Part shown: piece by piece, positions 1 through 59,021 of the stretch
How the letters are laid out: each line of letters begins with the position of its first letter
Position numbering within the stretch: position 1 is the stretch's first letter
From: a virus
Lineage: Duplodnaviria > Caudoviricetes
Strand: one strand, 5' to 3'
Virus record (IMG/VR): IMGVR_UViG_3300047669_002431
Location: 1-59,021 of that record
Length of the DNA stretch: 59,021 bases
Notes under the pieces: generated by a model
Databases searched by the model: none
The model's input: only the letters and a program-made list of their open reading frames with translations
What the model was told of the DNA's origin: nothing
Program-made: the position numbers and the translations under genes

Positions 1-2
1 CT

Positions 3-3000
3 GGTGGACCTGTTGGCCCTCAAGGAGTCAAAGGGCAAAAAGGAATCAAAGGTCCGGCTGGTGGACCTGTTGGACCTAAAGGGAGCGAAGGCCCTATTGG
101 ACCCACGGGTCTCAAAGGAATTAAAGGACCTGCTGGTGGGCCTGTTGGCCCTCAAGGAGTCAAAGGGCAAAAAGGAATCAAAGGTCCGGCTGGTGGACCT
201 GTTGGACCTAAGGGAGACAAAGGCCCTCAAGGAACCAAAGGACCTGCTGGTGGACCCATTGGTCCACAAGGACCACAAGGACCACAAGGACCACAAGGAC
301 CACAAGGACCACAAGGTCCACAAGGACCACAAGGACCACAAGGACCACAAGGTCCACAAGGACCACAAGGACCACAAGGACCACAAGGTCCACAAGGACC
401 ACAAGGACCACAAGGACCACAAGGACCACAAGGACCACAAGGACCCAAAGGTCCCCAAGGCCCCCAAGGAGTCGAAGGACCCAAAGGTCCCCAAGGAGTC
501 GAAGGACCCAAAGGCCCCCAAGGAGTCGAAGGACCCAAAGGCCCCCAAGGGGTCGAAGGACCCAAAGGTCCCCAAGGAACTAAAGGACCTGCTGGTGGAC
601 CCATTGGCCCCAAGGGAGACAAAGGCCCTCAAGGAACCAAAGGACCTGCTGGTGGACCCGTTGGTCCCAAGGGAGACAAAGGACCTACAGGTTCCGATGG
701 CCCTACTGGACCAACTGATTGTGCCGTAGTTAAAGCTTGTTTAAGCACAGGTAGCGGATTCACTATTGGGGGAGCTACAATGGTAATTCCCATCTATACT
801 TACGGTGGTCTCATTAACACCGGCTCCGGAAGCATTTCCGGAACTGGGACTATCAGTATGACTGGAGGAGCTACTTTTGGCGGCACTACGACGATAAGCA
901 TTCTGACAGGCACTGGTGGGTTTTCATTGAATGGCTCAATCGTTACGGGGTTAATGGGCCTTACGGGGGCAGGAACTTTTGCTTGGGGCGGAGGCTGCAC
1001 GGGCACGTTCACTGTCAACTCTCCAGTTACTACTACATGTGGAATTATAGACTCTCACGCTACTAATGGAGTAACTTCTACCGGAGGATTTGGGGTAGGA
1101 AGCACAGGATACGGCATTAATTCGGCAGGAGGTGGGCTGTTTAACGGACTGCATGTTAAAGGTCTCAAGGGCTGCTCCGATGTCGGCGCACAATTTGATA
1201 TTCCAGTAACCACTCTATGTGACGTTACGGTTGGGGGAGATTTAGCTGTCGAAGGATGCGACTTTACGAGTACTTGCAGCACGTTCAACATTCTAGCTAG
1301 CTCTAGCGAAGTTAATTTTGCTACATCTTCTCTAACCACGAACATCGGAAATGGGGCGGGAGCTACAATTAATCTTAACGCGGCGACTATAGACTCAACC
1401 GAGAGTAGTCTTACGTTGTGGGGTACGCCAACGGAAATATACTTCGGGACAAGTGCGGGAACAATAGGGTACGGGCAGACTGATACAGAGCACACTTTCA
1501 ATGGAAATCTTACAGTAACAGACTCCGGTAATCTAACCGTAGATGGTCTCACTGTTTTAAATCAGACTCTTGAGGTTACTGGCTTATCCTCTCTAGACGG
1601 TGGGATAGATGTAGAAGGAGCAAACTTTACAGTAAGTGTAGCTGGAGCAATTGACACAGTTTCTACTTTAGACGTAACTGGCTTATCCTCTCTAGACGGT
1701 GGGATAGATGTAGAAGGAGCAAACTTTACAGTAAGTGTAGCTGGAGCAATTGACACAGTTTCTACTTTAGACGTAACTGGCGCTACTACCCTGTCCAGTA
1801 CATTAAATGTTACGGGTATTAGTACCTTTACTAGCGCTGCAAATTGCCTCGACACACTTAATAGCGCTTCTACTACCTCGTTAGCAACCGATGGTGCAGC
1901 CACAAGCACTGGGGGGCAGCTTACAATAGGAACTCTTGCTACTGCAACAGGGTGTCCATCTATATTAGTTAATGGAGGTAGTGGGCTAGTAAAAGAAATC
2001 CCTGTCGCTACGCTGCGAGACGATTGCAACCTAAAAGGCGAGAAGGGTCCTGAAGGCCCTCAAGGTCCACAAGGTCCACAAGGACCACAAGGACCCAAAG
2101 GTCCCCAAGGAGTCGAAGGACCCAAAGGCCCCCAAGGACCACAAGGACCCAAAGGCCCCCAAGGGGTCGAAGGACCCAAAGGCCCCCAAGGAGTCGAAGG
2201 ACCCAAGGGTCCCCAAGGAGTCGAAGGACCCAAAGGCCCCCAAGGAGTCGAAGGACCCAAAGGCCCCCAAGGAGTCGAGGGACCTAAAGGTCCTACGGGC
2301 GCTGGAGGCTCCGCAGGAGCTAAGGGACCTACAGGTTCCGATGGCCCTACTGGACCAACTGATTGTGCCGTAGTTAAAGCTTGTTTAAGCACAGGTAGCG
2401 GATTCACTATTGGGGGAGCTACAATGGTAATTCCCATCTATACTTACGGTGGTCTCATTAACACCGGCTCCGGAAGCATTTCCGGAACTGGGACTATCAG
2501 TATGACTGGAGGAGCTACTTTTGGCGGCACTACGACGATAAGCATTCTGACAGGCGCTGGTGGGTTTTCATTGAATGGCTCAATCGTTACGGGGTTAATG
2601 GGCCTTACGGGAGCGGGAACTTTTGCTTGGGGCTCAGGCTGCACAGGTACATTCACTGTCAGTTCTCCAGTTACAATGGAGTGCGATCTTAACGTAAAGG
2701 GCAATACTTTCCTAAAAGGAGACTTAACAATTGATGGCTGCGACATCAAAACGACAGACTGTAGTGAGTTCAACTTATTTAATCACAGCGGGGATAATCT
2801 CGCTTACCTGAATATAGGAGGCTCTACTGTAGATATTAATTACGGAACAAGCGGAACCTCTCATAGATTTAGCGGCGGCCACATGGAGTTAATTGGCAAA
2901 GGGATGGGCTCTAATGTCACTGGGTATAAGATAACTTCGAACGCTACAAACATAGATATATTTAATGATGGCTCGCACGCCAACAGCATCGGTAATTTAT

Positions 3001-4364
3001 TTGGCCTCCAAAGCTCAGGAATTAACCTTGGTAACGTTTTCTCTATTTTTACTAATTCTGGCGACACTCAGCTAGGAAGTGATTGCAGTAATATACATGG
3101 CATAACGGGAATAATAGATCATCATTGCGGCGACGCGAATTTCAACTTAGACCTTGGGAACACGTATATTCATAACAATTTATACGTAGGGGAAGACTTA
3201 ATTGTATCCGGAAGCGCTGTAGTAGATGAGGACCTCACCGTTAAGGGGAATACTATTCTTGGAAATTCCTGCAGCGATACTCTGACCGTAGACGCAACAG
3301 CAACCTTTAGTTGCGATACTACTTTTGGAAACACTTGCGAGGACAGCACTACCGTACAGACCTTTATTTCAACCTGCACGACAGACTTAGCTCAAAATGG
3401 AGACGATACTTCCATTCACGGGGCTCTTAACGTTAAGGGAAACGCTGTCTTACAACAAGACTTAGCGGTCAATGGCTGCGATATAACCACTACTTGCACT
3501 GCGTTCAATTTAATAAACGACACACCTACCACCGTAAATTTTGCGGGAGCAGGAACAACAATTTCAATGGGGGCTGGCGCAGCGGCTACGATAAATCTAA
3601 ATGCTGGCTCAATAGAGTCTAACGCCTCTAGCGTAAATTTGCTCACCACTCCGAGCGCAATTCAATTCGGGACCGCAGCTACCTCCATAGATATTGGAGC
3701 GGTTGGAGTTAGCATGGTAACGGTTCAAGACCGATTAACCGTTGGAGATATACCCAATTATGATAGTTGCACCCTCTTAACTCATGAGGCGGGAGTGGTC
3801 AGCTATGTTGAAGCTAGTTATCTCAGGGATAACTGCGACATGAAAGGGGAAAAGGGGCTCAAAGGAAACCTTGGCCCTCTTGGCCCTCTTGGCCCTCTTG
3901 GCCCTCTTGGTCCATTTGGTCCTAATGGTAGCGATGGCTCCAAAGGTCAAAAGGGAACCGAAGGCGCTGCTGATAAACACGCAATCGTGGAAGGACTTGC
4001 AAAAGAAACTTTTGTAGGATTAACTTGCGTAGAAATGCCAGAAGTTAGATTCGAGGATATAATTTCTATAGAGACTTCCGGCAATCTGAATATGAGCTAT
4101 AAAATTGACGAAGAATTTATCCACGTATGTGAAGAAGGCACTATTGAGGCGATTGGTTACACGACCTCTTCTCCGTGCTTATGCGGAATCGAAGTTGAGA
4201 ACGGAATTATAAACATTAAATTTAGTAATCATATTCCAAGAAAAATAATTTTAAAATTAAGCGGTATACGCAAAGGTAGAAAAAAAACTAGATTTCCCGT
4301 ATTCTCAGAAGAGGAAATGGATCAGAATAGACAATTCTGGGGTAGCTGGAGAAAGGATAAATAA
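3..4364 (+). CDS. Large modular collagen-like (Gly-X-Y) fibre/structural protein, 5'-truncated by the window edge (at least 1453 aa)
   Basis: Frame 3 reads open from position 3 ([16 protein letters not shown]...) into the listed 780..4364 ORF. Three Gly-X-Y segments (about 3-717, 2037-2360, 3846-3965) alternate with Gly/Thr/Ser/Cys-rich beta-type domains. TAATG overlap with the next gene. Confidence 0.85.
261..440 (+). repeat. 9-nt tandem repeat (GGWCCACAA)x20 encoding (GPQ)20
   Basis: Directly visible, in frame with the collagen CDS. Confidence 0.95.
681..1030 (+). repeat. Copy 1 of a ~350-nt near-identical intragenic direct repeat (partner 2325-2674, offset 1644 nt)
   Basis: Both copies encode [20 protein letters not shown]...FTVxSPVT. 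Near-identical to about 967, then mostly synonymous differences. Confidence 0.95.
1578..1781 (+). repeat. 99-nt exact tandem duplication (33-aa unit [33 protein letters not shown])
   Basis: Two identical consecutive units starting at 1578 and 1677. Confidence 0.95.
2325..2674 (+). repeat. Copy 2 of the ~350-nt intragenic direct repeat
   Basis: Matches 681-1030. Confidence 0.95.
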
Positions 4365-5557
4365 TGAGCTTATTAGGATTACCATGCGGCATTGGGAAAA
4401 ATGATTTAGAGAAATGCGGGCCGGGATTAAAATGCGAGGCTATACCGGGGTTAGGAAATTCATGTATCAATCCTTGCGAGAGCGGGGGGATGGAAGGCTT
4501 CGGTGGAGAAGGCGGGGCGACTTCGGGAGGCAGAGCAACGTGGTATCAAAATGATCCTGATAAGCCAAACTATGGGGAATGCATACAGGGGGTAGGAGGA
4601 AGTACCTCTAGCGGTAGTCAATCAAGCACCTCGAACGTCCCTGCTTCAAACACTTTAAATACAAGGCAAGACGCTAATGCAAATAGATTTTGCTTGTGCG
4701 CGATTGATGTGGGGTGTGGTCCTGCTCCTGCTGGGCCTCCTGCGGGAGAATTAGTTTTCAATATAATGTGGTTAACTCCTAGTTATAATACCCGCGACGC
4801 CGTGTTCGGGGATTATGGAGACTTTGGCTCCGGAGCGCAGTGCTCTCATGGTAATTATAATTGTGATAGACCGCGAGTTACTCTAGCCGCTATGTGGTTA
4901 AAGAGGGATGATAACAATGAAATTTGCGTTGAAGGACCTTGCTGTAAGAATGGAGGAGACGGAACTAAAGCTATTGACCCTAGAGTAACAAAAGCTGGGG
5001 ATAAAGAGTGTCCGAGTGGTAGCGCGGATCAGGAGTGCTCGAACATACTTCCGGGAAATACTAAAAATGGAGTAGCTCAAACGTTCGGTCCAAACACTAA
5101 AGGGTGCGAGGCTTTAGAGTTTTACTGTGATAATGTGGTGTCTTGTTATAGAACGGCGGCATTTAGCAATGGGGTTCAAGATTTATTTGATATTGGTCCA
5201 GACGATTTTGGGGGATTCTCAGCCTTTAAAGCTACTGTTAGCACGCCTCCTGAGGGAGAGACTTACGAGCTTAATGTATATGGACATAGTGGGGAAAAGG
5301 GCCAATGTAAGGGTAAGGTATGGGTTCACGAAATGACTAAAGATAAAACCAACTCTCTAGGAGTAAAGTCCTTCAGCAGCGCTGGGCCTCCTCGTCAAGA
5401 GGACGCGTCGGGTTGGCGCTACCAAGAAGCGCCAAATAACCCTTATACTTATTGCAGCACTACAATAGGAGGGCCTAACCCAAAAGCTCTCGTAGGGCAA
5501 GCCGCATTACTCGCTACGATTACTCTTTTACCGGACGGCACATGGACTATATCATGA
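4364..5557 (+). CDS. Cys/Gly-rich hypothetical protein, probably virion or fibre associated
   Basis: 397-aa ORF translationally coupled to the collagen gene; many cysteines. Confidence 0.6.
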   Translation: MSLLGLPCGIGKNDLEKCGPGLKCEAIPGLGNSCINPCESGGMEGFGGEGGATSGGRATWYQNDPDKPNYGECIQGVGGSTSSGSQSSTSNVPASNTLNTRQDANANRFCLCAIDVGCGPAPAGPPAGELVFNIMWLTPSYNTRDAVFGDYGDFGSGAQCSHGNYNCDRPRVTLAAMWLKRDDNNEICVEGPCCKNGGDGTKAIDPRVTKAGDKECPSGSADQECSNILPGNTKNGVAQTFGPNTKGCEALEFYCDNVVSCYRTAAFSNGVQDLFDIGPDDFGGFSAFKATVSTPPEGETYELNVYGHSGEKGQCKGKVWVHEMTKDKTNSLGVKSFSSAGPPRQEDASGWRYQEAPNNPYTYCSTTIGGPNPKALVGQAALLATITLLPDGTWTIS

Positions 5558-6162
5558 TCATAGCAGAATATAAAAAAATTAAAAAAAATATACTCTCTAA
5601 TTTTTGCGATCAAGAAGACGAGACTCTTCAGAATAACTGTTTAATAGCCGAACTATTTGACGTTCAATTAGTGGACGCTACCGACGAAAAGCCTATCGTC
5701 ATTAAAGGGGGCATAGGGGAATTAAAAATAACAAAAAATAAAAATTTTTATACTCCAAACCCTAATTCGTGGACCGCAACGGCCTCCCAAGGACACTTAA
5801 TTACGTATTTCACCTCTATTAAGCAGAAAAATAGAAATAAACGGGAAATGGATAAAAACCCTGCTCCGGGAAAATATATATACGATATAGTTCGGGAGAG
5901 CATAGAGAGTCAACCTAAACCTCCTACAGTGAAGGAGATGAGCAGTAACTTCGCTAAAGCTACGTCTAAATGGGTAAAATCAGGATTTAAAATAGTTACT
6001 AAAAAACAATTCTCGAAAAGATTAGAAGCTTGTAGGAGCTGTTCTTTTTGGGACGAGTCTGCTAGACTTGGGATGGGAAAATGCAATCATAAAGGGTGTG
6101 GCTGCACCAAAGGAAAGCTGTGGATGGAAACCGAAAGCTGCCCTATTGAAAAATGGAAATAA
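5554..6162 (+). CDS. Hypothetical protein with C-terminal Cys cluster (DUF6171-like)
   Basis: ATGA overlap at 5554; RLEACRSC...CNHKGCGC...CPIEKW motif. Confidence 0.6.
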   Translation: MIIAEYKKIKKNILSNFCDQEDETLQNNCLIAELFDVQLVDATDEKPIVIKGGIGELKITKNKNFYTPNPNSWTATASQGHLITYFTSIKQKNRNKREMDKNPAPGKYIYDIVRESIESQPKPPTVKEMSSNFAKATSKWVKSGFKIVTKKQFSKRLEACRSCSFWDESARLGMGKCNHKGCGCTKGKLWMETESCPIEKWK

Positions 6163-6914
6163 AAGAAAGATATCAAGTAGTTATCTCTTCGTATAATTGC
6201 GCCTATTTTCTTAAGCGTTGCCTCGAAAGCGTAGATGAAGTATTTAAAAATAAAAAATGGATACTCGTTTTCGCTGACGACGGAAGCACCGACCATACAG
6301 CAGAAGAGCTAGAAAAAATTACCCCCAATTTAAGTTATGACTTTTATATAATAAAAAAATTTACTAAGTCTTACAGCGTTGGAGCGGCAAAGAATAGAGC
6401 CTTAAAGTTAGCTAAAAAATACGAAAACGAATATCCCATTATTTGCGCTATGGACGCGGATGACGAGATGGGCCCAGATAGGTTAAAGTTATATCCTGAA
6501 ATGGAAAGACTACAAGCCTCCTTTGTTTATGGGGGATATAAAATATTTCAAAACCGAGAGGCTTGCAGCTTAGTCGAGGCGAGCGACGTAAAAGAGCATT
6601 TAAAATTTGCATGGTGGGCAACTTTATTCCACGCGAGCTTGATTCCTGAAAGTGGGAAATTTTTTCGTGAAGACTTTAAGGCTTATGAAGATATAATGAA
6701 ATGGTGGGAATTATGCTACGAAGACGGAGTAGAAATGTGTCCTGTAGAAGATTTAATAACTCATCATTATTTCAAGAGAAATCCTTCGGTAAGCACTTCA
6801 GTGGGTCCGGAGGAAAGCAGGAAGCTACTTTTAGAAAAACATAAGATTTATCCTGTGCCTAATTTTGAAAAATGCCTTAAGGCGTGCGATGAAAATTGCG
6901 CTAAAGTTACTTAG
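6153..6914 (+). CDS. GT2-family glycosyltransferase
   Basis: VVISSYN, DDGSTD, AAKNRAL and MDADD (DxD) motifs. Confidence 0.85.
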   Translation: MEIKERYQVVISSYNCAYFLKRCLESVDEVFKNKKWILVFADDGSTDHTAEELEKITPNLSYDFYIIKKFTKSYSVGAAKNRALKLAKKYENEYPIICAMDADDEMGPDRLKLYPEMERLQASFVYGGYKIFQNREACSLVEASDVKEHLKFAWWATLFHASLIPESGKFFREDFKAYEDIMKWWELCYEDGVEMCPVEDLITHHYFKRNPSVSTSVGPEESRKLLLEKHKIYPVPNFEKCLKACDENCAKVT

Positions 6915-6920
6915 TTAGCT

Positions 6921-7667
6921 TTAGCTTTTACCTTTTGCCTTTTTGATTCTATCGATGAATTCGAAGATTTTATCTTTAGGCATGTCGTTAACAGAGTTCA
7001 TCTCTTCTGCCCCTTCAATCTTCTCCTCTACAAGTTTAGCTTTTATTTGAGAAAAGGGCACTCCTTTTTTCTTCATAGTTTCTTCGAGAAGACTAGCTGG
7101 GGAAGTAGCCCCGGACGATACATCTGAGGAAGACTCATTTGATTTAGGCCTTAAGAAGCCCTTCGCGAGCTCTTCTCTTGAGACGACGTTAATCCTTAGA
7201 AAGCTGCGGATGCAGCGAGCGAACGCCCTATTTTCTGCGGTGGACGCAAGGTAGTAAACTCCAGCTATTCCCGTAGTATTGTTAAGTGAAGATTCTCCTA
7301 TTGCAGAAAAAGTAACTTCTTTGTTTTCGGTTTCGAAGTTGGGAGCCCAAGTTATTCTGCACGTAGCGACTACGTAATCTGGGGAAGGGGATACCACTTC
7401 ATAGTTAACGCTTGTATACCCTCGGATTTGAGCGAGCTCCTTTAGGCCTCCTAGTAATATGCAAAGGTCGCGATCTTCTAATTTAGAAATGTCGGTTTCA
7501 GAAAGAGTTTTGCTTGGGTTAGGGTAAAGATAGCAGTCTTTTACCATTTTTCTCCAATCAATTAATCCGTCTTCCGTAAAGTGATATTTAACCGAATCGT
7601 CATCAATAAGACCTCCGGAGTTACGGGTGACGCCCATCTCTGGTAGTTCTGTTTTCTTTTTCCTCAT
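6921..7667 (-). CDS. Putative ssDNA-annealing protein (Rad52/Sak-like fold)
   Basis: GLKELA...VVATCRITW...TAENRAFARCIR pattern resembles phage annealing proteins; replication-block context. Confidence 0.45.
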   Translation of the reverse strand: MRKKKTELPEMGVTRNSGGLIDDDSVKYHFTEDGLIDWRKMVKDCYLYPNPSKTLSETDISKLEDRDLCILLGGLKELAQIRGYTSVNYEVVSPSPDYVVATCRITWAPNFETENKEVTFSAIGESSLNNTTGIAGVYYLASTAENRAFARCIRSFLRINVVSREELAKGFLRPKSNESSSDVSSGATSPASLLEETMKKKGVPFSQIKAKLVEEKIEGAEEMNSVNDMPKDKIFEFIDRIKKAKGKS

Positions 7668-7703
7668 GTGGATAAGCTTAAAGCATTTATTTTTTTAAGT
7701 CAA
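7668..7703 (-). promoter_or_regulatory. sigma70-type promoter, leaderless
   Basis: TTGACT-17-TAAGCT-7 nt-ATG(7667). Confidence 0.7.
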
Positions 7704-8862
7704 TACATTTTTCTAGTATCCAGTAAGTATCTAGATTTTTCCAAAACTTATCGTCTTTTAGGTATATATTTTGTACAGACTTTTTAGACTGAGCTTCAGT
7801 ATTTGAAAGCCATGAGGCTTCACTAGTATATATTTTCCCATTACTAAGCGTATACTTATTAGATAAGTAAACACATTTTTTTAAATCACAAAGAGCAGAT
7901 ATTTTTTTCTTAGTTTTCGTATGAGGATTCTGAGGGAGGATGTTACCTATATCCATGTAAATCATTTTTTTATGATTAGTTTCCTTTACTGAGAGCTCGG
8001 AAATTAATATTACAGAGACTCCTAAATTTATACAAAAACGACAAAACTCTTCGTCATCATTCGTTTTTTGAACCATATATACGATTTCATTTATATTACT
8101 TTTAAAATTTTCTAAAATTTTAAAATTAATTCTACGGTTAGTAACTATGGTGCATTTTCCCTGCTCAAGCTGCTTGGATAAGTAGCTCTCGTCATAAATG
8201 AGGTCCATACGAAAAATTATAGAAGAAACCCCCATCGAAGTTAAATTAACAGACTGATTAGGGATGCTTTCGACAAACTCCATTCCGTCCTTATTTTTTT
8301 CGCCTATGTATATAGTTTTAAAAGGAAAATCTAAATCTATATTAAAAAAGCTGCAAATCGACTTAGCAACATCTTCAGGCTTAATTTGATTAATTGGCCT
8401 CCCGTCAAAAGCGTCGTCCTTGCAGCCGGTAAGAGAGTCGCAGTTTTCATTCCAATAGGGGGAAAACGGGGACGCTTCACGGTTCCTAACTAGAGAAATA
8501 GACCTTAAGCCTAAAGACGTTGCGACGTGCAAAGAAAAAGAGTTTCCTGAGACTAGAAGTTTTGACTTTTTTAAAACGTAAGAAATCTGATTGTAAGTAG
8601 TCGTTCCGTTAGTCCGATGGATATTTTCTAGTCGTGGGCTATCCGGAGGTCCTATTTGAAGCGTGTAGATTCCTTTTTTTCGCAGAGGCTCAGATATGAG
8701 ATTTAAGACTTTTTGCCAATGCTCATATACGAATAAGGGATCGACGGAAGATGAGTCAATCACGATATAATTATCATAAAGAATAGGATAGTAGGAATCT
8801 CTAATTTTAGGCTTATCTACCTTTAAGTTGCAAGATAAAGCGTAATTTTCTAAAAAGTTCAT
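7687..8862 (-). CDS. GT9 (heptosyltransferase)-like glycosyltransferase with C-terminal extension
   Basis: LQIGPP...NQISYVLKKSKLLVSGNSFSLHVATSLG...INQIKPEDV resembles the GT9 C-terminal half. Confidence 0.55.
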   Translation of the reverse strand: MNFLENYALSCNLKVDKPKIRDSYYPILYDNYIVIDSSSVDPLFVYEHWQKVLNLISEPLRKKGIYTLQIGPPDSPRLENIHRTNGTTTYNQISYVLKKSKLLVSGNSFSLHVATSLGLRSISLVRNREASPFSPYWNENCDSLTGCKDDAFDGRPINQIKPEDVAKSICSFFNIDLDFPFKTIYIGEKNKDGMEFVESIPNQSVNLTSMGVSSIIFRMDLIYDESYLSKQLEQGKCTIVTNRRINFKILENFKSNINEIVYMVQKTNDDEEFCRFCINLGVSVILISELSVKETNHKKMIYMDIGNILPQNPHTKTKKKISALCDLKKCVYLSNKYTLSNGKIYTSEASWLSNTEAQSKKSVQNIYLKDDKFWKNLDTYWILEKCIDLKK

Positions 8863-10742
8863 AACACGCAGTAATTCGTCACGTCCCGATTGAAGTGATG
8901 AAAATTTAAATTATTTAGTTGTGGCGTATAAACTACATTAAAATATTTTTTCTCTTCTATTTCTTTTACGTTATTATGGTACTCGTCATAGGTAATGACC
9001 TTATGGATAAAGTCGTTACCCTCAAGTATGGGGAAAAATTCTTTTCGCGTGGCTACGTATAAGTTAAATCCTTTGTAGCTTTCCTTAATTGATTTAAAGA
9101 GGGACGTGCAAGAGAAGATGTCTATCGGATCATCCGGTATTACAAATAAAAGTCTTTTACCCTCGTCATCTTCATCCACTATACCTTTAAATTTATTCTC
9201 TTCTTTTTTTACATTATCTTTCAGAGCTACGCGCCGGAAGTATTTTTCTATAACCCCAGAGGGAGTCCCTTTATTAAGCTCGGTCAACCAGTACTTTAGC
9301 CCTTCGTCATCGTCTGCCACCTCTGTTTTTAGGATAAGCTTATAAAGTAACTTAATCCAGTGAGACTGGCTGTCCGCGACTGGAATCTTAGCATTAGGAT
9401 CGCACTTTTCCATAACCGGAAAGTCTTTTGCTTTTATTTTAGGGGAAGAGTCTATAAAGTCTTCTAGTTTTTTACCGATAACGTTTATCGAGAAGTTATC
9501 TATAACCCAACGCCTAGCTTTTTTACCCATTTCTTTGCGCTGCTCTAAATCCATTTTATAAACTTTTTCAAGTTGTAACGCGATAGAGTCCGGATGAGTG
9601 GAAGCTTTAATAAAATTACTCCCAAATTCTCTATACTCAGACCATTCTAATGGTAGCGAGCAAGCCTCTTGTTCGCACATTTCAGCTCCGCAGCTATAGT
9701 TAGTAACTAAAGTGATTAATTCTGTTAATTTAGCTTCTTGAATAGGTATTTCTTGACCTCCGGAGGTGAATGGATGACAGTAAGCGTCCATTAAATTATA
9801 AACTTGATTTAACTGATTTTCGTCTACGCCCATAGAAACTCCCGTAGAGTTTAAGGAGTTTTCATTTTCGCAACAATTACATCTTTTATTAGGCCCCTCA
9901 TAAGGCTTAACTGAGAAATTTCTACATTTAGAGCAAATGTGAGTAACGAGTATGTCATTTACGTTTATCTTTTGCTCTTTTGCAAGGGATAGTATAGGCC
10001 ACCCCTCTTCCATATGAGTGTGAAGGAGAAGTTTTGCGTTGCTGTCCGGATTTAATTTTTTAAATTTTTTAAATCCTTGAAGTAAGTTTGGTATAGACTT
10101 GCGGAGCTGGTTCCTAAATACGAAGCCTATCAGAAAATCTTTTTCACTTATGTTGTTCTTTTTCCGAAGTGACGACTTTTCCTGAGCTGAAAGAGGAAAG
10201 AAGTCTTTATCTTCTAGAGCTCCGTGTAAAGTCTTAACGTTCTCGTAACCGATTCGATTAAGTTCTTTAGTGGCAAAGTTACTCCAGACCCAATAGTTTT
10301 TAACTTTTTTAGCTGTCTCTATAGCTGTAGGCAGAATAGGTAAAGAATCTAAGGTGGTCCATATTGCGGAGGTAATTTTATTAAACCATTTACGATTAGT
10401 TGCAAAATCAACGCCCCATATATCTTGAATAGCGATGTAAACGTCTGGCTTTTCTGCTTCGACTACGTTATCTAGATAATATGCGCCATAGGCAGCGATC
10501 TTATTAATTGTAGGGTCTTTTTCTATTTCTTGAATTTTTTTTCGCGAAGCAGGGAGGCATCCGATAGATTTCCAAGGAGTTCTAGGAAGGTCCGGATGCT
10601 TTTCGGAAAGGCCGCAGCAATAGTGCACAATATCATACTTACCCGTTCGATATAGGTAAGATAGAATTGTTTTGGCGTTTTTAGCGAATCCTGTTTTAAG
10701 TAACGAAAAATCGCTTTGAATTAATACTTTTCTTCGGGACAT
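8859..10742 (-). CDS. GT4 (GT-B) glycosyltransferase with extra C-terminal domains
   Basis: TGFAKNA, RNQLRKSIPNLL, VYNLMDAYCHPFTSGGQEIPIQEAK motifs. Confidence 0.75.
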   Translation of the reverse strand: MSRRKVLIQSDFSLLKTGFAKNAKTILSYLYRTGKYDIVHYCCGLSEKHPDLPRTPWKSIGCLPASRKKIQEIEKDPTINKIAAYGAYYLDNVVEAEKPDVYIAIQDIWGVDFATNRKWFNKITSAIWTTLDSLPILPTAIETAKKVKNYWVWSNFATKELNRIGYENVKTLHGALEDKDFFPLSAQEKSSLRKKNNISEKDFLIGFVFRNQLRKSIPNLLQGFKKFKKLNPDSNAKLLLHTHMEEGWPILSLAKEQKINVNDILVTHICSKCRNFSVKPYEGPNKRCNCCENENSLNSTGVSMGVDENQLNQVYNLMDAYCHPFTSGGQEIPIQEAKLTELITLVTNYSCGAEMCEQEACSLPLEWSEYREFGSNFIKASTHPDSIALQLEKVYKMDLEQRKEMGKKARRWVIDNFSINVIGKKLEDFIDSSPKIKAKDFPVMEKCDPNAKIPVADSQSHWIKLLYKLILKTEVADDDEGLKYWLTELNKGTPSGVIEKYFRRVALKDNVKKEENKFKGIVDEDDEGKRLLFVIPDDPIDIFSCTSLFKSIKESYKGFNLYVATRKEFFPILEGNDFIHKVITYDEYHNNVKEIEEKKYFNVVYTPQLNNLNFHHFNRDVTNYCVL

Positions 10743-11302
10743 CAAAAGTCAAAATTTTCAGGCTCTTTATCTTCAGTAGGCTGAATAGCCTTTTTAACTT
10801 TAGGTTCAGGAGAGGGCTCTTCATTTTCGCTTTCTCCAAATGATTTAAAGCTTTTTCTGACCATTTCATCAAAATAAATTGATAGGGAGCGTGCTTCAGC
10901 TTTACTAAAGCCAATTCTAAATTGGACTTGGTTCGTAGAGTCCTCTTTATCTTCTTTTGTAACCGAAAGAGCGTAGCCGTTCCTTCCGTCTTTAGAGGTT
11001 ATAGGGACAAAGCTAAATTTTACAATTTGCTTTTGGCTAGAATGGTATCCATTAACTCCCGCATCTTTTAATTCAATATTATTCTCTATAACTTCAATAA
11101 AGCCGCAAACTTCTACGGCATTAAATTTAACGCGGGCGTGCTTGTTGGTATCGCGATTAGCGGCAAAAGAGCCTCTTTTCTTGTTGGAGTCCCAAGCGGA
11201 CTGCTTTAATAAACTGCACCAAAAAGACCCGTCCTTACTATTGAGCCAGAAAGAACAAGCGGTTCCGGTATTACTAGGGTTTGCTTTAAAGAAGCTTAAC
11301 AT
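10742..11302 (-). CDS. Putative ssDNA-binding protein (PC4/Whirly-like) with acidic tail
   Basis: Beta-rich core; acidic, Pro-rich tail ending EPENFDF; lies downstream of the polymerase gene. Confidence 0.4.
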   Translation of the reverse strand: MLSFFKANPSNTGTACSFWLNSKDGSFWCSLLKQSAWDSNKKRGSFAANRDTNKHARVKFNAVEVCGFIEVIENNIELKDAGVNGYHSSQKQIVKFSFVPITSKDGRNGYALSVTKEDKEDSTNQVQFRIGFSKAEARSLSIYFDEMVRKSFKSFGESENEEPSPEPKVKKAIQPTEDKEPENFDF

Positions 11303-11337
11303 GGGTATATAATATTTTTTTTATCTCTAAATGTCAA
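11303..11337 (-). promoter_or_regulatory. sigma70-type promoter, leaderless
   Basis: TTGACA-17-TATTAT-6 nt-ATG(11302). Confidence 0.75.
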
Positions 11338-13891
11338 GGATTTCTTCAACGTCTTCTGAGCCCCTTATTTGAGATAATTTTGTAAATACCTTTTCGCTTT
11401 TAACGACGATATCGTCAGCAAAAATCACATCTTCGAATTTAGTGCCTTGAACAAGAATTATATCATTTGCTTTAGCTCGGTATTTACTTTTAAAAGAATC
11501 CATCTTCTCATTAAAGATCATTACTTTTATAGAACCAGAATCATCGCTTACCTGCATACGCATGTAACGACTTTTCTTGGCTGAGCGTGAAACTCCGCTG
11601 TACGGGTCTTCTTCGAGGGAGCCTACAAATTTAACTTTATGTCGCAAAGGGACCTCGCAAGCCGTCCTTACCGAGATGAGCCCAGAGTGATCTTTGTCGA
11701 AAATATTTTTTAAAGATTTGTTATAGGTATATCCGAGTAAAAATTTTTCGTAATACCAGTTAGCGAAAGACTCAGACACTTTATTAATATGGAAAATTTT
11801 AGCATATGGAGCGGATTTTTTTCTAATAGTTTCTACTCGGCTGTCTTTAATGAAGGGCTTTCCTTTTTCGTCTAAATTATCTTTTAAATATTTAATTATA
11901 TCTACTAAATTATAATTAAATTTACCCCCAAGTCTTTGGCACAGGGTTTTCTCTTTAGAGGTGAGGATATTCCAGAGCTGAGATTCGTATACGACCTTAG
12001 TCCTGCTTTGTTTAAAATCTCCCTCTAGAGCTCCTGCTTGGATAAGAGCACACAAAGAGCCGATGTTAAGTCCGGCTTGCTTAGCTGCTTCGAAGATTTC
12101 AAATTTTGATTCGTATTCTTGCTTGAAGGACGCGAGTTTTTCTATAGATTTATCAGATATTCCCTTGATAGAGAGTAGGCCGAATCTAATATCCTTCCCT
12201 TCAGCGCTAAAGTCCATTTTAGACTTAGTTAAATGGGGAGGTAATAGTTTAATTTCAAATATATCCATTTCTTTATGAATCTTCGAAATTTCATTAATTG
12301 GATCAGGCTCGTGTCGAGTCATCTTAAGCAAGCTTAAGAAAAATTGTTGAGGATGGTTAAATTTTAAATATACCGTTATAGCGGCTAGGGCAGCGTACGA
12401 AATAGAGTGAGACTTGTTAAAGGAGTAATTAGCTGAGTCTTCTAAGATTTTCCATAGCACGTCTCCCACGTCTTCAGAAAGGCCATTTTCTGTTATTTTG
12501 TCTTTAATTTTCTTTTTCCATTTTCTTACTTCAGACACCTTCTTTTTGCCTACGATACGACGTAAGATTTCAGCCTCATCTAATGTGAACCCTATTTTAT
12601 GAGCCATTTTCATTAACTGCTCTTGGTACAAGGCTACGCCTCCAGTTGATGTCAAGATGTCATCAAAGAAGGGGTGGATAGCCTCGTATACATCATTATT
12701 TGTATAATTAGCGTACTGGTCAACAAACGCCAAGGCTCCGGGGCGAGCAAGAGCTAAAACAGCGCTTAGCTCATCAAGGTTTTTAGGTTTGACTTTTCGA
12801 CAAACTTTAAAATTTGTTTCCGCTTCAATTTGAAAAAGTCCATGAGGGGAGCGTAAATCATATAAATTTTGATAAATACTTTCGTGAGCAAGGTCTATGT
12901 CTGTAGCTTTAATTCCGACTTTCTTGCAGACATCGTCAACTACGGAAACGGCCCTTAGCCCAAGTATGTCTAATTTTACATTAGAGATTGACGCCCAGTT
13001 CATGTCGAATGAAACTACAGAGCTTTTTTTATCGGAGGTAAGCTCTAAGGGACAGCTTTCTTCTAGTGGGTCGTAAGATATGATGACGGCAGATGGGTGA
13101 ACCCCTTTATTTTTAACTAAGCCTCGCAGCTTTAAGGCTATGTCGTACACTTCTTCGTTCTCCTCGCACCAATCGCGAAAATCTTCGACCTCCTCGCGGG
13201 CTTCTCTTATATCTTTTACTTGACCAAATACTTTAGGAATCATCGCAGAGACAGTGTTCATCTCTGTTTCTGTTTTTGCTCCCGCGATCTTGCCGCATTC
13301 TTTTATTAGGAGCTTTGCGCTTAAAGTGTTAAAGGTTAAAATTTTGCTAGTTTTTCCAGAGAATTTTTCCGCTAAATATCGTAAAACTCTTTGGCGATTG
13401 TAATAGCAAATATCCAAATCTACATCGCACATTAGAGCTCCGTCTAGGTAGATAACGCCATCCACCTCCTTTTTTTTAGCTCTAATTTTAGAGACAAATC
13501 TTTCAAAGAATAGGTCATTTTCTACAGGGTCAATTTTAGTAACGCCCATTAAATATAAAATAAGACTACCAGCCGCGCTTCCCCTCCCTAGTCCGGTAGG
13601 AATCATTTCTTGATTGCAATAGTTAATTACGTCCCATACCAATAGGATATAATCAATAAAGCCTAAATCTTTTAAGGTAGAGAACTCATATTTAAATCTT
13701 TCTATATATTTTTCATTATATACGTTTTTATCTTTTAAGGCTTTAATGCAAACGCTTTTTACAAACTCTTCATTATTTAGGTTTTCGCTTAACTTTAAGC
13801 TTCTTTTTTGCTCATTAGAAACTTTAAAGGAAGGAAGTCTTACTCCATGCAGGGGGAGATTTATTTTTTTAATTTTACTTAAAGCGTTCAT
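11327..13891 (-). CDS. dnaE: DNA polymerase III alpha catalytic subunit lacking the N-terminal PHP domain
   Basis: GRGSAAGS, CDVDLD, KLDILGL, YQEQLM, YSFNKSH, IRFGLLSIKGI motifs; C-terminal OB-like region. Confidence 0.93.
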   Translation of the reverse strand: MNALSKIKKINLPLHGVRLPSFKVSNEQKRSLKLSENLNNEEFVKSVCIKALKDKNVYNEKYIERFKYEFSTLKDLGFIDYILLVWDVINYCNQEMIPTGLGRGSAAGSLILYLMGVTKIDPVENDLFFERFVSKIRAKKKEVDGVIYLDGALMCDVDLDICYYNRQRVLRYLAEKFSGKTSKILTFNTLSAKLLIKECGKIAGAKTETEMNTVSAMIPKVFGQVKDIREAREEVEDFRDWCEENEEVYDIALKLRGLVKNKGVHPSAVIISYDPLEESCPLELTSDKKSSVVSFDMNWASISNVKLDILGLRAVSVVDDVCKKVGIKATDIDLAHESIYQNLYDLRSPHGLFQIEAETNFKVCRKVKPKNLDELSAVLALARPGALAFVDQYANYTNNDVYEAIHPFFDDILTSTGGVALYQEQLMKMAHKIGFTLDEAEILRRIVGKKKVSEVRKWKKKIKDKITENGLSEDVGDVLWKILEDSANYSFNKSHSISYAALAAITVYLKFNHPQQFFLSLLKMTRHEPDPINEISKIHKEMDIFEIKLLPPHLTKSKMDFSAEGKDIRFGLLSIKGISDKSIEKLASFKQEYESKFEIFEAAKQAGLNIGSLCALIQAGALEGDFKQSRTKVVYESQLWNILTSKEKTLCQRLGGKFNYNLVDIIKYLKDNLDEKGKPFIKDSRVETIRKKSAPYAKIFHINKVSESFANWYYEKFLLGYTYNKSLKNIFDKDHSGLISVRTACEVPLRHKVKFVGSLEEDPYSGVSRSAKKSRYMRMQVSDDSGSIKVMIFNEKMDSFKSKYRAKANDIILVQGTKFEDVIFADDIVVKSEKVFTKLSQIRGSEDVEEILDI

Positions 13892-14595
13892 TAGTTATTG
13901 TGTATGAAATCTATGGAGTAAGTCCGGTAAATTTTTTTGCCCTCTTTTTTAATTGCAGCGACACATTGCACGCAAAACTCTCCGTCCGCGATTGCCGTGG
14001 GGTTTAATTTAAATTTTTTAGCAAAGCTCGTTTTGACGATGAATTGCCCCATATCTATATGCCCTATTTGAATGGTCGGATTATTAACGTAATTTAGTCT
14101 AAGCTCAGGCTTCATGGGATCGGTTTTTTGTAAAATGCAAGGGCAAGCGACTAGAGCGATATCTTTGTCTTTGCTTATTTCGTTTTTCATGTTTTGGGTA
14201 AAGTTAGGAGTATAGTAATTGTCTCCGTTCGTTAAAAGAAGCCATTCTGAATTTAAATATTTTTCTATAATTATGTTCCTTAAGCTATGCCCGTAGTCAT
14301 TATATCGAGACTCCGTAGTTAGAAGAACTATCCTCTCGTCTGCGAGGTATTTATCATTAACTAAACTTAAATATAAATCTTTACTTATTGGTCCATCATG
14401 CAGAATAACCATTTTCCAGTTTTTGCTAATTTGAGCTTTGAAGGAGTTAATTAGAGTCTTTAGTAAGTAGTCTTGGCCGTAAGTGACGACTCCAATTGTA
14501 ATTAAATCTTTTCTATTACGCCATTGATCAAGTTTTTTCACGGAGTCTTCCGTTAAAAAAGTCAAATCCTTACTAAATGCAGGGGCGTCTTCCAT
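13891..14595 (-). CDS. GT2-like glycosyltransferase
   Basis: ITIGVVTY, ILHDGP, NDYGHSLRN, TNGDNYY motifs. Confidence 0.75.
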   Translation of the reverse strand: MEDAPAFSKDLTFLTEDSVKKLDQWRNRKDLITIGVVTYGQDYLLKTLINSFKAQISKNWKMVILHDGPISKDLYLSLVNDKYLADERIVLLTTESRYNDYGHSLRNIIIEKYLNSEWLLLTNGDNYYTPNFTQNMKNEISKDKDIALVACPCILQKTDPMKPELRLNYVNNPTIQIGHIDMGQFIVKTSFAKKFKLNPTAIADGEFCVQCVAAIKKEGKKIYRTYSIDFIHNN

Positions 14596-15233
14596 TATAT
14601 TTCAAATTTCCATTTCAATTTATCCCAGACCTTTACGTTAAGCTCCAAATCGACTAAGGCATTATGAAGGTTCTCATAATTATGATCAATGTCGTAAGAT
14701 TGGCCTAAAGCCTTGAGTGAGGTCCTAACGCCCTTTTTTATCTTATGAATCATCCGGTATTGATACTCCATGAAATCGTCTTTTGGATTATACTTTACCT
14801 CATGGCCTATCCCACGTCCAAGGCTTAAAGTATCTATTACTTTATTTACTAAAGGAGAGTAATCTTTACTCATATAATCATAAAAAGATTTTATTAAATA
14901 AATATCAAACCCTAAAATATTATGCCCTAAAACGTGATCTGAGCCGTCAAGCCAATCTTCTATAGTGGGAAACGCTTCTTCGGGGGTGATACCCTTCTTA
15001 TCTAGCTTAGATTGGCTGAATTTCGTGATTACAGCGGCTTCTTTGCTAATCTTAAGGTGAGTGTCCCATTTAATGTAAAAGTCCTTAGAATCGATTACAC
15101 GGCCCCCTTTCACCTTAATCATGGCGATTTGCCAAGGGAGATTATGGCACGAGTGCAAACAGAGGTTCAGAGTCTCACAGTCAATGAAAACTAACTCTTT
15201 TTCTTTATCAAATCTAAGTAGATGTTCGTCCAT
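14595..15233 (-). CDS. DEDDh 3'-5' exonuclease (Pol III epsilon/PolC-exo-like)
   Basis: ExoI IDCET, ExoII GHNILGFD, ExoIII HNALVD. Confidence 0.88.
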   Translation of the reverse strand: MDEHLLRFDKEKELVFIDCETLNLCLHSCHNLPWQIAMIKVKGGRVIDSKDFYIKWDTHLKISKEAAVITKFSQSKLDKKGITPEEAFPTIEDWLDGSDHVLGHNILGFDIYLIKSFYDYMSKDYSPLVNKVIDTLSLGRGIGHEVKYNPKDDFMEYQYRMIHKIKKGVRTSLKALGQSYDIDHNYENLHNALVDLELNVKVWDKLKWKFEI

Positions 15234-15236
15234 TAT

Positions 15237-15812
15237 TTAAAAATCAAAGGGGTCTACGTACGCTTCGGATATTAATGTTTTATGTAAGCCGGATATAGGC
15301 AAATTGTACATATCCACTAAAGTGGTAAAGTCGTTCGAACTGTCTTTACGACCTTTTTCCCAAAGTTCGGCGGCTTGCCAGAATTCTTCGTATGACATAT
15401 CGCCGCAGTACCATACATTTATTAGTCCATAATATTGTTTTCCGCCTTTTCTTTGTAGGCCTTCGGCTGCTTCTCCATAATAGTCACTTTTTTTAAATTG
15501 CAAACTTATAAAAGCATACCTATCGGGCTTTTGATGATTGCTGGTTTTTGCTACGGATACATCATAATAACTTTTTGGTTTTACTATTCGCCTTTTCGTT
15601 TTAACTTCGATAGTTTCACCGTTACATTTAATATCGTGGTTATATTTATCACTTGGCGTTTTGACATTCAAGTAAGTGCTTAACGCTAATTCTCCAACTC
15701 TACCAGCGGCATTTCCTCGACCACTCGTTATGGAATTATTTAAAGTGCCAAGTTCTGTAGCCCACCTCTTTGCTTCGTTTATCATTTCTTGCGTATGTGG
15801 TAATATAACCAT
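15237..15812 (-). CDS. Putative PD-(D/E)XK restriction-like endonuclease
   Basis: GRVGELA...HDIKCNGETIEVKTK motif; ATG at 15812 abuts the upstream stop. Confidence 0.55.
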   Translation of the reverse strand: MVILPHTQEMINEAKRWATELGTLNNSITSGRGNAAGRVGELALSTYLNVKTPSDKYNHDIKCNGETIEVKTKRRIVKPKSYYDVSVAKTSNHQKPDRYAFISLQFKKSDYYGEAAEGLQRKGGKQYYGLINVWYCGDMSYEEFWQAAELWEKGRKDSSNDFTTLVDMYNLPISGLHKTLISEAYVDPFDF

Positions 15813-15814
15813 TT

Positions 15815-16567
15815 TTACGCTTTCCATTTTTCAAAACAAAATTCATCGCTACACATGTGATCAAGATTGGGCTTATCGAGACTCGTTCTTTTATCAATAC
15901 AGCGAAAGGTTAGGTAAGCTTTGAAATCTTTTTTATTAGCGTAGTAAATGCTTTGAGTTTTTACTTTTTCAAATTCGTCTTTGCAGTATCTATTTACGCG
16001 GCTCAAAATTAAATGATCGAAAGGTAGGGAGTTATTTTCTATGCAAAATACGGGCTTGGTAAAAGAAATGTCAGGTATACAGTTGTAGCCCATTATAGAA
16101 TTTAGATGCAAAAAGGAGTCGTAAAACGGAACGCATAAGATTAAATCTTTATCACTCCACGCTTCTCTCAAGGTGTCATAATCTGCTCTGGGTTGATAGT
16201 AAAACCCCTCAAGAGCAGCTTTAGAGTAAATTTTAATTAATCGTTGGTAGCCGGATTTATTTTTAGCAAAAACTATGAACTTGCACGTCTCCTTCCTCGC
16301 CGACTCTTCTTTTTTAGTTAAATCATGGCATACGTTAAGCCTTAATCCGAAATTTAATTTAAGTTTATTTTCAGCGGAGTTTACGTGAGCTTGAAGGAAC
16401 CCGCTCATGCTGTCTTCCACCAAGTAGAACTCCTTCAAGTCGTTATCCTTGCAAAGCTTTATTACGGAATCAGGACCTTCATCAATTACGTCTTCGGGCT
16501 TTTCTAAATTTAAGATAGACCTTCCAATGCTGTAATGGGATTTAAAAAATGGTAGAGATTTTTCCAC
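15815..16567 (-). CDS. Stand-alone PHP domain of Pol III alpha
   Basis: KSHYSIGRSI, LVEDSMSG, FGLRL, FAKNKSGYQRLIKIYS, GFYYQPRAD match the DnaE N-terminus. Confidence 0.85.
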   Translation of the reverse strand: MEKSLPFFKSHYSIGRSILNLEKPEDVIDEGPDSVIKLCKDNDLKEFYLVEDSMSGFLQAHVNSAENKLKLNFGLRLNVCHDLTKKEESARKETCKFIVFAKNKSGYQRLIKIYSKAALEGFYYQPRADYDTLREAWSDKDLILCVPFYDSFLHLNSIMGYNCIPDISFTKPVFCIENNSLPFDHLILSRVNRYCKDEFEKVKTQSIYYANKKDFKAYLTFRCIDKRTSLDKPNLDHMCSDEFCFEKWKA

Positions 16568-16604
16568 AGAGCTTTATTAAAGCGTTTTTATAAATTAATG
16601 TCAA
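16568..16604 (-). promoter_or_regulatory. sigma70-type promoter, near-leaderless
   Basis: TTGACA-17-TTTAAT-8 nt-GTG(16567). Confidence 0.5.
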
Positions 16605-17602
16605 TCCATAAAGTCAAATGCGTCATGACTTCGAGTGTGCGCTGGACACCCTTTGTAGGAGCTCAATTTAACTTTGCCTTTTGATTCGTCGAGAGACTCC
16701 TTGTCAAAGGCATTTTTTATAACGTCTCCATTTGAGTTTATTAGCGAGTAATATTCAAAGTCAAATTTAAACGGACAATGCCACATTAAATCACCATTTT
16801 TCTTTAGCTGCCCCTTGTGTTTGGCGAAGCCGCAATTAAGTGGCCCGCAAAAGCCTTCATCCCTTTTCGGCATCGGATGACTTGAGGCGAAATTGCTTTT
16901 AGCATCTGATTCTGAAAAATTATTAATAATTTTATAAATATGCTCTAAATAATATTCGAAACCGGAGAGCTGCTCTTTTGTGAAGCGTATTTGCTGAGCT
17001 GGACTCTTAGGGAATCGTAAAAATAAAAACTCGACAATGACGCTTTTCAATTTAGGCCATAGCGTTTTAGACGCGAGAGTGTAAGTCATCGCTTGGACAT
17101 TGGATTTAAGCTCTTTTTCGTTAAATTTACTTTTACTAGATTTATAGTCTACAATTTTAAGTTTTCTCGCATATTCTATAGGCTTATCCATGAAGCCTCG
17201 TATTTTATATTCTGGCTTTTTATTTTCAATAAGAAATTCTTTTTCAGGAGAATTCACGACCCCTTTGGAGCCGTAAAAGTCATTGTCTAAGCCTACTAAA
17301 ATCATCTCCTCGCACATTAAATAATTTTCTTCAGAATATCCCTCTTCTTTAATAAGGGATTTTTTTACAAGTCTTTTAATTGCTGGAGATGCGTCGAGAG
17401 TAGCCGCCCCCATTATAAGGCTAAAATGTTTTTTATGACGAGGCTTAACTAAAAGCTCAAAAATTAGGTGGCAAACCGTTCCTCGTCTTGCTCCGTCGTT
17501 ATTGGACTGAGGGAGCTTGAGGTGGTAATTACACCAATATTTCCAAGAGCAAGACTCGAAGGTTTTTATCTTGGAGGCGGATAGTATTTGTTTTTCAGTC
17601 AT
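16601..17602 (-). CDS. RecB/AddB/Cas4-like PD-(D/E)XK exonuclease, possible Fe-S cluster
   Basis: LSASKIKTFESC, GTVCH, RGFMD, IVDYKS, QAMTY motifs; C-terminal cysteines. Confidence 0.85.
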   Translation of the reverse strand: MTEKQILSASKIKTFESCSWKYWCNYHLKLPQSNNDGARRGTVCHLIFELLVKPRHKKHFSLIMGAATLDASPAIKRLVKKSLIKEEGYSEENYLMCEEMILVGLDNDFYGSKGVVNSPEKEFLIENKKPEYKIRGFMDKPIEYARKLKIVDYKSSKSKFNEKELKSNVQAMTYTLASKTLWPKLKSVIVEFLFLRFPKSPAQQIRFTKEQLSGFEYYLEHIYKIINNFSESDAKSNFASSHPMPKRDEGFCGPLNCGFAKHKGQLKKNGDLMWHCPFKFDFEYYSLINSNGDVIKNAFDKESLDESKGKVKLSSYKGCPAHTRSHDAFDFMD

Positions 17603-18213
17603 TATTTAAAGGGCATTCCGGATACCCATAAAACTAAAGAATTTCTTAAGCCTTTAGTCACGGGGTGGACTTTATGAAGGCAAAAAGAAGGGAATAGCAA
17701 CACCGTTCCTTTCTTTTTTTCAGCCACATAAGAGCTAGAGCTAGTTTTAAGCTCTAATTCGCCTCCTTCATAATCTTCTGGATCACTTAGTTGAATTACG
17801 ACGCTAATCTTGCGCTGCACTCCGTAAGAGCCATCTATGTCTAAGTGGTAGTCGTAGAAGTCTCCATTCTCTCCTTTAGGAGCGCATGTGTAAGTAGTAT
17901 ATTGAGCGTCTTCCCAAAATCCTATTAAGTCAAACTTCCAGAGCTCACGATTTGCTTTATGAGCTAGGCTCAATAACGCCTTGTAAACCCATTCGTTTTT
18001 TTGAGCGGAGCGCGGCAGCCATGATACTGATCCTTGGCGGCTTTTATCGCTTTCTCCTTGTCCGAAGGTTTTTGCTTTTTCGTTAGTTAGGGAGTTTCCT
18101 GTGCTTTTTATTTTTTCTATTTCTTTGTCGGTAAAAACGTCGCTTCCACCATAATACGTGCAAAATGATCTTTGAGCTCCTAATTCAGTTGAGTTTATAA
18201 AGCAGGTTTCCAT
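17602..18213 (-). CDS. 2OG-Fe(II) oxygenase (PKHD/prolyl-hydroxylase-like)
   Basis: YDYHLD, RKIS, YEGGEL, FPSFCLHKVHPVTKGLRNSLVLW. Confidence 0.9.
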   Translation of the reverse strand: METCFINSTELGAQRSFCTYYGGSDVFTDKEIEKIKSTGNSLTNEKAKTFGQGESDKSRQGSVSWLPRSAQKNEWVYKALLSLAHKANRELWKFDLIGFWEDAQYTTYTCAPKGENGDFYDYHLDIDGSYGVQRKISVVIQLSDPEDYEGGELELKTSSSSYVAEKKKGTVLLFPSFCLHKVHPVTKGLRNSLVLWVSGMPFK

Positions 18214-18214
18214 T

Positions 18215-19096
18215 TTAATTATTTTTTAATTGCTTATGCCATTCTTTAATTTGATCAGGTGTCATTTCCCCAAAGTCTTTTCCGGAAGCTAGAGCGATTT
18301 TAATTTTTTCTTGATCAAAGTGCTTTAAGAGCTTACCTCTTACTTTTACGGCGGCATTTTTACCTGCGCCAGAGTCGTCGTTATCAAAAGAGATATAGAT
18401 TTTTTTAGGCCTTATTTTAAATAAGAAATTTAGAATAGAATTATTTATGTTTAAGCCAAAACTTACCAACGTATTCTTGATTCCGCAATCCCATAGTTTT
18501 AACATGTCTCCGATGCCTTCTACGAAAATTACTTCTTTACTCTTTTTTAAATATTTTAAATTAAAGAAGGCCGGATATACCCATCGCGACGTATTGCCTC
18601 TATGAAACCATTTAATGCGATTGTTGTTCACGCTTCTTCCGGTAAACCCAACAATGCGCTCTTGAGAGTTAAAGATTGGAAAAACATATCTATTAGCCAT
18701 TTTGCCTGAAGATACGACGCCCCCTTTAAATAAAGTCATTGCAGAGTCGCTTATGCCTCTTTCTACCCAGTATTGGTGGTTTGGGATAAGCTTGGAGAGT
18801 AGGGAACTTTCAAAGAATTCGGGACAATTAAGCGTATCATAAATTTCAATTTTTTGAGCGGAGGATTGGGTAAAGTTATGTCGATCTTTTAGCCATTTTT
18901 TTGAGTCTTCAACGCTGAGATTTAAGGTCTCTTTTACTAAGTAAGCTAAAGGTCCTCCGGAGTTAGTTTTGTAGTTATACCAGTTGCCGTTTTTTTTATC
19001 TATAGTTAGGTGAAGCTTATCGCCATAGCGATAATCTCGACTGTAATCTTTTACGCCCTTCAGACCTAAGTCGCCTAATATTTCCTTAACATTCAT
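18215..19096 (-). CDS. dnaG: DnaG-type DNA primase (TOPRIM)
   Basis: RYVFPI, VGFTGR, FVEGIGD, SFDND, KDFGE; the N-terminal Zn ribbon looks degenerate. Confidence 0.85.
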   Translation of the reverse strand: MNVKEILGDLGLKGVKDYSRDYRYGDKLHLTIDKKNGNWYNYKTNSGGPLAYLVKETLNLSVEDSKKWLKDRHNFTQSSAQKIEIYDTLNCPEFFESSLLSKLIPNHQYWVERGISDSAMTLFKGGVVSSGKMANRYVFPIFNSQERIVGFTGRSVNNNRIKWFHRGNTSRWVYPAFFNLKYLKKSKEVIFVEGIGDMLKLWDCGIKNTLVSFGLNINNSILNFLFKIRPKKIYISFDNDDSGAGKNAAVKVRGKLLKHFDQEKIKIALASGKDFGEMTPDQIKEWHKQLKNN

Positions 19097-19107
19097 GAGT
19101 GGGAAGC

Positions 19108-20667
19108 CTAGAGAAGCTCGTTATTATTGTCGTTAGGATGCATGTCGTCAAGCATGAGTCCATTTTCAGCATGGGCCGTAATGTCTCGAAGAGTCCCTTT
19201 TTCTCTAATCTCAAAGTTATTAAAATGAAGGTTAAAAAAGTTGCGGTCAAGACGGTAGGTTCCGTTGGGCATTAATCGAGAAACTAAGTCTAGTCCTCCG
19301 GGAGCGTTTTCTCCTTGGCTGCGCCCCTTGAAGACGATCATCTTATGAGTTCCGAAACGCAAGTCATTAAATCCCATTCGGTTTATATTTTGAAAAACTT
19401 CTTCAGCTTCTTCATTGGTGATTCCCTCGTCTAATACGATTTCATCGGGGGTTTTGAGTCTTATTTCAGCCACGAATTCGGCGTACCGTTGGATGCGATC
19501 AGAGTCCGCGATAATAGTGCTGTCGTCCGTAACTCCATCCGCTGATCTATTGAAGGAATCGCCCTTGCGGTTCGCTTGAACAGCCGTCAACAAAATGGCG
19601 TTTATCTTACCGGAAATTTTATGTAGATTATCTATTAATTCTCCTAGAGCTTGGTGCTCGCTCCAGTTATTTTTAAGCATTTTAGAGTTACACTTCAAGT
19701 AGTCAAAAACTAAAACGCATGGATTTCCTTCCCCCACTTCATTGTAATACCATTCAAAAATGATTTGTCTCATTTCCTCAATTCCCTCTTCTGGAATATG
19801 CTTTATGTATAAAGGCATATCTTCATCTAGCTTTTCTACTTCTTCTTCGAATTTTACTGCGAGCTCAGGGTTGAACTTTACCTTTCCGGTTCTGATTGCG
19901 TAATTAGGAATTTTAGTTCTCATCGCAAAGAAGCGGTCTCTAACAAAGTCTTCGGGCATTTCCGTATCTAGGATTAGGGTGGGAAGGTTGTGATCTTTGC
20001 ATAAGTGATTGGAAAAGTAATGCAGAATGGTGCTTTTACCGATGCCTCCTCGACCAACGAATACATAAGTCATTTTAGGCTCGAACCCTCCGTAAGTAGA
20101 ATTAAACGTAGGGAAGGGGCTGGAGTACCCCATCATATCTATGGGATTATCTCTTCGATCAATTAAAACTTGCTTGTATCCTGAGAATATTTTTTTAGGT
20201 TGAGTCTCTTCATCGCTTGGTAGAATTATCTCATTGCTAATTTGTTGTAGCTCTTGAATGGTTTGAGTTTTATCGTCATTAGAAGACGAGGAGTAAATTT
20301 TAGTTTTTAAGCGATCAATTTTACTTTCAGCTTTGCGTAAAACATGATTAAAAGACAAATCTCTTACGAGCTCCTTTGCTCCGTCTGCGGAGATTTTGAA
20401 TAAATCAATATTATTGATATAGTCTTTAATGTCTACGCCATCTTTATCGAAGGCTCCAGCTTCAATGCATTTTTCGCCTATCACCACGGGATCGGTGGAG
20501 CCTCCGTGTAAAACTTGTAGCCTGAAAACGTCAAATATTTGTTTGTGAGTGGGGTGATGAAAGCTTTCTCGATTAATCCATGATTGGTTTTCTATATATA
20601 CTTGAGGGTGCTTAAGTAAAGAGTAAAGAGTTTCTCTTTCTAATTCGTTGCGGTATAATTTGCTCAT
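19108..20667 (-). CDS. dnaB: DnaB-type replicative helicase
   Basis: Walker A GRGGIGKS, LDTEM, VFDYL, AVQANR; DnaB N-terminal domain. Confidence 0.9.
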   Translation of the reverse strand: MSKLYRNELERETLYSLLKHPQVYIENQSWINRESFHHPTHKQIFDVFRLQVLHGGSTDPVVIGEKCIEAGAFDKDGVDIKDYINNIDLFKISADGAKELVRDLSFNHVLRKAESKIDRLKTKIYSSSSNDDKTQTIQELQQISNEIILPSDEETQPKKIFSGYKQVLIDRRDNPIDMMGYSSPFPTFNSTYGGFEPKMTYVFVGRGGIGKSTILHYFSNHLCKDHNLPTLILDTEMPEDFVRDRFFAMRTKIPNYAIRTGKVKFNPELAVKFEEEVEKLDEDMPLYIKHIPEEGIEEMRQIIFEWYYNEVGEGNPCVLVFDYLKCNSKMLKNNWSEHQALGELIDNLHKISGKINAILLTAVQANRKGDSFNRSADGVTDDSTIIADSDRIQRYAEFVAEIRLKTPDEIVLDEGITNEEAEEVFQNINRMGFNDLRFGTHKMIVFKGRSQGENAPGGLDLVSRLMPNGTYRLDRNFFNLHFNNFEIREKGTLRDITAHAENGLMLDDMHPNDNNNELL

Positions 20668-20668
20668 A

Positions 20669-21964
20669 TTACGGTAAAGATAAAAACGAAACTAAAACGT
20701 ATCGGACTCCACTGCTTATAGGTTTAGCTCCATGTCGATGTGAAACCATACCGGGGTGGAGGGACATTTCTCCAGTTTTTCCTATGATAGTTTTTTGCTG
20801 ACGAAAAAAGAAAGTTCCACCGCCTTCGAAGTCTTCATTCAGCGTAAGAACAGAGCTTAACACACTTTGGTCGTGGTGTAAAGACAAAAAACCCTGTTTG
20901 TCCATCGAATATTTAATTATAAAATTTTCTGAATTTAATTCAAGCCATCTTTTTCCGTCTAACTTATAGTAGTGCGATCCGAGTGGGAAAACGTACTCAG
21001 TTAAAACTCTCTTATAAATTTCATCGAAGCCTAGAGTGGAAAGAAGCATGTCGTGAGTAGGGTAATATTCATGCCTCTTTTCGGTCCATTCGCCGCATTT
21101 TTCAGCTTCTTGAATTAAGTCGTCGCAGAAATCCTTATTAAAGATGGGAAAATGAGCGACATCAGCTACAGGCTCTTCAACTAGCAGGTCGTAGTCTTGG
21201 GCGAGCATGGCGGGGTTAAGATATCGACTCTTCCATTGGTCCCAATCTCTAGTTTGTTTTATAAGAGAGGGGGGAGCTACTACCTTCTCAAGGTTTTCAG
21301 TACTGCTAACTGATGAAGCGCTAGATTGAATTATGTAGTCTTCCTTAAAGGCTACGGCCCTAACATCTTTCCAAATAAAATTTAAATCGTTACGGGGGTG
21401 AGTGCAAAATGTAGCTGATAAAAACTCATCGACAGGCATTATCTTATTTTCAAACCCGTAATCTAGTAGATTTTTAATACCTGTTTTTGATAAGAAATAC
21501 GAATGAGTGCAATAGGTGTAGTCTGGTATAGAAATATTCTCCGAAACCTCCTCTAAGTCGGGCTTTACTTTGTTTCTGCCAGCATAACAAAGATGCCAAT
21601 CTGATTGGTCTGCTTCAATTAGGAGATCAGAGGTAATGGGCTTTAAGGGGTCAAAGTCTTCTTCTAAAATTAATATTTTTTCATATCCTTGGCGAGCTGC
21701 GTGCTTCCAAACGGATAGATGGGAAAGGGCGCAGCCGATTTCTCCGGCTTTAATGTCTCGATTCCACCAGTGATTGTCAGACCCCTCTAGTTTCCAAGGA
21801 AAAGTGCTCCACTCAAAGTCAACCCGAGGGTCAAAACCGTTAACGGCTTTAAATAGAACTAATTGAAGAGATTTAATACCTATTTTTTTTACTCTTTCTA
21901 TAATTTCTTCCCTTTTATTAGAGAGAGTCTGCTCTAGCGCGATAACGTAAATGCAATCAATCAT
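20669..21964 (-). CDS. Fusion of a GT25 (COLGALT-like) glycosyltransferase and a PLOD-type lysyl-hydroxylase 2OG-Fe(II) domain
   Basis: N-terminal GEIGCALSH, ILEEDF, MPVDEFL..F..HP; C-terminal FPIFNKDFCDDLI, PTHD, NFIIKY, LHHDQS, FEGGG, LHPGMVSHRHG, GVRYVLVSF. Confidence 0.85.
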   Translation of the reverse strand: MIDCIYVIALEQTLSNKREEIIERVKKIGIKSLQLVLFKAVNGFDPRVDFEWSTFPWKLEGSDNHWWNRDIKAGEIGCALSHLSVWKHAARQGYEKILILEEDFDPLKPITSDLLIEADQSDWHLCYAGRNKVKPDLEEVSENISIPDYTYCTHSYFLSKTGIKNLLDYGFENKIMPVDEFLSATFCTHPRNDLNFIWKDVRAVAFKEDYIIQSSASSVSSTENLEKVVAPPSLIKQTRDWDQWKSRYLNPAMLAQDYDLLVEEPVADVAHFPIFNKDFCDDLIQEAEKCGEWTEKRHEYYPTHDMLLSTLGFDEIYKRVLTEYVFPLGSHYYKLDGKRWLELNSENFIIKYSMDKQGFLSLHHDQSVLSSVLTLNEDFEGGGTFFFRQQKTIIGKTGEMSLHPGMVSHRHGAKPISSGVRYVLVSFLSLP

Positions 21965-22377
21965 AAAGTTATATTAAATTTTTTTTTAAAAAAATCTTTG
22001 GAAATTTTACAGACTTCGTCTTGCTCTATTTCGATCAACATGAAATCATTTTTTTCGAGCCATTCGCTTTTTTGAATATCTCTTTTTATAGACTTTAAGT
22101 AATTAGTTCTAGAGTTAGAGTGAAAAAATTTATTGAAAGAGGAGTGCTGTCTCCCGTTTACTTCTATAGCTATTTTTTTAGTTGCGTTAAGTATATCCAC
22201 TTTTAATCTAGTCCCGTACACCGGAAACTCTTCGTAAACCCTTTGAGCTTTCCAGAAGGGCTTTAAGAATTGCTTTACAGCGTATTGTATTTTAGATCGC
22301 GAGCTACCATCCCATTTTATAAGATAAGGGCTTATATTTTTTTTCTGTAATTTGCCGTATACGTTATAGAGCCTCAT
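21961..22377 (-). CDS. DUF559/Vsr-like endonuclease
   Basis: EEFPV, LKVD, IAIEVNGRQH, RDIQKSEW motifs. Confidence 0.7.
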   Translation of the reverse strand: MRLYNVYGKLQKKNISPYLIKWDGSSRSKIQYAVKQFLKPFWKAQRVYEEFPVYGTRLKVDILNATKKIAIEVNGRQHSSFNKFFHSNSRTNYLKSIKRDIQKSEWLEKNDFMLIEIEQDEVCKISKDFFKKKFNITL

Positions 22378-23462
22378 GACTTTTTAAGAACCTCCCGAAA
22401 CTTATGAAATATATACTTTCCTATTTTGTCATTTTCTTCAAAGTACTTCCTTAAGTTATCGAATCCTTGATGTTGATTTTTCATCTCTTCTCCAGTTTCT
22501 CTTTTTACTTCTTCAATCAGATCATCGGAAATAGATACCCAAGCGCCACTTTTTTTAGCCATATCCCATTGGAGCATCATGTCTGCGACTTCAGCTTCAA
22601 CCCATATACTTTTCCCCTCTTTTCTTCCGTACCTTATAGGGTACTTAACTAGTAAGCCTGTTTTTTCGTTAGGAGTTTTCTTGAAAACTACCTTACACCA
22701 ATGCCCTACGGGGGTTTTCCCATCCTTATCGAAGATGATGTCGGCTTTATATCTTTCTTGAAATTCTAAAATCCAATCACTGTAATGAAGCAGCGCGTTT
22801 CCGCCTGACGCGTTTGTAACGCGGGCCTCGGTTTTTGCGTAAGGGTTAATGGAAACTTTTGCCCGTACCTGAGAAACTAAATAACATACATGGCCCTTGG
22901 AGGTCATGGACAAGGCCATTTTCCTCAAAAAATCTGAACTTAAGAGCGCACCTCCAGCTACTCTGTTAGCTTCCTCTGGAGATTTTTCTAAATCAGCCTT
23001 CGGAACTAAAGAGTCCATCGAGTCTATGATGAACATGTACCTTCTTTTGGAATCATTATTATGAACGAGCTCTCTTAGTAAATTTATTACCGACTCATAA
23101 ACATTACTTTTGTACACGAACCACTTATCTTTATCCATGCTAAGTCCTGCCCGAAGGATCATGTCGTCAGTGAGGCGACCCTCAGATTTTACGTACACGA
23201 CCATGCTGTTTTTTTCTTTTTGAAAATTTTTGCCAAAAGCTAAGGCACATGACGTTTTGCCTCCTTCTGTAATTCCTGATGCCCTTATAATTCCGGGGCC
23301 TATCCCGCCTCCCATTTCGATGTCGAGCAACAAGCTTCCGCTTGATATTGTGTAATGGCGTTCTTCTTCAAAATTGTAATGATCACCTTTGTTGTCCTGA
23401 AGATAGGCATTTATTTGATCAACAGGGGAAACGTCTTCTATGTTATTTTTCTTTTTTTTCAT
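22374..23462 (-). CDS. recA: RecA/UvsX-like recombinase
   Basis: SSGSLLLD, Walker A GITEGGKT, IIDS, SQVR, SGGNALLHYS. Confidence 0.88.
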   Translation of the reverse strand: MKKKKNNIEDVSPVDQINAYLQDNKGDHYNFEEERHYTISSGSLLLDIEMGGGIGPGIIRASGITEGGKTSCALAFGKNFQKEKNSMVVYVKSEGRLTDDMILRAGLSMDKDKWFVYKSNVYESVINLLRELVHNNDSKRRYMFIIDSMDSLVPKADLEKSPEEANRVAGGALLSSDFLRKMALSMTSKGHVCYLVSQVRAKVSINPYAKTEARVTNASGGNALLHYSDWILEFQERYKADIIFDKDGKTPVGHWCKVVFKKTPNEKTGLLVKYPIRYGRKEGKSIWVEAEVADMMLQWDMAKKSGAWVSISDDLIEEVKRETGEEMKNQHQGFDNLRKYFEENDKIGKYIFHKFREVLKKS

Positions 23463-23889
23463 CTTTAAAAAAGTTATTTAGTTTACTGGTATTGGGGGCT
23501 TTGTAGTTGGAAATTTTCGTGCCATTAGGGATATCGTAAGTATATTCTTGATCGGGGCAAAAATCAATTTTCTTAAGTACGATAAATTTATAATACCCAT
23601 TTTTAATATCTCTTTTAGCAGAGGACTTGCGAAAATAAGCTAAACTGGGGATGGGAAACGGCAGTGTAAACTGAAGCCAAAAATCGAACTTGAAGTCTTT
23701 ATAGTCTTCTGTTAAGATTTTTTTAGCAATCCCTTTCTCCCTAATCCACTCCTTTTGAGTTAAGTCCTTGGCTTTAGGTAGGAAATTCCATACGAGGAAC
23801 TCGCCTTGGTTGCGAATATTTGGTTGGCCGCCTTTATTGTTGTATATTAACTTGTTTAAGGTAAACTTAGGCTTCTTTTTGGGCTTCAT
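23443..23889 (-). CDS. Hypothetical basic protein
   Basis: 148-aa ORF overlapping both neighbours in an operon-like arrangement. Confidence 0.6.
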   Translation of the reverse strand: MKPKKKPKFTLNKLIYNNKGGQPNIRNQGEFLVWNFLPKAKDLTQKEWIREKGIAKKILTEDYKDFKFDFWLQFTLPFPIPSLAYFRKSSAKRDIKNGYYKFIVLKKIDFCPDQEYTYDIPNGTKISNYKAPNTSKLNNFFKDEKKEK

Positions 23890-24949
23890 TGAGGTCCCAT
23901 GTTACCATACTTTCTACTAGTTTGTCAAAGGAAATCTTCGGCTTCCAGCCAAGCTCTTCTCTGATTTTGCTAGAGTCGCCCAGTAAGAGGTTTACGTCGG
24001 CTGGTCGGTAAAATTTAGGGTTAATTTTAACTAATGTTATTTTTTTGTGTTTACGGTGAAGGGTGTATTTTTCCTCTTTTCCACTCCCTTCCCACTCACC
24101 TTTTAAGCCTACGACTCCGAAAGCTCGCTCGACAAACTCTCTTATCGAGTGACTTTCTCCGCTAGCGAGTAAATACTCTTTCGGTTTATCTTGGTTTAAC
24201 ATTAACCAAATTCCATCCATAAAGTCTCGGCTGTCGCTCCAATCCCTTTTAGAGTCTAAGTATCCGAGCTCAATGGGGGCGACTAAGGTCGAGCTCTCTT
24301 CGGGGAACTGCGGTGACTCTGCTTTTTCTAATTCACTATAAATTCGAGCCACTCCTTTCGATATTTTACGAGTCACGAACTCCTCTCCTCTTTTAGTTCC
24401 TTCGTGATTAAAAAGAAGCCCGTGGATAGCGAAAAGATTATATGACTCTCGGTAAACTTTAACTATATGACGAGCCGCGCATTTAGAAGCCCCGTAAGGA
24501 CTCCTAGGCTTCAGCGGGTGATCAAGCGTTTGTGGGGAAAAGTCTACGTCACCGAACTCTTCGCTACTGCCCGCGCTGTAGAACCTACAGTCAGGTTTAA
24601 ATTTTCTAATTGACTCTAAGCACCTTATTACGCCTACCGCGTTTACGTCAAACACTTGCATCGGCATATCCCATGAACACCCGACAAAGCTATTCGCTGC
24701 GAAATTTATAAAATAATCTGGCTGTATTCTTTTTACTATTTCATTTATGCTTACTTCATCAGTGAGGTCGCCGTTTACTATAGAGAAGCGGGGGTGACTT
24801 TTAATATTTTTAATATTTTTAAAATTTGGGACGGAAGAGCGGCGCATCATCCCGTACACATGAAGCTCTTCGGGCTTCGCTAGTAAGACTTCGGCCATAT
24901 TAGCTCCGTCTTGCCCAAGGACGCCTGTAATTAAAATTTTCTTTTTCAT
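23867..24949 (-). CDS. gmd: GDP-mannose 4,6-dehydratase
   Basis: ITGVLGQDG, SSEEFG, PRSPYGASK, LFNHEG, FVTRKI, KRDW, YRPADV. Confidence 0.95.
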   Translation of the reverse strand: MKKKILITGVLGQDGANMAEVLLAKPEELHVYGMMRRSSVPNFKNIKNIKSHPRFSIVNGDLTDEVSINEIVKRIQPDYFINFAANSFVGCSWDMPMQVFDVNAVGVIRCLESIRKFKPDCRFYSAGSSEEFGDVDFSPQTLDHPLKPRSPYGASKCAARHIVKVYRESYNLFAIHGLLFNHEGTKRGEEFVTRKISKGVARIYSELEKAESPQFPEESSTLVAPIELGYLDSKRDWSDSRDFMDGIWLMLNQDKPKEYLLASGESHSIREFVERAFGVVGLKGEWEGSGKEEKYTLHRKHKKITLVKINPKFYRPADVNLLLGDSSKIREELGWKPKISFDKLVESMVTWDLNEAQKEA

Positions 24950-25851
24950 TTCTTAGAGTCGATGTAGCTCATTATGTCACCGGAAGGGCTCCATTCTAAT
25001 TTTTTTCTTATTTTAGTAATGTTGGCAAGGGTGTGTAGAGCCTCGCCTTCTCGTTGTTCTACAAATTTATAAGGACCTCCAACGCGTTCAGCTAAGTCTA
25101 AAACGGAGTAGCTTTTTCCGCTTCCAACGTTAAATACTTGGCCGAAGGAGTCTTCTTTACGGTGTTTTACGGCTAGTACATTAGCTCTTACAACGTCCTT
25201 GACGTGAGTAAAGTCTCTTGTCTGGGAGCCGTCTCCAACTATAGTCATTTGTTTTCCGGCCTTAAATTGCTTTAAGAAAAGACCAACAACAGGAGCGTAT
25301 ACGCCTTTTGTGGGCTCTCGTGGGCCGTACACATTAAAATATCGAAAAATTATAGTAGGAAGATTATGGAGTTCAAAATACATTTTGCATAACTGTTCAG
25401 CTCCATATTTGGTAGTAGAATAGATATTTAGACAATCAGCATTCATTTCTTCATTCAACGGGGTTTGGTTTTTGAGACCGTATACAGAAGAGGTGGAAGA
25501 TAAGACGAACCTTTTAACCTCATGCTCAACGCATAACTGGAGCAATGAGGCGGTAGCCGTAAAGTTAATGTCGCACGTAGATAAGGGGTTATCCATAGCC
25601 ACTTGAATCCGGGAGAAGGCGGCTAAATGAAAAACGTAATCGGGTTTAATTTTTTTAAAAACTTTTTCAACTCCCACCCTGTGCGAAATACTTAATTTAT
25701 AATACGATGCAGAGTTGTTGAAGTAAAATTCGTCATTAGATGCGGCGGATAGGTCATCTATAACATGAACATCATTACCCAGCTCAATAAGGTGGTCTAC
25801 TAAATTACTGCCTATAAACCCGCACCCTCCAGTTACTAAACATTTACTCAT
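24946..25851 (-). CDS. NAD-dependent nucleotide-sugar epimerase/dehydratase (UDP-Glc/GlcNAc 4-epimerase-like)
   Basis: TGGCGFIGS, HLAA, SSTSSVYG, YSTTK, RYFNVYGP, GDGSQTRDF. Confidence 0.9.
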   Translation of the reverse strand: MSKCLVTGGCGFIGSNLVDHLIELGNDVHVIDDLSAASNDEFYFNNSASYYKLSISHRVGVEKVFKKIKPDYVFHLAAFSRIQVAMDNPLSTCDINFTATASLLQLCVEHEVKRFVLSSTSSVYGLKNQTPLNEEMNADCLNIYSTTKYGAEQLCKMYFELHNLPTIIFRYFNVYGPREPTKGVYAPVVGLFLKQFKAGKQMTIVGDGSQTRDFTHVKDVVRANVLAVKHRKEDSFGQVFNVGSGKSYSVLDLAERVGGPYKFVEQREGEALHTLANITKIRKKLEWSPSGDIMSYIDSKK

Positions 25852-25852
25852 T

Positions 25853-26614
25853 TTAGCTTAATATATTTTTACATTTTTCTATAAATAAGTCAATAGAAGA
25901 AGAGCTTCTAGCTTGAAAGTTATGGTATACTAAATCTTCGTAAGTGCTTCCGATTCCAAATTCAACGCCCTCCTTTAAGTGCCATTTAGGTTCAATGCAA
26001 TGAGAAAATTTGATATATTTAACATCAAAGCCCTTTTCTCTCGCTATATAAGAAAGCTCTTCGCCGCAATCACTTCTGTAAGTCTCTAAATAAGATGGCT
26101 CCCCTAGATTCTTATAATTTTTTTTAGATATCACAAAGAAGGCTGGACCAGCGTAGGTCTCTTCGTGACCTGTTAAATTCTCTTCGTTACCTTTAGGGCT
26201 AATATGTCCGGAGATTTGGTCGCCGTTACGCGTTGCGTGCGTTAAGGCGATCAACTTGTCTGTTTCATGTAGGTGATTATTACTCGTTTGCTCAATGCCA
26301 ATTATAGCGTTTTTGCCATGCACTCTACTTATTAAAGTCTCTAGAATGTTGGGAGCTAAGGGTATGGCGTCCACGTCCACGAAGCAAAGATAGTCTACTT
26401 CTTCTGTTCGGGAGAGCTGGTTTAAGGTCTCTCCGTGGCGCTGATTAGCATGAATGTAGTTTACTGAGGTTCTAAAATGTTCAAAAACTTTTTTATGATA
26501 TTCCATGTATAGAGGATCGCAAAAAAAAGCAGGGCAATAGACCCCTACCTTCAGGCTCTCTCCGTCTACTTTTACATCGTTGTACGAGAAGCTCATCGTA
26601 TGATATTGGGGCAC
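25853..26614 (-). CDS. GT-A-like glycosyltransferase (putative)
   Basis: FVDVDAIP DxD motif; located in the sugar cluster. Confidence 0.55.
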   Translation of the reverse strand: MPQYHTMSFSYNDVKVDGESLKVGVYCPAFFCDPLYMEYHKKVFEHFRTSVNYIHANQRHGETLNQLSRTEEVDYLCFVDVDAIPLAPNILETLISRVHGKNAIIGIEQTSNNHLHETDKLIALTHATRNGDQISGHISPKGNEENLTGHEETYAGPAFFVISKKNYKNLGEPSYLETYRSDCGEELSYIAREKGFDVKYIKFSHCIEPKWHLKEGVEFGIGSTYEDLVYHNFQARSSSSIDLFIEKCKNILS

Positions 26615-27264
26615 AAGTATTTATTATTAATTTTTTTAAATAAAAAGTCTACAGATATTGTGTAGTTAGATGCTCTGTTTTGATCTATAATATCGTAGGG
26701 CTCAAAGCCTTTAGAACTCATAAAGGAAATTACCTCAGAGCAGAGAGGGGCTTTATCGTTCCATTGCTGAAACTGTACTTCCAGAAGGCAGAAGCTAACA
26801 TCTTGCAGCGTTTTAGACGCTCCCTCTAGCACCATGACCTCTGAGCCCTGTACGTCCAACTTAATGAAGTCAACGTGGGAGATTCCCTTTTCAGAAATTA
26901 GGGAGTCTAAGGTTTTAGACTTTATTATCTTGACCTCATTTCTTTCACTTGCATAGTGATGGGTCTTCTCTCTAAGCAGGGAGTTACCGCTTTCTGTGTC
27001 TAAAGGGTCGGCATCCTTAATCATGTAGAAGGGCAACTCTTCTTCACGGTTGGAGAGCAGGTTTATGGAATAATCAACGTTGCCGTGCTTCTCACAAATA
27101 CTTTTTAAAATCGAGTCGTGTTTAGCGTTCGCTTCTACCATGAGGAAGTGAGAGTCGGGAAAAAAATGAGCTACTTGGTCCGTCCATCCTCCGACGTTTG
27201 CACCAACATCAATTATATAGCGTGGTTTGAATCCGAATTCCGACAATGATTTAATTCTTTGCAT
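26593..27264 (-). CDS. FkbM-family methyltransferase
   Basis: IDVGANVG, MVEAN, TLDSL, IKLDVQGSE. Confidence 0.9.
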   Translation of the reverse strand: MQRIKSLSEFGFKPRYIIDVGANVGGWTDQVAHFFPDSHFLMVEANAKHDSILKSICEKHGNVDYSINLLSNREEELPFYMIKDADPLDTESGNSLLREKTHHYASERNEVKIIKSKTLDSLISEKGISHVDFIKLDVQGSEVMVLEGASKTLQDVSFCLLEVQFQQWNDKAPLCSEVISFMSSKGFEPYDIIDQNRASNYTISVDFLFKKINNKYLCPNIIR

Positions 27265-27267
27265 GGC

Positions 27268-28212
27268 CTAGTCTAGGAATACTTGTTTAAATTTTTTCAT
27301 CACCTTTGAAGGGGAAAAGTCTTTATAGCAGTTCCAGTTCTCGGTAGGCCTTCTCTCGAAGCCTAATAGCAAGCCGAGTAACTCTTCCGCGTTTGAGTAG
27401 AGGAGTCCTCTTTCACCTAATATTTCTATATGGTTTCTTTCATTAGAACCTGACCAAGTAATTACGGGCTTGTTTCGTATAGAGAATTCCCCGCAAGCTA
27501 AACCAAAGCTTTCCCCCTCAAAGCGAGCGTGAATCATGGCGTCGCAAGAATTTATAAATTTTGTTTTATAAATCATATCCGCAGTACTTTCTATGAAAAT
27601 TACTCTTTCGTGGTCTATAAAAGGCTCTGTGTTTTGAAAGATAAAATAATAATTTGATTTTTCGTTTAGAGCTTTAGTGATTACGCTCGTAGTGAAAGGT
27701 AGACTCCATGTGTCTCTCCCTCCGGTTCGCCCAAAAACTAAAGCAGAATCAGGAATTTTTAGCTGAGCTCTTAGGTCGCCGTTTTCGTCAGGCAAGTCTA
27801 CGATATGAGGGACGTAGGGGTGGGCTCCGCCAGAACACGATTGACTTAGCCATTCAGAGACGTATGCGTATACGTCTCCATGCGGGTCATTTTCCATGCC
27901 GGTGCAATGAATGAGATTTTTGCAAACGGAAGATTTACGTTCGTCGTTTCTGCCAGCTTTAAGGATGTAAACCGCGTCTGCGCCTAATTTTTTTAATTTA
28001 GAATCAAGGGAATGGCTGTGGTCCAGAGCGTTGATGGAGGAAAAGGAATTAGTAAATTTATGAATGACGCTTGCGTCATTTCTATGGTCTCCCTCATTGT
28101 ACACGATAAGGGATTCGTTATTTAGAATAGATTGATTATAATAGGCGTAATCGTAAATGGCCACAGTCGTCCCTCGTAAGCATAAGTGGGGAGAGTAAAA
28201 GGCTATCTTCAT
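27268..28212 (-). CDS. GT-B glycosyltransferase (GT4-like)
   Basis: Likely start MKIAF at 28212; LRGTTVAIYDYA, CDAMIHAR..GESFGLACGEF. Confidence 0.75.
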   Translation of the reverse strand: MKIAFYSPHLCLRGTTVAIYDYAYYNQSILNNESLIVYNEGDHRNDASVIHKFTNSFSSINALDHSHSLDSKLKKLGADAVYILKAGRNDERKSSVCKNLIHCTGMENDPHGDVYAYVSEWLSQSCSGGAHPYVPHIVDLPDENGDLRAQLKIPDSALVFGRTGGRDTWSLPFTTSVITKALNEKSNYYFIFQNTEPFIDHERVIFIESTADMIYKTKFINSCDAMIHARFEGESFGLACGEFSIRNKPVITWSGSNERNHIEILGERGLLYSNAEELLGLLLGFERRPTENWNCYKDFSPSKVMKKFKQVFLD

Positions 28213-28213
28213 T

Positions 28214-28894
28214 TTATTGAATTGCCGATTTATAAATTCCCGTCTGCGAGCCTTGCATGAAAACGGGAGGCTCCCACCAGTAGACATTTAAGTCGTGGTG
28301 GTATAATTGGTAGTTATACTCCCAATCTGCCGGAAGATGCCACGACTTGAACGTCTTGAGCACTTTCCTTGCTGCTTCCAGCTTTATGATCATTGAGTCT
28401 GTGCATTTAGTGGCCGGATGGCTTTGGAGATAGGCTATCTTATCTTTCTCTAGAAGCGCCTTGGGCACTCGAAGCTGGCAGCCACTGCCCGGAAAAATGT
28501 AACCCCAATCATCAGGGGTAGATTTCAAATTATTATTAAACGTTTCGCAAAAATTCTCAGAGAAAAGGACGTCGTCCTCTAACAATAGGGTGATTGGAAT
28601 TTTTTCTCTAACTATTTTTTTAAGAGCTAAATAATGCTTAAAAAGTAGAGAAATCTCGCTGTCTTTTAGTTCTCTTGGAGGCGTGTCGTGCGGTGAGCTT
28701 GGGCGTTCGAAGGCTGTTTTAGTTTTCCATTCTTGCTCGGAGTATTTATAGAATTTTTTTACATCTTTTTTAGTTGGCTCCCTATCTATCCAACTAGCCT
28801 TAAGCTCGTACTTCTTAAGAAACGCGCTAAGTAAAGTCTTTCTATTCACTAAAGGTTTGTAGTGAAGTGCAATTATTTTATCGACATTAATCAT
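28214..28894 (-). CDS. GT25-family glycosyltransferase
   Basis: SEISLLFKH, LLLEDD, CTDS, PADW, QGS motifs. Confidence 0.75.
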   Translation of the reverse strand: MINVDKIIALHYKPLVNRKTLLSAFLKKYELKASWIDREPTKKDVKKFYKYSEQEWKTKTAFERPSSPHDTPPRELKDSEISLLFKHYLALKKIVREKIPITLLLEDDVLFSENFCETFNNNLKSTPDDWGYIFPGSGCQLRVPKALLEKDKIAYLQSHPATKCTDSMIIKLEAARKVLKTFKSWHLPADWEYNYQLYHHDLNVYWWEPPVFMQGSQTGIYKSAIQ

Positions 28895-29706
28895 TAAAAT
28901 TCTCCTATGTTTAAATTGAGGATGTAGTTATCAAAAAGCAACAAATCGCTATCAAAATTTCCCCATATTTTTTGATATAATTCTGGGCAAAGCTTGACAC
29001 TTTTAAGCTCTGCCCATTCATCAACGATTAGGAAAGGGATGCCCTTATCTTTAAAGTAGGTAGTATTTATTCCCTTTGAGACTACGGGAATTGAGTCTAA
29101 ATATAAAGCTTCCCAGTTCTTATGGCAGTCAATACCGTTGCCGTCAGGAGAAATTACAAAATAGGAACGAGCGACTTCCCTGAGATAAGACTCAAAGTCT
29201 AATTTTGGCTCCAGCTTTAAATCAGACTCTCGTAAGCATTTCTGACGTTCTGGTAAATTAGTGAAGACGTCAAAATTAACATAAAATAACTTATCTTTTT
29301 TAATTTCTCCGTTTACGAGCTCATTACGAATTTTTTCAAAGACTTCAGGGTTTCCGTGAGGCCACTTGGGGTTCGCAAGCCCAATGGGTATTGGGGTAAC
29401 TTTATCATGGCTTATATTAACGTTTTGGCCTCTCCAGCTTAAGACGCGAGGGTCATCCAAGAACTTAGAAAACCTGCCGTCTATAGGTATATCAGAGTTA
29501 TGAGTATAAATGTGAAAAGGATTTTCTAAGTTTATATAATGAAAGAAGTTGCCTAAGTATTCAGTCTTTATGAAAACGCAATTATTTTCATGCGAGTCTG
29601 GCCTAATGGAAAAATTAAAATCATGTTCTCGGGCATCTAAATATTTACCTACAGAATATTTACATCCAGACTTAAAGGCGTTGCCACATAAGAATTTATA
29701 TTTCAT
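28894..29706 (-). CDS. Exostosin/GT47-like glycosyltransferase
   Basis: PIPIG, FVISPDGNGIDCHKNWEALYLDSIPVV. Confidence 0.7.
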   Translation of the reverse strand: MKYKFLCGNAFKSGCKYSVGKYLDAREHDFNFSIRPDSHENNCVFIKTEYLGNFFHYINLENPFHIYTHNSDIPIDGRFSKFLDDPRVLSWRGQNVNISHDKVTPIPIGLANPKWPHGNPEVFEKIRNELVNGEIKKDKLFYVNFDVFTNLPERQKCLRESDLKLEPKLDFESYLREVARSYFVISPDGNGIDCHKNWEALYLDSIPVVSKGINTTYFKDKGIPFLIVDEWAELKSVKLCPELYQKIWGNFDSDLLLFDNYILNLNIGEF

Positions 29707-30551
29707 TAGCTATTCTGGGAGGCTACATCTTTGATGAGTTCATACGCTTTTTCTCTTTTTCCCTTCAGGAAATTAATTAATTCTATCCCTTGCTTTTCAA
29801 ACCAAGGCTCATGAGCCGCTCCCACGAGCTTAGTTATCATGACTTTTATGTTCATCATTTTACATTCTAAGGTAACTCTAGAGCATGTTTCAGGAGTTAA
29901 GGGATGGAAAGCTAAGGCTTGATTTTCAGAAAGCTTCCATAAAAATCGATGATAATCTTCGTCATAGACTAAATCATAATCATAATTTTCTTGTATACAA
30001 AAATTTATCGCCTCCGGAACTCCCTTTTGGGGCCATCGGGACTTAACGACGGAAGCTATTGGTTTTTTTTCTTTAGATGATAAACTCTCAAGGAGAGAGA
30101 ACGCTTCGTCCGACCATAAATTACCTGAAAAGTTAATCGTATTAATGTCTTTAACGTTGTCTTGATGGATTCTCTCTTGAAGTTTAGTTTGACAAATTAC
30201 AGCCTTAGCTTGTTGGTAGAATTTTACATTAATTAATTCATCATCTGGAATTTTGAAATTTTCATATCCTGCAGGATTCATGTGGTGCACGAACTTATAA
30301 TCATGGGCATAGATTAAATAGTCCAAAGACTCTAGAAAGTCCTTAGACTCCGTGGGTAGTTGAAAGAAATTAGAAACAATAAAGAATGACTCTTTATTTT
30401 CTTTCAAGAAGTCAACGGAAGCCTCTTCGCTTCTAATTCTGCGTATTTCCTCTCCTTTTTCAAGAAAGATTTTAAATATCTCGTCATCATTAAGCGCTGC
30501 TCCGCCTACGAAATCCTCAAGGAAAAAGTCGCTGATGATAATGTATTTCAC
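29706..30551 (-). CDS. Glycosyltransferase-like protein (GT-B)
   Basis: VGGAALND, QKG, PETCSRVTLECKMM; GTG start behind a promoter. Confidence 0.6.
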   Translation of the reverse strand: MKYIIISDFFLEDFVGGAALNDDEIFKIFLEKGEEIRRIRSEEASVDFLKENKESFFIVSNFFQLPTESKDFLESLDYLIYAHDYKFVHHMNPAGYENFKIPDDELINVKFYQQAKAVICQTKLQERIHQDNVKDINTINFSGNLWSDEAFSLLESLSSKEKKPIASVVKSRWPQKGVPEAINFCIQENYDYDLVYDEDYHRFLWKLSENQALAFHPLTPETCSRVTLECKMMNIKVMITKLVGAAHEPWFEKQGIELINFLKGKREKAYELIKDVASQNS

Positions 30552-30586
30552 CCGCTTATTATGCGGTAATTATATTTCCTTGGAAA
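30552..30586 (-). promoter_or_regulatory. sigma70-type promoter, leaderless
   Basis: TTTCCA-17-CATAAT-6 nt-GTG(30551). Confidence 0.6.
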
Positions 30587-30600
30587 GCTATTTCTGAAGA

Positions 30601-30915
30601 TTATTTCTCTTCCGTAAGCTTTTTGAGCTGGAGCTTTAGTTCCTCTAGGTCTGTTTGAAGATATTCTATTCGCAAATCTTGCTTGGCGTCATCCGGAAGG
30701 GCTCCTAACTCACCTCTAGGCCACTTTACCCTGAACTCACTGTTCATTTTAACAGCGTCCTGCATACGGATCACATCCAATTGCAGTTGTGCAAGATGGG
30801 CGGTTAGGGTAAACCATACGCCAGCAATAGACAATATGGCTAGTATGATCCCAATTAGAGATTTTAGCTCTAATTTAACCTGAGAGCCTTCATTTATGTC
30901 TATAGGTTTAGTCAT
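30601..30915 (-). CDS. Small single-pass membrane/coiled-coil protein
   Basis: Hydrophobic LIGIILAILSIAGVWFTL followed by heptad-like tail. Confidence 0.65.
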   Translation of the reverse strand: MTKPIDINEGSQVKLELKSLIGIILAILSIAGVWFTLTAHLAQLQLDVIRMQDAVKMNSEFRVKWPRGELGALPDDAKQDLRIEYLQTDLEELKLQLKKLTEEK

Positions 30916-30919
30916 TAAT

Positions 30920-31213
30920 TTACTTAGCGTTTAGAGAGTCAAGCTTTTCCTCGATCCTATCGAAGCGATGATGGACGACTTTAACTAAGTTTTCAAAATC
31001 CCCTTTATTAACATACTTTTCCGGGAGACTTAGGGCTAGATCGTTAACTTTTTGGCGAGCCTCTTTTAAGTCATTCTCATGGTGGGTTTTTAGGCCATTT
31101 AGCTCTAATTCATTCTCTTTAATCCTATCGCTTAAAGATTTTAGAACCCATCCACCAAAAAATGTTAATAAAGCTATGACGACATTTACAAAGAATTGAA
31201 AATCTACTTCCAT
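30920..31213 (-). CDS. Small membrane protein with coiled coil (holin-like candidate)
   Basis: Likely start MEVDF at 31213; TM segment, then YVNKGDF...RFDRIEEKLD. Confidence 0.6.
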   Translation of the reverse strand: MEVDFQFFVNVVIALLTFFGGWVLKSLSDRIKENELELNGLKTHHENDLKEARQKVNDLALSLPEKYVNKGDFENLVKVVHHRFDRIEEKLDSLNAK

Positions 31214-31222
31214 ACCTCTATA

Positions 31223-31287
31223 TACACTAAAAAAATATCTGCTTTTCATTTTTTAAATAAATAAAGAACATTTTTTAGATAAGTGTA
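31223..31287. promoter_or_regulatory. Divergent pair of AGTGTA promoter-like motifs
   Basis: AGTGTA on - at 31223-31228 (9 nt before ATG 31213) and on + at 31282-31287 (11 nt before ATG 31299). Confidence 0.6.
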
Positions 31288-31298
31288 ACATATGGTAG

Positions 31299-31505
31299 AT
31301 GTATGAAGTTGCTCTACCTCCCTATAGGCTGAAGGTTTTCCTTTGCGACGACGGGAACTGGAGGCATGACTCTGTGTTTATATACAATAATGAGAAAATA
31401 ATAAACGAAAAGGAGATTGACTCCTTAATGCAGTACTTATTTGACGAGGGGTTCATAAAGGACAGGAGGACAATTTACTACGTAGCCGAAAGAGATTCAG
31501 ACTAA
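31299..31505 (+). CDS. Small hypothetical protein, paralogue of 47287..47475
   Basis: LMQYLFDEGFI motif; preceded by AGTGTA. Confidence 0.7.
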   Translation: MYEVALPPYRLKVFLCDDGNWRHDSVFIYNNEKIINEKEIDSLMQYLFDEGFIKDRRTIYYVAERDSD

Positions 31506-31600
31506 ATGAAGATTAGTGAGAAGAATCGCCGCCGTTTTGGGACAAGTGCAGTTATTAATATATTCTTTTTATTTATTCATGCGATCCTGTAATGGCTCTA

Positions 31601-32335
31601 CTATTCGTACCACCCGGTAATAGCTAATCTTTCTTTGTCTGAATTTGTAACGTGATTAACTAAATGCGGCATTCCTCCGTCGCTAACGTCAAATACAACC
31701 AAACTATTAAAGGTAGGAACCTCTACGTATTTTACGGTGCAGTAGTCCTCTTCCATTCCAAAGAATATCCCTCCGTCTTGAGGGAGCCATCCTTTTGATA
31801 AGTTTAGGACTATAGTAACTCTTCCTTTGGCGTTATCGTTATGGGGCCCATTGTAGTCTCCCTTACCGTACTTACTTGTAAAAAGTTCTCCCGGTTTCAA
31901 ATCGGAATACCCGCAAATTTCTCCTAAGAATTGGAGCATCGGGGAAGCCTCTAAGAAACTCTTCCTAAACGCACACTCCTCGCACAGGCATTGTGAAAAG
32001 TGAGAATTATAAAATAATCTTTTATAGATGTACGAAAACCCCCTATTCTCTTTATATACTTTATCTAAAAAAGCTCTCTTTTGTCCTATAAGCTGTTTTA
32101 AGGTTTCGCTGCCGTCTTCTCGGTAGACACTAGTTCCCCATGAATCTATGCCTAAGTCTGGGTCGGGGAGAAACATCCATGACCACCAATCCGGGGGGAT
32201 TTGGGCGTAATAAGACTTAAGCTTTTCCGCACTTTCTTCTTGCAGAAAATTTCGAATTACGACGAACTTGTCCTTTTGATATTCTTCTTTTATTTTTTGA
32301 ATATCTAACTGGTTATTAATTAGGTTTTCTTCCAT
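31601..32335 (-). CDS. 2OG-Fe(II) oxygenase (OGFOD1/Tpa1 prolyl-hydroxylase-like)
   Basis: VIRNFL, YNGPHND, WLPQDGG, PTFNSLVVF, PHLVNHV, RLAITGWY. Confidence 0.82.
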   Translation of the reverse strand: MEENLINNQLDIQKIKEEYQKDKFVVIRNFLQEESAEKLKSYYAQIPPDWWSWMFLPDPDLGIDSWGTSVYREDGSETLKQLIGQKRAFLDKVYKENRGFSYIYKRLFYNSHFSQCLCEECAFRKSFLEASPMLQFLGEICGYSDLKPGELFTSKYGKGDYNGPHNDNAKGRVTIVLNLSKGWLPQDGGIFFGMEEDYCTVKYVEVPTFNSLVVFDVSDGGMPHLVNHVTNSDKERLAITGWYE

Positions 32336-32339
32336 TATA

Positions 32340-33026
32340 TTACTGTAGGTGTTTTTCTCCGTCAGGCCCGAAGTTTCCTTCTACGCCTAAAGTGTCTAGG
32401 TAATTTATCTTATCCATACTTTGCCATAACAAATTAGTTTCTAATGAAAACCCGGTAAAGGGCGGGTAATTATTAGTCGTGAATGAGTGGGTTAGTAACA
32501 TTGAGTCTGCGAATGTATTAAAAAAGCTTTTATTAAAAGAAAATAAAGTAGTAAAAACGCCGCCTTCAAAATGGTCGTGCTGTTTAGCGTTAAATAAGCA
32601 GCTCGTATGATTGTGAATATTAAAATTATTATTTAACTTATATCTTCCGCTGATTTTAAAATATACATCATATAAAGGGAATTGCATATTTTTTAAATAT
32701 AATAAACTTTTTAGTATAGCGAAAGATTCTCCATGACTTTTATTCGGGTGATCTTTAAAGAAGTCGAAAGTCGAGTGATTGTCTTTGTTCCGGTAAATAA
32801 AGTAATCTGTTTTGGAGGATAAAATCTCCTGATCGACTTCTGATAGTTCGGACATTTCGCACAGCAAGATGTCTGAAGTATGAGACAGCCTTCTGATACT
32901 AGAAATAGTCTCTAAGGTTTGCTCAAATCTCTCTTTAGGCGAATACACGCTCCTAACGGGACTGTAATCTAACGCAATGGAGGAATCGAAATTAACGCAC
33001 GAAGGTATGATGAACACTGATTTCAC
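32340..33026 (-). CDS. Hypothetical protein, possibly glycosyltransferase-related
   Basis: RFEQTLETISSIR, NKSHGES, FKISGRY; GTG start behind a promoter. Confidence 0.55.
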   Translation of the reverse strand: MKSVFIIPSCVNFDSSIALDYSPVRSVYSPKERFEQTLETISSIRRLSHTSDILLCEMSELSEVDQEILSSKTDYFIYRNKDNHSTFDFFKDHPNKSHGESFAILKSLLYLKNMQFPLYDVYFKISGRYKLNNNFNIHNHTSCLFNAKQHDHFEGGVFTTLFSFNKSFFNTFADSMLLTHSFTTNNYPPFTGFSLETNLLWQSMDKINYLDTLGVEGNFGPDGEKHLQ

Positions 33027-33061
33027 TAAAGGATTTTAAGTAAATAATAATAAAAAGTCAA
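33027..33061 (-). promoter_or_regulatory. sigma70-type promoter, leaderless
   Basis: TTGACT-17-TAAAAT-6 nt-GTG(33026). Confidence 0.75.
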
Positions 33062-33065
33062 TTTT

Positions 33066-34076
33066 TTAAAAATCGTCCTCTAGGACTCCGGAGTTTTGGT
33101 AATCTTTGACTTTCCTTTCGAAGAAGTTAGTCATCGCTCCAGTATCAACGACTTCTGATAGCCAAGGAAAAGGATTGTTATCGCTTTCGAATCTAAATGC
33201 AATGCCAATTCCTTCTAGTCGTCTATTTCCAATGTATTGCATGTAATCTACAAACATGTCTGCGTTCAAGCCTAAAATACCCCTTGGAAGTACGTCGTGA
33301 GCGTATTGCACTTCGAGCTCTACTGCTTTTTTAATGTGATCTACGGTTTCTTCCTCAAACTTTTTTGTCCATATCGTTGGGTATTGATCTCTAATAGTGT
33401 TGATCAGATAGGTTCCAAATTGGATATGAAGGCTCTCGTCACGTAATGTATATCTAATTTGATCGGATAATCCGGGTAGCTTATTTTGTCTACCTAGAGC
33501 TAAAAGCATAGCAAATCCGCTGAAGAAAAACGTGCCTTCACAAACGATATAGTAAGTAATCAAATTTCTTAAAAATTCTTTTTTGCCCTCTGCTGTCTTA
33601 GTCGAAAAATCTTGCCTATTAATGTTCGAGCTTATTTCCATTAAAAAATCATCTTTAGATTTAATAGATTCTATGTTTTTATAAGCCTCAAAAACTTCAG
33701 AAATTTTCAGATTAAAGCTGTCGCAGCATGTCACAACCGTCCAATTATGTAGCGACTCCTCATAAGCTTGACGCATTATATATTGACCACACTCTGCGTC
33801 AGTTATCCATTTGGCGACATTAAGAAGTAAATTATTGCCAACTAAGGACTCGCTTCCAGCAAAAAATCCCAGACATCGCTTAACGAGTAGTTTTTCATCA
33901 TCAGTTAAAGCTCCGCTCTTCCATTGATCTACGTCCTGACTCATGTTTATCTCTGATGGCGACCAACTATTAGCGACGCCTTTGAGGAACAAGTCCCATG
34001 CAAATTGGTGTTTATGGGGTAATATTTGATTCACGCCCCCGGTTTCTTCGTCTAGCAATAATCCACTTTTACTCAT
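33066..34076 (-). CDS. nrdB: Ribonucleotide reductase beta subunit, class Ic-like (no radical Tyr)
   Basis: FFAGSESLVGNN, EESLHNWTV, EGTFFFSGF, RDESLH, NFFERKV; likely start at 34076. Confidence 0.93.
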   Translation of the reverse strand: MSKSGLLLDEETGGVNQILPHKHQFAWDLFLKGVANSWSPSEINMSQDVDQWKSGALTDDEKLLVKRCLGFFAGSESLVGNNLLLNVAKWITDAECGQYIMRQAYEESLHNWTVVTCCDSFNLKISEVFEAYKNIESIKSKDDFLMEISSNINRQDFSTKTAEGKKEFLRNLITYYIVCEGTFFFSGFAMLLALGRQNKLPGLSDQIRYTLRDESLHIQFGTYLINTIRDQYPTIWTKKFEEETVDHIKKAVELEVQYAHDVLPRGILGLNADMFVDYMQYIGNRRLEGIGIAFRFESDNNPFPWLSEVVDTGAMTNFFERKVKDYQNSGVLEDDF

Positions 34077-34077
34077 T

Positions 34078-36537
34078 TTATTGACAGCTTTCACAGGTTG
34101 GGTCTACTATACTGCAAGCTTCAGGCTCTGGCTCTGACTCTGACTCTGACTCTGACTCTGACTCTTTCGTAGCAGCTCCAGTAGACTTTTCTATTTTACT
34201 TGCAGATTTATTCCTTAAATAGTAAGTGCTTTTTAAGCCTCTATTTTTTGCGTGAAAATATAAATCGTTTAAATATTTCAAGGACGTAGAACTGTTAAAT
34301 AAATTTAAAGATTGACCCATGTCAATCCATTTTTGACGCGCTGCAGCGCAATCAATTAATTTAAATTGATCTTGGTTAAAGGCTGTACGAAATCTATTCT
34401 TGAGATCGTCGGGTAGCTCTAGCTGAGAGACATCTCCATCTACGGCTTTCAAGGCTTCAATTAAGCCGGGAGTCCAGATGTTAAGTTGTTTGCATTCTTT
34501 TACGAACCACTCGTTCGTGATAAATAAGTTTCCACTTTTATTTTCATAGACGAAAAAAGTAGAGAAATCAGGATCAATAGAAGGAGAGCAGCCTTGAATA
34601 TAAGATATAGTGGCAGTAGGAGCGATAGCCATAGTGTTACTGTTACGCATTCCATGACTTTTAATGGAGTCTCTAGCAATTTTCCAATCAACTTCGGGCG
34701 CATACTTTTTTCCTCTATGGATTATAGGCTTTTCTTCTAAATAATTCATTAAGTTTTTATATGTATCAATGGGGATAACTCCCTGATCCCACAAAGAGCC
34801 TTCGAATGAGGAGTACCTTCCTCTTTCTTTTGCGAGCTTAGACGAATTTAAAATGCAGTGATAAGATATAAACTCGTATAATTCGTCAGCGAGTTTAATA
34901 GAATCGTCTGAAGAATAATCAAGTTTATGAGAGTGAAAAACGTCATGCCATCCCATAGTTCCTGCTCCTACGGGTCTATGGGCTAAGTTTGATTTTTCAG
35001 CTTCTTTAGTGGGGTAGAAGTTCAAATCAATAACGTTGTCTAACATCCGCATTTGATTTTTTATAGTCCGAGCAAGTAAATCGTAGTCCACTCCTCCATT
35101 TTCTTTTAAATGCTCCTTAAGATTAACGGAGCTTAAGTTGCAAACGGCAGTTTCCCCGATCTCAGTTTTAACTCCTTCATCATATTTAGAAGGCTTAGTA
35201 TGCAAGAAAATCTCAGTGCATAGATTAGAACTATGAATCACGCCTTTATGGGAATTAGAATACCTCAAATTAGAGTTGTCCTTAAAAGTCATCCAAGGGT
35301 GTCCGGTTTCAAATAAAACACGTAACATTTTTTTCCATAAGTCTTTAGCGGGAAGTTTGCGATAATTTTCAATTTCTCCAGACTCGGCTAATTTGCAGTA
35401 TTTTTTATAGCGTTTATCAAATTCATCGCCATAGGTTTCATGTAGATCACGCACGTCAGAAGGGGAAAACAGATACCAATCTTGATTTTTAGAAACTTTT
35501 TCAAGGAAAATATTAGGAAGCCAGTGGGCGGTATTTAAGTCGTGGCAGCGACGACGCTCTTCTCCTGTATTTTTCTTTAAGTCGAGGAAGTCTTCTATGT
35601 CTAAGTGCCAAGGCTCAAGATAAGCGCAGCCCGCTCCGGGGCGTTTACCTCCCTGATTGACGGCCACCAAGAGGTCGTTATAAATTTTGAGCCAAGGGAC
35701 GAGCCCGCTGGAGGTCCCATTAGTTCCTTTAATGTGAGAGCCTGAAGACCTGAAGTTGGAGACGTCGAAACCTAGTCCTCCAGCGAATTTTGACTTCCTT
35801 GCTTCTTGCCAAGCACCGTCGAAAATGCCATCGATAGAGTCATCAAAAGTATTAAGATAGCAGCTAGAAAGCTGACTATGAGTACTGCCACTATTAAACA
35901 GGGTAGGAGTAGAACAGCATAGGTGAAAATTAGAAAGCGTATTATAAAACTCGATAGCTTTTTCATCTTTATTTTCTTCGTTTATGCATAGCCCCATAGC
36001 TACTCTCATCCAGAAGGATTGAGGACATTCAAGTCTGCGTCCTTTAAGGTGATGAAAGTATCTATCGTGAAGAATTTGTAACCCAAGGTATTTGAATTTA
36101 AAATCCCTGTCAAGAGCTAGGGAGTCAGATAGTTTTTTTAAATCAAACCCTAGAAGTCTTTCGTCAAGTACTTCTTCCTTAACTAGGAGTTTTATGTTTT
36201 TTATAAAAGAAAGGCGGTACTGATTTTCAAAAGCGTCTTTATCGACGCTGCTTCCAAAGACTTCTTTGTGGATATTGCCTAGCAATAAGCGAGCAGCTAC
36301 GTATGAATAGTTTGGCTCTTTTTCCATTTTAGCTCTAGCTGACATGACTAAAGCCTTATCGATTTCTGTGGTGCTGATTTTGTCGTATAGTTGAACGTGA
36401 GCGTCTAACACTACTTCGCTCGCGGAAACGTCTTCTAAGTTTTCACACGCACGCTCTACGCATTTGTTTATTTTGTTAAAATTTAATTTTTCTAGCCTAT
36501 TATTTCTCTTTTTAACGTGAATGATTTTAGGGTCCAT
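34078..36537 (-). CDS. nrdA: Class I ribonucleotide reductase alpha subunit with ATP cone
   Basis: VKKR ATP cone, TPTLFN, LSSC, NQGGKRPG, SNLCTEI, VCNL, APTATIS, TYYLR, C-terminal CESCQ. Confidence 0.96.
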   Translation of the reverse strand: MDPKIIHVKKRNNRLEKLNFNKINKCVERACENLEDVSASEVVLDAHVQLYDKISTTEIDKALVMSARAKMEKEPNYSYVAARLLLGNIHKEVFGSSVDKDAFENQYRLSFIKNIKLLVKEEVLDERLLGFDLKKLSDSLALDRDFKFKYLGLQILHDRYFHHLKGRRLECPQSFWMRVAMGLCINEENKDEKAIEFYNTLSNFHLCCSTPTLFNSGSTHSQLSSCYLNTFDDSIDGIFDGAWQEARKSKFAGGLGFDVSNFRSSGSHIKGTNGTSSGLVPWLKIYNDLLVAVNQGGKRPGAGCAYLEPWHLDIEDFLDLKKNTGEERRRCHDLNTAHWLPNIFLEKVSKNQDWYLFSPSDVRDLHETYGDEFDKRYKKYCKLAESGEIENYRKLPAKDLWKKMLRVLFETGHPWMTFKDNSNLRYSNSHKGVIHSSNLCTEIFLHTKPSKYDEGVKTEIGETAVCNLSSVNLKEHLKENGGVDYDLLARTIKNQMRMLDNVIDLNFYPTKEAEKSNLAHRPVGAGTMGWHDVFHSHKLDYSSDDSIKLADELYEFISYHCILNSSKLAKERGRYSSFEGSLWDQGVIPIDTYKNLMNYLEEKPIIHRGKKYAPEVDWKIARDSIKSHGMRNSNTMAIAPTATISYIQGCSPSIDPDFSTFFVYENKSGNLFITNEWFVKECKQLNIWTPGLIEALKAVDGDVSQLELPDDLKNRFRTAFNQDQFKLIDCAAARQKWIDMGQSLNLFNSSTSLKYLNDLYFHAKNRGLKSTYYLRNKSASKIEKSTGAATKESESESESESEPEPEACSIVDPTCESCQ
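34123..34165 (-). repeat. 6-nt microsatellite (GAGTCA)n encoding an ESESESESESEPEP linker in NrdA
   Basis: TCTGAC tandem units on the + strand. Confidence 0.9.
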
Positions 36538-36648
36538 AAATTAATTTCTCTTTGAGTAAAGATTATGTTACAGCTATTATACCCTTAGGAAAAGAAAAAA
36601 GGTAAATGATTTAAAAAAAGGCGTTACATTTTAGAAATATAACGATTT

Positions 36649-37020
36649 TTAAAACTGAATTGGCCCAATTCCTTTTTTAGTAGGGTCGCCATCGTGTTTA
36701 ATTCCTTTTCGTTTAGACTTGTAATCTTTAAAGTATTTTTCTTTGAGTGGGTCTTTGCCAGCCATTTTAGTTCTTTTGTTACTCATATCTTTTGATAGCT
36801 CCCACATCTGCCCGACAGTCATGCCGTGTTTTGCCGTGCGACGAGCGAAGTCTTCTTTGGAGAAGCAGTCTCCTTGGGTGTCAATAGAAGCGTTCGCTGC
36901 TAAGAAAACCCTACTCCACTTTAAGCCCTTATCGTCTACATATACGTGATTTTCTTTCATGGATTGAAGAACTTCTATTTCTTCTCCGGTATCGGGATTC
37001 TGGAAGATATATAAAGGCAT
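36649..37020 (-). CDS. FmdB-like small protein (Cys-less)
   Basis: MPLYIFQNPDTGEEIEVLQSM N-terminus. Confidence 0.65.
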   Translation of the reverse strand: MPLYIFQNPDTGEEIEVLQSMKENHVYVDDKGLKWSRVFLAANASIDTQGDCFSKEDFARRTAKHGMTVGQMWELSKDMSNKRTKMAGKDPLKEKYFKDYKSKRKGIKHDGDPTKKGIGPIQF

Positions 37021-37021
37021 T

Positions 37022-37321
37022 TTAAGCGTTGATGTTATAGTATGCGGGATTGTCAGGAAGCTGGTTGCAGGTAGTTTGGTACTTAAAATTTCTATTTACG
37101 TCTTTCATCTCGGATTTTGCGAGGCTTTTCCCGTCTATATTGCTTACTTTTCTGTTCCCTTGAATTAGCTCTCGCGTGATCATTCCCACTTGATAGTTAG
37201 CCTCCCAGATTCTCTTCCATTCTAATCCATTTTTATCAACATAGATATGTTTTTCGGTCATTGATTGAGTTACTTCAATAACTACTTGAGTATCGGGGTG
37301 TTGAAAAGCGTAAGTCGGCAT
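37022..37321 (-). CDS. FmdB-like small protein (Cys-less ribbon), tandem paralogue
   Basis: MPTYAFQHPDTQVVIEVTQSM; AGTGTA at 37332-37337 lies 10 nt upstream. Confidence 0.65.
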   Translation of the reverse strand: MPTYAFQHPDTQVVIEVTQSMTEKHIYVDKNGLEWKRIWEANYQVGMITRELIQGNRKVSNIDGKSLAKSEMKDVNRNFKYQTTCNQLPDNPAYYNINA

Positions 37322-37322
37322 A

Positions 37323-38417
37323 TTAATCTAATACACTTAAAATAGAGTCAGTCATACGGGAGGCTGTAAAATTTTCTTGTATTTTTAGTCCTTCGTGATT
37401 AACTCTGTCATTTTCGACTCTTTTGATGGCTTCCTCGCATCCGTCTATGAAATCATCATCATTAAAGTCAAAGATTCTGCCTTGATTGAAGGGCTCTCCT
37501 TTTTTAAAGAAGATTCCGTCATAAGCGTCAGTTTTACCGGAAGGACTCACAAGAACTGAGTTTTTATCATTTGCCCATTCCTTATATCCGGTAGCGTCTA
37601 GTATCACTCCATGCTTGCCGACTCCTAAAGATTGAAATTCCGGAAGGCCCCATCCCTCAGCTCCCGACATGCCAATGATTATGTCGCCAGAATTTAAGAA
37701 GTCATTATAGAGAGCGTTTTGCGTCATATGACCTAAAAAATTTACATTAAAATAAGCACTGCCACCCATACTTTCTGAGAATAATTGTTTGTTCAATTCT
37801 TCACTGAGAAAGGGGTTGTAAACTGCACATTGAAGCGAGTATTTAGAATTGTTGCCATACTTTTTTACCCATGCATTAATTATTTTTTTATGGTGCTTCC
37901 TGTGTTCAAATTTACCGCATAAGTTAAAGGTAATTCTTTCGTCTTCAAAATATACTTTTTCTATTCTTTTAAAATTATAATTATCAAAAGCTAGAGGTAT
38001 GAGGCGGGATTTAACATTTAAGTTTTCAAAAATATCTTGGCAATAAGAGTTAGATACCAGAAGGTTATCTACGCTTTCCGCGATTTTAAGCTCTTCCTTA
38101 GTTGGCTGATCTAACTCATAGAAAGTAATTAGATTATGGATTTTAGAAAAAGACTCTAATCCTCCATTTAAATGCCACAACTTGATGCTGGGGTCATTTT
38201 TGCGATAATTACGGTAAGACTCTTTGGAGCTCTTTTGAAGCCATTGAAGGAATGGGTCCGTCTTGACTTCTTCTTGAGAGGAGAAATCGATTTTCCCACC
38301 AATAACGAAAAGAGGCAAAGCAAAGAATGGGTCTCTCCGGAAAATCTCCCTCAAGAAAAGAGTAGAGACTTGTCCGAAAGAGACTCCATTAATTGGAAGA
38401 TTAGCTGTGAATTGCAT
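37323..38417 (-). CDS. GT4 glycosyltransferase
   Basis: GKFEHRK, SGAEGWGLPEFQSL. Confidence 0.8.
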   Translation of the reverse strand: MQFTANLPINGVSFGQVSTLFLREIFRRDPFFALPLFVIGGKIDFSSQEEVKTDPFLQWLQKSSKESYRNYRKNDPSIKLWHLNGGLESFSKIHNLITFYELDQPTKEELKIAESVDNLLVSNSYCQDIFENLNVKSRLIPLAFDNYNFKRIEKVYFEDERITFNLCGKFEHRKHHKKIINAWVKKYGNNSKYSLQCAVYNPFLSEELNKQLFSESMGGSAYFNVNFLGHMTQNALYNDFLNSGDIIIGMSGAEGWGLPEFQSLGVGKHGVILDATGYKEWANDKNSVLVSPSGKTDAYDGIFFKKGEPFNQGRIFDFNDDDFIDGCEEAIKRVENDRVNHEGLKIQENFTASRMTDSILSVLD

Positions 38418-38725
38418 TAAAGCACGTCTTCATCTACTTGTGCTTGTGCTTCGGGAGCTGCTTCCTTTACTTCTTCCTTATTGGCGTTAGAGAAGTCTTT
38501 AGACTTTAGAATTCTAAAATCAGGGTAGCGTTCATTTTTCTTTTCTCGGTTAGCGAAAACTACCACTTTAATTTTCGTTTCCACTCCCATGTCGTCTTCC
38601 ACAACGATGTGCCCAGCGAGGTACTTTTGCCCCCCGTTTTTGCTTTGTTTTTTCCAGAGAGCGCCAAGCTCTTGGTTGTCGTTTTTGGAGGAGTAGTCTT
38701 TGTTATCGTTAGTATTTTCTGGCAT
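38417..38725 (-). CDS. DUF736-like small protein with acidic tail (possible ssDNA binding)
   Basis: LGALWKK..YLAG..VFAN..PDFRI; start MPEN at 38725 supported by a promoter. Confidence 0.6.
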   Translation of the reverse strand: MPENTNDNKDYSSKNDNQELGALWKKQSKNGGQKYLAGHIVVEDDMGVETKIKVVVFANREKKNERYPDFRILKSKDFSNANKEEVKEAAPEAQAQVDEDVL

Positions 38726-38761
38726 AGAACTTATCTTAGGCTTATTATGTAGAGGTGTCAA
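38726..38761 (-). promoter_or_regulatory. sigma70-type promoter, leaderless
   Basis: TTGACA-17-TAAGAT-7 nt-ATG(38725). Confidence 0.75.
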
Positions 38762-39368
38762 GGAAATTTCTAATAAAAGGCTCAATATGTTTTTTTGTTA
38801 AAATTTCTTCGACTTCATCTTGTGGTCTTTGGATAAACTCCCAATCTATAGAATAATCAGCTTGGAGCTTAAGTTTTGGGTCATTAGTTTTTTCGGCATC
38901 ATTTGCAGGTCCATGCGCTATTATTACAGGCGGCGAACAGTCGTCGCTTTCAACAGTTACGTAGTTAGAGATATGAATTAACGATCCTTTTAATTCTTTT
39001 TTTAGCCAAAAGACTTCATCTTGATCGTAATGATCAAACCTTATATCTGTTATAACTAAAATTTCATCATCGTCTAATTTTAATTTTTTAATATTTTCAT
39101 TAACAATGTTTATCCAGTATCTCCCGTAAGTGCATCCCCTCTTTACGTTAGCATGAAATACTAATAGGGGCCTGATCACTTCCTTATCTTCTCTTGAGCA
39201 GTTAGTGGCGTCTATACCGTAATGCTTCTTAGTCCACGGAGCCACTTCTTCCTTAAGAGCTTTCGCTAAAGATATTTTTCTGCATTTTCTAAAATTAGAA
39301 AGAAGGTCGAAAAATAAATCTTTACCACTCCCAGCTACTCCGGAAATTCCTATAATTTTATTACTCAT
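38745..39368 (-). CDS. Deoxynucleoside monophosphate kinase (T4 gp1-like)
   Basis: IIGISGVAGSGKD P-loop, VITDIRF; likely start at 39368. Confidence 0.8.
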   Translation of the reverse strand: MSNKIIGISGVAGSGKDLFFDLLSNFRKCRKISLAKALKEEVAPWTKKHYGIDATNCSREDKEVIRPLLVFHANVKRGCTYGRYWINIVNENIKKLKLDDDEILVITDIRFDHYDQDEVFWLKKELKGSLIHISNYVTVESDDCSPPVIIAHGPANDAEKTNDPKLKLQADYSIDWEFIQRPQDEVEEILTKKHIEPFIRNFLDTST

Positions 39369-40200
39369 TATTCTCGACGGCAGTTTTTTTGTTTTTACCA
39401 TCGAATACGTTTTCAAAATCTATTAGCGATGTACCGTAAGTGGCAGTCCCTATGTGGTCAAGTTTTGAGGTCGTATCTAACCAAATTTTACCTCCTATTT
39501 TTTTCCATCTTTCGCAAAAGGTATAGTCTTCAGATAAATAGTTTTTACCTATTTCATGTATTGAAGTGTCGAAAAAGGAATAAGTGTTTTCTTTTATTTT
39601 CTCTATAGCCACTTCTCCTAGAGCTTCTTTCGCGTCTTGAGAGTAGCCTTCAGTTTCTAGTTCTGATTTATATTTTAACTCTGGATAGGAAGTTTTCATC
39701 TTGTCTAAGCATTCCCTTTTAATGCACATAAACCCTGTTCCAGCGCGTTCCACTTCAATGAAATTTTGTTCATCGCAGGTAGCTCCTTCTTTAAAATCTA
39801 CCACGTATCTAGATGGAGAGCTCTTAGTGGGGTAAGCTCCTACGCTAACCATTCTATCTGATAAGCATAACCTAAATAAGGATTGAGGATTGAATTGTAT
39901 ATCAGCATCTAAAAAGAATAAGTGAGTATGCTCGTCAGAAGCTAGGAATTGAGCTACTAAATTATTACGAGCTCTAGTTATGAGGCTGTCATTAGAAAGG
40001 AATCTAAAGTCTACGGTAAGGCCTACAGAGATTCCCGTGACAACAGTTCCGATCATTCCGGAAACCGTTGCTTGGTCCATTTTTCCTCCGAAGCAAGGAG
40101 TACATATCATTACTTTGATATTTTTGTATTCTTCTTGCGTTAGTAAAGGGCGACCCCTTTCGTTGGTATCCTCTAATGAGGAGGTATCTATTATTTCCAT
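39361..40200 (-). CDS. GT-A-like glycosyltransferase (putative)
   Basis: CTPCFGG, SLITRARN, FFLDADI, GTGFM, LSEDYTFC, HIG. Confidence 0.7.
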   Translation of the reverse strand: MEIIDTSSLEDTNERGRPLLTQEEYKNIKVMICTPCFGGKMDQATVSGMIGTVVTGISVGLTVDFRFLSNDSLITRARNNLVAQFLASDEHTHLFFLDADIQFNPQSLFRLCLSDRMVSVGAYPTKSSPSRYVVDFKEGATCDEQNFIEVERAGTGFMCIKRECLDKMKTSYPELKYKSELETEGYSQDAKEALGEVAIEKIKENTYSFFDTSIHEIGKNYLSEDYTFCERWKKIGGKIWLDTTSKLDHIGTATYGTSLIDFENVFDGKNKKTAVENNE

Positions 40201-40229
40201 AATTAAAAAGTATATAAATGATTTTTAAA

Positions 40230-40640
40230 GTTTTAGCTACTGTCCTTTTTTTTCCTTAGTAAGCGTTAAGACACGGTTGCCCACTCTAAGTTAAAAAACT
40301 TAGTGATACGTAACATACTCCCGTTTCAACCCTTCGCAACACTTTATGTGCTTTCGGCGTCTTTTCGCCTAGCTCGCGAGCAGTATGTTATAATTTATGT
40401 TTCCTTGTTAATAAGCGGTGGGGTTTTTCTTATTGGCTACCGTCCTTTTCCTTTAGCAAAGTATGAAGTTTCCGGTTTCTCTATTACGAGATACTAATCT
40501 CAACGCCGTGCGCTCCCGAAGTAACGTGAAGGTTATTAGCCTTACTTGATTAGTGCCTTTTAACGGGCTTGTGGTGAACTTATCAGTGTGTATATCGCAC
40601 TAAGTCACCGCGTTAACAAAGATCAATTTCACGAAGGATG
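40230..40640. other. Structured non-coding region at the divergent strand switch (candidate ncRNA or replication origin)
   Basis: Multiple inverted repeats and a direct repeat spaced 200 nt; no credible ORF. Confidence 0.55.
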
Positions 40641-40706
40641 TTATTATTATACTCTAGAGTCAAGGATAAAAAAAATCTTGACCCAAATATATAAAAAAGT
40701 TAAAGT
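40635..40706. promoter_or_regulatory. Back-to-back divergent sigma70 promoters
   Basis: + strand TTGACC(40678)-17-TAAAGT; - strand TTGACT(40663)-17-CATCCT (weaker -10). Confidence 0.6.
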
Positions 40707-40737
40707 CGTTTCACTTTAGAAAATTAAAAAATAAATT

Positions 40738-40968
40738 ATGAGTAAAAAAGGTAGAAAACCAGTAATGTTTGATTGGCCTGAGAAGGACTTCACCGCAGAA
40801 GATATTCAAAAGTCTCTTGCAGGAAAGCTCTCCCGCGTATCAATTCACACCAAAATTAATAACGGTCTTAAAGCCGGAGAATTAACTTTGGTAAAGAAAA
40901 TTAAACCAGCGCTCGGGCGTCCCCGCTCCGTTTACAGTCGAGTTAAAAGCTGTATCACCCAAGGGTGA
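40738..40968 (+). CDS. Small winged-HTH DNA-binding protein
   Basis: FTAEDI...LSRVSIH...LGRPRSVY. Confidence 0.6.
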   Translation: MSKKGRKPVMFDWPEKDFTAEDIQKSLAGKLSRVSIHTKINNGLKAGELTLVKKIKPALGRPRSVYSRVKSCITQG

Positions 40969-41372
40969 TGGAAAGGATTTCTTGGGAAGAGTACGCTTTA
41001 GCTTTAGCTAGAATTGCGTCTCTCCGGAGTGAAGACCCTTATGTAAAAGTAGGAGCTTGCGCTCTTCGCCGCGACAACAGCGTGGCTGGAGTTGGCTACA
41101 ACGGAGCTCCTCCGTCTTTAGAGATAGATTGGGAAGATCGCGACGAAAGGCGCAAAAGGGTAATTCACGCAGAAATAAATGCGTTGCGCTACGCTCATCC
41201 TGACGAGTGCTACCTTTTAGCTTGCACCCTTTTACCTTGCAATGACTGTTTGAAGACTATAGCTTCATACGGAATTAAAAAGCTTGTCTTCGGGGAAGAG
41301 TATGATAAAGACCTCTCCTCTTTAGATTTAGCTAATGAGTTTGGGATAGAGCTAGTAACATTTACCGATTAG
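40968..41372 (+). CDS. dCMP deaminase
   Basis: RSEDP..KVGA, GYNG, HAEINAL, PCNDC. Confidence 0.92.
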   Translation: MERISWEEYALALARIASLRSEDPYVKVGACALRRDNSVAGVGYNGAPPSLEIDWEDRDERRKRVIHAEINALRYAHPDECYLLACTLLPCNDCLKTIASYGIKKLVFGEEYDKDLSSLDLANEFGIELVTFTD

Positions 41373-41393
41373 GAACCGCAACGTACCTCTCTA

Positions 41394-41873
41394 ATGGAAA
41401 TACTAATTAAAAAAACTCACCCCGAAGCTGCCGTCCCGACTCAAGCCACTGAAGGGGACGCTGGCTACGATCTATACTCCCTTGACGAGATCACTCTTAC
41501 CCCTCTTGCTCGGACCGTAGTCAAGACCGGCATCTCCTTAGCTATCCCGATGGGGTTTTATGGTCGAATTGCTCCTCGTAGCGGTCTAGCAGTAAAGAAG
41601 GGACTGGATGTTTTAGCGGGCGTAGTTGACTCCGGTTACCGAGGCGATGTTGGAGTAGTTCTCATCAACCTTTCTAGCGAGACCGTATCTTTAGATAAGA
41701 AATCTAAAGTGGCTCAGCTGATTATAGAGCAGTGCCTCGACGTGGAATGGGTAGAGTCGGAAGACCTTTCTGAGTCTCGAAGGGGAGAAGGGGGCTACGG
41801 AAGCTCCGACGAGGCCCCTGCGAGCTTAGGAGCCCCGCGTCCTGTCCAAATCCACTCCCTTAATAATCCATGA
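41394..41873 (+). CDS. dut: Trimeric dUTPase
   Basis: AGYDL, PRSGLA, GVVDSGYRG, AQLI, RGEGGYGSS. Confidence 0.96.
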   Translation: MEILIKKTHPEAAVPTQATEGDAGYDLYSLDEITLTPLARTVVKTGISLAIPMGFYGRIAPRSGLAVKKGLDVLAGVVDSGYRGDVGVVLINLSSETVSLDKKSKVAQLIIEQCLDVEWVESEDLSESRRGEGGYGSSDEAPASLGAPRPVQIHSLNNP

Positions 41874-42229
41874 TTTTAGAGATATTAAATATTTCTTTAG
41901 GCCTTTGTTTTATTTTAATAATCTGGTTTAAAACTAATGCTTTTTGTGAGTATTTAGAATATTTTCATTTTGAACGTTATTTTCTTATACGCTCTTACTA
42001 TAAAGAAAGAGGGAAGATGGTAAATAATTTACATTATACAGATTTTTTATTAATTAAAAAAAATTCTTTTTTCATAAGACTAATTACATGCCCTATTTGT
42101 TTGGGCGTATGGTTAAACGTCGGGTGCGGTGTTCTTTTTGGTTTCGAAGATTTTTTTATTAAATTTTTCCTTTCTACTTCTTTATATTATATTTATAGTA
42201 TTTTACTTAATGAATCTTATGCCGATTAA
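41870..42229 (+). CDS. Membrane protein with CPxCxGVW motif (DUF1360-like)
   Basis: Hydrophobic segments; LITCPICLGVW. Confidence 0.6.
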   Translation: MILEILNISLGLCFILIIWFKTNAFCEYLEYFHFERYFLIRSYYKERGKMVNNLHYTDFLLIKKNSFFIRLITCPICLGVWLNVGCGVLFGFEDFFIKFFLSTSLYYIYSILLNESYAD

Positions 42230-42509
42230 TATAAATAGCTACGTTCAATTCCTTAACGTAATTGACAATCAGGCGACGGTCAATATGACTAACAACTCTT
42301 ACATTAAAGAGCTAAAAGAGTGTAAAAACTCCGAAAGCCGAGCTTGCTGCACTCAGCAGAGGACCATCTCTAAAAACTGTAACCACAAGCTCTACGCAAT
42401 CTTAGACGAAGCTGTAACTAACGACCATGACCTTAAATCTCAAATAAAGAGAGCATTTGATAACCATGAGATTATTTTTAGCCTTGACGGGAAGGATATT
42501 ACCTTGTAG
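42219..42509 (+). CDS. Hypothetical protein
   Basis: Likely start MPINI at 42219, overlapping the previous gene. Confidence 0.55.
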   Translation: MPININSYVQFLNVIDNQATVNMTNNSYIKELKECKNSESRACCTQQRTISKNCNHKLYAILDEAVTNDHDLKSQIKRAFDNHEIIFSLDGKDITL

Positions 42510-42526
42510 GGGCCCAACATTAAAGA

Positions 42527-42554
42527 TTGACTCAAAAGAATAAGTCATTATACT
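42527..42554 (+). promoter_or_regulatory. sigma70-type promoter
   Basis: TTGACT-16-TATACT upstream of ATG 42580. Confidence 0.6.
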
Positions 42555-42579
42555 GAGTCTTTAGTTAGTTAATATATAT

Positions 42580-42876
42580 ATGAAAAATACAACCACAAAG
42601 AAAAAAATGCCAAGAACTCCAGCCGAAAACGATGTGTTAAGCCGTCCCCGGAAAAGCCGCTCGAAGAAAAAAAAGGCCTCCTCCACGTTAGATAAAATTA
42701 CGGAAGTAAGGACGGGGTACGCGAGATTAGCTTTAATGTTAGTCTTAGCTAATCTTTTCCTTACGGGCTACGTGGTCAGTAGGATTAGTAGTCTTCAGAG
42801 CGAGGCTGAAACTGACGTCTTAAACCTCGATAAACCTACCGCTACGCCTAGCGAGCCTACTGGAGGTGGTATTTAA
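42580..42876 (+). CDS. Basic N-terminal, single-TM membrane protein
   Basis: K/R-rich N-terminus, then LALMLVLANLFLTGYVV. Confidence 0.65.
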   Translation: MKNTTTKKKMPRTPAENDVLSRPRKSRSKKKKASSTLDKITEVRTGYARLALMLVLANLFLTGYVVSRISSLQSEAETDVLNLDKPTATPSEPTGGGI

Positions 42877-42899
42877 ATCCGTCAACTTATTAATTCACG

Positions 42900-42924
42900 C
42901 CCCCATATATATGGGGGTTTTTTT
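42900..42924 (+). terminator. Rho-independent terminator
   Basis: CCCCCAT-ATAT-ATGGGGG hairpin followed by T7. Confidence 0.85.
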
Positions 42925-42935
42925 ATATTTTTTTA

Positions 42936-43859
42936 ATGAAAGGAGCTATAGTCACGGTCTTTAGCAAGCGGAGAGAAAGATATCTTCCGGTTTACATACC
43001 TCGCTTACTTTCTTACCTCAAAAAGACTGATCAAGATTTAAAACTCATTATCTCTGAGCAGTCAGATTACGAAACTATTTTTAATTTTAATGTTTCTGCG
43101 AACGTCGGCTTAAGGGCGGCCTTCGAAAACCTTGAGTGTGATTACGCCGTCGTCGTAGGTCCTGACAACGTACCCTTGGAAGGCGTCGATTACTCATGGA
43201 AAGGAGTAAATGAAACGGCCTTCCTAATGTATGGCGGCTACAAAATTGACCGGAATTCATTTTACAAAAGTAACGGCAACAATGTATTCATGGGGTGGGG
43301 ATGGGGATGGCAAGACGTCGAATTCTATAATAGACTAGACTTTTACGGATTGCCTTATCAGCCTTGGTATCCAACCACGGAAGCTATAAATTCTAAAATC
43401 GTAGACCTATCCACTCGCCAAAACTCGCAAGAACTTTCCGTATCTGTCTGGAAGCAAGGACGCGGAGACGTTACCTTAGATCAAGTACCTAAGATCATAC
43501 CTCCACAGGAGGCGGATATTGAATTTGAGCCCTATACGGAAAACTATTGGTATTCTAATATAATTACCCAAGCGCATATTAATTTATCTCAAATAATCCT
43601 TGCGCTTCCAGCGGAATCCAGAGAGAGATATTATTCAGTGAGCGGATATAAAAGCATAAACATGGAAAGAGTTAATCATGAAATACATGATACTGTTAAT
43701 TATTTTAAGTACAACACGAGAGAAGTGTTCCAAGATCACGCTCACTACCCAGAGATTAAAATCCCAGTTTCTAAAAATATCTTAGAGAACAGCCCTAAAA
43801 TAAAAGATTTGGAATATCAATTAATTAATGGAAAAGTAGTTAAATTAGACTTCGTATAA
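42936..43859 (+). CDS. GT7-like (galactosyltransferase-type) glycosyltransferase
   Basis: R..YL...L, IISEQ..FN...NVG, FYKSNG..FMGWGWGWQDVEF. Confidence 0.6.
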   Translation: MKGAIVTVFSKRRERYLPVYIPRLLSYLKKTDQDLKLIISEQSDYETIFNFNVSANVGLRAAFENLECDYAVVVGPDNVPLEGVDYSWKGVNETAFLMYGGYKIDRNSFYKSNGNNVFMGWGWGWQDVEFYNRLDFYGLPYQPWYPTTEAINSKIVDLSTRQNSQELSVSVWKQGRGDVTLDQVPKIIPPQEADIEFEPYTENYWYSNIITQAHINLSQIILALPAESRERYYSVSGYKSINMERVNHEIHDTVNYFKYNTREVFQDHAHYPEIKIPVSKNILENSPKIKDLEYQLINGKVVKLDFV

Positions 43860-43860
43860 A

Positions 43861-43992
43861 ATGCCTAGAAAGAGTAATAATCGAGTGTCCGGAAAGGGGG
43901 ATAAAGCTCGAAGCTGTTATTCTAAAAAATTTAAAAATAATTACGCCAAAATAGACTGGGGAAGAAAGGGAAAAAGAATTAATAATCCATGA
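43861..43992 (+). CDS. 43-aa basic small protein, not in the ORF track
   Basis: MPRKSNNRVSGKGDKARSCYSKKFKNNYAKIDWG..., fills the gap between two genes exactly. Confidence 0.6.
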   Translation: MPRKSNNRVSGKGDKARSCYSKKFKNNYAKIDWGRKGKRINNP

Positions 43993-43993
43993 A

Positions 43994-45097
43994 ATGGATA
44001 AATTTTTATATAATAAAAAAATATTGCTCTACACAGGGTATCAAAACAAGGCTTGGTGTCCCAAGAGTTTTGAGAGCGAAGCTATAGGGGGAACTGAAAC
44101 GGCCATTTACAACCTTTCTAAATGCTTTAATGATCTAGGCTATGATGTAGTAGTAGGAGGAGACGTAGTTGAAGGGGACTACGAGGGAGTAAAATACAGA
44201 AGCCTTAATTCCCTTAGTAAAAATTTTCGCAAGGAGCACTTCAAGGCTATAATTGCTACTAGCTATGTCCATTATGTAAAAGAATTCTTTGATTTTAGTT
44301 TTGATAAATCTTTTTTTTGCGTTCACAATACTGAGTCTACCGGAGGGTGGTGGTATCCCCACTGGAAAGGGGGCAACCTAGGAAATGAGTGCTTGAATTT
44401 ATTAGAATCTAATAAAGTAACTAACGTCGTATGCTTAACGAATTGGCATAGAGATTTTTTTAAAGCCTCTTTCCCTTCCTTAGCTAATAAAGTCAGAGTT
44501 ATAGGGAACGGCTTCACCCCCAGCTTAGTCCCCTCCTCTTTAAATAAAGTTCCTCGCAGCTTTATTTACTCTTCCCATCCAGAAAGGGGATTAAAGCTAC
44601 TTTTATCTAATTGGCTCTTAATTAGAGATAAGAAAGAGGACGCTACTTTAAAAGTCTGCACGCCAGAATACGGCCTTCAATATTTTAAAGACTTAATAGA
44701 GCCCTTCCTTTACTTAAAAGATCATGGAGTGTCCTTTGTGGGAGCCGTAGATCAAAAAAGTTTATATAAAATTATATCTGAAAGCGAGTACTGGCTTTAC
44801 CCCACTCGTTACGAGGAGACTTATTGCATCACCGCTCTAGAGATGCAAGCCATGAAGACTTGCGTGCTTACATCTAATTACGGAGCGCTTAAAGACACTG
44901 TGGCTAATCGAGGTATTCTAGTGGAGCCAGAGGAGAATGATAATATTTTCTTTCTTCAATTTTTTAATAATTTTTTATATTTAGATCAGCAGAGTTACGA
45001 TAAGAAAAAAATAGTTGACCGAGCTTATGAGTGGAGCAAGTCTCAATCATGGAGTCATAGAGCTAAAGAGTGGGTTAAATTAATAGAGTTTAATTAA
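43994..45097 (+). CDS. GT4 glycosyltransferase
   Basis: IGGTETA, YSSHPERGL, YPTRYEETYCITALEMQA. Confidence 0.85.
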   Translation: MDKFLYNKKILLYTGYQNKAWCPKSFESEAIGGTETAIYNLSKCFNDLGYDVVVGGDVVEGDYEGVKYRSLNSLSKNFRKEHFKAIIATSYVHYVKEFFDFSFDKSFFCVHNTESTGGWWYPHWKGGNLGNECLNLLESNKVTNVVCLTNWHRDFFKASFPSLANKVRVIGNGFTPSLVPSSLNKVPRSFIYSSHPERGLKLLLSNWLLIRDKKEDATLKVCTPEYGLQYFKDLIEPFLYLKDHGVSFVGAVDQKSLYKIISESEYWLYPTRYEETYCITALEMQAMKTCVLTSNYGALKDTVANRGILVEPEENDNIFFLQFFNNFLYLDQQSYDKKKIVDRAYEWSKSQSWSHRAKEWVKLIEFN

Positions 45098-45128
45098 GTT
45101 TTAGAGTGTAATATATATTACGCTCTAT

Positions 45129-45656
45129 ATGATATCCAAAGTTATTTTAAATTTTATATTATTATGTTTCGCTTTTATAAGCTGCAGTTGCGGAGCTATT
45201 CACCAAGCTTACGAAAAGCAAGAGGTAAGGATAGCGAGACTTCAATTTAAAGACCCCCTTCACGTCCGGAGTTGCGGTCCGGGAGCTATACGCGACGCAT
45301 TAAATCCATTAGGAGTCAATGCGTCAATTAATGAAATAAGTCAGTCTATCCAGAAAAAAAATAGCCCATTTAAGTGCTTTATATCTATTTTTGAAAATGA
45401 TGCTAGGAAAATTACGTGGCCTTCAGAGATAGTTAAATTTATACAAACAGATAAGCTAGCTCAGGACTTAGAGATAGTAAAATTAGAAAATTCCAACCAA
45501 ATTAAAAAAGAAGATGTAATTATTTTTTTAATTAAGAAAAAATACTCTTTAAGGAATTACCACTGGATTTCTTACCCCACTTACTCCTTGGAGCAGGTTG
45601 ATGTTTTTTTTGGAGAAGACACTGAAATAGTTATTTTATACCGAATAAGAAGATAA
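45129..45656 (+). CDS. C39-like cysteine peptidase with signal or lipoprotein N-terminus (putative)
   Basis: SCGPGAI and HWI motifs; hydrophobic N-terminus; AGTGTA at 45105. Confidence 0.55.
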   Translation: MISKVILNFILLCFAFISCSCGAIHQAYEKQEVRIARLQFKDPLHVRSCGPGAIRDALNPLGVNASINEISQSIQKKNSPFKCFISIFENDARKITWPSEIVKFIQTDKLAQDLEIVKLENSNQIKKEDVIIFLIKKKYSLRNYHWISYPTYSLEQVDVFFGEDTEIVILYRIRR

Positions 45657-45683
45657 AGGTGAAATTCTAGTGTATCTAACTAT

Positions 45684-46364
45684 ATGCCTTTACCGAAGCC
45701 AGAAAAGAATCAGAAAAGAACGGACTTTGTTAATAGCTGCATGGACAACTCAGCTATGCTAAAAGAGTTTCCTGACAGTGAACAGCGTGCAGCCGTTTGT
45801 TATTCTCGGTTCGACAAGAAAGCTAAGGCTTCTATAACTGGGGATTTATCAGGGGAAATAGTCATTGATCTTACCCCCTTAATTAAAGCTAAAGAGATGG
45901 CGAGAAAGTCTATTAACGATTTACCTGATTCAGACTTTGCTTACATTCAACCCGGAGGCAAAAAAGAAGACGGCAAAACTGTTCCTCGCTCCTTACGCCA
46001 CCTCCCCATCCACGACGCCGCTCATGTAAGAAACGCTTTAGCCCGCCTTTCGCAAACTAAGATTTCACCAGACGCTAAAGCTAAAGCTCTTAAAAAAATT
46101 AAATCGGCAGCTAAAAAGTTTGGTATTAAAATGGCCGAAAGCGGGTCGAGCCATCGCTCTGAGCCTCTCGAAGAGCATTTTAAAGACATGAGAGATCGCT
46201 TACACTATAAGATGGACGAACAAGACTCTTATGACGCTAAACATGAAACGCTAAGAGAGTGGCGTGAGCATCACCAAGGTGCAATTAAAAATATCGATAA
46301 CGAGATAGCCAGTCTTAAAAAGGATAAAGGGGAAGACAAGCAAGACGTGAAGGACGAATCTTAG
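45684..46364 (+). CDS. Phage protein with LPDSDFA...LPIHDAAHVRNALAR domain (possibly head-associated)
   Basis: MPLPKP..FVNSCM..QRAAVCY module typical of phage proteins; AGTGTA 9 nt upstream. Confidence 0.6.
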   Translation: MPLPKPEKNQKRTDFVNSCMDNSAMLKEFPDSEQRAAVCYSRFDKKAKASITGDLSGEIVIDLTPLIKAKEMARKSINDLPDSDFAYIQPGGKKEDGKTVPRSLRHLPIHDAAHVRNALARLSQTKISPDAKAKALKKIKSAAKKFGIKMAESGSSHRSEPLEEHFKDMRDRLHYKMDEQDSYDAKHETLREWREHHQGAIKNIDNEIASLKKDKGEDKQDVKDES

Positions 46365-46885
46365 TCTTTCACCTTCCCTATAATTTCATCTTCATAAACT
46401 ATGCCGTACCACGACTCTTGGCGGTTATCGCCGATAACCCAGTATTCGTCGAGAGCAAGTGCAGCGTATTCTATCTCGTCATTTTCATAAACGTTTCCTC
46501 CTGTTTTCCAATTTTCAAGAGGCATCTTGTCGGGTCCCACTAAAAGCTGAGCCAGCCTAGTGTGAGAGAACTCGTCCCTCCAGATTTGGCCGTTTATATA
46601 AATTTCTCCGTTAATAATTTCTATCTTTTCCCCCGGTAAGCCTATAACTCTTTTCACTAAAAACCCATTATCTTCAAAGTCATAGAATACTATCACGTCT
46701 CCTCTCTGAGGGGGGTTAAACTTATATAGAGTTTTATCCACAAGTACAGTATCTCCATCCCCGTAAGTAGATTTCATGCTCTCCCCCTCTATCTTAAATT
46801 TTTTATACCCCCAATTAAGCATAAAACCAAAAACTAGCAGCAGAACAAGTAACCTAAAAAACTTATTTTTTAATAATTTTTCCAT
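46361..46885 (-). CDS. lepB: Signal peptidase I (S26)
   Basis: TM anchor, GESM (Ser), RGDVIVF, VKRVIGLPGE (Lys), GDNR; ATG 46885 lies 10 nt after AGTGTA. Confidence 0.9.
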   Translation of the reverse strand: MEKLLKNKFFRLLVLLLVFGFMLNWGYKKFKIEGESMKSTYGDGDTVLVDKTLYKFNPPQRGDVIVFYDFEDNGFLVKRVIGLPGEKIEIINGEIYINGQIWRDEFSHTRLAQLLVGPDKMPLENWKTGGNVYENDEIEYAALALDEYWVIGDNRQESWYGIVYEDEIIGKVKD

Positions 46886-46980
46886 TACTTTTAAATACAC
46901 TCAAGATGTCTCTATAACTTTTTTAAGTTTTAAAGTGTATACATATTAGACTCTTTTCAGTAAAAAGGGACTGTAAAAAT

Positions 46981-47211
46981 ATGATACATAATCTAAAAGA
47001 TAAAAAGCAAAAAGGAGGCTCAACACGAATGTTTGCGGACTTACAGAGTAAGTTTTTTTCATTCCTTATCGATCCAGTTTTTTGTGACGGATTTATATTG
47101 TTGTTGTTTGCTCTATCACTATGGGTTGGATGGTTTGGACCCTTCATGGCTATAGCGTGGGTCGCTCTCTTTTTAGGGGCGAGAAGGATAATATCTTATT
47201 TTAAAAAATAA
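46981..47211 (+). CDS. Small two-TM membrane protein
   Basis: Hydrophobic C-terminal half; AGTGTA at 46934 and a terminator downstream. Confidence 0.6.
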   Translation: MIHNLKDKKQKGGSTRMFADLQSKFFSFLIDPVFCDGFILLLFALSLWVGWFGPFMAIAWVALFLGARRIISYFKK

Positions 47212-47232
47212 ATAAATAAATAAATAAATATT

Positions 47233-47257
47233 AAGCGGGGCTTTCGCTCCGCTTTTT
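47233..47257 (+). terminator. Rho-independent terminator
   Basis: AAGCGGGGC-TTTC-GCTCCGCTT hairpin plus T tract, preceded by (AAAT)n. Confidence 0.8.
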
Positions 47258-47286
47258 ACTTTTTAAGTGTAGTTATATACGGTTGC

Positions 47287-47475
47287 ATGACTACTAAATT
47301 AGTTATAAATGGATTACCTGTTCACGTTCTAAAAAGAAAGGTAAAAATATTTGATGATGACGACTCGGTTTCGGATGATGAAGCTATGTTGTTAGTTAAA
47401 TATCTATACGATGAAGGATTTATAAACGGTCCGAACGTCAATTGCGAGATCATTGTTGATGACCATTTTGAATAA
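47287..47475 (+). CDS. Small hypothetical protein, paralogue of 31299..31505
   Basis: LVKYLYDEGFI; AGTGTA at 47266. Confidence 0.7.
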   Translation: MTTKLVINGLPVHVLKRKVKIFDDDDSVSDDEAMLLVKYLYDEGFINGPNVNCEIIVDDHFE

Positions 47476-48439
47476 CATCCATAAGCTCGAAGTATTTAAG
47501 TTTGAAGATGTTTTTATAGATTCTGAGGGTTTACATCTACCTAATCAATTCATGCCTTTTCAGGGGGCCCAATACCCCGATAAGTTTTCATCGCAGGAAA
47601 CTTTCCCAAGTAATTGTTTACTAAAAAATAAAGAGCGTAAGTTTACGAAGAGAAATGATCTCTCCTTTAAAGAGGCTTTTGATTTCCCTTTTAATCAGAA
47701 TCCTAACGTTTCTCCCGTATACGGCTTGAGCTGTAAAGGCCTTGATTTTGAATGCTACGGTTTAATGTGGTGGACTATCCAGCAGCTAAGAGCCTTTGAG
47801 AATTTTGATTGCGGCAAAAAAATTTTATTAAGAACGGGTAAGACCTATGTAAATAACCCTGATTTTCATTTTAATACTTTGGGATTTGACACAATTAGAG
47901 CGTTAAGACCAAATCGGTCTTATTATGTAAAAAAACTTTTCTACGCCGAGCCCAAACAACATCCGTGTCATTTTTCTCAGGAGGGCATTGAATGGATTCG
48001 CAAGAAGTACGTTCATCATAATAACGACATCGATCTAAGCAAAACTACCGAGAGACTTTACTTAAGTCGTAATAAATACTGGCGTAGATTCACCCTCAAC
48101 GAAGAAGATTTTGTTGATTTCCTAAGCGATAACGGTTTCAAGATTTTAGATGGGACAGAGAGTCAAAATGATCAGATTGAGCATTTTCGCAATGCAAAAA
48201 TAATAATTGCGCCCTCGGGTTCAATGCTGAAGAATACTATTTTCTGTGAAAAAGACCCTTTAGTTATAGAGGTAACTGGTAAAATTTCTAACGAAAAACA
48301 TGGGGCTTGGGAATTCGAAAAGAATGCTCTCGATTTTGGCCTTACAAATTATAAAAAAATTTTAGTAGACTCCGAGGAGGCGTACGACATACGTTTACCA
48401 ATCGAAAAAATAAAAGAAGCCTTAAAGCCTTTTTTCTAA
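47459..48439 (+). CDS. GT61/DUF563-family glycosyltransferase
   Basis: LYLSR...RR..LNEE, QIEHFRNAKIIIAPSGS..NTIF. Confidence 0.75.
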   Translation: MTILNNIHKLEVFKFEDVFIDSEGLHLPNQFMPFQGAQYPDKFSSQETFPSNCLLKNKERKFTKRNDLSFKEAFDFPFNQNPNVSPVYGLSCKGLDFECYGLMWWTIQQLRAFENFDCGKKILLRTGKTYVNNPDFHFNTLGFDTIRALRPNRSYYVKKLFYAEPKQHPCHFSQEGIEWIRKKYVHHNNDIDLSKTTERLYLSRNKYWRRFTLNEEDFVDFLSDNGFKILDGTESQNDQIEHFRNAKIIIAPSGSMLKNTIFCEKDPLVIEVTGKISNEKHGAWEFEKNALDFGLTNYKKILVDSEEAYDIRLPIEKIKEALKPFF

Positions 48440-48751
48440 TTCATTTAGGGATTTTATCTGTCCTAGTATACTCGTGGCATTTTCGTAACAGATTTTCCCC
48501 ACCTTAATTGTCTTAGGGTAATTATATTCCTTATCTATCCTTACGCCCTCCTCCGCGTCCTCCGGCGTTATAAAGTCGTCTACGTAATCGAACCAGCCCT
48601 TCCTCTTTAGAAGTTCGTAATAAAAATCTATTTTTTCTTTTTCGCTTTCTATTAAGATATCCATTTTTAAATCTTTTTTAGATATCATGGTAATAAAGCG
48701 AAAGTATAGACCCTCATCATAAGTCATGTCACTCAGTACAATTAAGTTCAT
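48422..48751 (-). CDS. Hypothetical protein
   Basis: 109-aa ORF with AGTGTA 9 nt upstream (48761-48766). Confidence 0.6.
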   Translation of the reverse strand: MNLIVLSDMTYDEGLYFRFITMISKKDLKMDILIESEKEKIDFYYELLKRKGWFDYVDDFITPEDAEEGVRIDKEYNYPKTIKVGKICYENATSILGQIKSLNELEKRL

Positions 48752-48778
48752 ATTAGTTATTACACTTTTTCATAATGC

Positions 48779-48814
48779 TTGACTTTTTTTTCTAAAATTG
48801 ATAACCTATCCTTA
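48779..48814 (+). promoter_or_regulatory. sigma70-type promoter, leaderless
   Basis: TTGACT-17-TAACCT-7 nt-ATG(48815). Confidence 0.7.
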
Positions 48815-49159
48815 ATGAAAGAAGATAGAAAAAAGTGTTCCGATCTTATGGAGGAAGCTAATATCCTAATGAAGTCGGTGGATTATTGGAATGAAAAGAT
48901 GAATTCCATAGTCAAAAAGTATGAAATTCTATTGTCAAAAGATCATCATAGCGTTCAAGAGCTTAAACGAATGGAAGCTCTAGACAGTGAAATAGATGTG
49001 TTATCTCACAGGTTAGACCTCGAATACTCTTCTATTCAAAGCATGGAAGGTAAAATCGAAAAGGAACTCATCTTAAATCAAGAAAAGAAAAATGATCTTA
49101 AAAAAACAAAAAAAAAAGGCAAAAATAAAAAGCCTAAAAAGCCTAAGAAACCTAAATGA
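48815..49159 (+). CDS. Coiled-coil protein with Lys-rich tail
   Basis: Start at 48815 supported by the promoter; KKPKKPKKPK tail. Confidence 0.65.
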   Translation: MKEDRKKCSDLMEEANILMKSVDYWNEKMNSIVKKYEILLSKDHHSVQELKRMEALDSEIDVLSHRLDLEYSSIQSMEGKIEKELILNQEKKNDLKKTKKKGKNKKPKKPKKPK

Positions 49160-49746
49160 TCAGCCTTCAGCATAAGAAAGATTATTTAAAACACCTAAAT
49201 GATAACACCTTTTGTCGCTTGGGTAGTTCAAGAATCTCTGGAGTTGGCGTGTTCGCTTTAGTAGATATCCCTGAGAACATTAACCCCTTCATAAGTTTCC
49301 CCTTCAGAGAAGAGCTTTCTATAGACGTTTCCCCACAAGAGCTTTCCTCCCTAAGACAGGAGGTACAGGAATATATAAAGGACTTCTTTGCTCAAGACTC
49401 TCGCTGCAACTACCCAGTAAAAGCTACTGGATTAAATGATTTAAACATAACCCACTACGTCAACCATTCCGAAAGTGCGAACCTTCACATCGACACTGGC
49501 TCCCCCCTCCCTTCCGCCTCTACTAAAAATGAATCACCCCAAGATTCGCGCCCCTCTCCCCCCTCGCCTCTTCATGGAGCTCTGAATACTTTTTTAACTA
49601 AAAGGAGAGTCCTGAGAGGGGAAGAATTAACTTGTAATTACAGAGGCTTTTTAAGTGTAAATAATAATACAGATCAATTTAACTTTTTAAGCAGAGAAGA
49701 TGAAGCCGGTATTTCAATTTACGAACACAAAGGGGGTAAAGTATGA
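49156..49746 (+). CDS. SET-domain protein (putative lysine methyltransferase)
   Basis: SRISGVGVFA, YVNHS..AN, RGEELTCNY. Confidence 0.85.
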   Translation: MISLQHKKDYLKHLNDNTFCRLGSSRISGVGVFALVDIPENINPFISFPFREELSIDVSPQELSSLRQEVQEYIKDFFAQDSRCNYPVKATGLNDLNITHYVNHSESANLHIDTGSPLPSASTKNESPQDSRPSPPSPLHGALNTFLTKRRVLRGEELTCNYRGFLSVNNNTDQFNFLSREDEAGISIYEHKGGKV

Positions 49747-50035
49747 TATTATCTTCAGGAAGCCCCACAAGGCCAATGGGGACGACGTAGACGGCCTCTG
49801 TGAAGACCCTTGCGAGTCTAAAGCTAATTACAATCCCCGCATTTACATTAACCCATACTTAACTAAGAAATCAGAGCTAAATACATGCATACATGAGATG
49901 GCGCACGCTTTTTTTTGGGATAAAAGTGAAACCGACATCGCTAGATACGCGGATGTAGTGAGTAATTTTCTTTACCAGAACGGATGGAGGCTGCCTAAGA
50001 GAAAATTTCGGGCTCCCTTGCGTAGCAAGAAATGA
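49700..50035 (+). CDS. Zincin-like metallopeptidase domain protein
   Basis: DGLC..., IHEMAHA (HExxH) followed by E. Confidence 0.7.
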   Translation: MKPVFQFTNTKGVKYDIIFRKPHKANGDDVDGLCEDPCESKANYNPRIYINPYLTKKSELNTCIHEMAHAFFWDKSETDIARYADVVSNFLYQNGWRLPKRKFRAPLRSKK

Positions 50036-50116
50036 TTTAAGAATTTTGAAGAGTGAGTAAAATGGAGGGAAGAGTATTTTAAATCAAATAATAAATTTCA
50101 TAGAGCTTATTTAAAT

Positions 50117-50314
50117 ATGACCCCCGAAGAAGCAGAAAAAACTAAAGAGAATTGCCGCAGCCTATTAAATGATATAATTTTAACGGCTGAAGAGCAGGAC
50201 GCGGTTCATAAAGTTGCAGCTATAAAAGCCGGAAAAGGGTCGCAAGCCGTGGGTCAAAGCTGGATGGTTTTTCACTTAAAAGCCTTAAAAGAACATTTAA
50301 ATGAAGTATTGTAA
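50117..50314 (+). CDS. Hypothetical protein
   Basis: 65-aa ORF in a co-directional run. Confidence 0.55.
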   Translation: MTPEEAEKTKENCRSLLNDIILTAEEQDAVHKVAAIKAGKGSQAVGQSWMVFHLKALKEHLNEVL

Positions 50315-50492
50315 GCGCTCAACATTATTGATTGCATACAAGGAAATTAATTCCATTCTCTTAAAGCTAGAGAAAGAATACTTAGAGTTAGCTCGGAGTT
50401 CTCCAGAAAATACCGGAGAAGGGATTTACGGAGTTTATGCTATAAAAAAAGTAAGAAACAATCTTTTAAACCTTCTGCAAGAACGTGAGTAA
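50301..50492 (+). CDS. Hypothetical protein
   Basis: 63-aa ORF overlapping both neighbours. Confidence 0.5.
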   Translation: MKYCKRSTLLIAYKEINSILLKLEKEYLELARSSPENTGEGIYGVYAIKKVRNNLLNLLQERE

Positions 50493-51024
50493 TTTTCTTC
50501 GATATACTAAAACATATTTAGTGGGTCACATGCAATACTCCAACGGAAGAGATTGGAGAGAGTATGCGGAAAAAGAGTTAGGTTCCCTTAATATAACCGC
50601 CTTCAATCCCTACAAACATCCCTTCCTTAAAGACATCGACGAAGGAGAGAAGAAAAGAGAAGAAATGAAGCTCGCAATCGAGCAGGGGGATTACGAAAAA
50701 GCGGCTGCATGGATGAGAGATGTTCGCAGCTATGATCTTAATTTAGTAGATAGATCAGACTTCATTATCGCTCATTTGATTCCGCACGTTGCAAGCTGGG
50801 GGAGCGGGGAAGAGTTGGTAACCGCCGTGAGAATGAAAAAACCCATTTTCGTAAGCATAGAAGGAGGAAAGAAGAAAACTCCCTTATGGATACTCGGCCA
50901 GATTCCACCTAATTACATATACGGCTCAATAGAAGAGGTCATCGCGATGATAAAGAAAATAGATTCCGGAGAAAAAGAAGTTGATAGCGAGAGGTGGAGA
51001 CTCTTGAGAGAGGACTTGAGGTAA
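50485..51024 (+). CDS. Nucleoside 2'-deoxyribosyltransferase-like / nucleotide N-hydrolase
   Basis: YLVGHM, WRE, FNP, DLNLVDRSDFII, GSGEEL, KPI. Confidence 0.75.
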   Translation: MSNFLRYTKTYLVGHMQYSNGRDWREYAEKELGSLNITAFNPYKHPFLKDIDEGEKKREEMKLAIEQGDYEKAAAWMRDVRSYDLNLVDRSDFIIAHLIPHVASWGSGEELVTAVRMKKPIFVSIEGGKKKTPLWILGQIPPNYIYGSIEEVIAMIKKIDSGEKEVDSERWRLLREDLR

Positions 51025-51608
51025 TGCCACTTCGAGACAAAGAAAAACGTGCCGCCTACAAAAAGGTCTATAACAAAGCCTATCGTGAAGCTAATAAGGA
51101 TAAAATCAAAGCTTACTTCGAAGCCTACTACGAAGCTAATAAGGATAAAAGCAAAGCCTACTACGAAGCTAATAAGGAAGCTAATAAGGGAAAGAAAGCT
51201 GCTCGAATGAAAGCTTATTACGCAGCTAATAAGGAAAAGCACCTTGCTAGACAGAAAGTCTACAAGCAAGCTAATAAGGAAAAAAACAACGCACACGTCT
51301 CAAAACACAGAGCCTTAAAGAGGCAAGCTATACTACCGACAACTGATAATGAATTAATAAAAAACCTCTACAAGCGAAGAGTAGTCATGACAGAGGAGAA
51401 TGGCGAACAATACCACGTCGATCACATTATCCCGCTGTCCGTTGGGGGAGCGCACCATCAAGACAACATAAGGATAATCCCCGCCAAGGAAAACCAAGAA
51501 AAGGGTAACAAATACATCCCCGAACTCGGCGGCGTCTGGGCTGACAGCGCTTTAGCAAGAGAAACAAAAAAGAAACTTAAAAATAAAATAATTTTAAAAA
51601 AGTATTGA
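51024..51608 (+). CDS. HNH endonuclease (homing-type) with repetitive helical N-terminus
   Basis: YHVDHIIPLSVGGAHHQDNIRIIPAKEN..KGNK; YYEANK repeats (GAAGCTAATAAGGA); start MPL at 51024. Confidence 0.9.
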   Translation: MPLRDKEKRAAYKKVYNKAYREANKDKIKAYFEAYYEANKDKSKAYYEANKEANKGKKAARMKAYYAANKEKHLARQKVYKQANKEKNNAHVSKHRALKRQAILPTTDNELIKNLYKRRVVMTEENGEQYHVDHIIPLSVGGAHHQDNIRIIPAKENQEKGNKYIPELGGVWADSALARETKKKLKNKIILKKY

Positions 51609-51632
51609 CTCAAAGTTATTATTATCTACAAT
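51605..51632 (+). promoter_or_regulatory. sigma70-type promoter
   Basis: TTGACT-16-TACAAT upstream of ATG 51647. Confidence 0.6.
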
Positions 51633-51646
51633 AAGTCTCATAGCCA

Positions 51647-52036
51647 ATGGAGTGCGATAAATGTAAAAAAGATGTTGACCCCCGCGATGACGCGGTAAGA
51701 GTATCTGCAATTGCATGGAATGAGCCTGAGACTTTGCTTTTCGGTGGCGTACGACACGTACAATGTAGCCCCAGCAGAGCACAACATATTGTCCACCCAG
51801 ACTTTTCACCAGTTTTTGATGACCGCTATAGCTTTGATAAAAGACAATGGACCGACCCTGACCATCCGGTATACCAAAGGCATGGTCCAGATTTCGCTAA
51901 AGAGTGCGAAGATCGATATACTAAAGCGTGGGCACAGCTTCAAGACGAGTGCGACTTAGAAGAAGCTAAAGAAAAGATTTTCAAGCGCAGCCCTTACGTC
52001 GAATTAAAGGAGAAATTAAAGAAGTCATGCAAGTAA
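51647..52036 (+). CDS. Hypothetical protein with CxxC...HxxC (possible Zn binding)
   Basis: CDKC and RHVQC motifs. Confidence 0.6.
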   Translation: MECDKCKKDVDPRDDAVRVSAIAWNEPETLLFGGVRHVQCSPSRAQHIVHPDFSPVFDDRYSFDKRQWTDPDHPVYQRHGPDFAKECEDRYTKAWAQLQDECDLEEAKEKIFKRSPYVELKEKLKKSCK

Positions 52037-52380
52037 TAGTTTACTACAATCCGAAAAAGAAGTGCCTAGAAATTAAAGGGCGCAAGGGTAATCGCGGCCA
52101 TTCCGTAAGAAATGGAAAGCAACTTGACGTTCTTAAACGAACCCATGCTTTGGATTTGGGAGATGTGTCTCTCAATAGGAGAACCTTCTCAGGAAAGGTG
52201 GACTTAGACACGATTCGCTCTTTAGAAGAGAAAAAGTCTCCACGTCCCAAGTGGAAGAATCAAGTCGTGATAAAGAAAAGGGACGGCGTCAATAAACTCA
52301 TTGATGTTAAAACGGGTAATAAATTAGAAGCTTATGCTCCTAGACTCTTCCTAGAAGATTGTAAAATTTTTGCACTGTAA
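52027..52380 (+). CDS. Hypothetical basic protein
   Basis: 117-aa ORF overlapping the previous gene. Confidence 0.55.
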   Translation: MQVIVYYNPKKKCLEIKGRKGNRGHSVRNGKQLDVLKRTHALDLGDVSLNRRTFSGKVDLDTIRSLEEKKSPRPKWKNQVVIKKRDGVNKLIDVKTGNKLEAYAPRLFLEDCKIFAL

Positions 52381-52403
52381 ATAAAAAGAAAGAAATAAAT
52401 ATT

Positions 52404-52808
52404 ATGATTATGAAAGAGTTAGTAGAAATGGAAACGCCGCAAGTCCAACCCTTGTTGGTGAATGGAGAAGATAGTTCTCCGAGTTGCTTCAGAATGCCCC
52501 TAGATACTATGAGGGCGGCAACGCCTGAAGAGGCTACTTTATCAGTTCACTTAGTTGACGATCCAATCATCGGATACTTTAGGGGCGGAAAGTTTAAGCA
52601 TTATACCAATGGTGGGGCTCAGATAGAACTCAGCAAGGATAGTCCTGCTGATTGGGATAAGTCAGAAACGCAAATTTTCTTTACTGAGGGGTTCTCCGAG
52701 AGGATTGTGGCTCCGTTCAGAAATGAGAATGGAAAGATTAGTCCCCAAGGATTGAAGACTCTTGGCGAGATGGCTATTTACGAGTATCTCGTACATACAG
52801 ACCTTTAG
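52404..52808 (+). CDS. Hypothetical protein
   Basis: 134-aa ORF. Confidence 0.6.
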   Translation: MIMKELVEMETPQVQPLLVNGEDSSPSCFRMPLDTMRAATPEEATLSVHLVDDPIIGYFRGGKFKHYTNGGAQIELSKDSPADWDKSETQIFFTEGFSERIVAPFRNENGKISPQGLKTLGEMAIYEYLVHTDL

Positions 52809-52831
52809 TGCTTATTGTTCTTTAAAATAAT

Positions 52832-53020
52832 TTTGCCGGTTGATCGCTGGCAAAGGGTGTGACCGAATAAACTGCTGTCGCGGCAGTTAAGGTACAGCGC
52901 TCGTAGGCAGGAGATTACCGTCTCTAGGGGCTTACAAGGGCTGGTTCAAAGTAGGGTTTCTCACTGAAACTCAAGCTGTGACTCCGAAACGATGGAGGTA
53001 AATGAGATTCCTCCCACCCA
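52832..53020 (+). ncRNA. Highly structured ~190-nt RNA (possibly manA-motif-like)
   Basis: Nested helices with G-U pairs favouring the + strand: 52832-39/52847-54, 52855-59/53015-19, 52870-77/52881-88, 52893-98/52975-80, 52910-15/52920-25, 52954-60/52966-72, 52994-98/53010-14. Confidence 0.75.
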
Positions 53021-53033
53021 CTAATTTCTAAAA

Positions 53034-53435
53034 ATGCAAGATAACGTTAAATACTTTAAAGAGGAAGACAGGTTTTATGTCTTAGTCGATTATCCTTACG
53101 ACGGAGCGCGAATTAACACCGTGGAAGTCGTTAAGGATTATGTTTCTTTGGACTTAGATATGAACTCCGGAGGAATTTACCTAGTTGAAATATACAAAGT
53201 AGCCGACCTCCTTGAGGCTAGCTTTTCCGACGAGAAGATTAAGTATAGTGGTGATACCGATTCACTTTCTATTTCTCTAACGCCCAATGACGATACGGAA
53301 GGCCCATGCGATTTAGTTTTTAGGACCGAAGATGAAGTTATGATTTCCTTAAATAGGACCGAAGTGGGAAATCTAACTGGAATTGAGATAGTAGGCTTTC
53401 AGTTTGCAATTAATCACAAAGACTTTATTGTATAA
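53034..53435 (+). CDS. Acidic protein with two DUF2283-like repeats
   Basis: VKYFKEEDRFYV..LDLD..GGIYLVEI and IKYSGDTDSLSI..GNLTGIEI. Confidence 0.6.
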   Translation: MQDNVKYFKEEDRFYVLVDYPYDGARINTVEVVKDYVSLDLDMNSGGIYLVEIYKVADLLEASFSDEKIKYSGDTDSLSISLTPNDDTEGPCDLVFRTEDEVMISLNRTEVGNLTGIEIVGFQFAINHKDFIV

Positions 53436-53449
53436 GTGTATTAATAAAT

Positions 53450-53524
53450 GTGAAAATTATTTATTTTATAATGGGTCTGGGAATAATAGCGTGGGAAGAA
53501 ATTAAAAAATTAATAAAAAAATGA
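53450..53524 (+). CDS. 24-aa membrane micro-protein, not in the ORF track
   Basis: GTG 9 nt after AGTGTA(53435); MKIIYFIMGLGIIAWEEIKKLIKK; ATGA overlap with 53521. Confidence 0.5.
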   Translation: MKIIYFIMGLGIIAWEEIKKLIKK

Positions 53525-53988
53525 ACCGTAGAGACTTTATTAAAGCTGTCCCAGTCCTTGCCCTTGCGACTTCAGTTACGGAAACTACAACACAGCAACC
53601 GAGCGTAATCAAAAGATTCCCCTATTACGTTAATTGCTACATTCAAAACCAAAAACACTGGCCCCTAGAGGAATATGAAGGCGGGATTTTTGGAGAAGGG
53701 CAGCACAAAAAATATGAGATGGGTCATGCGGGCGAGAAGTGGGTTGACGGTAAATTACGTTTTTACGGATTCAAGCTAGCTATAGACTTTATTGAGATTC
53801 ACAGCTTAGTTGTTCCGTTTGAGCATGAAATTGCTTATGAGATTTTTCACGAGAGGACAAGTGACCCCCTTACTCCTCCCAAGCATATTTATAATTATTG
53901 GGCAAAAATAAACCCTTTCAAAGAAATTAAATGGATTCGACCAGACTACATTGATCATGAATCAGACGGCTTAATAGAATATGCTTAG
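53521..53988 (+). CDS. Hypothetical protein with twin-arginine (Tat)-like signal
   Basis: MNRRDFIKAVPVLALA. Confidence 0.6.
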   Translation: MNRRDFIKAVPVLALATSVTETTTQQPSVIKRFPYYVNCYIQNQKHWPLEEYEGGIFGEGQHKKYEMGHAGEKWVDGKLRFYGFKLAIDFIEIHSLVVPFEHEIAYEIFHERTSDPLTPPKHIYNYWAKINPFKEIKWIRPDYIDHESDGLIEYA

Positions 53989-54337
53989 TAAACTAACTCT
54001 TCAAGAGAGGTATTACATCTTTGTATCTATTTGCTTAGTATGGATGATGGGGCATCAATCTTATTATACTTATCGCGCCGACGAGCTTATTCATGAAGCT
54101 CTAGAGGAGGGCAATAACCTCGTTAATAGATACAACCGAGTAAACGACGAACTTCAACAAGAAAATACGGGGCTAAAACATAACTTGATACACGAACAAG
54201 TAATGCATCAAGCCTCCAAGGGTCACAGGAAGATGCTTGAGGGGCAAATAAATGCTATAAGCAATTACTATCGCAAGGAAATCGTAAAAGTGAACGACGA
54301 GTTATTTGACTTAAAGCATAAGGAGAAAGATGAGTAA
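53981..54337 (+). CDS. TM-anchored coiled-coil protein
   Basis: YYIFVSICLVWMMG followed by heptads. Confidence 0.55.
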   Translation: MLSKLTLQERYYIFVSICLVWMMGHQSYYTYRADELIHEALEEGNNLVNRYNRVNDELQQENTGLKHNLIHEQVMHQASKGHRKMLEGQINAISNYYRKEIVKVNDELFDLKHKEKDE

Positions 54338-54725
54338 TAAAGGTTTAGAAGGCGTGCGAGGCGAGAGCGGAGTGCATAACAAAGCTAAGGTCGTAGAGAA
54401 GGATTGGGGCCGCGAAATATGGATAGCTAATAACCAAGAGGAAAATTATTGCGGTAAGATTATACAGATACACCAAGGCTATAATACCTCTCTTCACTTT
54501 CACTTAGAAAAGCACGAAACGTTCTATATTACCAAGGGAATGCTCCAAGTAGAACTTATTTGCACTGTCGAAGGGGTCTCGATGACAAAGATTTTGAGTA
54601 ACGGAGACTCGTTGACTATAGATAGAGGGCAGCCTCACCGCTTAACGGCTTATGATGGAGATGTTGAATTTATAGAAATAAGCACTTTTCACAAAGACTG
54701 CGATAGCTTAAGGATTAGCCGGTGA
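54330..54725 (+). CDS. Cupin (mannose-6-phosphate isomerase / sugar isomerase-like)
   Basis: KDWGREIW, YCGK, SLHFHLEKHETFY, QPHRL, EIST. Confidence 0.8.
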   Translation: MSNKGLEGVRGESGVHNKAKVVEKDWGREIWIANNQEENYCGKIIQIHQGYNTSLHFHLEKHETFYITKGMLQVELICTVEGVSMTKILSNGDSLTIDRGQPHRLTAYDGDVEFIEISTFHKDCDSLRISR

Positions 54726-55222
54726 TTTATTTGCTATACGGACAGCCCGGATCAGGCAAGACTACTCTAGGCAAACTATTAGCGGAGAGCCTCAACACTC
54801 CCTTCGTTATTGACGGCGATGAATTTAGGGGGATGTTCGCAAACGAAAACTACAGTAATCTTGGTCGTGAAGAAAACCTTAAAAACGCAAACGCCGTAGC
54901 GACTTATCTAAATAAAAAAGGGAGTCGAGATGAGTGGTCTGCTATTTACTTCAAGAAGACAGGAAACTTGATACAAGGTCGGCCTGTGAAAAACGCTACT
55001 GATGTAGTTATGTGCTTAGTGAGTCCATACGAGCGTTTAAGAGAAGACTTAAAGAAAAATAACGACGGTTGCGTTACAGAAATCTTATTGACCTCCGCTA
55101 GAGAGCTAAGAAAAGAATACCACGCGGAAGATTTTGAAGCAGGAAGCCCAACCTATAGGCTTACTACAGATTCGAAAATAGAAGATAGCTGGAGTAGGTT
55201 AAAATTTATGCTAAAAATATGA
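54722..55222 (+). CDS. Adenylyl-sulfate kinase-like P-loop kinase
   Basis: GQPGSGKTT, IDGDEFR, GREEN, LVSPY. Confidence 0.75.
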   Translation: MIYLLYGQPGSGKTTLGKLLAESLNTPFVIDGDEFRGMFANENYSNLGREENLKNANAVATYLNKKGSRDEWSAIYFKKTGNLIQGRPVKNATDVVMCLVSPYERLREDLKKNNDGCVTEILLTSARELRKEYHAEDFEAGSPTYRLTTDSKIEDSWSRLKFMLKI

Positions 55223-55950
55223 AGCTAGATTTACCTAATGTAACTTTAGTGTGCGTGGAAGACAGAGGAGAAGAGCTTGTCCTCACTGCTTCTGAAATAA
55301 TTTCCGGAATAAAGGATCACATTAATTTTTATGACGTGAAACTTTTATCTTCCACCTCTCTGAAAGGAGTAACGCATAAAATTAGCCCAATCAATAACTT
55401 AAAAGATTATAATATTTTTATTTTAAATGAGTTAATAAATTATGTAGATAGCGAGTTCGTGATGATGATCCAAACTGACGGTTATCCGATTGCACCACAG
55501 AACTGGTCGCCGCTTTTCTTAAATTATGATTACATTGGTGCTCCTTGGTCACGTACCCTAAACAAGAATGAGGCGTCTGTGCCAATTACGCCAACGGCAG
55601 AACAGTTGCTTCTGCGGGCAGGAAGGAGCGTAGGAAACGGAGGCTTTTCATTACGCTCTAAAAGACTACTGAAAGAAGTAGCTTCTCGTAATTACCAATG
55701 CACCCCCCTTGATTGGGACGAGTTTGACGTCAAGGGGTTTGAGTTTAATGAAGATGAATATGTATGTCGATATTTAAATAAAGATTTAATTTCCAAAGGC
55801 TTCACTTTCGCTCCCGTAGAAGTAGCTGAAGCTTTTTCGATTGAGAATGATTTGTGGGTTGGTCAATTTGGTTTCCACGGTCACGATACTATAAAATTAA
55901 ATAAAAGGTTTGGAGGTTTTAAGTTTAACCGTCACGTTTACGAATTATGA
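55219..55950 (+). CDS. DUF5672-like GT-A protein
   Basis: QTDG, YDYIGAPW, VGNGGFSLRSK, NED, AFSIE, FGFHG. Confidence 0.8.
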   Translation: MKLDLPNVTLVCVEDRGEELVLTASEIISGIKDHINFYDVKLLSSTSLKGVTHKISPINNLKDYNIFILNELINYVDSEFVMMIQTDGYPIAPQNWSPLFLNYDYIGAPWSRTLNKNEASVPITPTAEQLLLRAGRSVGNGGFSLRSKRLLKEVASRNYQCTPLDWDEFDVKGFEFNEDEYVCRYLNKDLISKGFTFAPVEVAEAFSIENDLWVGQFGFHGHDTIKLNKRFGGFKFNRHVYEL

Positions 55951-56288
55951 GGTTCTTTTTATTTAAAATTTTATTTAAATTGACTTGGTGGGTGGCCCCA
56001 AATAAACTTCGCATTAATAAGGTTTTTAACCTTTATTTAGAATATATTAAAGCGGAGGAAGCTTTTGCTGAGTGCCAAAGGAGGCAAGCGGAAATGGATG
56101 CGTGCACTCAACCCCGCACTGAAACTTATGAACATCTTACCTGCAAGAGACAGAGAGAGATTTTTAAGGACTCGATGCCTCCGCGAGTAATGGATAGCTC
56201 ACCAAGGGCTCACTATTCAGATTACGACGAAGCCGTAGCTTATCATGAGAATAGATTAAAAAAATATAATGAAAAACATCTTAAATGA
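55947..56288 (+). CDS. Hypothetical protein
   Basis: Overlap-coupled ORF. Confidence 0.55.
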   Translation: MRFFLFKILFKLTWWVAPNKLRINKVFNLYLEYIKAEEAFAECQRRQAEMDACTQPRTETYEHLTCKRQREIFKDSMPPRVMDSSPRAHYSDYDEAVAYHENRLKKYNEKHLK

Positions 56289-56560
56289 AAAAACATTGGG
56301 ATAACACCACCTCCCCCTCGACTTACGTTATATCCCGAAGCGTTTCAAATGGGAAGTATCGTGTTTTTAGGGAGGTTTTTAGAGGGGGCTACGTGGACGG
56401 GATGATGTATATTAAATCTCTTGATAATGGCGGTATGATAAGCTTTGCGAGTGACTACCTTCCGGTCGTCAGAGAGACCGCCAAAAGAGCATACAGAGCC
56501 TTGATGGCTCAAAAAGAATTGAGGCGAGAAATAATTAAATTAAAAAAACAAATAAAATGA
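56285..56560 (+). CDS. Hypothetical protein
   Basis: ATGA-coupled ORF. Confidence 0.55.
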   Translation: MKKHWDNTTSPSTYVISRSVSNGKYRVFREVFRGGYVDGMMYIKSLDNGGMISFASDYLPVVRETAKRAYRALMAQKELRREIIKLKKQIK

Positions 56561-57075
56561 AAATATTATTTTTTTTATTATTAGCTCTTAGTTTAAACGC
56601 TGCCCCTTCTACTCATAAGTCAGTGTCAAATAATTTAAATACTATCGTCATTAAAGAAATAACTCTCGATGATCTTACAATAGAGGAGTTTATGAAATTG
56701 CTTCAGGATAAGTCAGGAGGCAAAGTAAATTTCATATATTTTCAAAAAAAAGAGGTAAACCCTCCCCCAGCAGTACCTACCAATAACGTCCCCGCTTTCG
56801 ACCCTTTAACTGGGTTACCTATAGGTAATCTTCAGTTTAATATTCCGCTCCCCATCGCTCCCCTAGAGCCCAAATCCCCCAGAATAAGAGCGATTCACGC
56901 TTCTCTTAAAAATATTACCCTTAAACAGCTTTTAGATATCTCTATCATTTGCTTTGATCAGCCCATGAAGTACGTTGTAGCTGATTTTGGAGTAGTATTC
57001 ATTCCCCTTGAAGACGGAGAAAAACAACTCTTCTTACGTAGATATCAAATAAATCCAAATATTTTTAAAAGATAA
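56557..57075 (+). CDS. Secreted protein resembling a secretin N-terminal (STN-like) domain
   Basis: Signal peptide MKILFFLLLALSLNA; LNTIVIKEITLDDLTIEE..VNFI, DPLTGLP, LKNITLKQLLD...KYVV.DFGVVF. Confidence 0.55.
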   Translation: MKILFFLLLALSLNAAPSTHKSVSNNLNTIVIKEITLDDLTIEEFMKLLQDKSGGKVNFIYFQKKEVNPPPAVPTNNVPAFDPLTGLPIGNLQFNIPLPIAPLEPKSPRIRAIHASLKNITLKQLLDISIICFDQPMKYVVADFGVVFIPLEDGEKQLFLRRYQINPNIFKR

Positions 57076-57087
57076 CGACGGGATAAA

Positions 57088-57246
57088 ATGAGAAAAGCGA
57101 GCTACGAGGGATGGTTAAAATGGAGAGAAGAATACCGTGAAAACAACTCAGAGATGTTTAATAAAGAAGAATCAACCAAAGAACAACAAATGGAAGCTTG
57201 GGAAAAATCTCTCAGGGAGTCAGACTCAGGCCACAGACCGTGTTAA
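57088..57246 (+). CDS. 52-aa hypothetical protein, not in the ORF track
   Basis: MRKASYEGWLKWREEY...GHRPC, fills an intergenic gap. Confidence 0.5.
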   Translation: MRKASYEGWLKWREEYRENNSEMFNKEESTKEQQMEAWEKSLRESDSGHRPC

Positions 57247-57252
57247 AAACAG

Positions 57253-57336
57253 ATGATTGAATACCTTTTATTACTACAAATACCTTTTTATATAATTGCT
57301 GCGGGGGTTTGGTACATAGCTCGGAAGATGAAATAA
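57253..57336 (+). CDS. 27-aa single-TM micro-protein, not in the ORF track
   Basis: MIEYLLLLQIPFYIIAAGVWYIARKMK, ends 1 nt before the next ATG. Confidence 0.5.
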   Translation: MIEYLLLLQIPFYIIAAGVWYIARKMK

Positions 57337-57337
57337 T

Positions 57338-57646
57338 ATGGCTGATAAAGAAAAATTCTTTAAATGTGATTGCCATAGCGAAGGTATGCTCATCACCAAG
57401 TTCGACGATGAGGAAGAACTGTACTTTAGCTACTGGCGTGAGGGCATCAACCCCATCAAATTATCTTGGTGGATGCGACTAAGACTGTGCTGGATGGTGC
57501 TGACGAAAGGCAATGTCTATAATGACCAAGTTATTCTAAATAAAGAAAAAGCTATGGAGCTTGCACTGTGGATTCAAGAAGAACATGACCACATTACGAC
57601 GTTGGGACTTCTTGACGCCGAACCACAATCTAAGGATAATGAATAG
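57338..57646 (+). CDS. Hypothetical phage protein
   Basis: FFKCDCHSE...WWMRLRLCW. Confidence 0.65.
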   Translation: MADKEKFFKCDCHSEGMLITKFDDEEELYFSYWREGINPIKLSWWMRLRLCWMVLTKGNVYNDQVILNKEKAMELALWIQEEHDHITTLGLLDAEPQSKDNE

Positions 57647-57648
57647 TT

Positions 57649-57891
57649 ATGTGGAACAATAGAATAGTTAAACACAAGAAAGACGACATCACATGGCATA
57701 GCGTCCATGAAGTATTCTATCATGAGAATGGTGGCATTAACGGCTACACCGAAGACCCAATTACCATCCTTGGCGAGACGGTGGAAGAAGTTAAGTCTCA
57801 GCTAAAAATGATAATGAAAGACATTGAAAAACATGAGGTAATAGACGCTTCGACGGTTAAATTTGAGGATTGGCATGATGAAAAAGAATAA
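57649..57891 (+). CDS. Hypothetical phage protein
   Basis: WNNRIV...VHEVFY..G...TEDP. Confidence 0.65.
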   Translation: MWNNRIVKHKKDDITWHSVHEVFYHENGGINGYTEDPITILGETVEEVKSQLKMIMKDIEKHEVIDASTVKFEDWHDEKE

Positions 57892-58132
57892 AAAAGAACA
57901 ACTGCCTAGCATCTATGTCAGCGAGGTGAAAGACAATTCAGACGGTAGTTGCACCGTGACCTTTGACACGAATAAAGCATTTGATGAGTTGTACAAAAAG
58001 GAAAAGGGGCGCAAGCGCGTAAGCAACAAGGGTCTTGGAAATTATGTACTGGAGCTTATCAGAAAGGGTTTAGCTAAAGAAGACGGGTACGATTTAAAGA
58101 CTTTAACTAATTTTCCCAACGACTTATGCTGA
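57878..58132 (+). CDS. Hypothetical protein
   Basis: Overlapping co-directional ORF. Confidence 0.55.
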   Translation: MKKNKKEQLPSIYVSEVKDNSDGSCTVTFDTNKAFDELYKKEKGRKRVSNKGLGNYVLELIRKGLAKEDGYDLKTLTNFPNDLC

Positions 58133-58150
58133 AGTGTATATTTTATTGTC

Positions 58151-58597
58151 ATGGAAATCGATTTTACAAAACAGATTATAGAAGCTAAAGAGAAAAAAGC
58201 CCTAAACAAGCCGTTTCGCACCGCTGGTGGCCCCAAGAAATTCTCTGTTTACGTTAAGAACGAGAAGGGCAATATCGTAAAAGTTAACTTTGGCGATCCA
58301 AATATGGAAATAAAGCGCGACGATCCCAAACGACGAAAGAGCTTTAGGGCTAGGCATGACTGTGATAACGCTGGCCCGAAATGGAAAGCTCGTTATTGGT
58401 CTTGCAAAATGTGGGAATCTAAAAAATCCGTCACCGATTATCTCAAAGGTTCTCAAGAATGGGACGGCGAAACTTTTCATGATCTAAATAAAATTTTAGC
58501 ACTGAGCTCAAGCCTCCTAAATGTAAATATCGAACCGGATGAAGAGGAGGATGAGGGCTGTGGTGATTGTGGGTGCGGGGGGTGCAAAAATGATTAA
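58151..58597 (+). CDS. Conserved phage protein (DUF6321-like)
   Basis: KKFSVYV..KVNFGDP..RRKSFRARHDC..ARYWSC; AGTGTA 12 nt upstream. Confidence 0.7.
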   Translation: MEIDFTKQIIEAKEKKALNKPFRTAGGPKKFSVYVKNEKGNIVKVNFGDPNMEIKRDDPKRRKSFRARHDCDNAGPKWKARYWSCKMWESKKSVTDYLKGSQEWDGETFHDLNKILALSSSLLNVNIEPDEEEDEGCGDCGCGGCKND

Positions 58598-58784
58598 AAT
58601 AGTTTTGGAAACGGGTTACGACCAACACTACGAAAAAGCAACCCCCAATGGAACGCATAAGGGCAGCGTCACGTACGAAGAAGTAGAGCTTACCGAAGAG
58701 CAAGCTCAAAAACTTTTACAAGGCTTCCTTAATCGCTTAGATCAAGGGAGCGCAATTCAATTTATTAATAAATACAAGAAATAA
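58590..58784 (+). CDS. Hypothetical protein
   Basis: Likely start MIKIV at 58590. Confidence 0.5.
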   Translation: MIKIVLETGYDQHYEKATPNGTHKGSVTYEEVELTEEQAQKLLQGFLNRLDQGSAIQFINKYKK

Positions 58785-58786
58785 GA

Positions 58787-58821
58787 TTGACCAAATAGTA
58801 TATTCTCTGTATAGTTTCACT
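58787..58821 (+). promoter_or_regulatory. sigma70-type promoter, leaderless
   Basis: TTGACC-17-TATAGT-6 nt-ATG(58822). Confidence 0.75.
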
Positions 58822-59021
58822 ATGTTTAAAGGAAAAATTCGCACACTTTGTGGTAATGAGTTTACCGCTTTTTTTCTAAAAGACGCTTCTTCTGACTGCA
58901 GTGATTCCGAGCGGCCCTTAAATCAGCGCGACTCCGGTGGGAAGCATAGCGGTTGCGCCTCTTACTCTTTAAAAGACAAGCCTTCTTTGCTAAATAAGTT
59001 AAGAGACTTAAACTGGATGGA
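58822..59021 (+). CDS. Hypothetical protein, 3'-truncated by the window edge
   Basis: MFKGKIRTLCG... open to the window end, behind a promoter. Confidence 0.55.
   Translation, partial: MFKGKIRTLCGNEFTAFFLKDASSDCSDSERPLNQRDSGGKHSGCASYSLKDKPSLLNKLRDLNWM

Follow-up and report, generated by a model that had tools for sequence, protein, structure and literature searches.

Does a bacteriophage carry in a single polypeptide the two steps by which animal collagen lysines are hydroxylated and then glycosylated, and does it use them on a collagen-like fibre of its own? Hydroxylysine-linked glycosylation is commonly regarded as characteristic of animal collagen, and the available text of a review (PMC9614988) gives mimivirus L230 as the only case outside animals. 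The question is raised by an open reading frame of 431 codons in a 59,021-nucleotide stretch of viral DNA (hereafter the window), which the sequence-only reading had described as a fusion of a COLGALT-like GT25 glycosyltransferase and a PLOD/LH-like lysyl hydroxylase (LH). The gene and its parts are as follows:

20669..21964, (-) strand: complete coding sequence of the GT25-LH fusion, 431 codons and a stop, ATG start
21320..21964, (-) strand: GT25 glycosyltransferase domain, residues 1-215, GT-A fold (from sequence, Pfam GT25 and Foldseek)
21263..21319, (-) strand: Ser-rich linker, residues 216-234, low model confidence (from the predicted structure and the loci alignment)
20672..21262, (-) strand: lysyl-hydroxylase-type 2OG/Fe(II) oxygenase domain, residues 235-431 (from sequence, fold and PMC5802723)

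All motifs on which the fusion had been proposed were found in the translation, with GEIGCALSH, WHLCYAGR, YTYCTHSYFLSKTGIKNLL and MPVDEFLSATFCTHP in the N-terminal half and FPIFNKDFCDDLIQEAEKCGEW, PTHD, NFIIKY, HHDQS, EGGG, LHPGMVSHRHG and GVRYVLVSF in the C-terminal half. An HNH-like ORF lies upstream, its stop codon overlapping the ATG (ATGA), and DnaB begins 1 nt past the stop of the fusion gene. By gene order in the window the fusion gene is flanked by RecA/HNH and DnaB, within the replication module, about 16 kb from the collagen gene of the window and on the opposite strand. The structure predicted for the protein has a mean pLDDT of 89.2, and the junction between the two domains spans about 20 residues. 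A search of NCBIfam with the 431-aa protein returned no matching family, and the protein has no match to PF25342 (PLOD-type GT), the central GT_PLOD and accessory region being absent. The residues for iron, 2OG and metal binding and for base catalysis are all in place, and are kept in 79 to 80 of 80 related viral loci. Judged by sequence and predicted fold, the ORF is a real fusion of a GT25 glycosyltransferase and an LH-type 2OG/Fe(II) oxygenase.

The source contig is estimated to be 37% complete, no tRNA gene was found in the window, and a comparison of its DNA polymerase III alpha with cultured phages gave no close match (identity at most 32%). In RNA libraries, most of the fusion gene is not covered by any contig, which we treat as neutral evidence.

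To place the GT25 half, we searched the sequences of solved structures and found that residues 28-248 match human COLGALT1 with an E-value of 1.9e-17. With the N-terminal half alone as a query, COLGALT1 was retrieved at 1.2e-17 versus 0.57 for a solved bacterial GT25 (8xlz), and the closest solved relative of this half is the COLGALT1 catalytic domain. A Foldseek comparison ranked the candidates in the same order as the sequence search, with COLGALT1 at 1.3e-16 (rmsd 3.5 A, 26% identity) and bacterial GT25 at 3e-8 only. The sequence-only reading had named clustering with LPS GT25 and generic oxygenases as an outcome that would speak against it, and this is not where either half falls.

The residues of the GT25 domain that correspond to functional positions of COLGALT1 are G43, C78, E102/D103 (metal and UDP), Y151, D179 (base) and E180. 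In COLGALT1, D437 binds Mn, D522 is the catalytic base and E523 anchors the hydroxylysine amino group, while G377 and C412 contact the uracil, according to PMC12987934. In our alignment D437 corresponds to D103 (kept in 79/80 viral loci), D522 to D179 (80/80) and E523 to E180 (80/80), the last two lying within "MPVDEFL", which aligns to "MLPVDEFL" of COLGALT1. The remainder of the UDP/Mn2+ site is represented by E102 in place of D436 (a conservative change), by G43 for G377 and by C78 for C412, C78 being kept in 79 of the 80 loci. The acceptor cleft is different. COLGALT1 Trp495 belongs to the acceptor site and the W495A mutant is inactive (PMC12987934); it aligns to C152 of the phage protein, in a column that contains N 65 times, T 6, C 4, Q 4, one gap and no W across the 80 viral loci. 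The equivalent of the neighbouring Y494, Y151, is retained (Y in 57 and F in 22 of the 80), and K470 aligns to N131 and is not conserved in the viral loci. The COLGALT1-like "YW" plus K470 feature is thus absent from the phage enzyme; the SYW motif is kept in 10 of the 11 L230-size proteins that we examined. The N-terminal non-catalytic GT lobe is also absent, the GT25 domain beginning at residue 1. In COLGALT1, S569 and T571 of a lid loop contact the pyrophosphate, and the Ser-rich linker may correspond to this loop, with S220 (S/T in 71/80 viral loci) and T222 (T in 48/80, N in 23/80) as candidate contacts. Q213, immediately before the linker, is kept in 79/80.

For the LH half, the search of solved-structure sequences showed that residues 243-428 match human LH3/PLOD3 at 2.9e-24 and mimivirus L230 at 1.6e-22. 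When the C-terminal half was searched by itself against 177,635 such sequences, only LH3/PLOD3 (5.4e-25) and L230 (3.4e-23) matched, the next hit having an E-value of 0.43. Foldseek placed the domain, a double-stranded beta-helix, on the L230 LH domain (6ax6) with a TM-score of 0.85, an rmsd of 2.1 A, 32% identity and an E-value of 2e-16, the next oxygenases (Tpa1, vCPH, P3H1) following at about 1e-6; the top viral match was a Megavirus procollagen-lysine dioxygenase (2e-26). In the L230 LH domain, Fe(II) is held by H825, D827 and H877, and the C5-carboxylate of 2OG by Tyr814 and Arg887, according to PMC5802723. These align to H363, D365 and H411, each kept in 80/80 viral loci, and to Y352 and R421, kept in 80/80 and 79/80, the sole miss of R421 being a truncation at a contig end. 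In the LH-specific tail-to-tail dimer of L230, a Leu873 knob inserts into an aromatic pocket made of Y798, Y801 and Y831 (PMC5802723); L873 aligns to V407, a position that is Ile in 72/80 viral loci, and Y831 to L369, Ile in 66/80, the alignment near Y798/Y801 being uncertain.

The window also encodes a proposed substrate and several candidate partners:

3..4364, (+) strand: collagen-like fibre gene, proposed substrate, 5'-truncated by the contig start, three Gly-X-Y regions
17602..18213, (-) strand: small 203-aa 2OG-FeII_Oxy_3 oxygenase, homologous to one encoded next to the enzyme in relatives' collagen cassettes
24946..25851, (-) strand: SDR epimerase/dehydratase, best named match GalE, below cut-off
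43994..45097, (+) strand: stand-alone GT4 glycosyltransferase, 367 aa, homologue of the fused N-terminal GT4 domain of relatives

The fibre ORF had been described as a Lys-rich collagen with roughly 35 G-X-K-G sites and essentially no Pro at Y, and a systematic count agreed closely. We found 126 Gly-X-Y triplets in runs of at least 4, in which X is Pro in 88 and Y is Gln in 42, Lys in 37, Glu in 13 and Pro in none; Lys never occurs at X, Arg is missing from the Gly-X-Y regions, and 38 G-x-K-G sites account for 38 of the 62 lysines. We looked for a continuation of the truncated gene at the 3' end of the contig and found none. The small oxygenase is 39-43% identical to the cassette oxygenases of relatives, and the literature on PiuC-type hydroxylases yielded no function for it. 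Apart from the fusion protein, the 2OG oxygenases of the window resemble PiuC-type and OGFOD1-type hydroxylases. The stand-alone GT4, located 22 kb from the fusion gene, is 37% identical (E-value 4.5e-47) to the GT4 domain of larger GT4-GT25-LH enzymes and, by this similarity, may be a candidate for adding a second sugar. A 628-aa GT1-like protein (8859-10745) was rejected as the homologue of the fused GT4 (best E-value 0.03). The epimerase reached 176 bits against the NCBIfam GalE model, versus a cut-off of 262 bits, and its supplying the UDP-sugar is a possible role that we only infer. A second, generic GT25 in the window matches COLGALT1 at 0.06-0.09 only, and at least 8 other genes of the window are glycosyltransferase-like.

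To assess whether the fusion travels with collagen genes, we gathered relatives from viral contigs using an alignment of 28 sequences as a query, which identified them in 434 viral stretches; a scan of the viral contigs with the single 431-aa protein found no relative. The linkage was counted over the 42 viral loci with at least 6 kb of upstream DNA. A collagen ORF was present upstream on the same strand in 36 of them, ending 1.2-3.4 kb before the GT25 start, and this linkage was found in 11 of 15 clusters defined at 60% identity. Across the viral loci, there were 59 collagen ORFs in 483 kb of upstream DNA versus 0 in 567 kb downstream. Six of the 42 loci, and 4 of the 15 clusters, had no upstream collagen gene; Pfam Collagen was detected in one of five whole contigs of such loci, all five being fragments. 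In bacterial genomes, which we searched with an alignment of 7 sequences, LH-encoding loci were next to a collagen ORF in 4 of 5 cases, GT25-only loci in none of 74. Homologues that occur independently of collagen genes, another outcome that the sequence-only reading had named as speaking against it, are not what the viral and bacterial loci show. In 11,081 triplets of the partner collagens, Lys occupies Y 2,678 times and X 4 times, and Arg occupies Y 33 times. The collagen-like fibres linked to the family carry nearly all their lysines where a lysyl hydroxylase acts. This pattern is indirect evidence, drawn from sequence, that fits action of the LH domain on the Lys of X-Lys-Gly. Thr (23%) and Ser (13%) at Y are as common as Lys in these collagens and dominate in some clusters, and some partner collagens are Lys-poor at Y (0-7%).

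The relatives differ in architecture. Fusions of GT25 and LH exist in either order, and in bacteria the two also occur as separate neighbouring ORFs; many relatives are three-domain GT4-GT25-LH enzymes, a GT4+LH architecture without GT25 was also found, and L230-size relatives contain PF25342. In a tree of LH domains, which is unrooted and was built from a quick search, the window protein nests in a supported set of 30, of which 22 belong to GT4-GT25-LH proteins, and lies outside a pure split of 43 proteins of 793-1541 aa (SH-aLRT 98). GT25 and LH do stand in one chain as the sequence-only reading had it, but its term "one-enzyme" is too strong, because GT4 is present as a third domain in many relatives and as a separate homologue in the window.

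These data support the earlier interpretation of the protein as a collagen lysine hydroxylation-glycosylation enzyme, and it probably decorates the phage's own Lys-rich collagen-like fibre. We hold with moderate confidence, on the strength of sequence and modelled structure, that it would be bifunctional, hydroxylating Lys and then glycosylating through GT25 the collagen-like fibre of the phage; this reading rests on homology, fold, intact catalytic residues and the linkage to collagen genes in viruses and bacteria. The enzyme would work like mimivirus L230, or like an animal LH followed by COLGALT. With Fe(II), 2-oxoglutarate and O2, the C-terminal domain would hydroxylate Y-position Lys (X-Lys-Gly) of the fibre before the triple helix forms, and the N-terminal GT25, an inverting GT-A enzyme with D179 as the base, would move a hexose from a UDP-sugar onto the new hydroxyl. 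The separate GT4 homologue, fused in many relatives, might then add a second sugar, and the phage could gain helix stability, protease protection or receptor binding. For the phage of the window we infer what the substrate is, that GT25 acts on hydroxylysine, which sugar it transfers and what advantage results.

The readings that compete with this one differ in the target that they assign to each domain. LH might hydroxylate fibre Lys while GT25 glycosylates other sites of the fibre, such as Thr or Ser at Y, the kind of site used in BclA-type collagens, or lengthens a glycan that another glycosyltransferase of the phage has started. The loss of the COLGALT1 acceptor Trp and of a conserved K470 across the 80 viral loci points this way, as do the Thr and Ser content of the partner collagens, the further glycosyltransferase-like genes of the window and the existence of GT4+LH proteins without GT25. 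However, fusion of GT25 and LH in both orders and their adjacency in bacteria suggest that the two domains act in sequence on a shared substrate, the residue matching the hydroxylysine anchor (E180) is kept in every one of the 80 loci, and L230 shows that the same domain pairing glycosylates hydroxylysine (PMC9614988); we regard a different GT25 target as unlikely. 

Less probable still is that the enzyme acts on a non-collagen protein of host or phage, for instance a translation or replication factor, its co-occurrence with collagen being incidental. In the lineage of the window the gene sits inside a replication operon and is translationally coupled to its neighbours, 4 of the 15 clusters have no adjacent collagen gene, other phage 2OG oxygenases may modify such proteins, and the further 2OG oxygenases of the window resemble PiuC-type and OGFOD1-type hydroxylases. 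Against this, the wider family and the bacterial loci are strongly linked to collagen, the genome of the window itself encodes a fibre with 38 G-x-K-G sites, and the window protein nests among LH domains that mostly come from GT4-GT25-LH proteins, the architecture of the collagen cassettes. The position among replication and nucleotide-metabolism genes is also all that favours modification of DNA or nucleotides, in which a base would be hydroxylated and then glycosylated as in TET/JBP-plus-glycosyltransferase systems. We found no similarity of the oxygenase to TET, JBP or AlkB in solved-structure sequences at E-values up to 1, the domain is LH-type down to its iron and 2OG ligands, and its relatives lie in fibre modules, which leaves this reading scarcely credible.

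Among known systems, mimivirus L230 is one of the closest. It has a GLT25D1-like glycosyltransferase at its N-terminus and a lysyl hydroxylase at its C-terminus, hydroxylates Lys and then adds a hexose, namely glucose, on virus-encoded collagen-like proteins, so that the fusion logic itself is not new (PMC9614988). Like the phage protein, L230 (895 aa; LH domain PDB 6ax6/9nev) has GT25-like and LH domains in one polypeptide and comes from a genome with collagen-like proteins, its Fe and 2OG ligands occupy the same positions, and the LH folds superpose at 2.1 A. The phage protein is under half its size, has no central GT_PLOD and accessory region, no SYW acceptor motif and an LH domain outside the supported group of L230-size proteins, and its host is a bacterium. 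By sequence the phage form is a compact version of an L230-like GT25-to-LH enzyme.

Among solved structures, human LH3/PLOD3 and COLGALT1/GLT25D1 (PDB 6fxk, 9evj, 8zgc) match the two phage halves best, and D522, E523, D437, G377 and C412 of COLGALT1 all have phage equivalents. Animals make LH3/PLOD3 and COLGALT1 as separate ER proteins, each with several domains. COLGALT1, a hydroxylysine galactosyltransferase specific for UDP-galactose, has in addition a non-catalytic N-terminal GT domain and, in the acceptor cleft, W495 and K470 (PMC12987934), none of which is present in the phage family. The bacterial LOS/LPS GT25s (Haemophilus, Aggregatibacter, Helicobacter; 8xlz, a beta-1,4-galactosyltransferase) share Pfam GT25 (PF01755) and the GT-A fold, but are only 25-27% identical over the phage GT25 half; none of the 74 bacterial GT25-only loci has an LH partner or a collagen neighbour, and the LPS/LOS gene context is not shared by the phage gene, which lies among replication and fibre genes. 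The closest relatives by the LH tree are the metagenomic GT4-GT25-LH phage enzymes (745-860 aa), with the same GT25-LH core at 42-46% identity to the window protein; their GT4 is fused, unlike that of the window, and their gene follows that of the collagen fibre after a single small gene. Iyer et al. 2010 predicted bacterial collagen hydroxylation/sulfation operons (PMC2938197) and share with our reading the view that 2OG dioxygenases of prokaryotes act on collagen-like or tail-collar proteins encoded alongside them. A literature search for a phage LH/GT25 enzyme found neither a description of one nor biochemical or proteomic data on one; the supplementary BLAST taxon lists of the COLGALT1 papers could mention phage hits.

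The same enzyme logic appears here in compact form in an abundant marine phage. If the activity is as proposed, phage fibres would be chemically finished proteins, with a bearing on host recognition and on how virion proteomes are read, the origin of collagen-modifying enzymes would become testable with prokaryotic and phage sequences, and biotechnology would gain a small enzyme, apparently suited to the bacterial cytoplasm, for modified recombinant collagen. A broader proposal, which we advance tentatively and consider doubtful, is that phages and a few marine bacteria run an autonomous cytoplasmic collagen maturation (Lys hydroxylation, GT25 glycosylation, GT4 extension and perhaps more hydroxylation by small 2OG oxygenases), that the prokaryotic and phage LH/GT25 enzymes are the older pool behind animal PLOD/COLGALT and L230 rather than recent acquisitions from either animals or giant viruses, and that the 431-aa enzyme is a minimal, bacteria-native tool.

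Modification of the fibre is directly testable, because the cultured phages S-CAM9, S-PRM1 and CRP-6 carry related enzymes beside collagen-like fibres. Their GT25+GT_PLOD+LH proteins (gp218 in S-CAM9, gp58 in roseophage CRP-6) are annotated "hypothetical protein" and have LH domains about 30% identical to that of the window. They measure 589-614 aa, with a PLOD-type GT between GT25 and LH that the window form lacks, and are encoded directly after collagen-like tail-fibre genes, whereas the enzyme gene of the window is not beside its collagen gene; the adjoining tail-fibre collagens are Lys- and Thr-rich at Y.

A phage fusion of a GT25 glycosyltransferase with a lysyl-hydroxylase-type 2OG/Fe(II) oxygenase (LH), first described in a sequence-only reading, was confirmed by its ORF, its motifs and its matches to LH3/L230 and COLGALT1; every motif quoted in that reading occurs in the translation. 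The enzyme gene and its proposed substrate are:
20669..21964, minus strand, GT25-LH fusion gene, 431 residues
3..4364, plus strand, collagen-like fibre gene, cut by the contig start, about 16 kb from the fusion gene

Pfam assigned the N-terminal half to GT25 (PF01755, E-value 1.3e-14, residues 5-103) and residues 258-334 to the OGFOD2-like N-terminal part of the oxygenase domain, and an NCBIfam search with the fusion protein matched no family. Against 177,635 distinct solved-structure sequences, the protein gave 13 matches at E-values up to 1, including human LH3/PLOD3 (residues 243-428, 2.9e-24), the LH domain of mimivirus L230 (residues 243-428, 1.6e-22) and the catalytic domain of human COLGALT1 (residues 28-248, 1.9e-17). 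Queried by itself against the same set, the C-terminal half matched nothing below 0.43 beyond LH3/PLOD3 and L230, and the N-terminal half retrieved mimivirus R655 (0.041) and a solved bacterial GT25 (0.57). The second, generic GT25 gene of the window (28214-28894) is a useful internal contrast to the COLGALT1-like half of the fusion, as it reached COLGALT1 only at 0.06-0.09.

We modelled the fusion with AlphaFold2 from a 28-sequence alignment (mean pLDDT 89.2), yielding two confident domains linked by a Ser-rich disordered stretch (residues 216-231). Foldseek searches against the PDB bore out the likeness to COLGALT and PLOD drawn earlier from motifs, with full-length LH3 ranked top (3e-23) and COLGALT1 (1.3e-16, rmsd 3.5 Å, 26% identity) and the L230 LH domain (TM 0.85, rmsd 2.1 Å, 32% identity) among the next matches; bacterial GT25 enzymes and other 2OG oxygenases scored 1e-8 to 1e-6. 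Among viral models, the top match was a Megavirus “procollagen-lysine 5-dioxygenase” (2e-26), and rank 17 was a UniProt entry from “uncultured Caudovirales phage” bearing the same automatic name.

Catalytic residues were mapped by sequence alignment, using residue roles from excerpts of PMC5802723 (L230 LH; numbering is chain number + 660) and PMC12987934 (COLGALT1; UniProt number is chain number + 27, an offset fixed by pairing the YW and DE motifs). A profile search of viral contigs hit 520 stretches, of which 434 encode relatives; the best 80 loci were kept. In the LH domain, H825, D827 and H877 of L230 align with H363, D365 and H411 of the fusion, and Y814 and R887 with Y352 and R421; H363, D365, H411 and Y352 are each present in 80 of these best 80 of 434 and R421 in 79. 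The L230 dimer knob L873 and pocket residue Y831 align with V407 and L369. In the GT25 domain, COLGALT1 G377, C412, D436 and Y494 align with G43, C78, E102 and Y151, the Mn ligand D437 with D103, the catalytic base D522 with D179, and E523, given in the PMC12987934 excerpt as the anchor of the hydroxylysine amino group, with E180. Among the same best 80 of 434 relatives, D103 is conserved in 79 and D179 and E180 in all 80. Two acceptor-cleft residues of COLGALT1, W495 and K470, are absent from the fusion (C152 and N131), and Trp occupies the W495 position in 0 of these 80 loci (N 65, T 6, C 4, Q 4, one gap). In contrast to the phage family, proteins of L230 size retained the SYW motif in 10 of the 11 inspected.

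A word-indexed search returned 75 relatives, the majority of them full-length fusions with either 428-460 aa or about 745 aa, and an exhaustive search returned 3289 proteins at E-values up to 1e-3 (136 at 1e-30 or better). We classified 224 of the 3289 using domain profiles built for this analysis, and examples were verified by Pfam. This census comprised 90 GT25+LH, 35 GT4+GT25+LH, 33 GT25+GT_PLOD+LH, 40 LH alone, 10 GT25 alone, 8 in reverse order (LH+GT25), 4 GT_PLOD+LH, 2 GT_PLOD+GT25+LH and 2 GT4+LH. We built a quick maximum-likelihood tree from 147 LH domains, made non-redundant at 70%. The domain of the window fell inside a supported set of 30 rows (SH-aLRT 96), in which three-domain GT4-GT25-LH proteins account for 22, and a separate pure split (SH-aLRT 98) held 43 proteins of 793-1541 aa; with no root and no organism names on its rows, the tree is silent on the direction of transfer.

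We then assessed linkage to collagen in the best 80 of the 434 viral loci. A collagen-like ORF (at least 12 triplets) was found in 52. The co-occurrence that the sequence-only reading proposed as a check held in 36 of 42 loci with 6 kb or more of DNA upstream: these 36 carry, on the same strand, a collagen ORF with 20 or more triplets that ends 1.2-3.4 kb (median 1.7 kb) upstream of the GT25 start. Loci with less than 6 kb had a collagen ORF in 15/38 cases. As an internal control, 482,960 bases of upstream DNA contained 59 collagen ORFs, and 567,193 bases of downstream DNA contained none. The usual cassette order is collagen fibre, small 2OG oxygenase (DUF6445 or 2OG-FeII_Oxy_3), GT4-GT25-LH and a second small oxygenase, the enzyme occurring alternatively as a split-off GT4 plus GT25-LH. 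Pooled over 52 non-redundant partner collagens, 11,081 triplets contain 2678 Lys at Y versus 4 at X, and 33 Arg at Y versus 105 at X. When the loci are clustered at 60% identity, the upstream pattern holds for 11 of 15 clusters, with the window's own lineage among the four exceptions. Against the linkage, some clusters show just 0-7% Lys at Y, and Pfam Collagen was found in only one of five whole contigs, all fragments, from loci without an adjacent collagen gene.

As an independent control, we searched the genomes of 185,579 species of bacteria and archaea, identified 286 stretches as relatives and kept 79 loci. Nearly all match the GT25 half only, the GT25s of Haemophilus, Aggregatibacter and Helicobacter being 25-27% identical to the fusion, and just 5 have an LH-like domain. 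A collagen-like ORF adjoins 4 of these 5 and 0 of the 74 loci without LH. In the four loci where the LH match falls inside the GT25 match region, LH precedes GT25, and the two are separate ORFs in both loci inspected. The LH gene lies beside a collagen-like gene in a few marine MAGs (Arenicellales, other Gamma- and Alphaproteobacteria), the MAG loci being:
L102, 8407-12117; L143, 8058-11355; L101, 91-3318: order collagen, LH, GT25, opposite to the phage domain order
L093, 1720-5582: collagen and LH paired, GT25 on the opposite strand about 8 kb away
L083, 2682-4590: LH and GT25 present, collagen gene absent from the DNA stretch examined

Three cultured phages encode GT25+GT_PLOD+LH proteins annotated “hypothetical protein”, which differ from the GT25-LH of the window by the intervening GT_PLOD:
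L164, Synechococcus phage S-CAM9, 1-6525, enzyme of 613 aa
L162, cyanophage S-PRM1, 1-6525, enzyme of 614 aa
L163, Roseobacter phage CRP-6, 1071-6564, enzyme of 589 aa
In each phage the enzyme gene follows on from collagen-like tail-fibre genes, which have 22-26 Lys and 22-47 Thr at Y; in S-CAM9, two small 2OG oxygenase genes sit between. These phages are ready systems for virion glycoproteomics.

The interpretation as a collagen lysine hydroxylation-glycosylation enzyme is supported at the level that computation allows. The LH domain would hydroxylate Y-position Lys of the fibre and the GT25 domain would then glycosylate the resulting hydroxylysine, a full chain that we consider somewhat favoured. 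Its main uncertainty is the GT25 acceptor, because the COLGALT1 Trp is missing in the phage family. The enzyme logic is already known from L230 and from LH3 plus COLGALT, of which the phage form is a variant: according to the review PMC9614988, L230 has a GLT25D1-like N-terminal and a PLOD-like C-terminal domain, and hydroxylates Lys of viral collagen-like proteins before adding glucose. Since L230 has the same pairing, the fusion represents a minimal version of this design. Our literature searches found no paper describing a GT25-LH enzyme in phages; the nearest printed idea, from an excerpt of Iyer et al. 2010 (PMC2938197), concerns bacterial operons in which hydroxylases and sulfotransferases accompany collagen-like proteins.

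The window is a fragment (estimated completeness 37%) from a marine phage for which no close cultured relative was found; 15 of the 20 runs listed contain at least half of the sampled window words, all of them bearing a seawater or marine metagenome label, and 5 were flagged as possible sources. Its collagen gene lies at the extreme contig edge, as does that of L081 (5-169), the contig of L003, which belongs to a 74%-identical relative. Assemblies seem to break in collagen repeats, which would leave collagen genes under-counted on fragments. Neighbouring genes lie tight against the fusion gene: upstream it shares an ATGA overlap with an HNH-like ORF that comes after RecA, and downstream a 1-nt gap separates it from DnaB. 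The remaining cassette parts exist in the window, yet scattered:
17602-18213, small 2OG oxygenase, 39-43% identity to cassette oxygenases
43994-45097, stand-alone GT4, 37% identity to the fused GT4 domain (E-value 4.5e-47)

Metatranscriptome contigs from four seawater runs (151-255 nt, no mismatches; 20502-20756, 20523-20673, 22222-22405 and 22660-22844) fall on the fusion/DnaB junction and the HNH/RecA genes, a weak hint, with DNA carry-over in libraries possible, that the operon is transcribed in nature.

The window is unusually rich in sugar genes (6153-6914, 8859-10745, 13891-14595, 28214-29706, 47453-48439, 55219-55950 and 23867-27264), which suggests a glycan-building programme larger than the fusion enzyme alone. 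They include two GT2 genes (one immediately follows the fibre genes in the same orientation), a 628-aa GT1-like protein, the second GT25, an RXYLT1-like protein, a GT61 and a DUF5672 protein, alongside a GDP-mannose-dehydratase-like gene, an epimerase and an FkbM methyltransferase; the epimerase near the fusion gene is GalE-like but below the NCBIfam family cut-off. A third 2OG oxygenase (31601-32335, 244 aa) resembles OGFOD1 (1e-5) and Pseudomonas prolyl-hydroxylase-type enzymes (4e-4). The window also encodes a homologue of signal peptidase S26 (46361-46900) and a SET-domain protein (49156-49746). DNA polymerase III alpha is split across 11327-16567 into a PHP-domain ORF (15815-16567) and a polymerase core (11327-13891), between which lie an ORF of no assigned function, an RNase T-type exonuclease and a GT2 gene.

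What the first reader, a model, noticed from the sequence alone, without database searches (positions are those of the whole stretch)
40230..40640. ~400-nt structured non-coding element at the genome's divergent strand switch
Seen: this is the longest non-coding stretch in the window and is packed with inverted repeats. These include TAACATACT/AGTATGTTA (40311-19/40382-90) enclosing three small hairpins, CTAAGTT/AACTTAG (40286-303), AATAAG/CTTATT (40410-34), ACTAATC/GATTAGT (40493-99/40548-54) and a long hairpin at 40560-40616. A direct repeat TT(A/G)GCTAC(T/C)GTCCTTTT..CCTT(T)AG recurs exactly 200 nt apart (GCTAC at 40236 and 40436), splitting it into two equal domains. A - strand promoter at 40663 would transcribe it, and a wHTH gene is adjacent. 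Inference: an unrecognised two-domain ncRNA or long leader, or the replication origin with iteron-like sites.
Basis: partly seen in the sequence, partly recalled or inferred. Interest (0 to 1): 0.75.

Follow-up and report, generated by a model that had tools for sequence, protein, structure and literature searches.

The report
New large structured phage leader RNA
The long gap between two diverging gene blocks of this uncultured marine phage encodes a previously undescribed, strongly conserved, roughly 430-base folded RNA that heads the phage's DNA-metabolism genes, so it is a real new RNA family whose job still has to be found.

Summary
Window 40201-40737 is the longest ORF-free stretch, and it encodes a structured RNA on the minus strand.

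Single-sequence folding is no better than shuffles (z about -1.3). Comparative evidence decides the question. Sixteen distinct homologues from uncultured phage contigs show 26 of 51 domain-1 pairs and 11 of 22 domain-2 pairs with compensatory changes. The paired share is 90-95% against 35-54% in slid controls. The RNA is more conserved than both flanking genes.

It matches no Rfam family, no GenBank phage and no bacterial genome searched.

Architecture:
- a sigma70-like promoter, then a boxA-like 5' end
- a 16-bp long-range helix closing a pseudoknotted domain 1
- a three-way-junction domain 2
- each domain ends in a hairpin, an A-rich linker and an 11-nt motif, and the two motif copies co-vary between lineages

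In the marine lineages it is the 5' leader of a glycosyltransferase-like / dNMP-kinase gene block. In one distant 40-kb phage it stands alone.

My preferred mechanism is low-confidence: pre-rRNA-like, Nus/boxA-assisted folding and read-through. Rivals are a riboswitch-like sensor, a stable trans-acting RNA, and an origin primer. The iteron-origin reading is not supported.

The parts
40658..40663 (-). -35 box TTGACT of the RNA's sigma70-like promoter. It lies back to back with the TTGACC -35 box (40678) of the diverging small-protein gene.
   Evidence: TTGACN is at the same place in 15 of 16 homologues. A 16-17 nt spacer followed by a xAxxxT hexamer is present in 11 of 16.
40635..40640 (-). -10 hexamer (CATCCT in the window, weak; TAnnnT in most relatives)
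40617..40625 (-). boxA-like 5' element UGAUCUUUG. It is also part of the 5' strand of helix P1.
   Evidence: G[A/U/C]UCUUU is present in 16 of 16 sequences. Reference sequences: rrn boxA UGCUCUUUA (PMC2724277) and consensus GYTCTTTAANA (PMC5725501).
40606..40622 (-). P1 5' strand (outer UCUUUGUUAA, inner GCGGUG)
   Evidence: It pairs with 40402-40420. In the inner helix 5 of 6 pairs have compensatory changes, and in the outer helix 7 of 10.
40596..40600 (-). Pseudoknot 5' strand GUGCG
   Evidence: It pairs with CGCAC at 40508-40512. 98.8% of cells are paired, with one double change (L114: GCGCG/CGCGC) and one mismatch (L084).
40555..40570 (-). P3, an invariant A-rich-loop hairpin AAGCCCGU(U/A)AAAAGGC ('boxB-like')
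   Evidence: It is invariant in 16 of 16 sequences, including the 18 loci that were found with a different pattern. It shares 12 of 16 letters with lambda nutR boxB as printed in PMC2724277; I made that comparison by eye.
40493..40554 (-). P4 (ACUAAUC/GAUUAGU). It encloses hairpin P5 (40529-40543) and the near-invariant 25-nt core ACGUUACUUCGGGAGCGCACGGCGU (40503-40527).
   Evidence: In P4, 4 of 7 pairs have double changes. In P5, 4 of 4 do. The core is invariant except for one base in L114. Part of that invariance was forced by the search patterns.
40478..40491 (-). P7, a variable hairpin that is absent in three lineages
40435..40477 (-). Module 1: AACC, hairpin P9 (40450-40461), A-rich linker, and motif GGACGGUAGCC (40435-40445)
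   Evidence: The hairpin stem is kept with changes such as CUUU/AAGG to CCCU/AGGG. The motif co-varies with its second copy.
40402..40420 (-). P1 3' strand (CACCGC ... UUAACAAGGA), which closes domain 1
40311..40390 (-). Domain 2 core: closing helix (40376-40390 with 40311-40324) around two hairpins (40356-40369 and 40339-40351)
   Evidence: 94.7% of cells are paired against 35-54% in slid controls. 11 of 22 pairs have double changes.
40286..40303 (-). Variable hairpin of domain 2 (CUAAGUU/AACUUAG)
   Evidence: A hairpin of different sequence and length sits here in every lineage (by eye).
40235..40282 (-). Module 2: small hairpin with AACC in its loop (40269-40282), hairpin P9-2 (40254-40263), A-rich linker, and motif GGACAGUAGCU (40235-40245)
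   Evidence: In L083 and L092 the motif abuts the AUG.
39361..40200 (-). First gene downstream of the RNA: a glycosyltransferase-like protein (phrog_1574). It is followed by a dNMP kinase (38745-39416), a DUF736 protein (38417-38785) and a glycosyltransferase (37323-38417).
40738..40968 (+). Diverging 76-aa winged-helix protein with GRKP/GRP arms. It is syntenic in all marine lineages that have enough upstream sequence.

Best explanation
SHOWN. The window's minus strand encodes one structured RNA of about 430 nt, from roughly 40630 down to 40201. It starts a few bases after a sigma70-like promoter. In the marine lineages it continues without an intervening terminator-like site into the glycosyltransferase-like / dNMP-kinase / DUF736 / glycosyltransferase genes.

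The RNA has two domains:
- Domain 1 (about 210 nt) is closed by a 16-bp long-range helix, P1. It holds an invariant A-rich-loop hairpin (P3), helices P4 and P5, a near-invariant 25-nt core and a pseudoknot.
- Domain 2 (about 190 nt) is a three-way junction followed by a variable hairpin.
- Each domain ends in the same module: a hairpin, an A-rich linker and an 11-nt motif.

INFERRED (my preferred mechanism). The RNA is made, and acts, the way a pre-rRNA leader does:
1. The boxA-like 5' end (G[A/U/C]UCUUU) loads the host NusB-S10/Nus complex onto the transcribing polymerase.
2. That complex holds the 5' strand until its partner emerges 200 nt later, so that the leader-trailer-like helix P1 can close domain 1.
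3. The modified, termination-resistant polymerase reads on into the DNA-metabolism genes.
4. The two co-varying motif copies are docking sites for one phage-specific factor.
5. The folded domains may be cut out at P1 as a stable RNA.
For: Existence, strand and fold:
- Homologues were found in 22 of 63 sources by the covariance model. They make 16 distinct sequences.
- Domain 1: 89.8% of cells are paired against 35-43% in slid controls. 26 of 51 pairs have double changes, and 0 of 500 shuffles reach this.
- Domain 2: 94.7% against 35-54%, and 11 of 22 pairs have double changes.
- Strand: G.U against A.C cells are 52 to 4 in domain 2 and 38 to 21 in domain 1.
- RNA nucleotide identity to the window is 0.69-0.92. 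The two flanking genes are at 0.60-0.81.

Leader position:
- TTGACN is present in 15 of 16 sequences.
- The distance from motif 2 to the AUG is 0-60 nt, and the motif abuts the AUG in L083 and L092.
- The closing helix of domain 2 includes the -10-like TATACT of the apparent internal promoter and co-varies. The transcript must therefore come from upstream.

Nus-like reading:
- UCUUU preceded by G plus one base is present in 16 of 16 sequences. L094 (GUUCUUUAAAA) fits GYTCTTTAANA exactly, and L099 has UGCUCUUUG (PMC5725501 passages; PMC2724277 passages).
- Within P1 the inner 6 bp vary freely with compensation, while the UCUUU part changes only on its partner side.
- boxA together with a long leader-trailer helix around a folded RNA is the pre-rRNA arrangement (PMC10250234 abstract).
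- The two motif copies change together in six lineage types.
- An RNA-library contig covers 40392-40610, which is essentially domain 1. This is only a weak hint.
Against: - boxA is short. TGWTCTTTG occurs 5 times in the window against 1.4 expected.
- Position 2 of the published consensus is Y, but it is A in 10 of 16 sequences.
- The element is base-paired in P1.
- U tolerates both A and G partners, so one-sided change in the outer helix is weak evidence for a sequence-specific constraint.
- The host is unknown, so its own boxA could not be compared.
- No N-like protein was identified.
- The minus-strand gene block has good internal promoter-like sites (for example 33061-33033, 11337-11309 and 38761-38733) and few convincing terminators. 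Long-range antitermination is therefore not obviously needed.
- In the distant member L099/L077 the RNA is antisense to all its neighbours and has no downstream ORF. A purely cis role does not explain that.
- Folding energy is not better than shuffles.
- The invariance of the core is partly forced by how the homologues were collected.
- The run that gave the RNA-library contig also holds pieces of both flanking genes and may contain DNA.
Confidence: 0.3

Rival explanations
1. Riboswitch-like sensor. Domain 1, alone or with domain 2, would be an aptamer for a small molecule of nucleotide or DNA-modification metabolism, or for a protein made by the operon. It would set translation or elongation of the downstream genes, with module 2 acting as the ribosome-loading or blocking platform.
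For: - The multi-helix core is pseudoknotted, with near-invariant junction nucleotides.
- It lies upstream of the same gene set in the marine lineages, with a dNMP kinase within three genes in all 10 loci that have enough downstream sequence.
- dCMP deaminase, dUTPase and RNR genes are nearby.
- Motif 2 lies 0-25 nt from the AUG in about half of the lineages.
- Genes here mostly lack a Shine-Dalgarno sequence: 10 of 53 have even a loose match. An A-rich leader could therefore be the loading site.
Against: - No terminator/antiterminator pair and no conserved start-site sequestration was found.
- The distance to the AUG varies from 0 to 60 nt.
- 430 nt is far larger than known aptamer-plus-platform units.
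- L099 has no downstream gene.
- The co-varying motif points to a macromolecular partner that differs between lineages, not to a universal small ligand.
Confidence: 0.22
2. Stable trans-acting non-coding RNA(s). One or both domains would be the functional product, acting on a conserved host machine or on a phage factor. Co-transcription with the downstream genes would be incidental.
For: - It is free-standing and antisense to its neighbours in the 40-kb phage L099/L077, yet keeps both domains and both motif copies.
- Sequence conservation is extreme across phages whose flanking proteins are 40% identical or less, or unrelated.
- P1 resembles a processing stem.
- There is one copy per contig.
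- An RNA-library contig is limited to domain 1 (weak).
Against: - In 15 of 16 sequences it sits directly ahead of a same-strand gene, with no terminator-like site after it.
- Only one free-standing case is known.
- Contigs cannot show RNA ends.
- No target is known.
Confidence: 0.25
3. Origin region. Either the transcript primes replication, as an R-loop or pre-primer in the manner of ColE1 RNA II or the T4 origins (recalled), or the two motif copies are origin-protein sites for the neighbouring winged-helix protein.
For: - It sits at the divergent strand switch, next to the replication genes.
- The cumulative GC skew reaches its minimum at 39-41 kb.
- A winged-helix DNA-binding protein with GRP arms is always adjacent in the marine lineages.
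- It needs no downstream gene, which fits L099.
Against: - The skew follows gene orientation at both strand switches, so it is not diagnostic.
- There are only two motif copies, 167-243 nt apart, and none in the promoter region. That is not an iteron array.
- No conserved AT-rich unwinding element was found; in L083 the motif abuts the ATG.
- Compensatory changes and the G.U bias require selection on an RNA fold.
Confidence: 0.08
4. No function: an AT-rich spacer whose repeats arose by chance.
For: The MFE z-scores are unremarkable, and many short repeats are at chance level.
Against: The covariation, the conservation above that of the coding flanks, and the conserved promoter.
Confidence: 0.01

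Closest known systems
Bacterial rRNA operon leader (boxA, rrn antitermination complex, leader-trailer helix)
   Same: - A boxA-like element lies at the 5' end of the transcript.
- A long helix forms between sequences about 200 nt apart and encloses a folded RNA.
- It lies just downstream of a strong-type promoter (PMC10250234 abstract; PMC2724277 passages).
   Different: - It is encoded by a phage.
- The enclosed RNA is about 200 nt and unrelated to rRNA (no Rfam match).
- boxA is itself part of the helix.
- Protein-coding genes follow.
- Dependence on Nus factors is untested.
Lambda nut sites (boxA, spacer, boxB, bound by N and the Nus factors)
   Same: - It sits at the start of an early phage transcript.
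- The order is a boxA-like sequence followed by an invariant hairpin with an A-rich loop.
- That hairpin shares 12 of 16 letters with nutR boxB (sequence from PMC2724277; compared by eye).
   Different: - The spacing is about 45 nt instead of about 8.
- The hairpin stem is 3-4 bp rather than 5.
- The whole element is ten times larger and pseudoknotted.
- No N-like arginine-rich protein was found.
HK022 put RNAs and other RNA-only processive antiterminators (recalled; not checked in any call)
   Same: They are cis-acting folded RNAs just downstream of early promoters that act on the polymerase that made them.
   Different: put is about 70 nt with two stem-loops.
Large phage-associated structured RNAs of unknown function (GOLLD, ROOL)
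   Same: They are large, ornate, covariation-supported RNAs used by phages, with no known job (passage in PMC5737381; listing of bioRxiv 10.1101/2024.12.08.627333).
   Different: - There is no match to their Rfam models.
- They are not leaders of a fixed gene set.
- They have a different size and different hosts.
Tandem riboswitches and the marine phage riboswitch candidate manA RNA
   Same: They are structured domains in the 5' UTRs of phage metabolic genes. A manA RNA is present in this same window at 52834-53024 (PMC2864571 passages).
   Different: - The two domains here are not two copies of one aptamer.
- No expression platform was found.
- The total size is much larger.
Candidate structured RNAs of IMG/VR viruses (Fremin et al. 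2023, PMC10690425)
   Same: They come from the same data source and the same kind of evidence (covariation in viral contigs).
   Different: Their candidates are 30-151 nt (passage). Whether any of them is a piece of this RNA can only be seen in the supplementary tables, which were not available to me.

Membership tests
Any Rfam 15 family | Covariance-model score at or above the family's gathering threshold | tested here: not met
   No match in 40201-40737 at gathering thresholds. With E up to 10 on 39900-41000 there were only two chance-level hits outside or at the edge of the RNA.
tRNA / tmRNA | ARAGORN detection | tested here: not met
   0 genes in the window.
Nus-factor site (rrn leader / lambda nut) | boxA matching the consensus (UGCUCUUUA; GYTCTTTAANA) | tested here: inconclusive
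   G-N-UCUUU is present in 16 of 16 sequences. There is a full match to GYTCTTTAANA in 1 of 16 (L094). Position 2 is A in 10 of 16.
Nus-factor site (rrn leader / lambda nut) | Position in the nascent RNA just downstream of the promoter | tested here: met
   The element begins about 12-15 nt after the -10 hexamer.
Nus-factor site (rrn leader / lambda nut) | Binding of NusB-S10, and termination-resistant elongation that depends on them | not testable with these tools
   This needs binding and read-through assays.
Lambda-type nut | boxB hairpin bound by a phage N protein with an arginine-rich motif | tested here: inconclusive
   There is an invariant hairpin resembling nutR boxB, sharing 12 of 16 letters. 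No N-like gene was recognised among the neighbours examined.
Pre-rRNA-type leader-trailer helix | Long helix between flanks of a folded RNA, kept by covariation | tested here: met
   P1 has 16 pairs, and 12 of them have double changes.
Riboswitch | Conserved aptamer upstream of a consistent gene set | tested here: met
   It lies ahead of the same-strand GT-like gene or the dNMP-kinase gene in 15 of 16 sequences. It does not in L099.
Riboswitch | Expression platform (terminator/antiterminator pair, or sequestered start site) | tested here: not met
   There is no terminator-like site on the RNA strand in the region, no consistent partner for the motif or start region, and the spacing to the AUG is variable.
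Riboswitch | Specific ligand binding | not testable with these tools
   This needs in-line probing or ITC.
Iteron-type replication origin | Array of three or more closely spaced direct repeats plus an AT-rich unwinding element | tested here: not met
   There are two copies only, 200 nt apart (167-243 nt in relatives), and no conserved AT-rich element.
Iteron-type replication origin | Skew inflection that is independent of gene orientation | tested here: inconclusive
   The minimum at 39-41 kb coincides with the strand switch. The record is about 37% of a genome.
Winged-helix DNA-binding protein (the neighbour at 40738-40968) | Helix-turn-helix followed by a beta-hairpin wing | tested here: met
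   The model has pLDDT 83 with H20-26, H33-46, E49-55 and E63-68. The best PDB matches are ArsR/PadR/MarR-type regulators, with TM about 0.6, probability 1.0 and E about 1e-2. There is no Pfam hit.

The most novel reading that the evidence does not exclude
This would be a new class of large functional phage RNA. A pseudoknotted RNA of about 200-430 nt would be matured like rRNA, using boxA-assisted folding and a leader-trailer helix. It would then act in trans on a universally conserved host machine such as the polymerase, the ribosome or the Nus factors, for example as a decoy or as a catalytic or ligand-binding core. A phage-specific partner would dock at the two co-varying motifs. That would explain three things: the near-invariant core shared by a marine jumbo-type phage and an unrelated 40-kb phage, the free-standing copy, and the lack of any expression platform.
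Probability: 0.25. Interest if true: 0.85.

Novelty: new variant of a known kind. Interest (0 to 1): 0.72.

Why it matters
Large RNAs with strong covariation support, a pseudoknot and near-invariant cores are rare. Finding one usually leads to new biochemistry.

This one sits at the head of the nucleotide-metabolism, DNA-modification and replication genes of a widespread group of uncultured marine phages. It carries signals otherwise typical of rRNA operons and lambda nut sites. If the Nus-type reading is right, it would extend boxA-based control to a new phage group and to an RNA far more elaborate than nut or put. If it is a sensor or a trans-acting RNA, it is a new class.

Either way the model and alignment given here make it directly testable: in vitro transcription with Nus factors, probing, RNase III cleavage, and read mapping in marine metatranscriptomes.

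Tried and rejected
- **Rfam and tRNA scans** found nothing in the region.
- **Single-sequence folding** gave z-scores of -0.5 to -1.4, which is uninformative.
AATAAG/CTTATT is rejected by eye.
- **P2 (CUUA/UAAG)** has 62% of cells paired and no compensation.
- **An internal promoter** TTAACA-18-CATACT (40411-40382) as the start of a separate domain-2 RNA is rejected. Its -10 lies inside the co-varying closing helix, and the -35 is not conserved.
- **A partner for the 11-nt motif.** RNAduplex of each copy against its own RNA in 10 lineages gave no consistent site. AACC:GG pairing (P8) has 75% of cells paired and fails in module 2 of L091 and L097, so it is left open.
- **Relatives through the downstream protein.** Only 1 of 61 loci carries the RNA. 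It is absent from 5 larger related contigs, two of them complete.
- **Searches of other collections:**
  - GenBank phages: no match.
  - 185,579 species genomes: 4 exact 19-mer hits, all by chance.
  - Pattern with an internal NNNN: 0 hits, not even the known members, so it is uninformative.
  - Pattern AAGGACRGTAGCYAAWA: 13 stretches, of which only the known contig is real.
- **RNA runs.** X18-X20 only cover the flanking genes. The stretches of the RNA without cover in X17 prove nothing. All four runs are contigs, with no strand or end information.
- **Terminator scans** of the downstream block were noisy: 28 found against 16.6 expected, and 14 against 11.3.
Full report
**What the window is.** The 59,021-bp window is an IMG/VR virus record that CheckV rates as about 37% complete. 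It carries the following genes:
- class I ribonucleotide reductase
- a DnaE-type DNA polymerase
- a DnaB-like helicase
- a UvsX-like recombinase
- dCMP deaminase and dUTPase
- a dNMP kinase
- several glycosyltransferases
- a collagen-like tail fibre

Genes on the minus strand run from 40200 down to about 6900. Genes on the plus strand run from 40738 onward. The finding lies in the gap between these two blocks.

**Checking the observation.**
- The gap between the flanking genes is 40201-40737. It is the longest stretch in the window without an ORF of 70 aa or more: 509 nt against 449 nt for the next.
- Taken alone the sequence is unremarkable. Minimum-free-energy z-scores are -1.28 (plus strand) and -1.39 (minus strand) for the whole gap, and -1.08 and -0.52 for the two halves.
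- Rfam gives no match at gathering thresholds. It gives nothing credible at E up to 10 either.
- ARAGORN finds no tRNA or tmRNA.

**Homologues.**
- A scan for relatives of the downstream protein returned 61 loci, and only one of them (L002) holds a similar intergenic region. That region is 89% identical in mean column identity, although the protein is only 76% identical.
- I then scanned with exact patterns taken from the conserved stretches:
  - The 17-mer gave 3 true and 3 false stretches in viral contigs.
  - The 20-mer gave 18 metagenome loci. One (L090) is the window itself. The other 17 all match the covariance model.
  - The 16-mer gave 31 stretches, of which 5 are true.
- A covariance model of domain 1 found 22 matches in 63 sources. 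These make 16 distinct sequences.
- The same model found none in the other 60 loci that hold relatives of the downstream protein. It found none in five larger related contigs, two of them complete. It found one copy each in the two contigs that could be searched whole.
- GenBank phages hold nothing similar.
- The 19-mer hits in one genome for each of 185,579 prokaryote species are four chance matches.
- One caveat applies. The collecting patterns force invariance within themselves. The two patterned stretches do validate each other, however. All loci found through the core carry the P3 hairpin unchanged. All loci found through P3 carry the core with at most one change.

**It is a structured RNA on the minus strand.**
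- Domain 1, on a plain MAFFT alignment of the 16 sequences with the structure I drew:
  - 89.8% of cells are paired, against 35-43% when partners are slid by 1-3 columns.
  - 26 of 51 pairs have a change on both sides, against 6-12 in the slid controls.
  - No shuffle out of 500 reaches the observed values.
- Domain 2 core, in 14 sequences: 94.7% are paired against 35-54%, and 11 of 22 pairs have double changes.
- Strand evidence:
  - Read on the opposite strand, the domain-2 helices drop to 238 of 302 paired cells from 286 of 302, with 52 G.U cells against 4 A.C cells.
  - Domain 1 shows a weaker bias, 38 against 21.
- Nucleotide identity of the RNA to the window is 0.69-0.92, and 0.81-0.95 for the core of domain 1. 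In the same seven comparisons the two flanking genes are at 0.60-0.81.
- Insertions and deletions fall in hairpin loops or remove whole hairpins.

**Anatomy** (window coordinates; the RNA reads from high to low).
- **Promoter.** A -35 TTGACT lies at 40663-40658. TTGACN is at the same place in 15 of 16 sequences. A 16-17 nt spacer and an xAxxxT hexamer follow in 11 of 16; the window's own -10 is the weak CATCCT.
- **P1.** It pairs 40606-40622 with 40402-40420 and closes domain 1.
  - The six inner pairs occur as six different Watson-Crick combinations across lineages.
That hairpin breaks without compensation in 7 of 16 sequences.
- **Inside domain 1:**
  - GUGCG (40596-40600) pairs with CGCAC (40508-40512) across helix P4, which makes a pseudoknot. 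It is supported by one double change (L114) and contradicted by one mismatch (L084).
  - The invariant hairpin P3 lies at 40555-40570.
  - P4 pairs 40548-40554 with 40493-40499.
  - P5 lies at 40529-40543.
  - A 25-nt near-invariant stretch contains a cUUCGg hairpin (40503-40527).
  - A dispensable hairpin P7 follows.
- **Domain 2.**
- **Shared end module.** Each domain ends in the same module: AACC, a pyrimidine/purine hairpin, an A-rich linker and an 11-nt motif.
  - Across lineages they change together: GGACGGUAGCC, AGCUGGCAGUC, GGCUGAUAACA, (GGU)AAGGUUAGCC, GGCUGGCAGAC, CCGGCAGA.
  - I found no consistent RNA partner for the motif. I therefore take it as a site for a factor that differs between phage lineages.

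**Context.**
- In the marine lineages the order is conserved: dUTPase, dCMP deaminase and a 74-85-aa protein on one strand, then the RNA and the downstream genes on the other.
- The downstream genes are a glycosyltransferase-like gene (phrog_1574), a dNMP kinase, a DUF736 protein and a glycosyltransferase.
- Variations:
  - In L098 the RNA directly precedes the kinase.
  - In L098 and L114 one extra gene separates the small protein from the RNA.
- Motif 2 lies 0-60 nt from the start codon and abuts it in L083 and L092. There the RNA must be part of the mRNA.
- The apparent internal promoter between the domains has its -10 inside the co-varying closing helix of domain 2. I therefore read the region as one transcript.
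- The small protein models as a winged helix (pLDDT 83). It resembles ArsR/PadR/MarR-type regulators (TM about 0.6) and has conserved GRKP and GRP arms. It has no Pfam match.
- The distant member L099/L077 is different. It comes from a 40-kb contig in which a terminase lies nearby. The RNA keeps both domains and both motif copies. It lies antisense to all neighbouring genes and has no ORF downstream.

**Expression.** Four runs recorded as metatranscriptomes hold parts of 39900-41000.
- In one of them a 219-nt contig covers 40392-40610, which is essentially domain 1. Other contigs of that run cover parts of both flanking genes.
- These are contigs, so they carry no strand or end information, and DNA may be present in the library.
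- I count this as a weak hint that the region is represented in RNA.

**How it may work.** The 5' end of the RNA reads G-N-UCUUU in 16 of 16 sequences:
- UGAUCUUUG in the window
- GUUCUUUAAAA in L094, a full match to the published gamma-proteobacterial consensus GYTCTTTAANA
- UGCUCUUUG in L099, close to rrn boxA UGCUCUUUA (PMC5725501 passages; PMC2724277 passages)

Further points bear on the mechanism:
- Within P1 the inner helix varies freely with compensation, whereas the UCUUU segment changes only on the partner side.
- In rRNA operons, boxA in the nascent leader assembles the antitermination complex. Complementary leader and trailer sequences form long helices around the rRNA (PMC10250234 abstract).
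- The invariant P3 hairpin also resembles lambda nutR boxB, sharing 12 of 16 letters with the sequence printed in PMC2724277. That comparison is by eye.

My preferred reading is therefore a pre-rRNA-like, Nus-assisted leader. I state it fully, with the evidence against it, under Best explanation, and I hold it at about 0.3.

**Rivals.**
- Riboswitch-like sensor of nucleotide or DNA-modification metabolism: 0.22.
- Stable trans-acting RNA: 0.25. The free-standing copy and the extreme conservation favour this reading.
- Origin or primer RNA: 0.08.
- The iteron reading fails on copy number and spacing. The skew minimum at 39-41 kb coincides with the strand switch.

**Novelty.**
- Nothing in Rfam 15, in GenBank phages or in the searched genomes matches this RNA.
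- Three literature searches turned up no description of it.
- The IMG/VR-wide screen of PMC10690425 reports candidates of only 30-151 nt. Its supplementary lists, which I could not see, might contain fragments of this RNA.
- I file it as a new family. Cautiously, I treat it as a new variant of the known kind 'structured leader with Nus-type signals'. The bolder reading is a new class of large functional phage RNA.

Noticed in passing
window 52834-53024 (+): A manA RNA (RF01745; 60.3 bits against a gathering score of 55.2) lies directly upstream of a 133-aa DUF2283 protein gene (53034-53435). The family is described as marine and cyanophage-associated in PMC2864571.
   Followed up: partly
window, all gene starts: Only 10 of 53 gene starts have even a loose Shine-Dalgarno-like match in the 20 nt upstream, while promoters look sigma70-like (TTGAC). 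This suggests an SD-poor host with classical promoters. The host was not identified.
   Followed up: partly
window 50036-50484 and 31250-31600: These are the next-longest ORF-free gaps (449 and 351 nt). The second holds a terminator-like hairpin on the minus strand at 31426-31410. Neither was examined for conserved RNA.
   Followed up: no
window 6900-45100: There is a dense set of DNA-precursor and candidate DNA-modification genes: at least five glycosyltransferase-like proteins, a 2OG-Fe(II) oxygenase fusion (20669-21964), dCMP deaminase, dUTPase, dNMP kinase and RNR. This hints at hypermodified DNA. One GenBank relative of the phrog_1574 protein is annotated 'dpG-synthase-like'.
   Followed up: no
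window 11327-13891 (-): The replicative polymerase is of the DnaE (Pol III alpha) type rather than family A or B. The best GenBank phage hits are only 25-32% identical.
   Followed up: no
L099 8755-8890 (-): In the distant 40-kb phage a 44-codon, very basic ORF ends in the boxA-like element of the RNA. It contains KGKRPVIFF, reminiscent of the KKGRKPVMF N-terminus of the marine winged-helix protein. A terminator-like hairpin lies just upstream of it.
   Followed up: no
L098 and L114/L122, between the small protein gene and the RNA: An extra 135-156-aa gene on the RNA's strand is inserted upstream of the RNA promoter in these two lineages only.
   Followed up: no
window 40644-40697: The -35 boxes of the two diverging promoters form an inverted repeat (GTCAAG ... 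CTTGAC) separated by a T/A run. This arrangement is conserved in relatives and is a plausible operator for the winged-helix protein.
   Followed up: no
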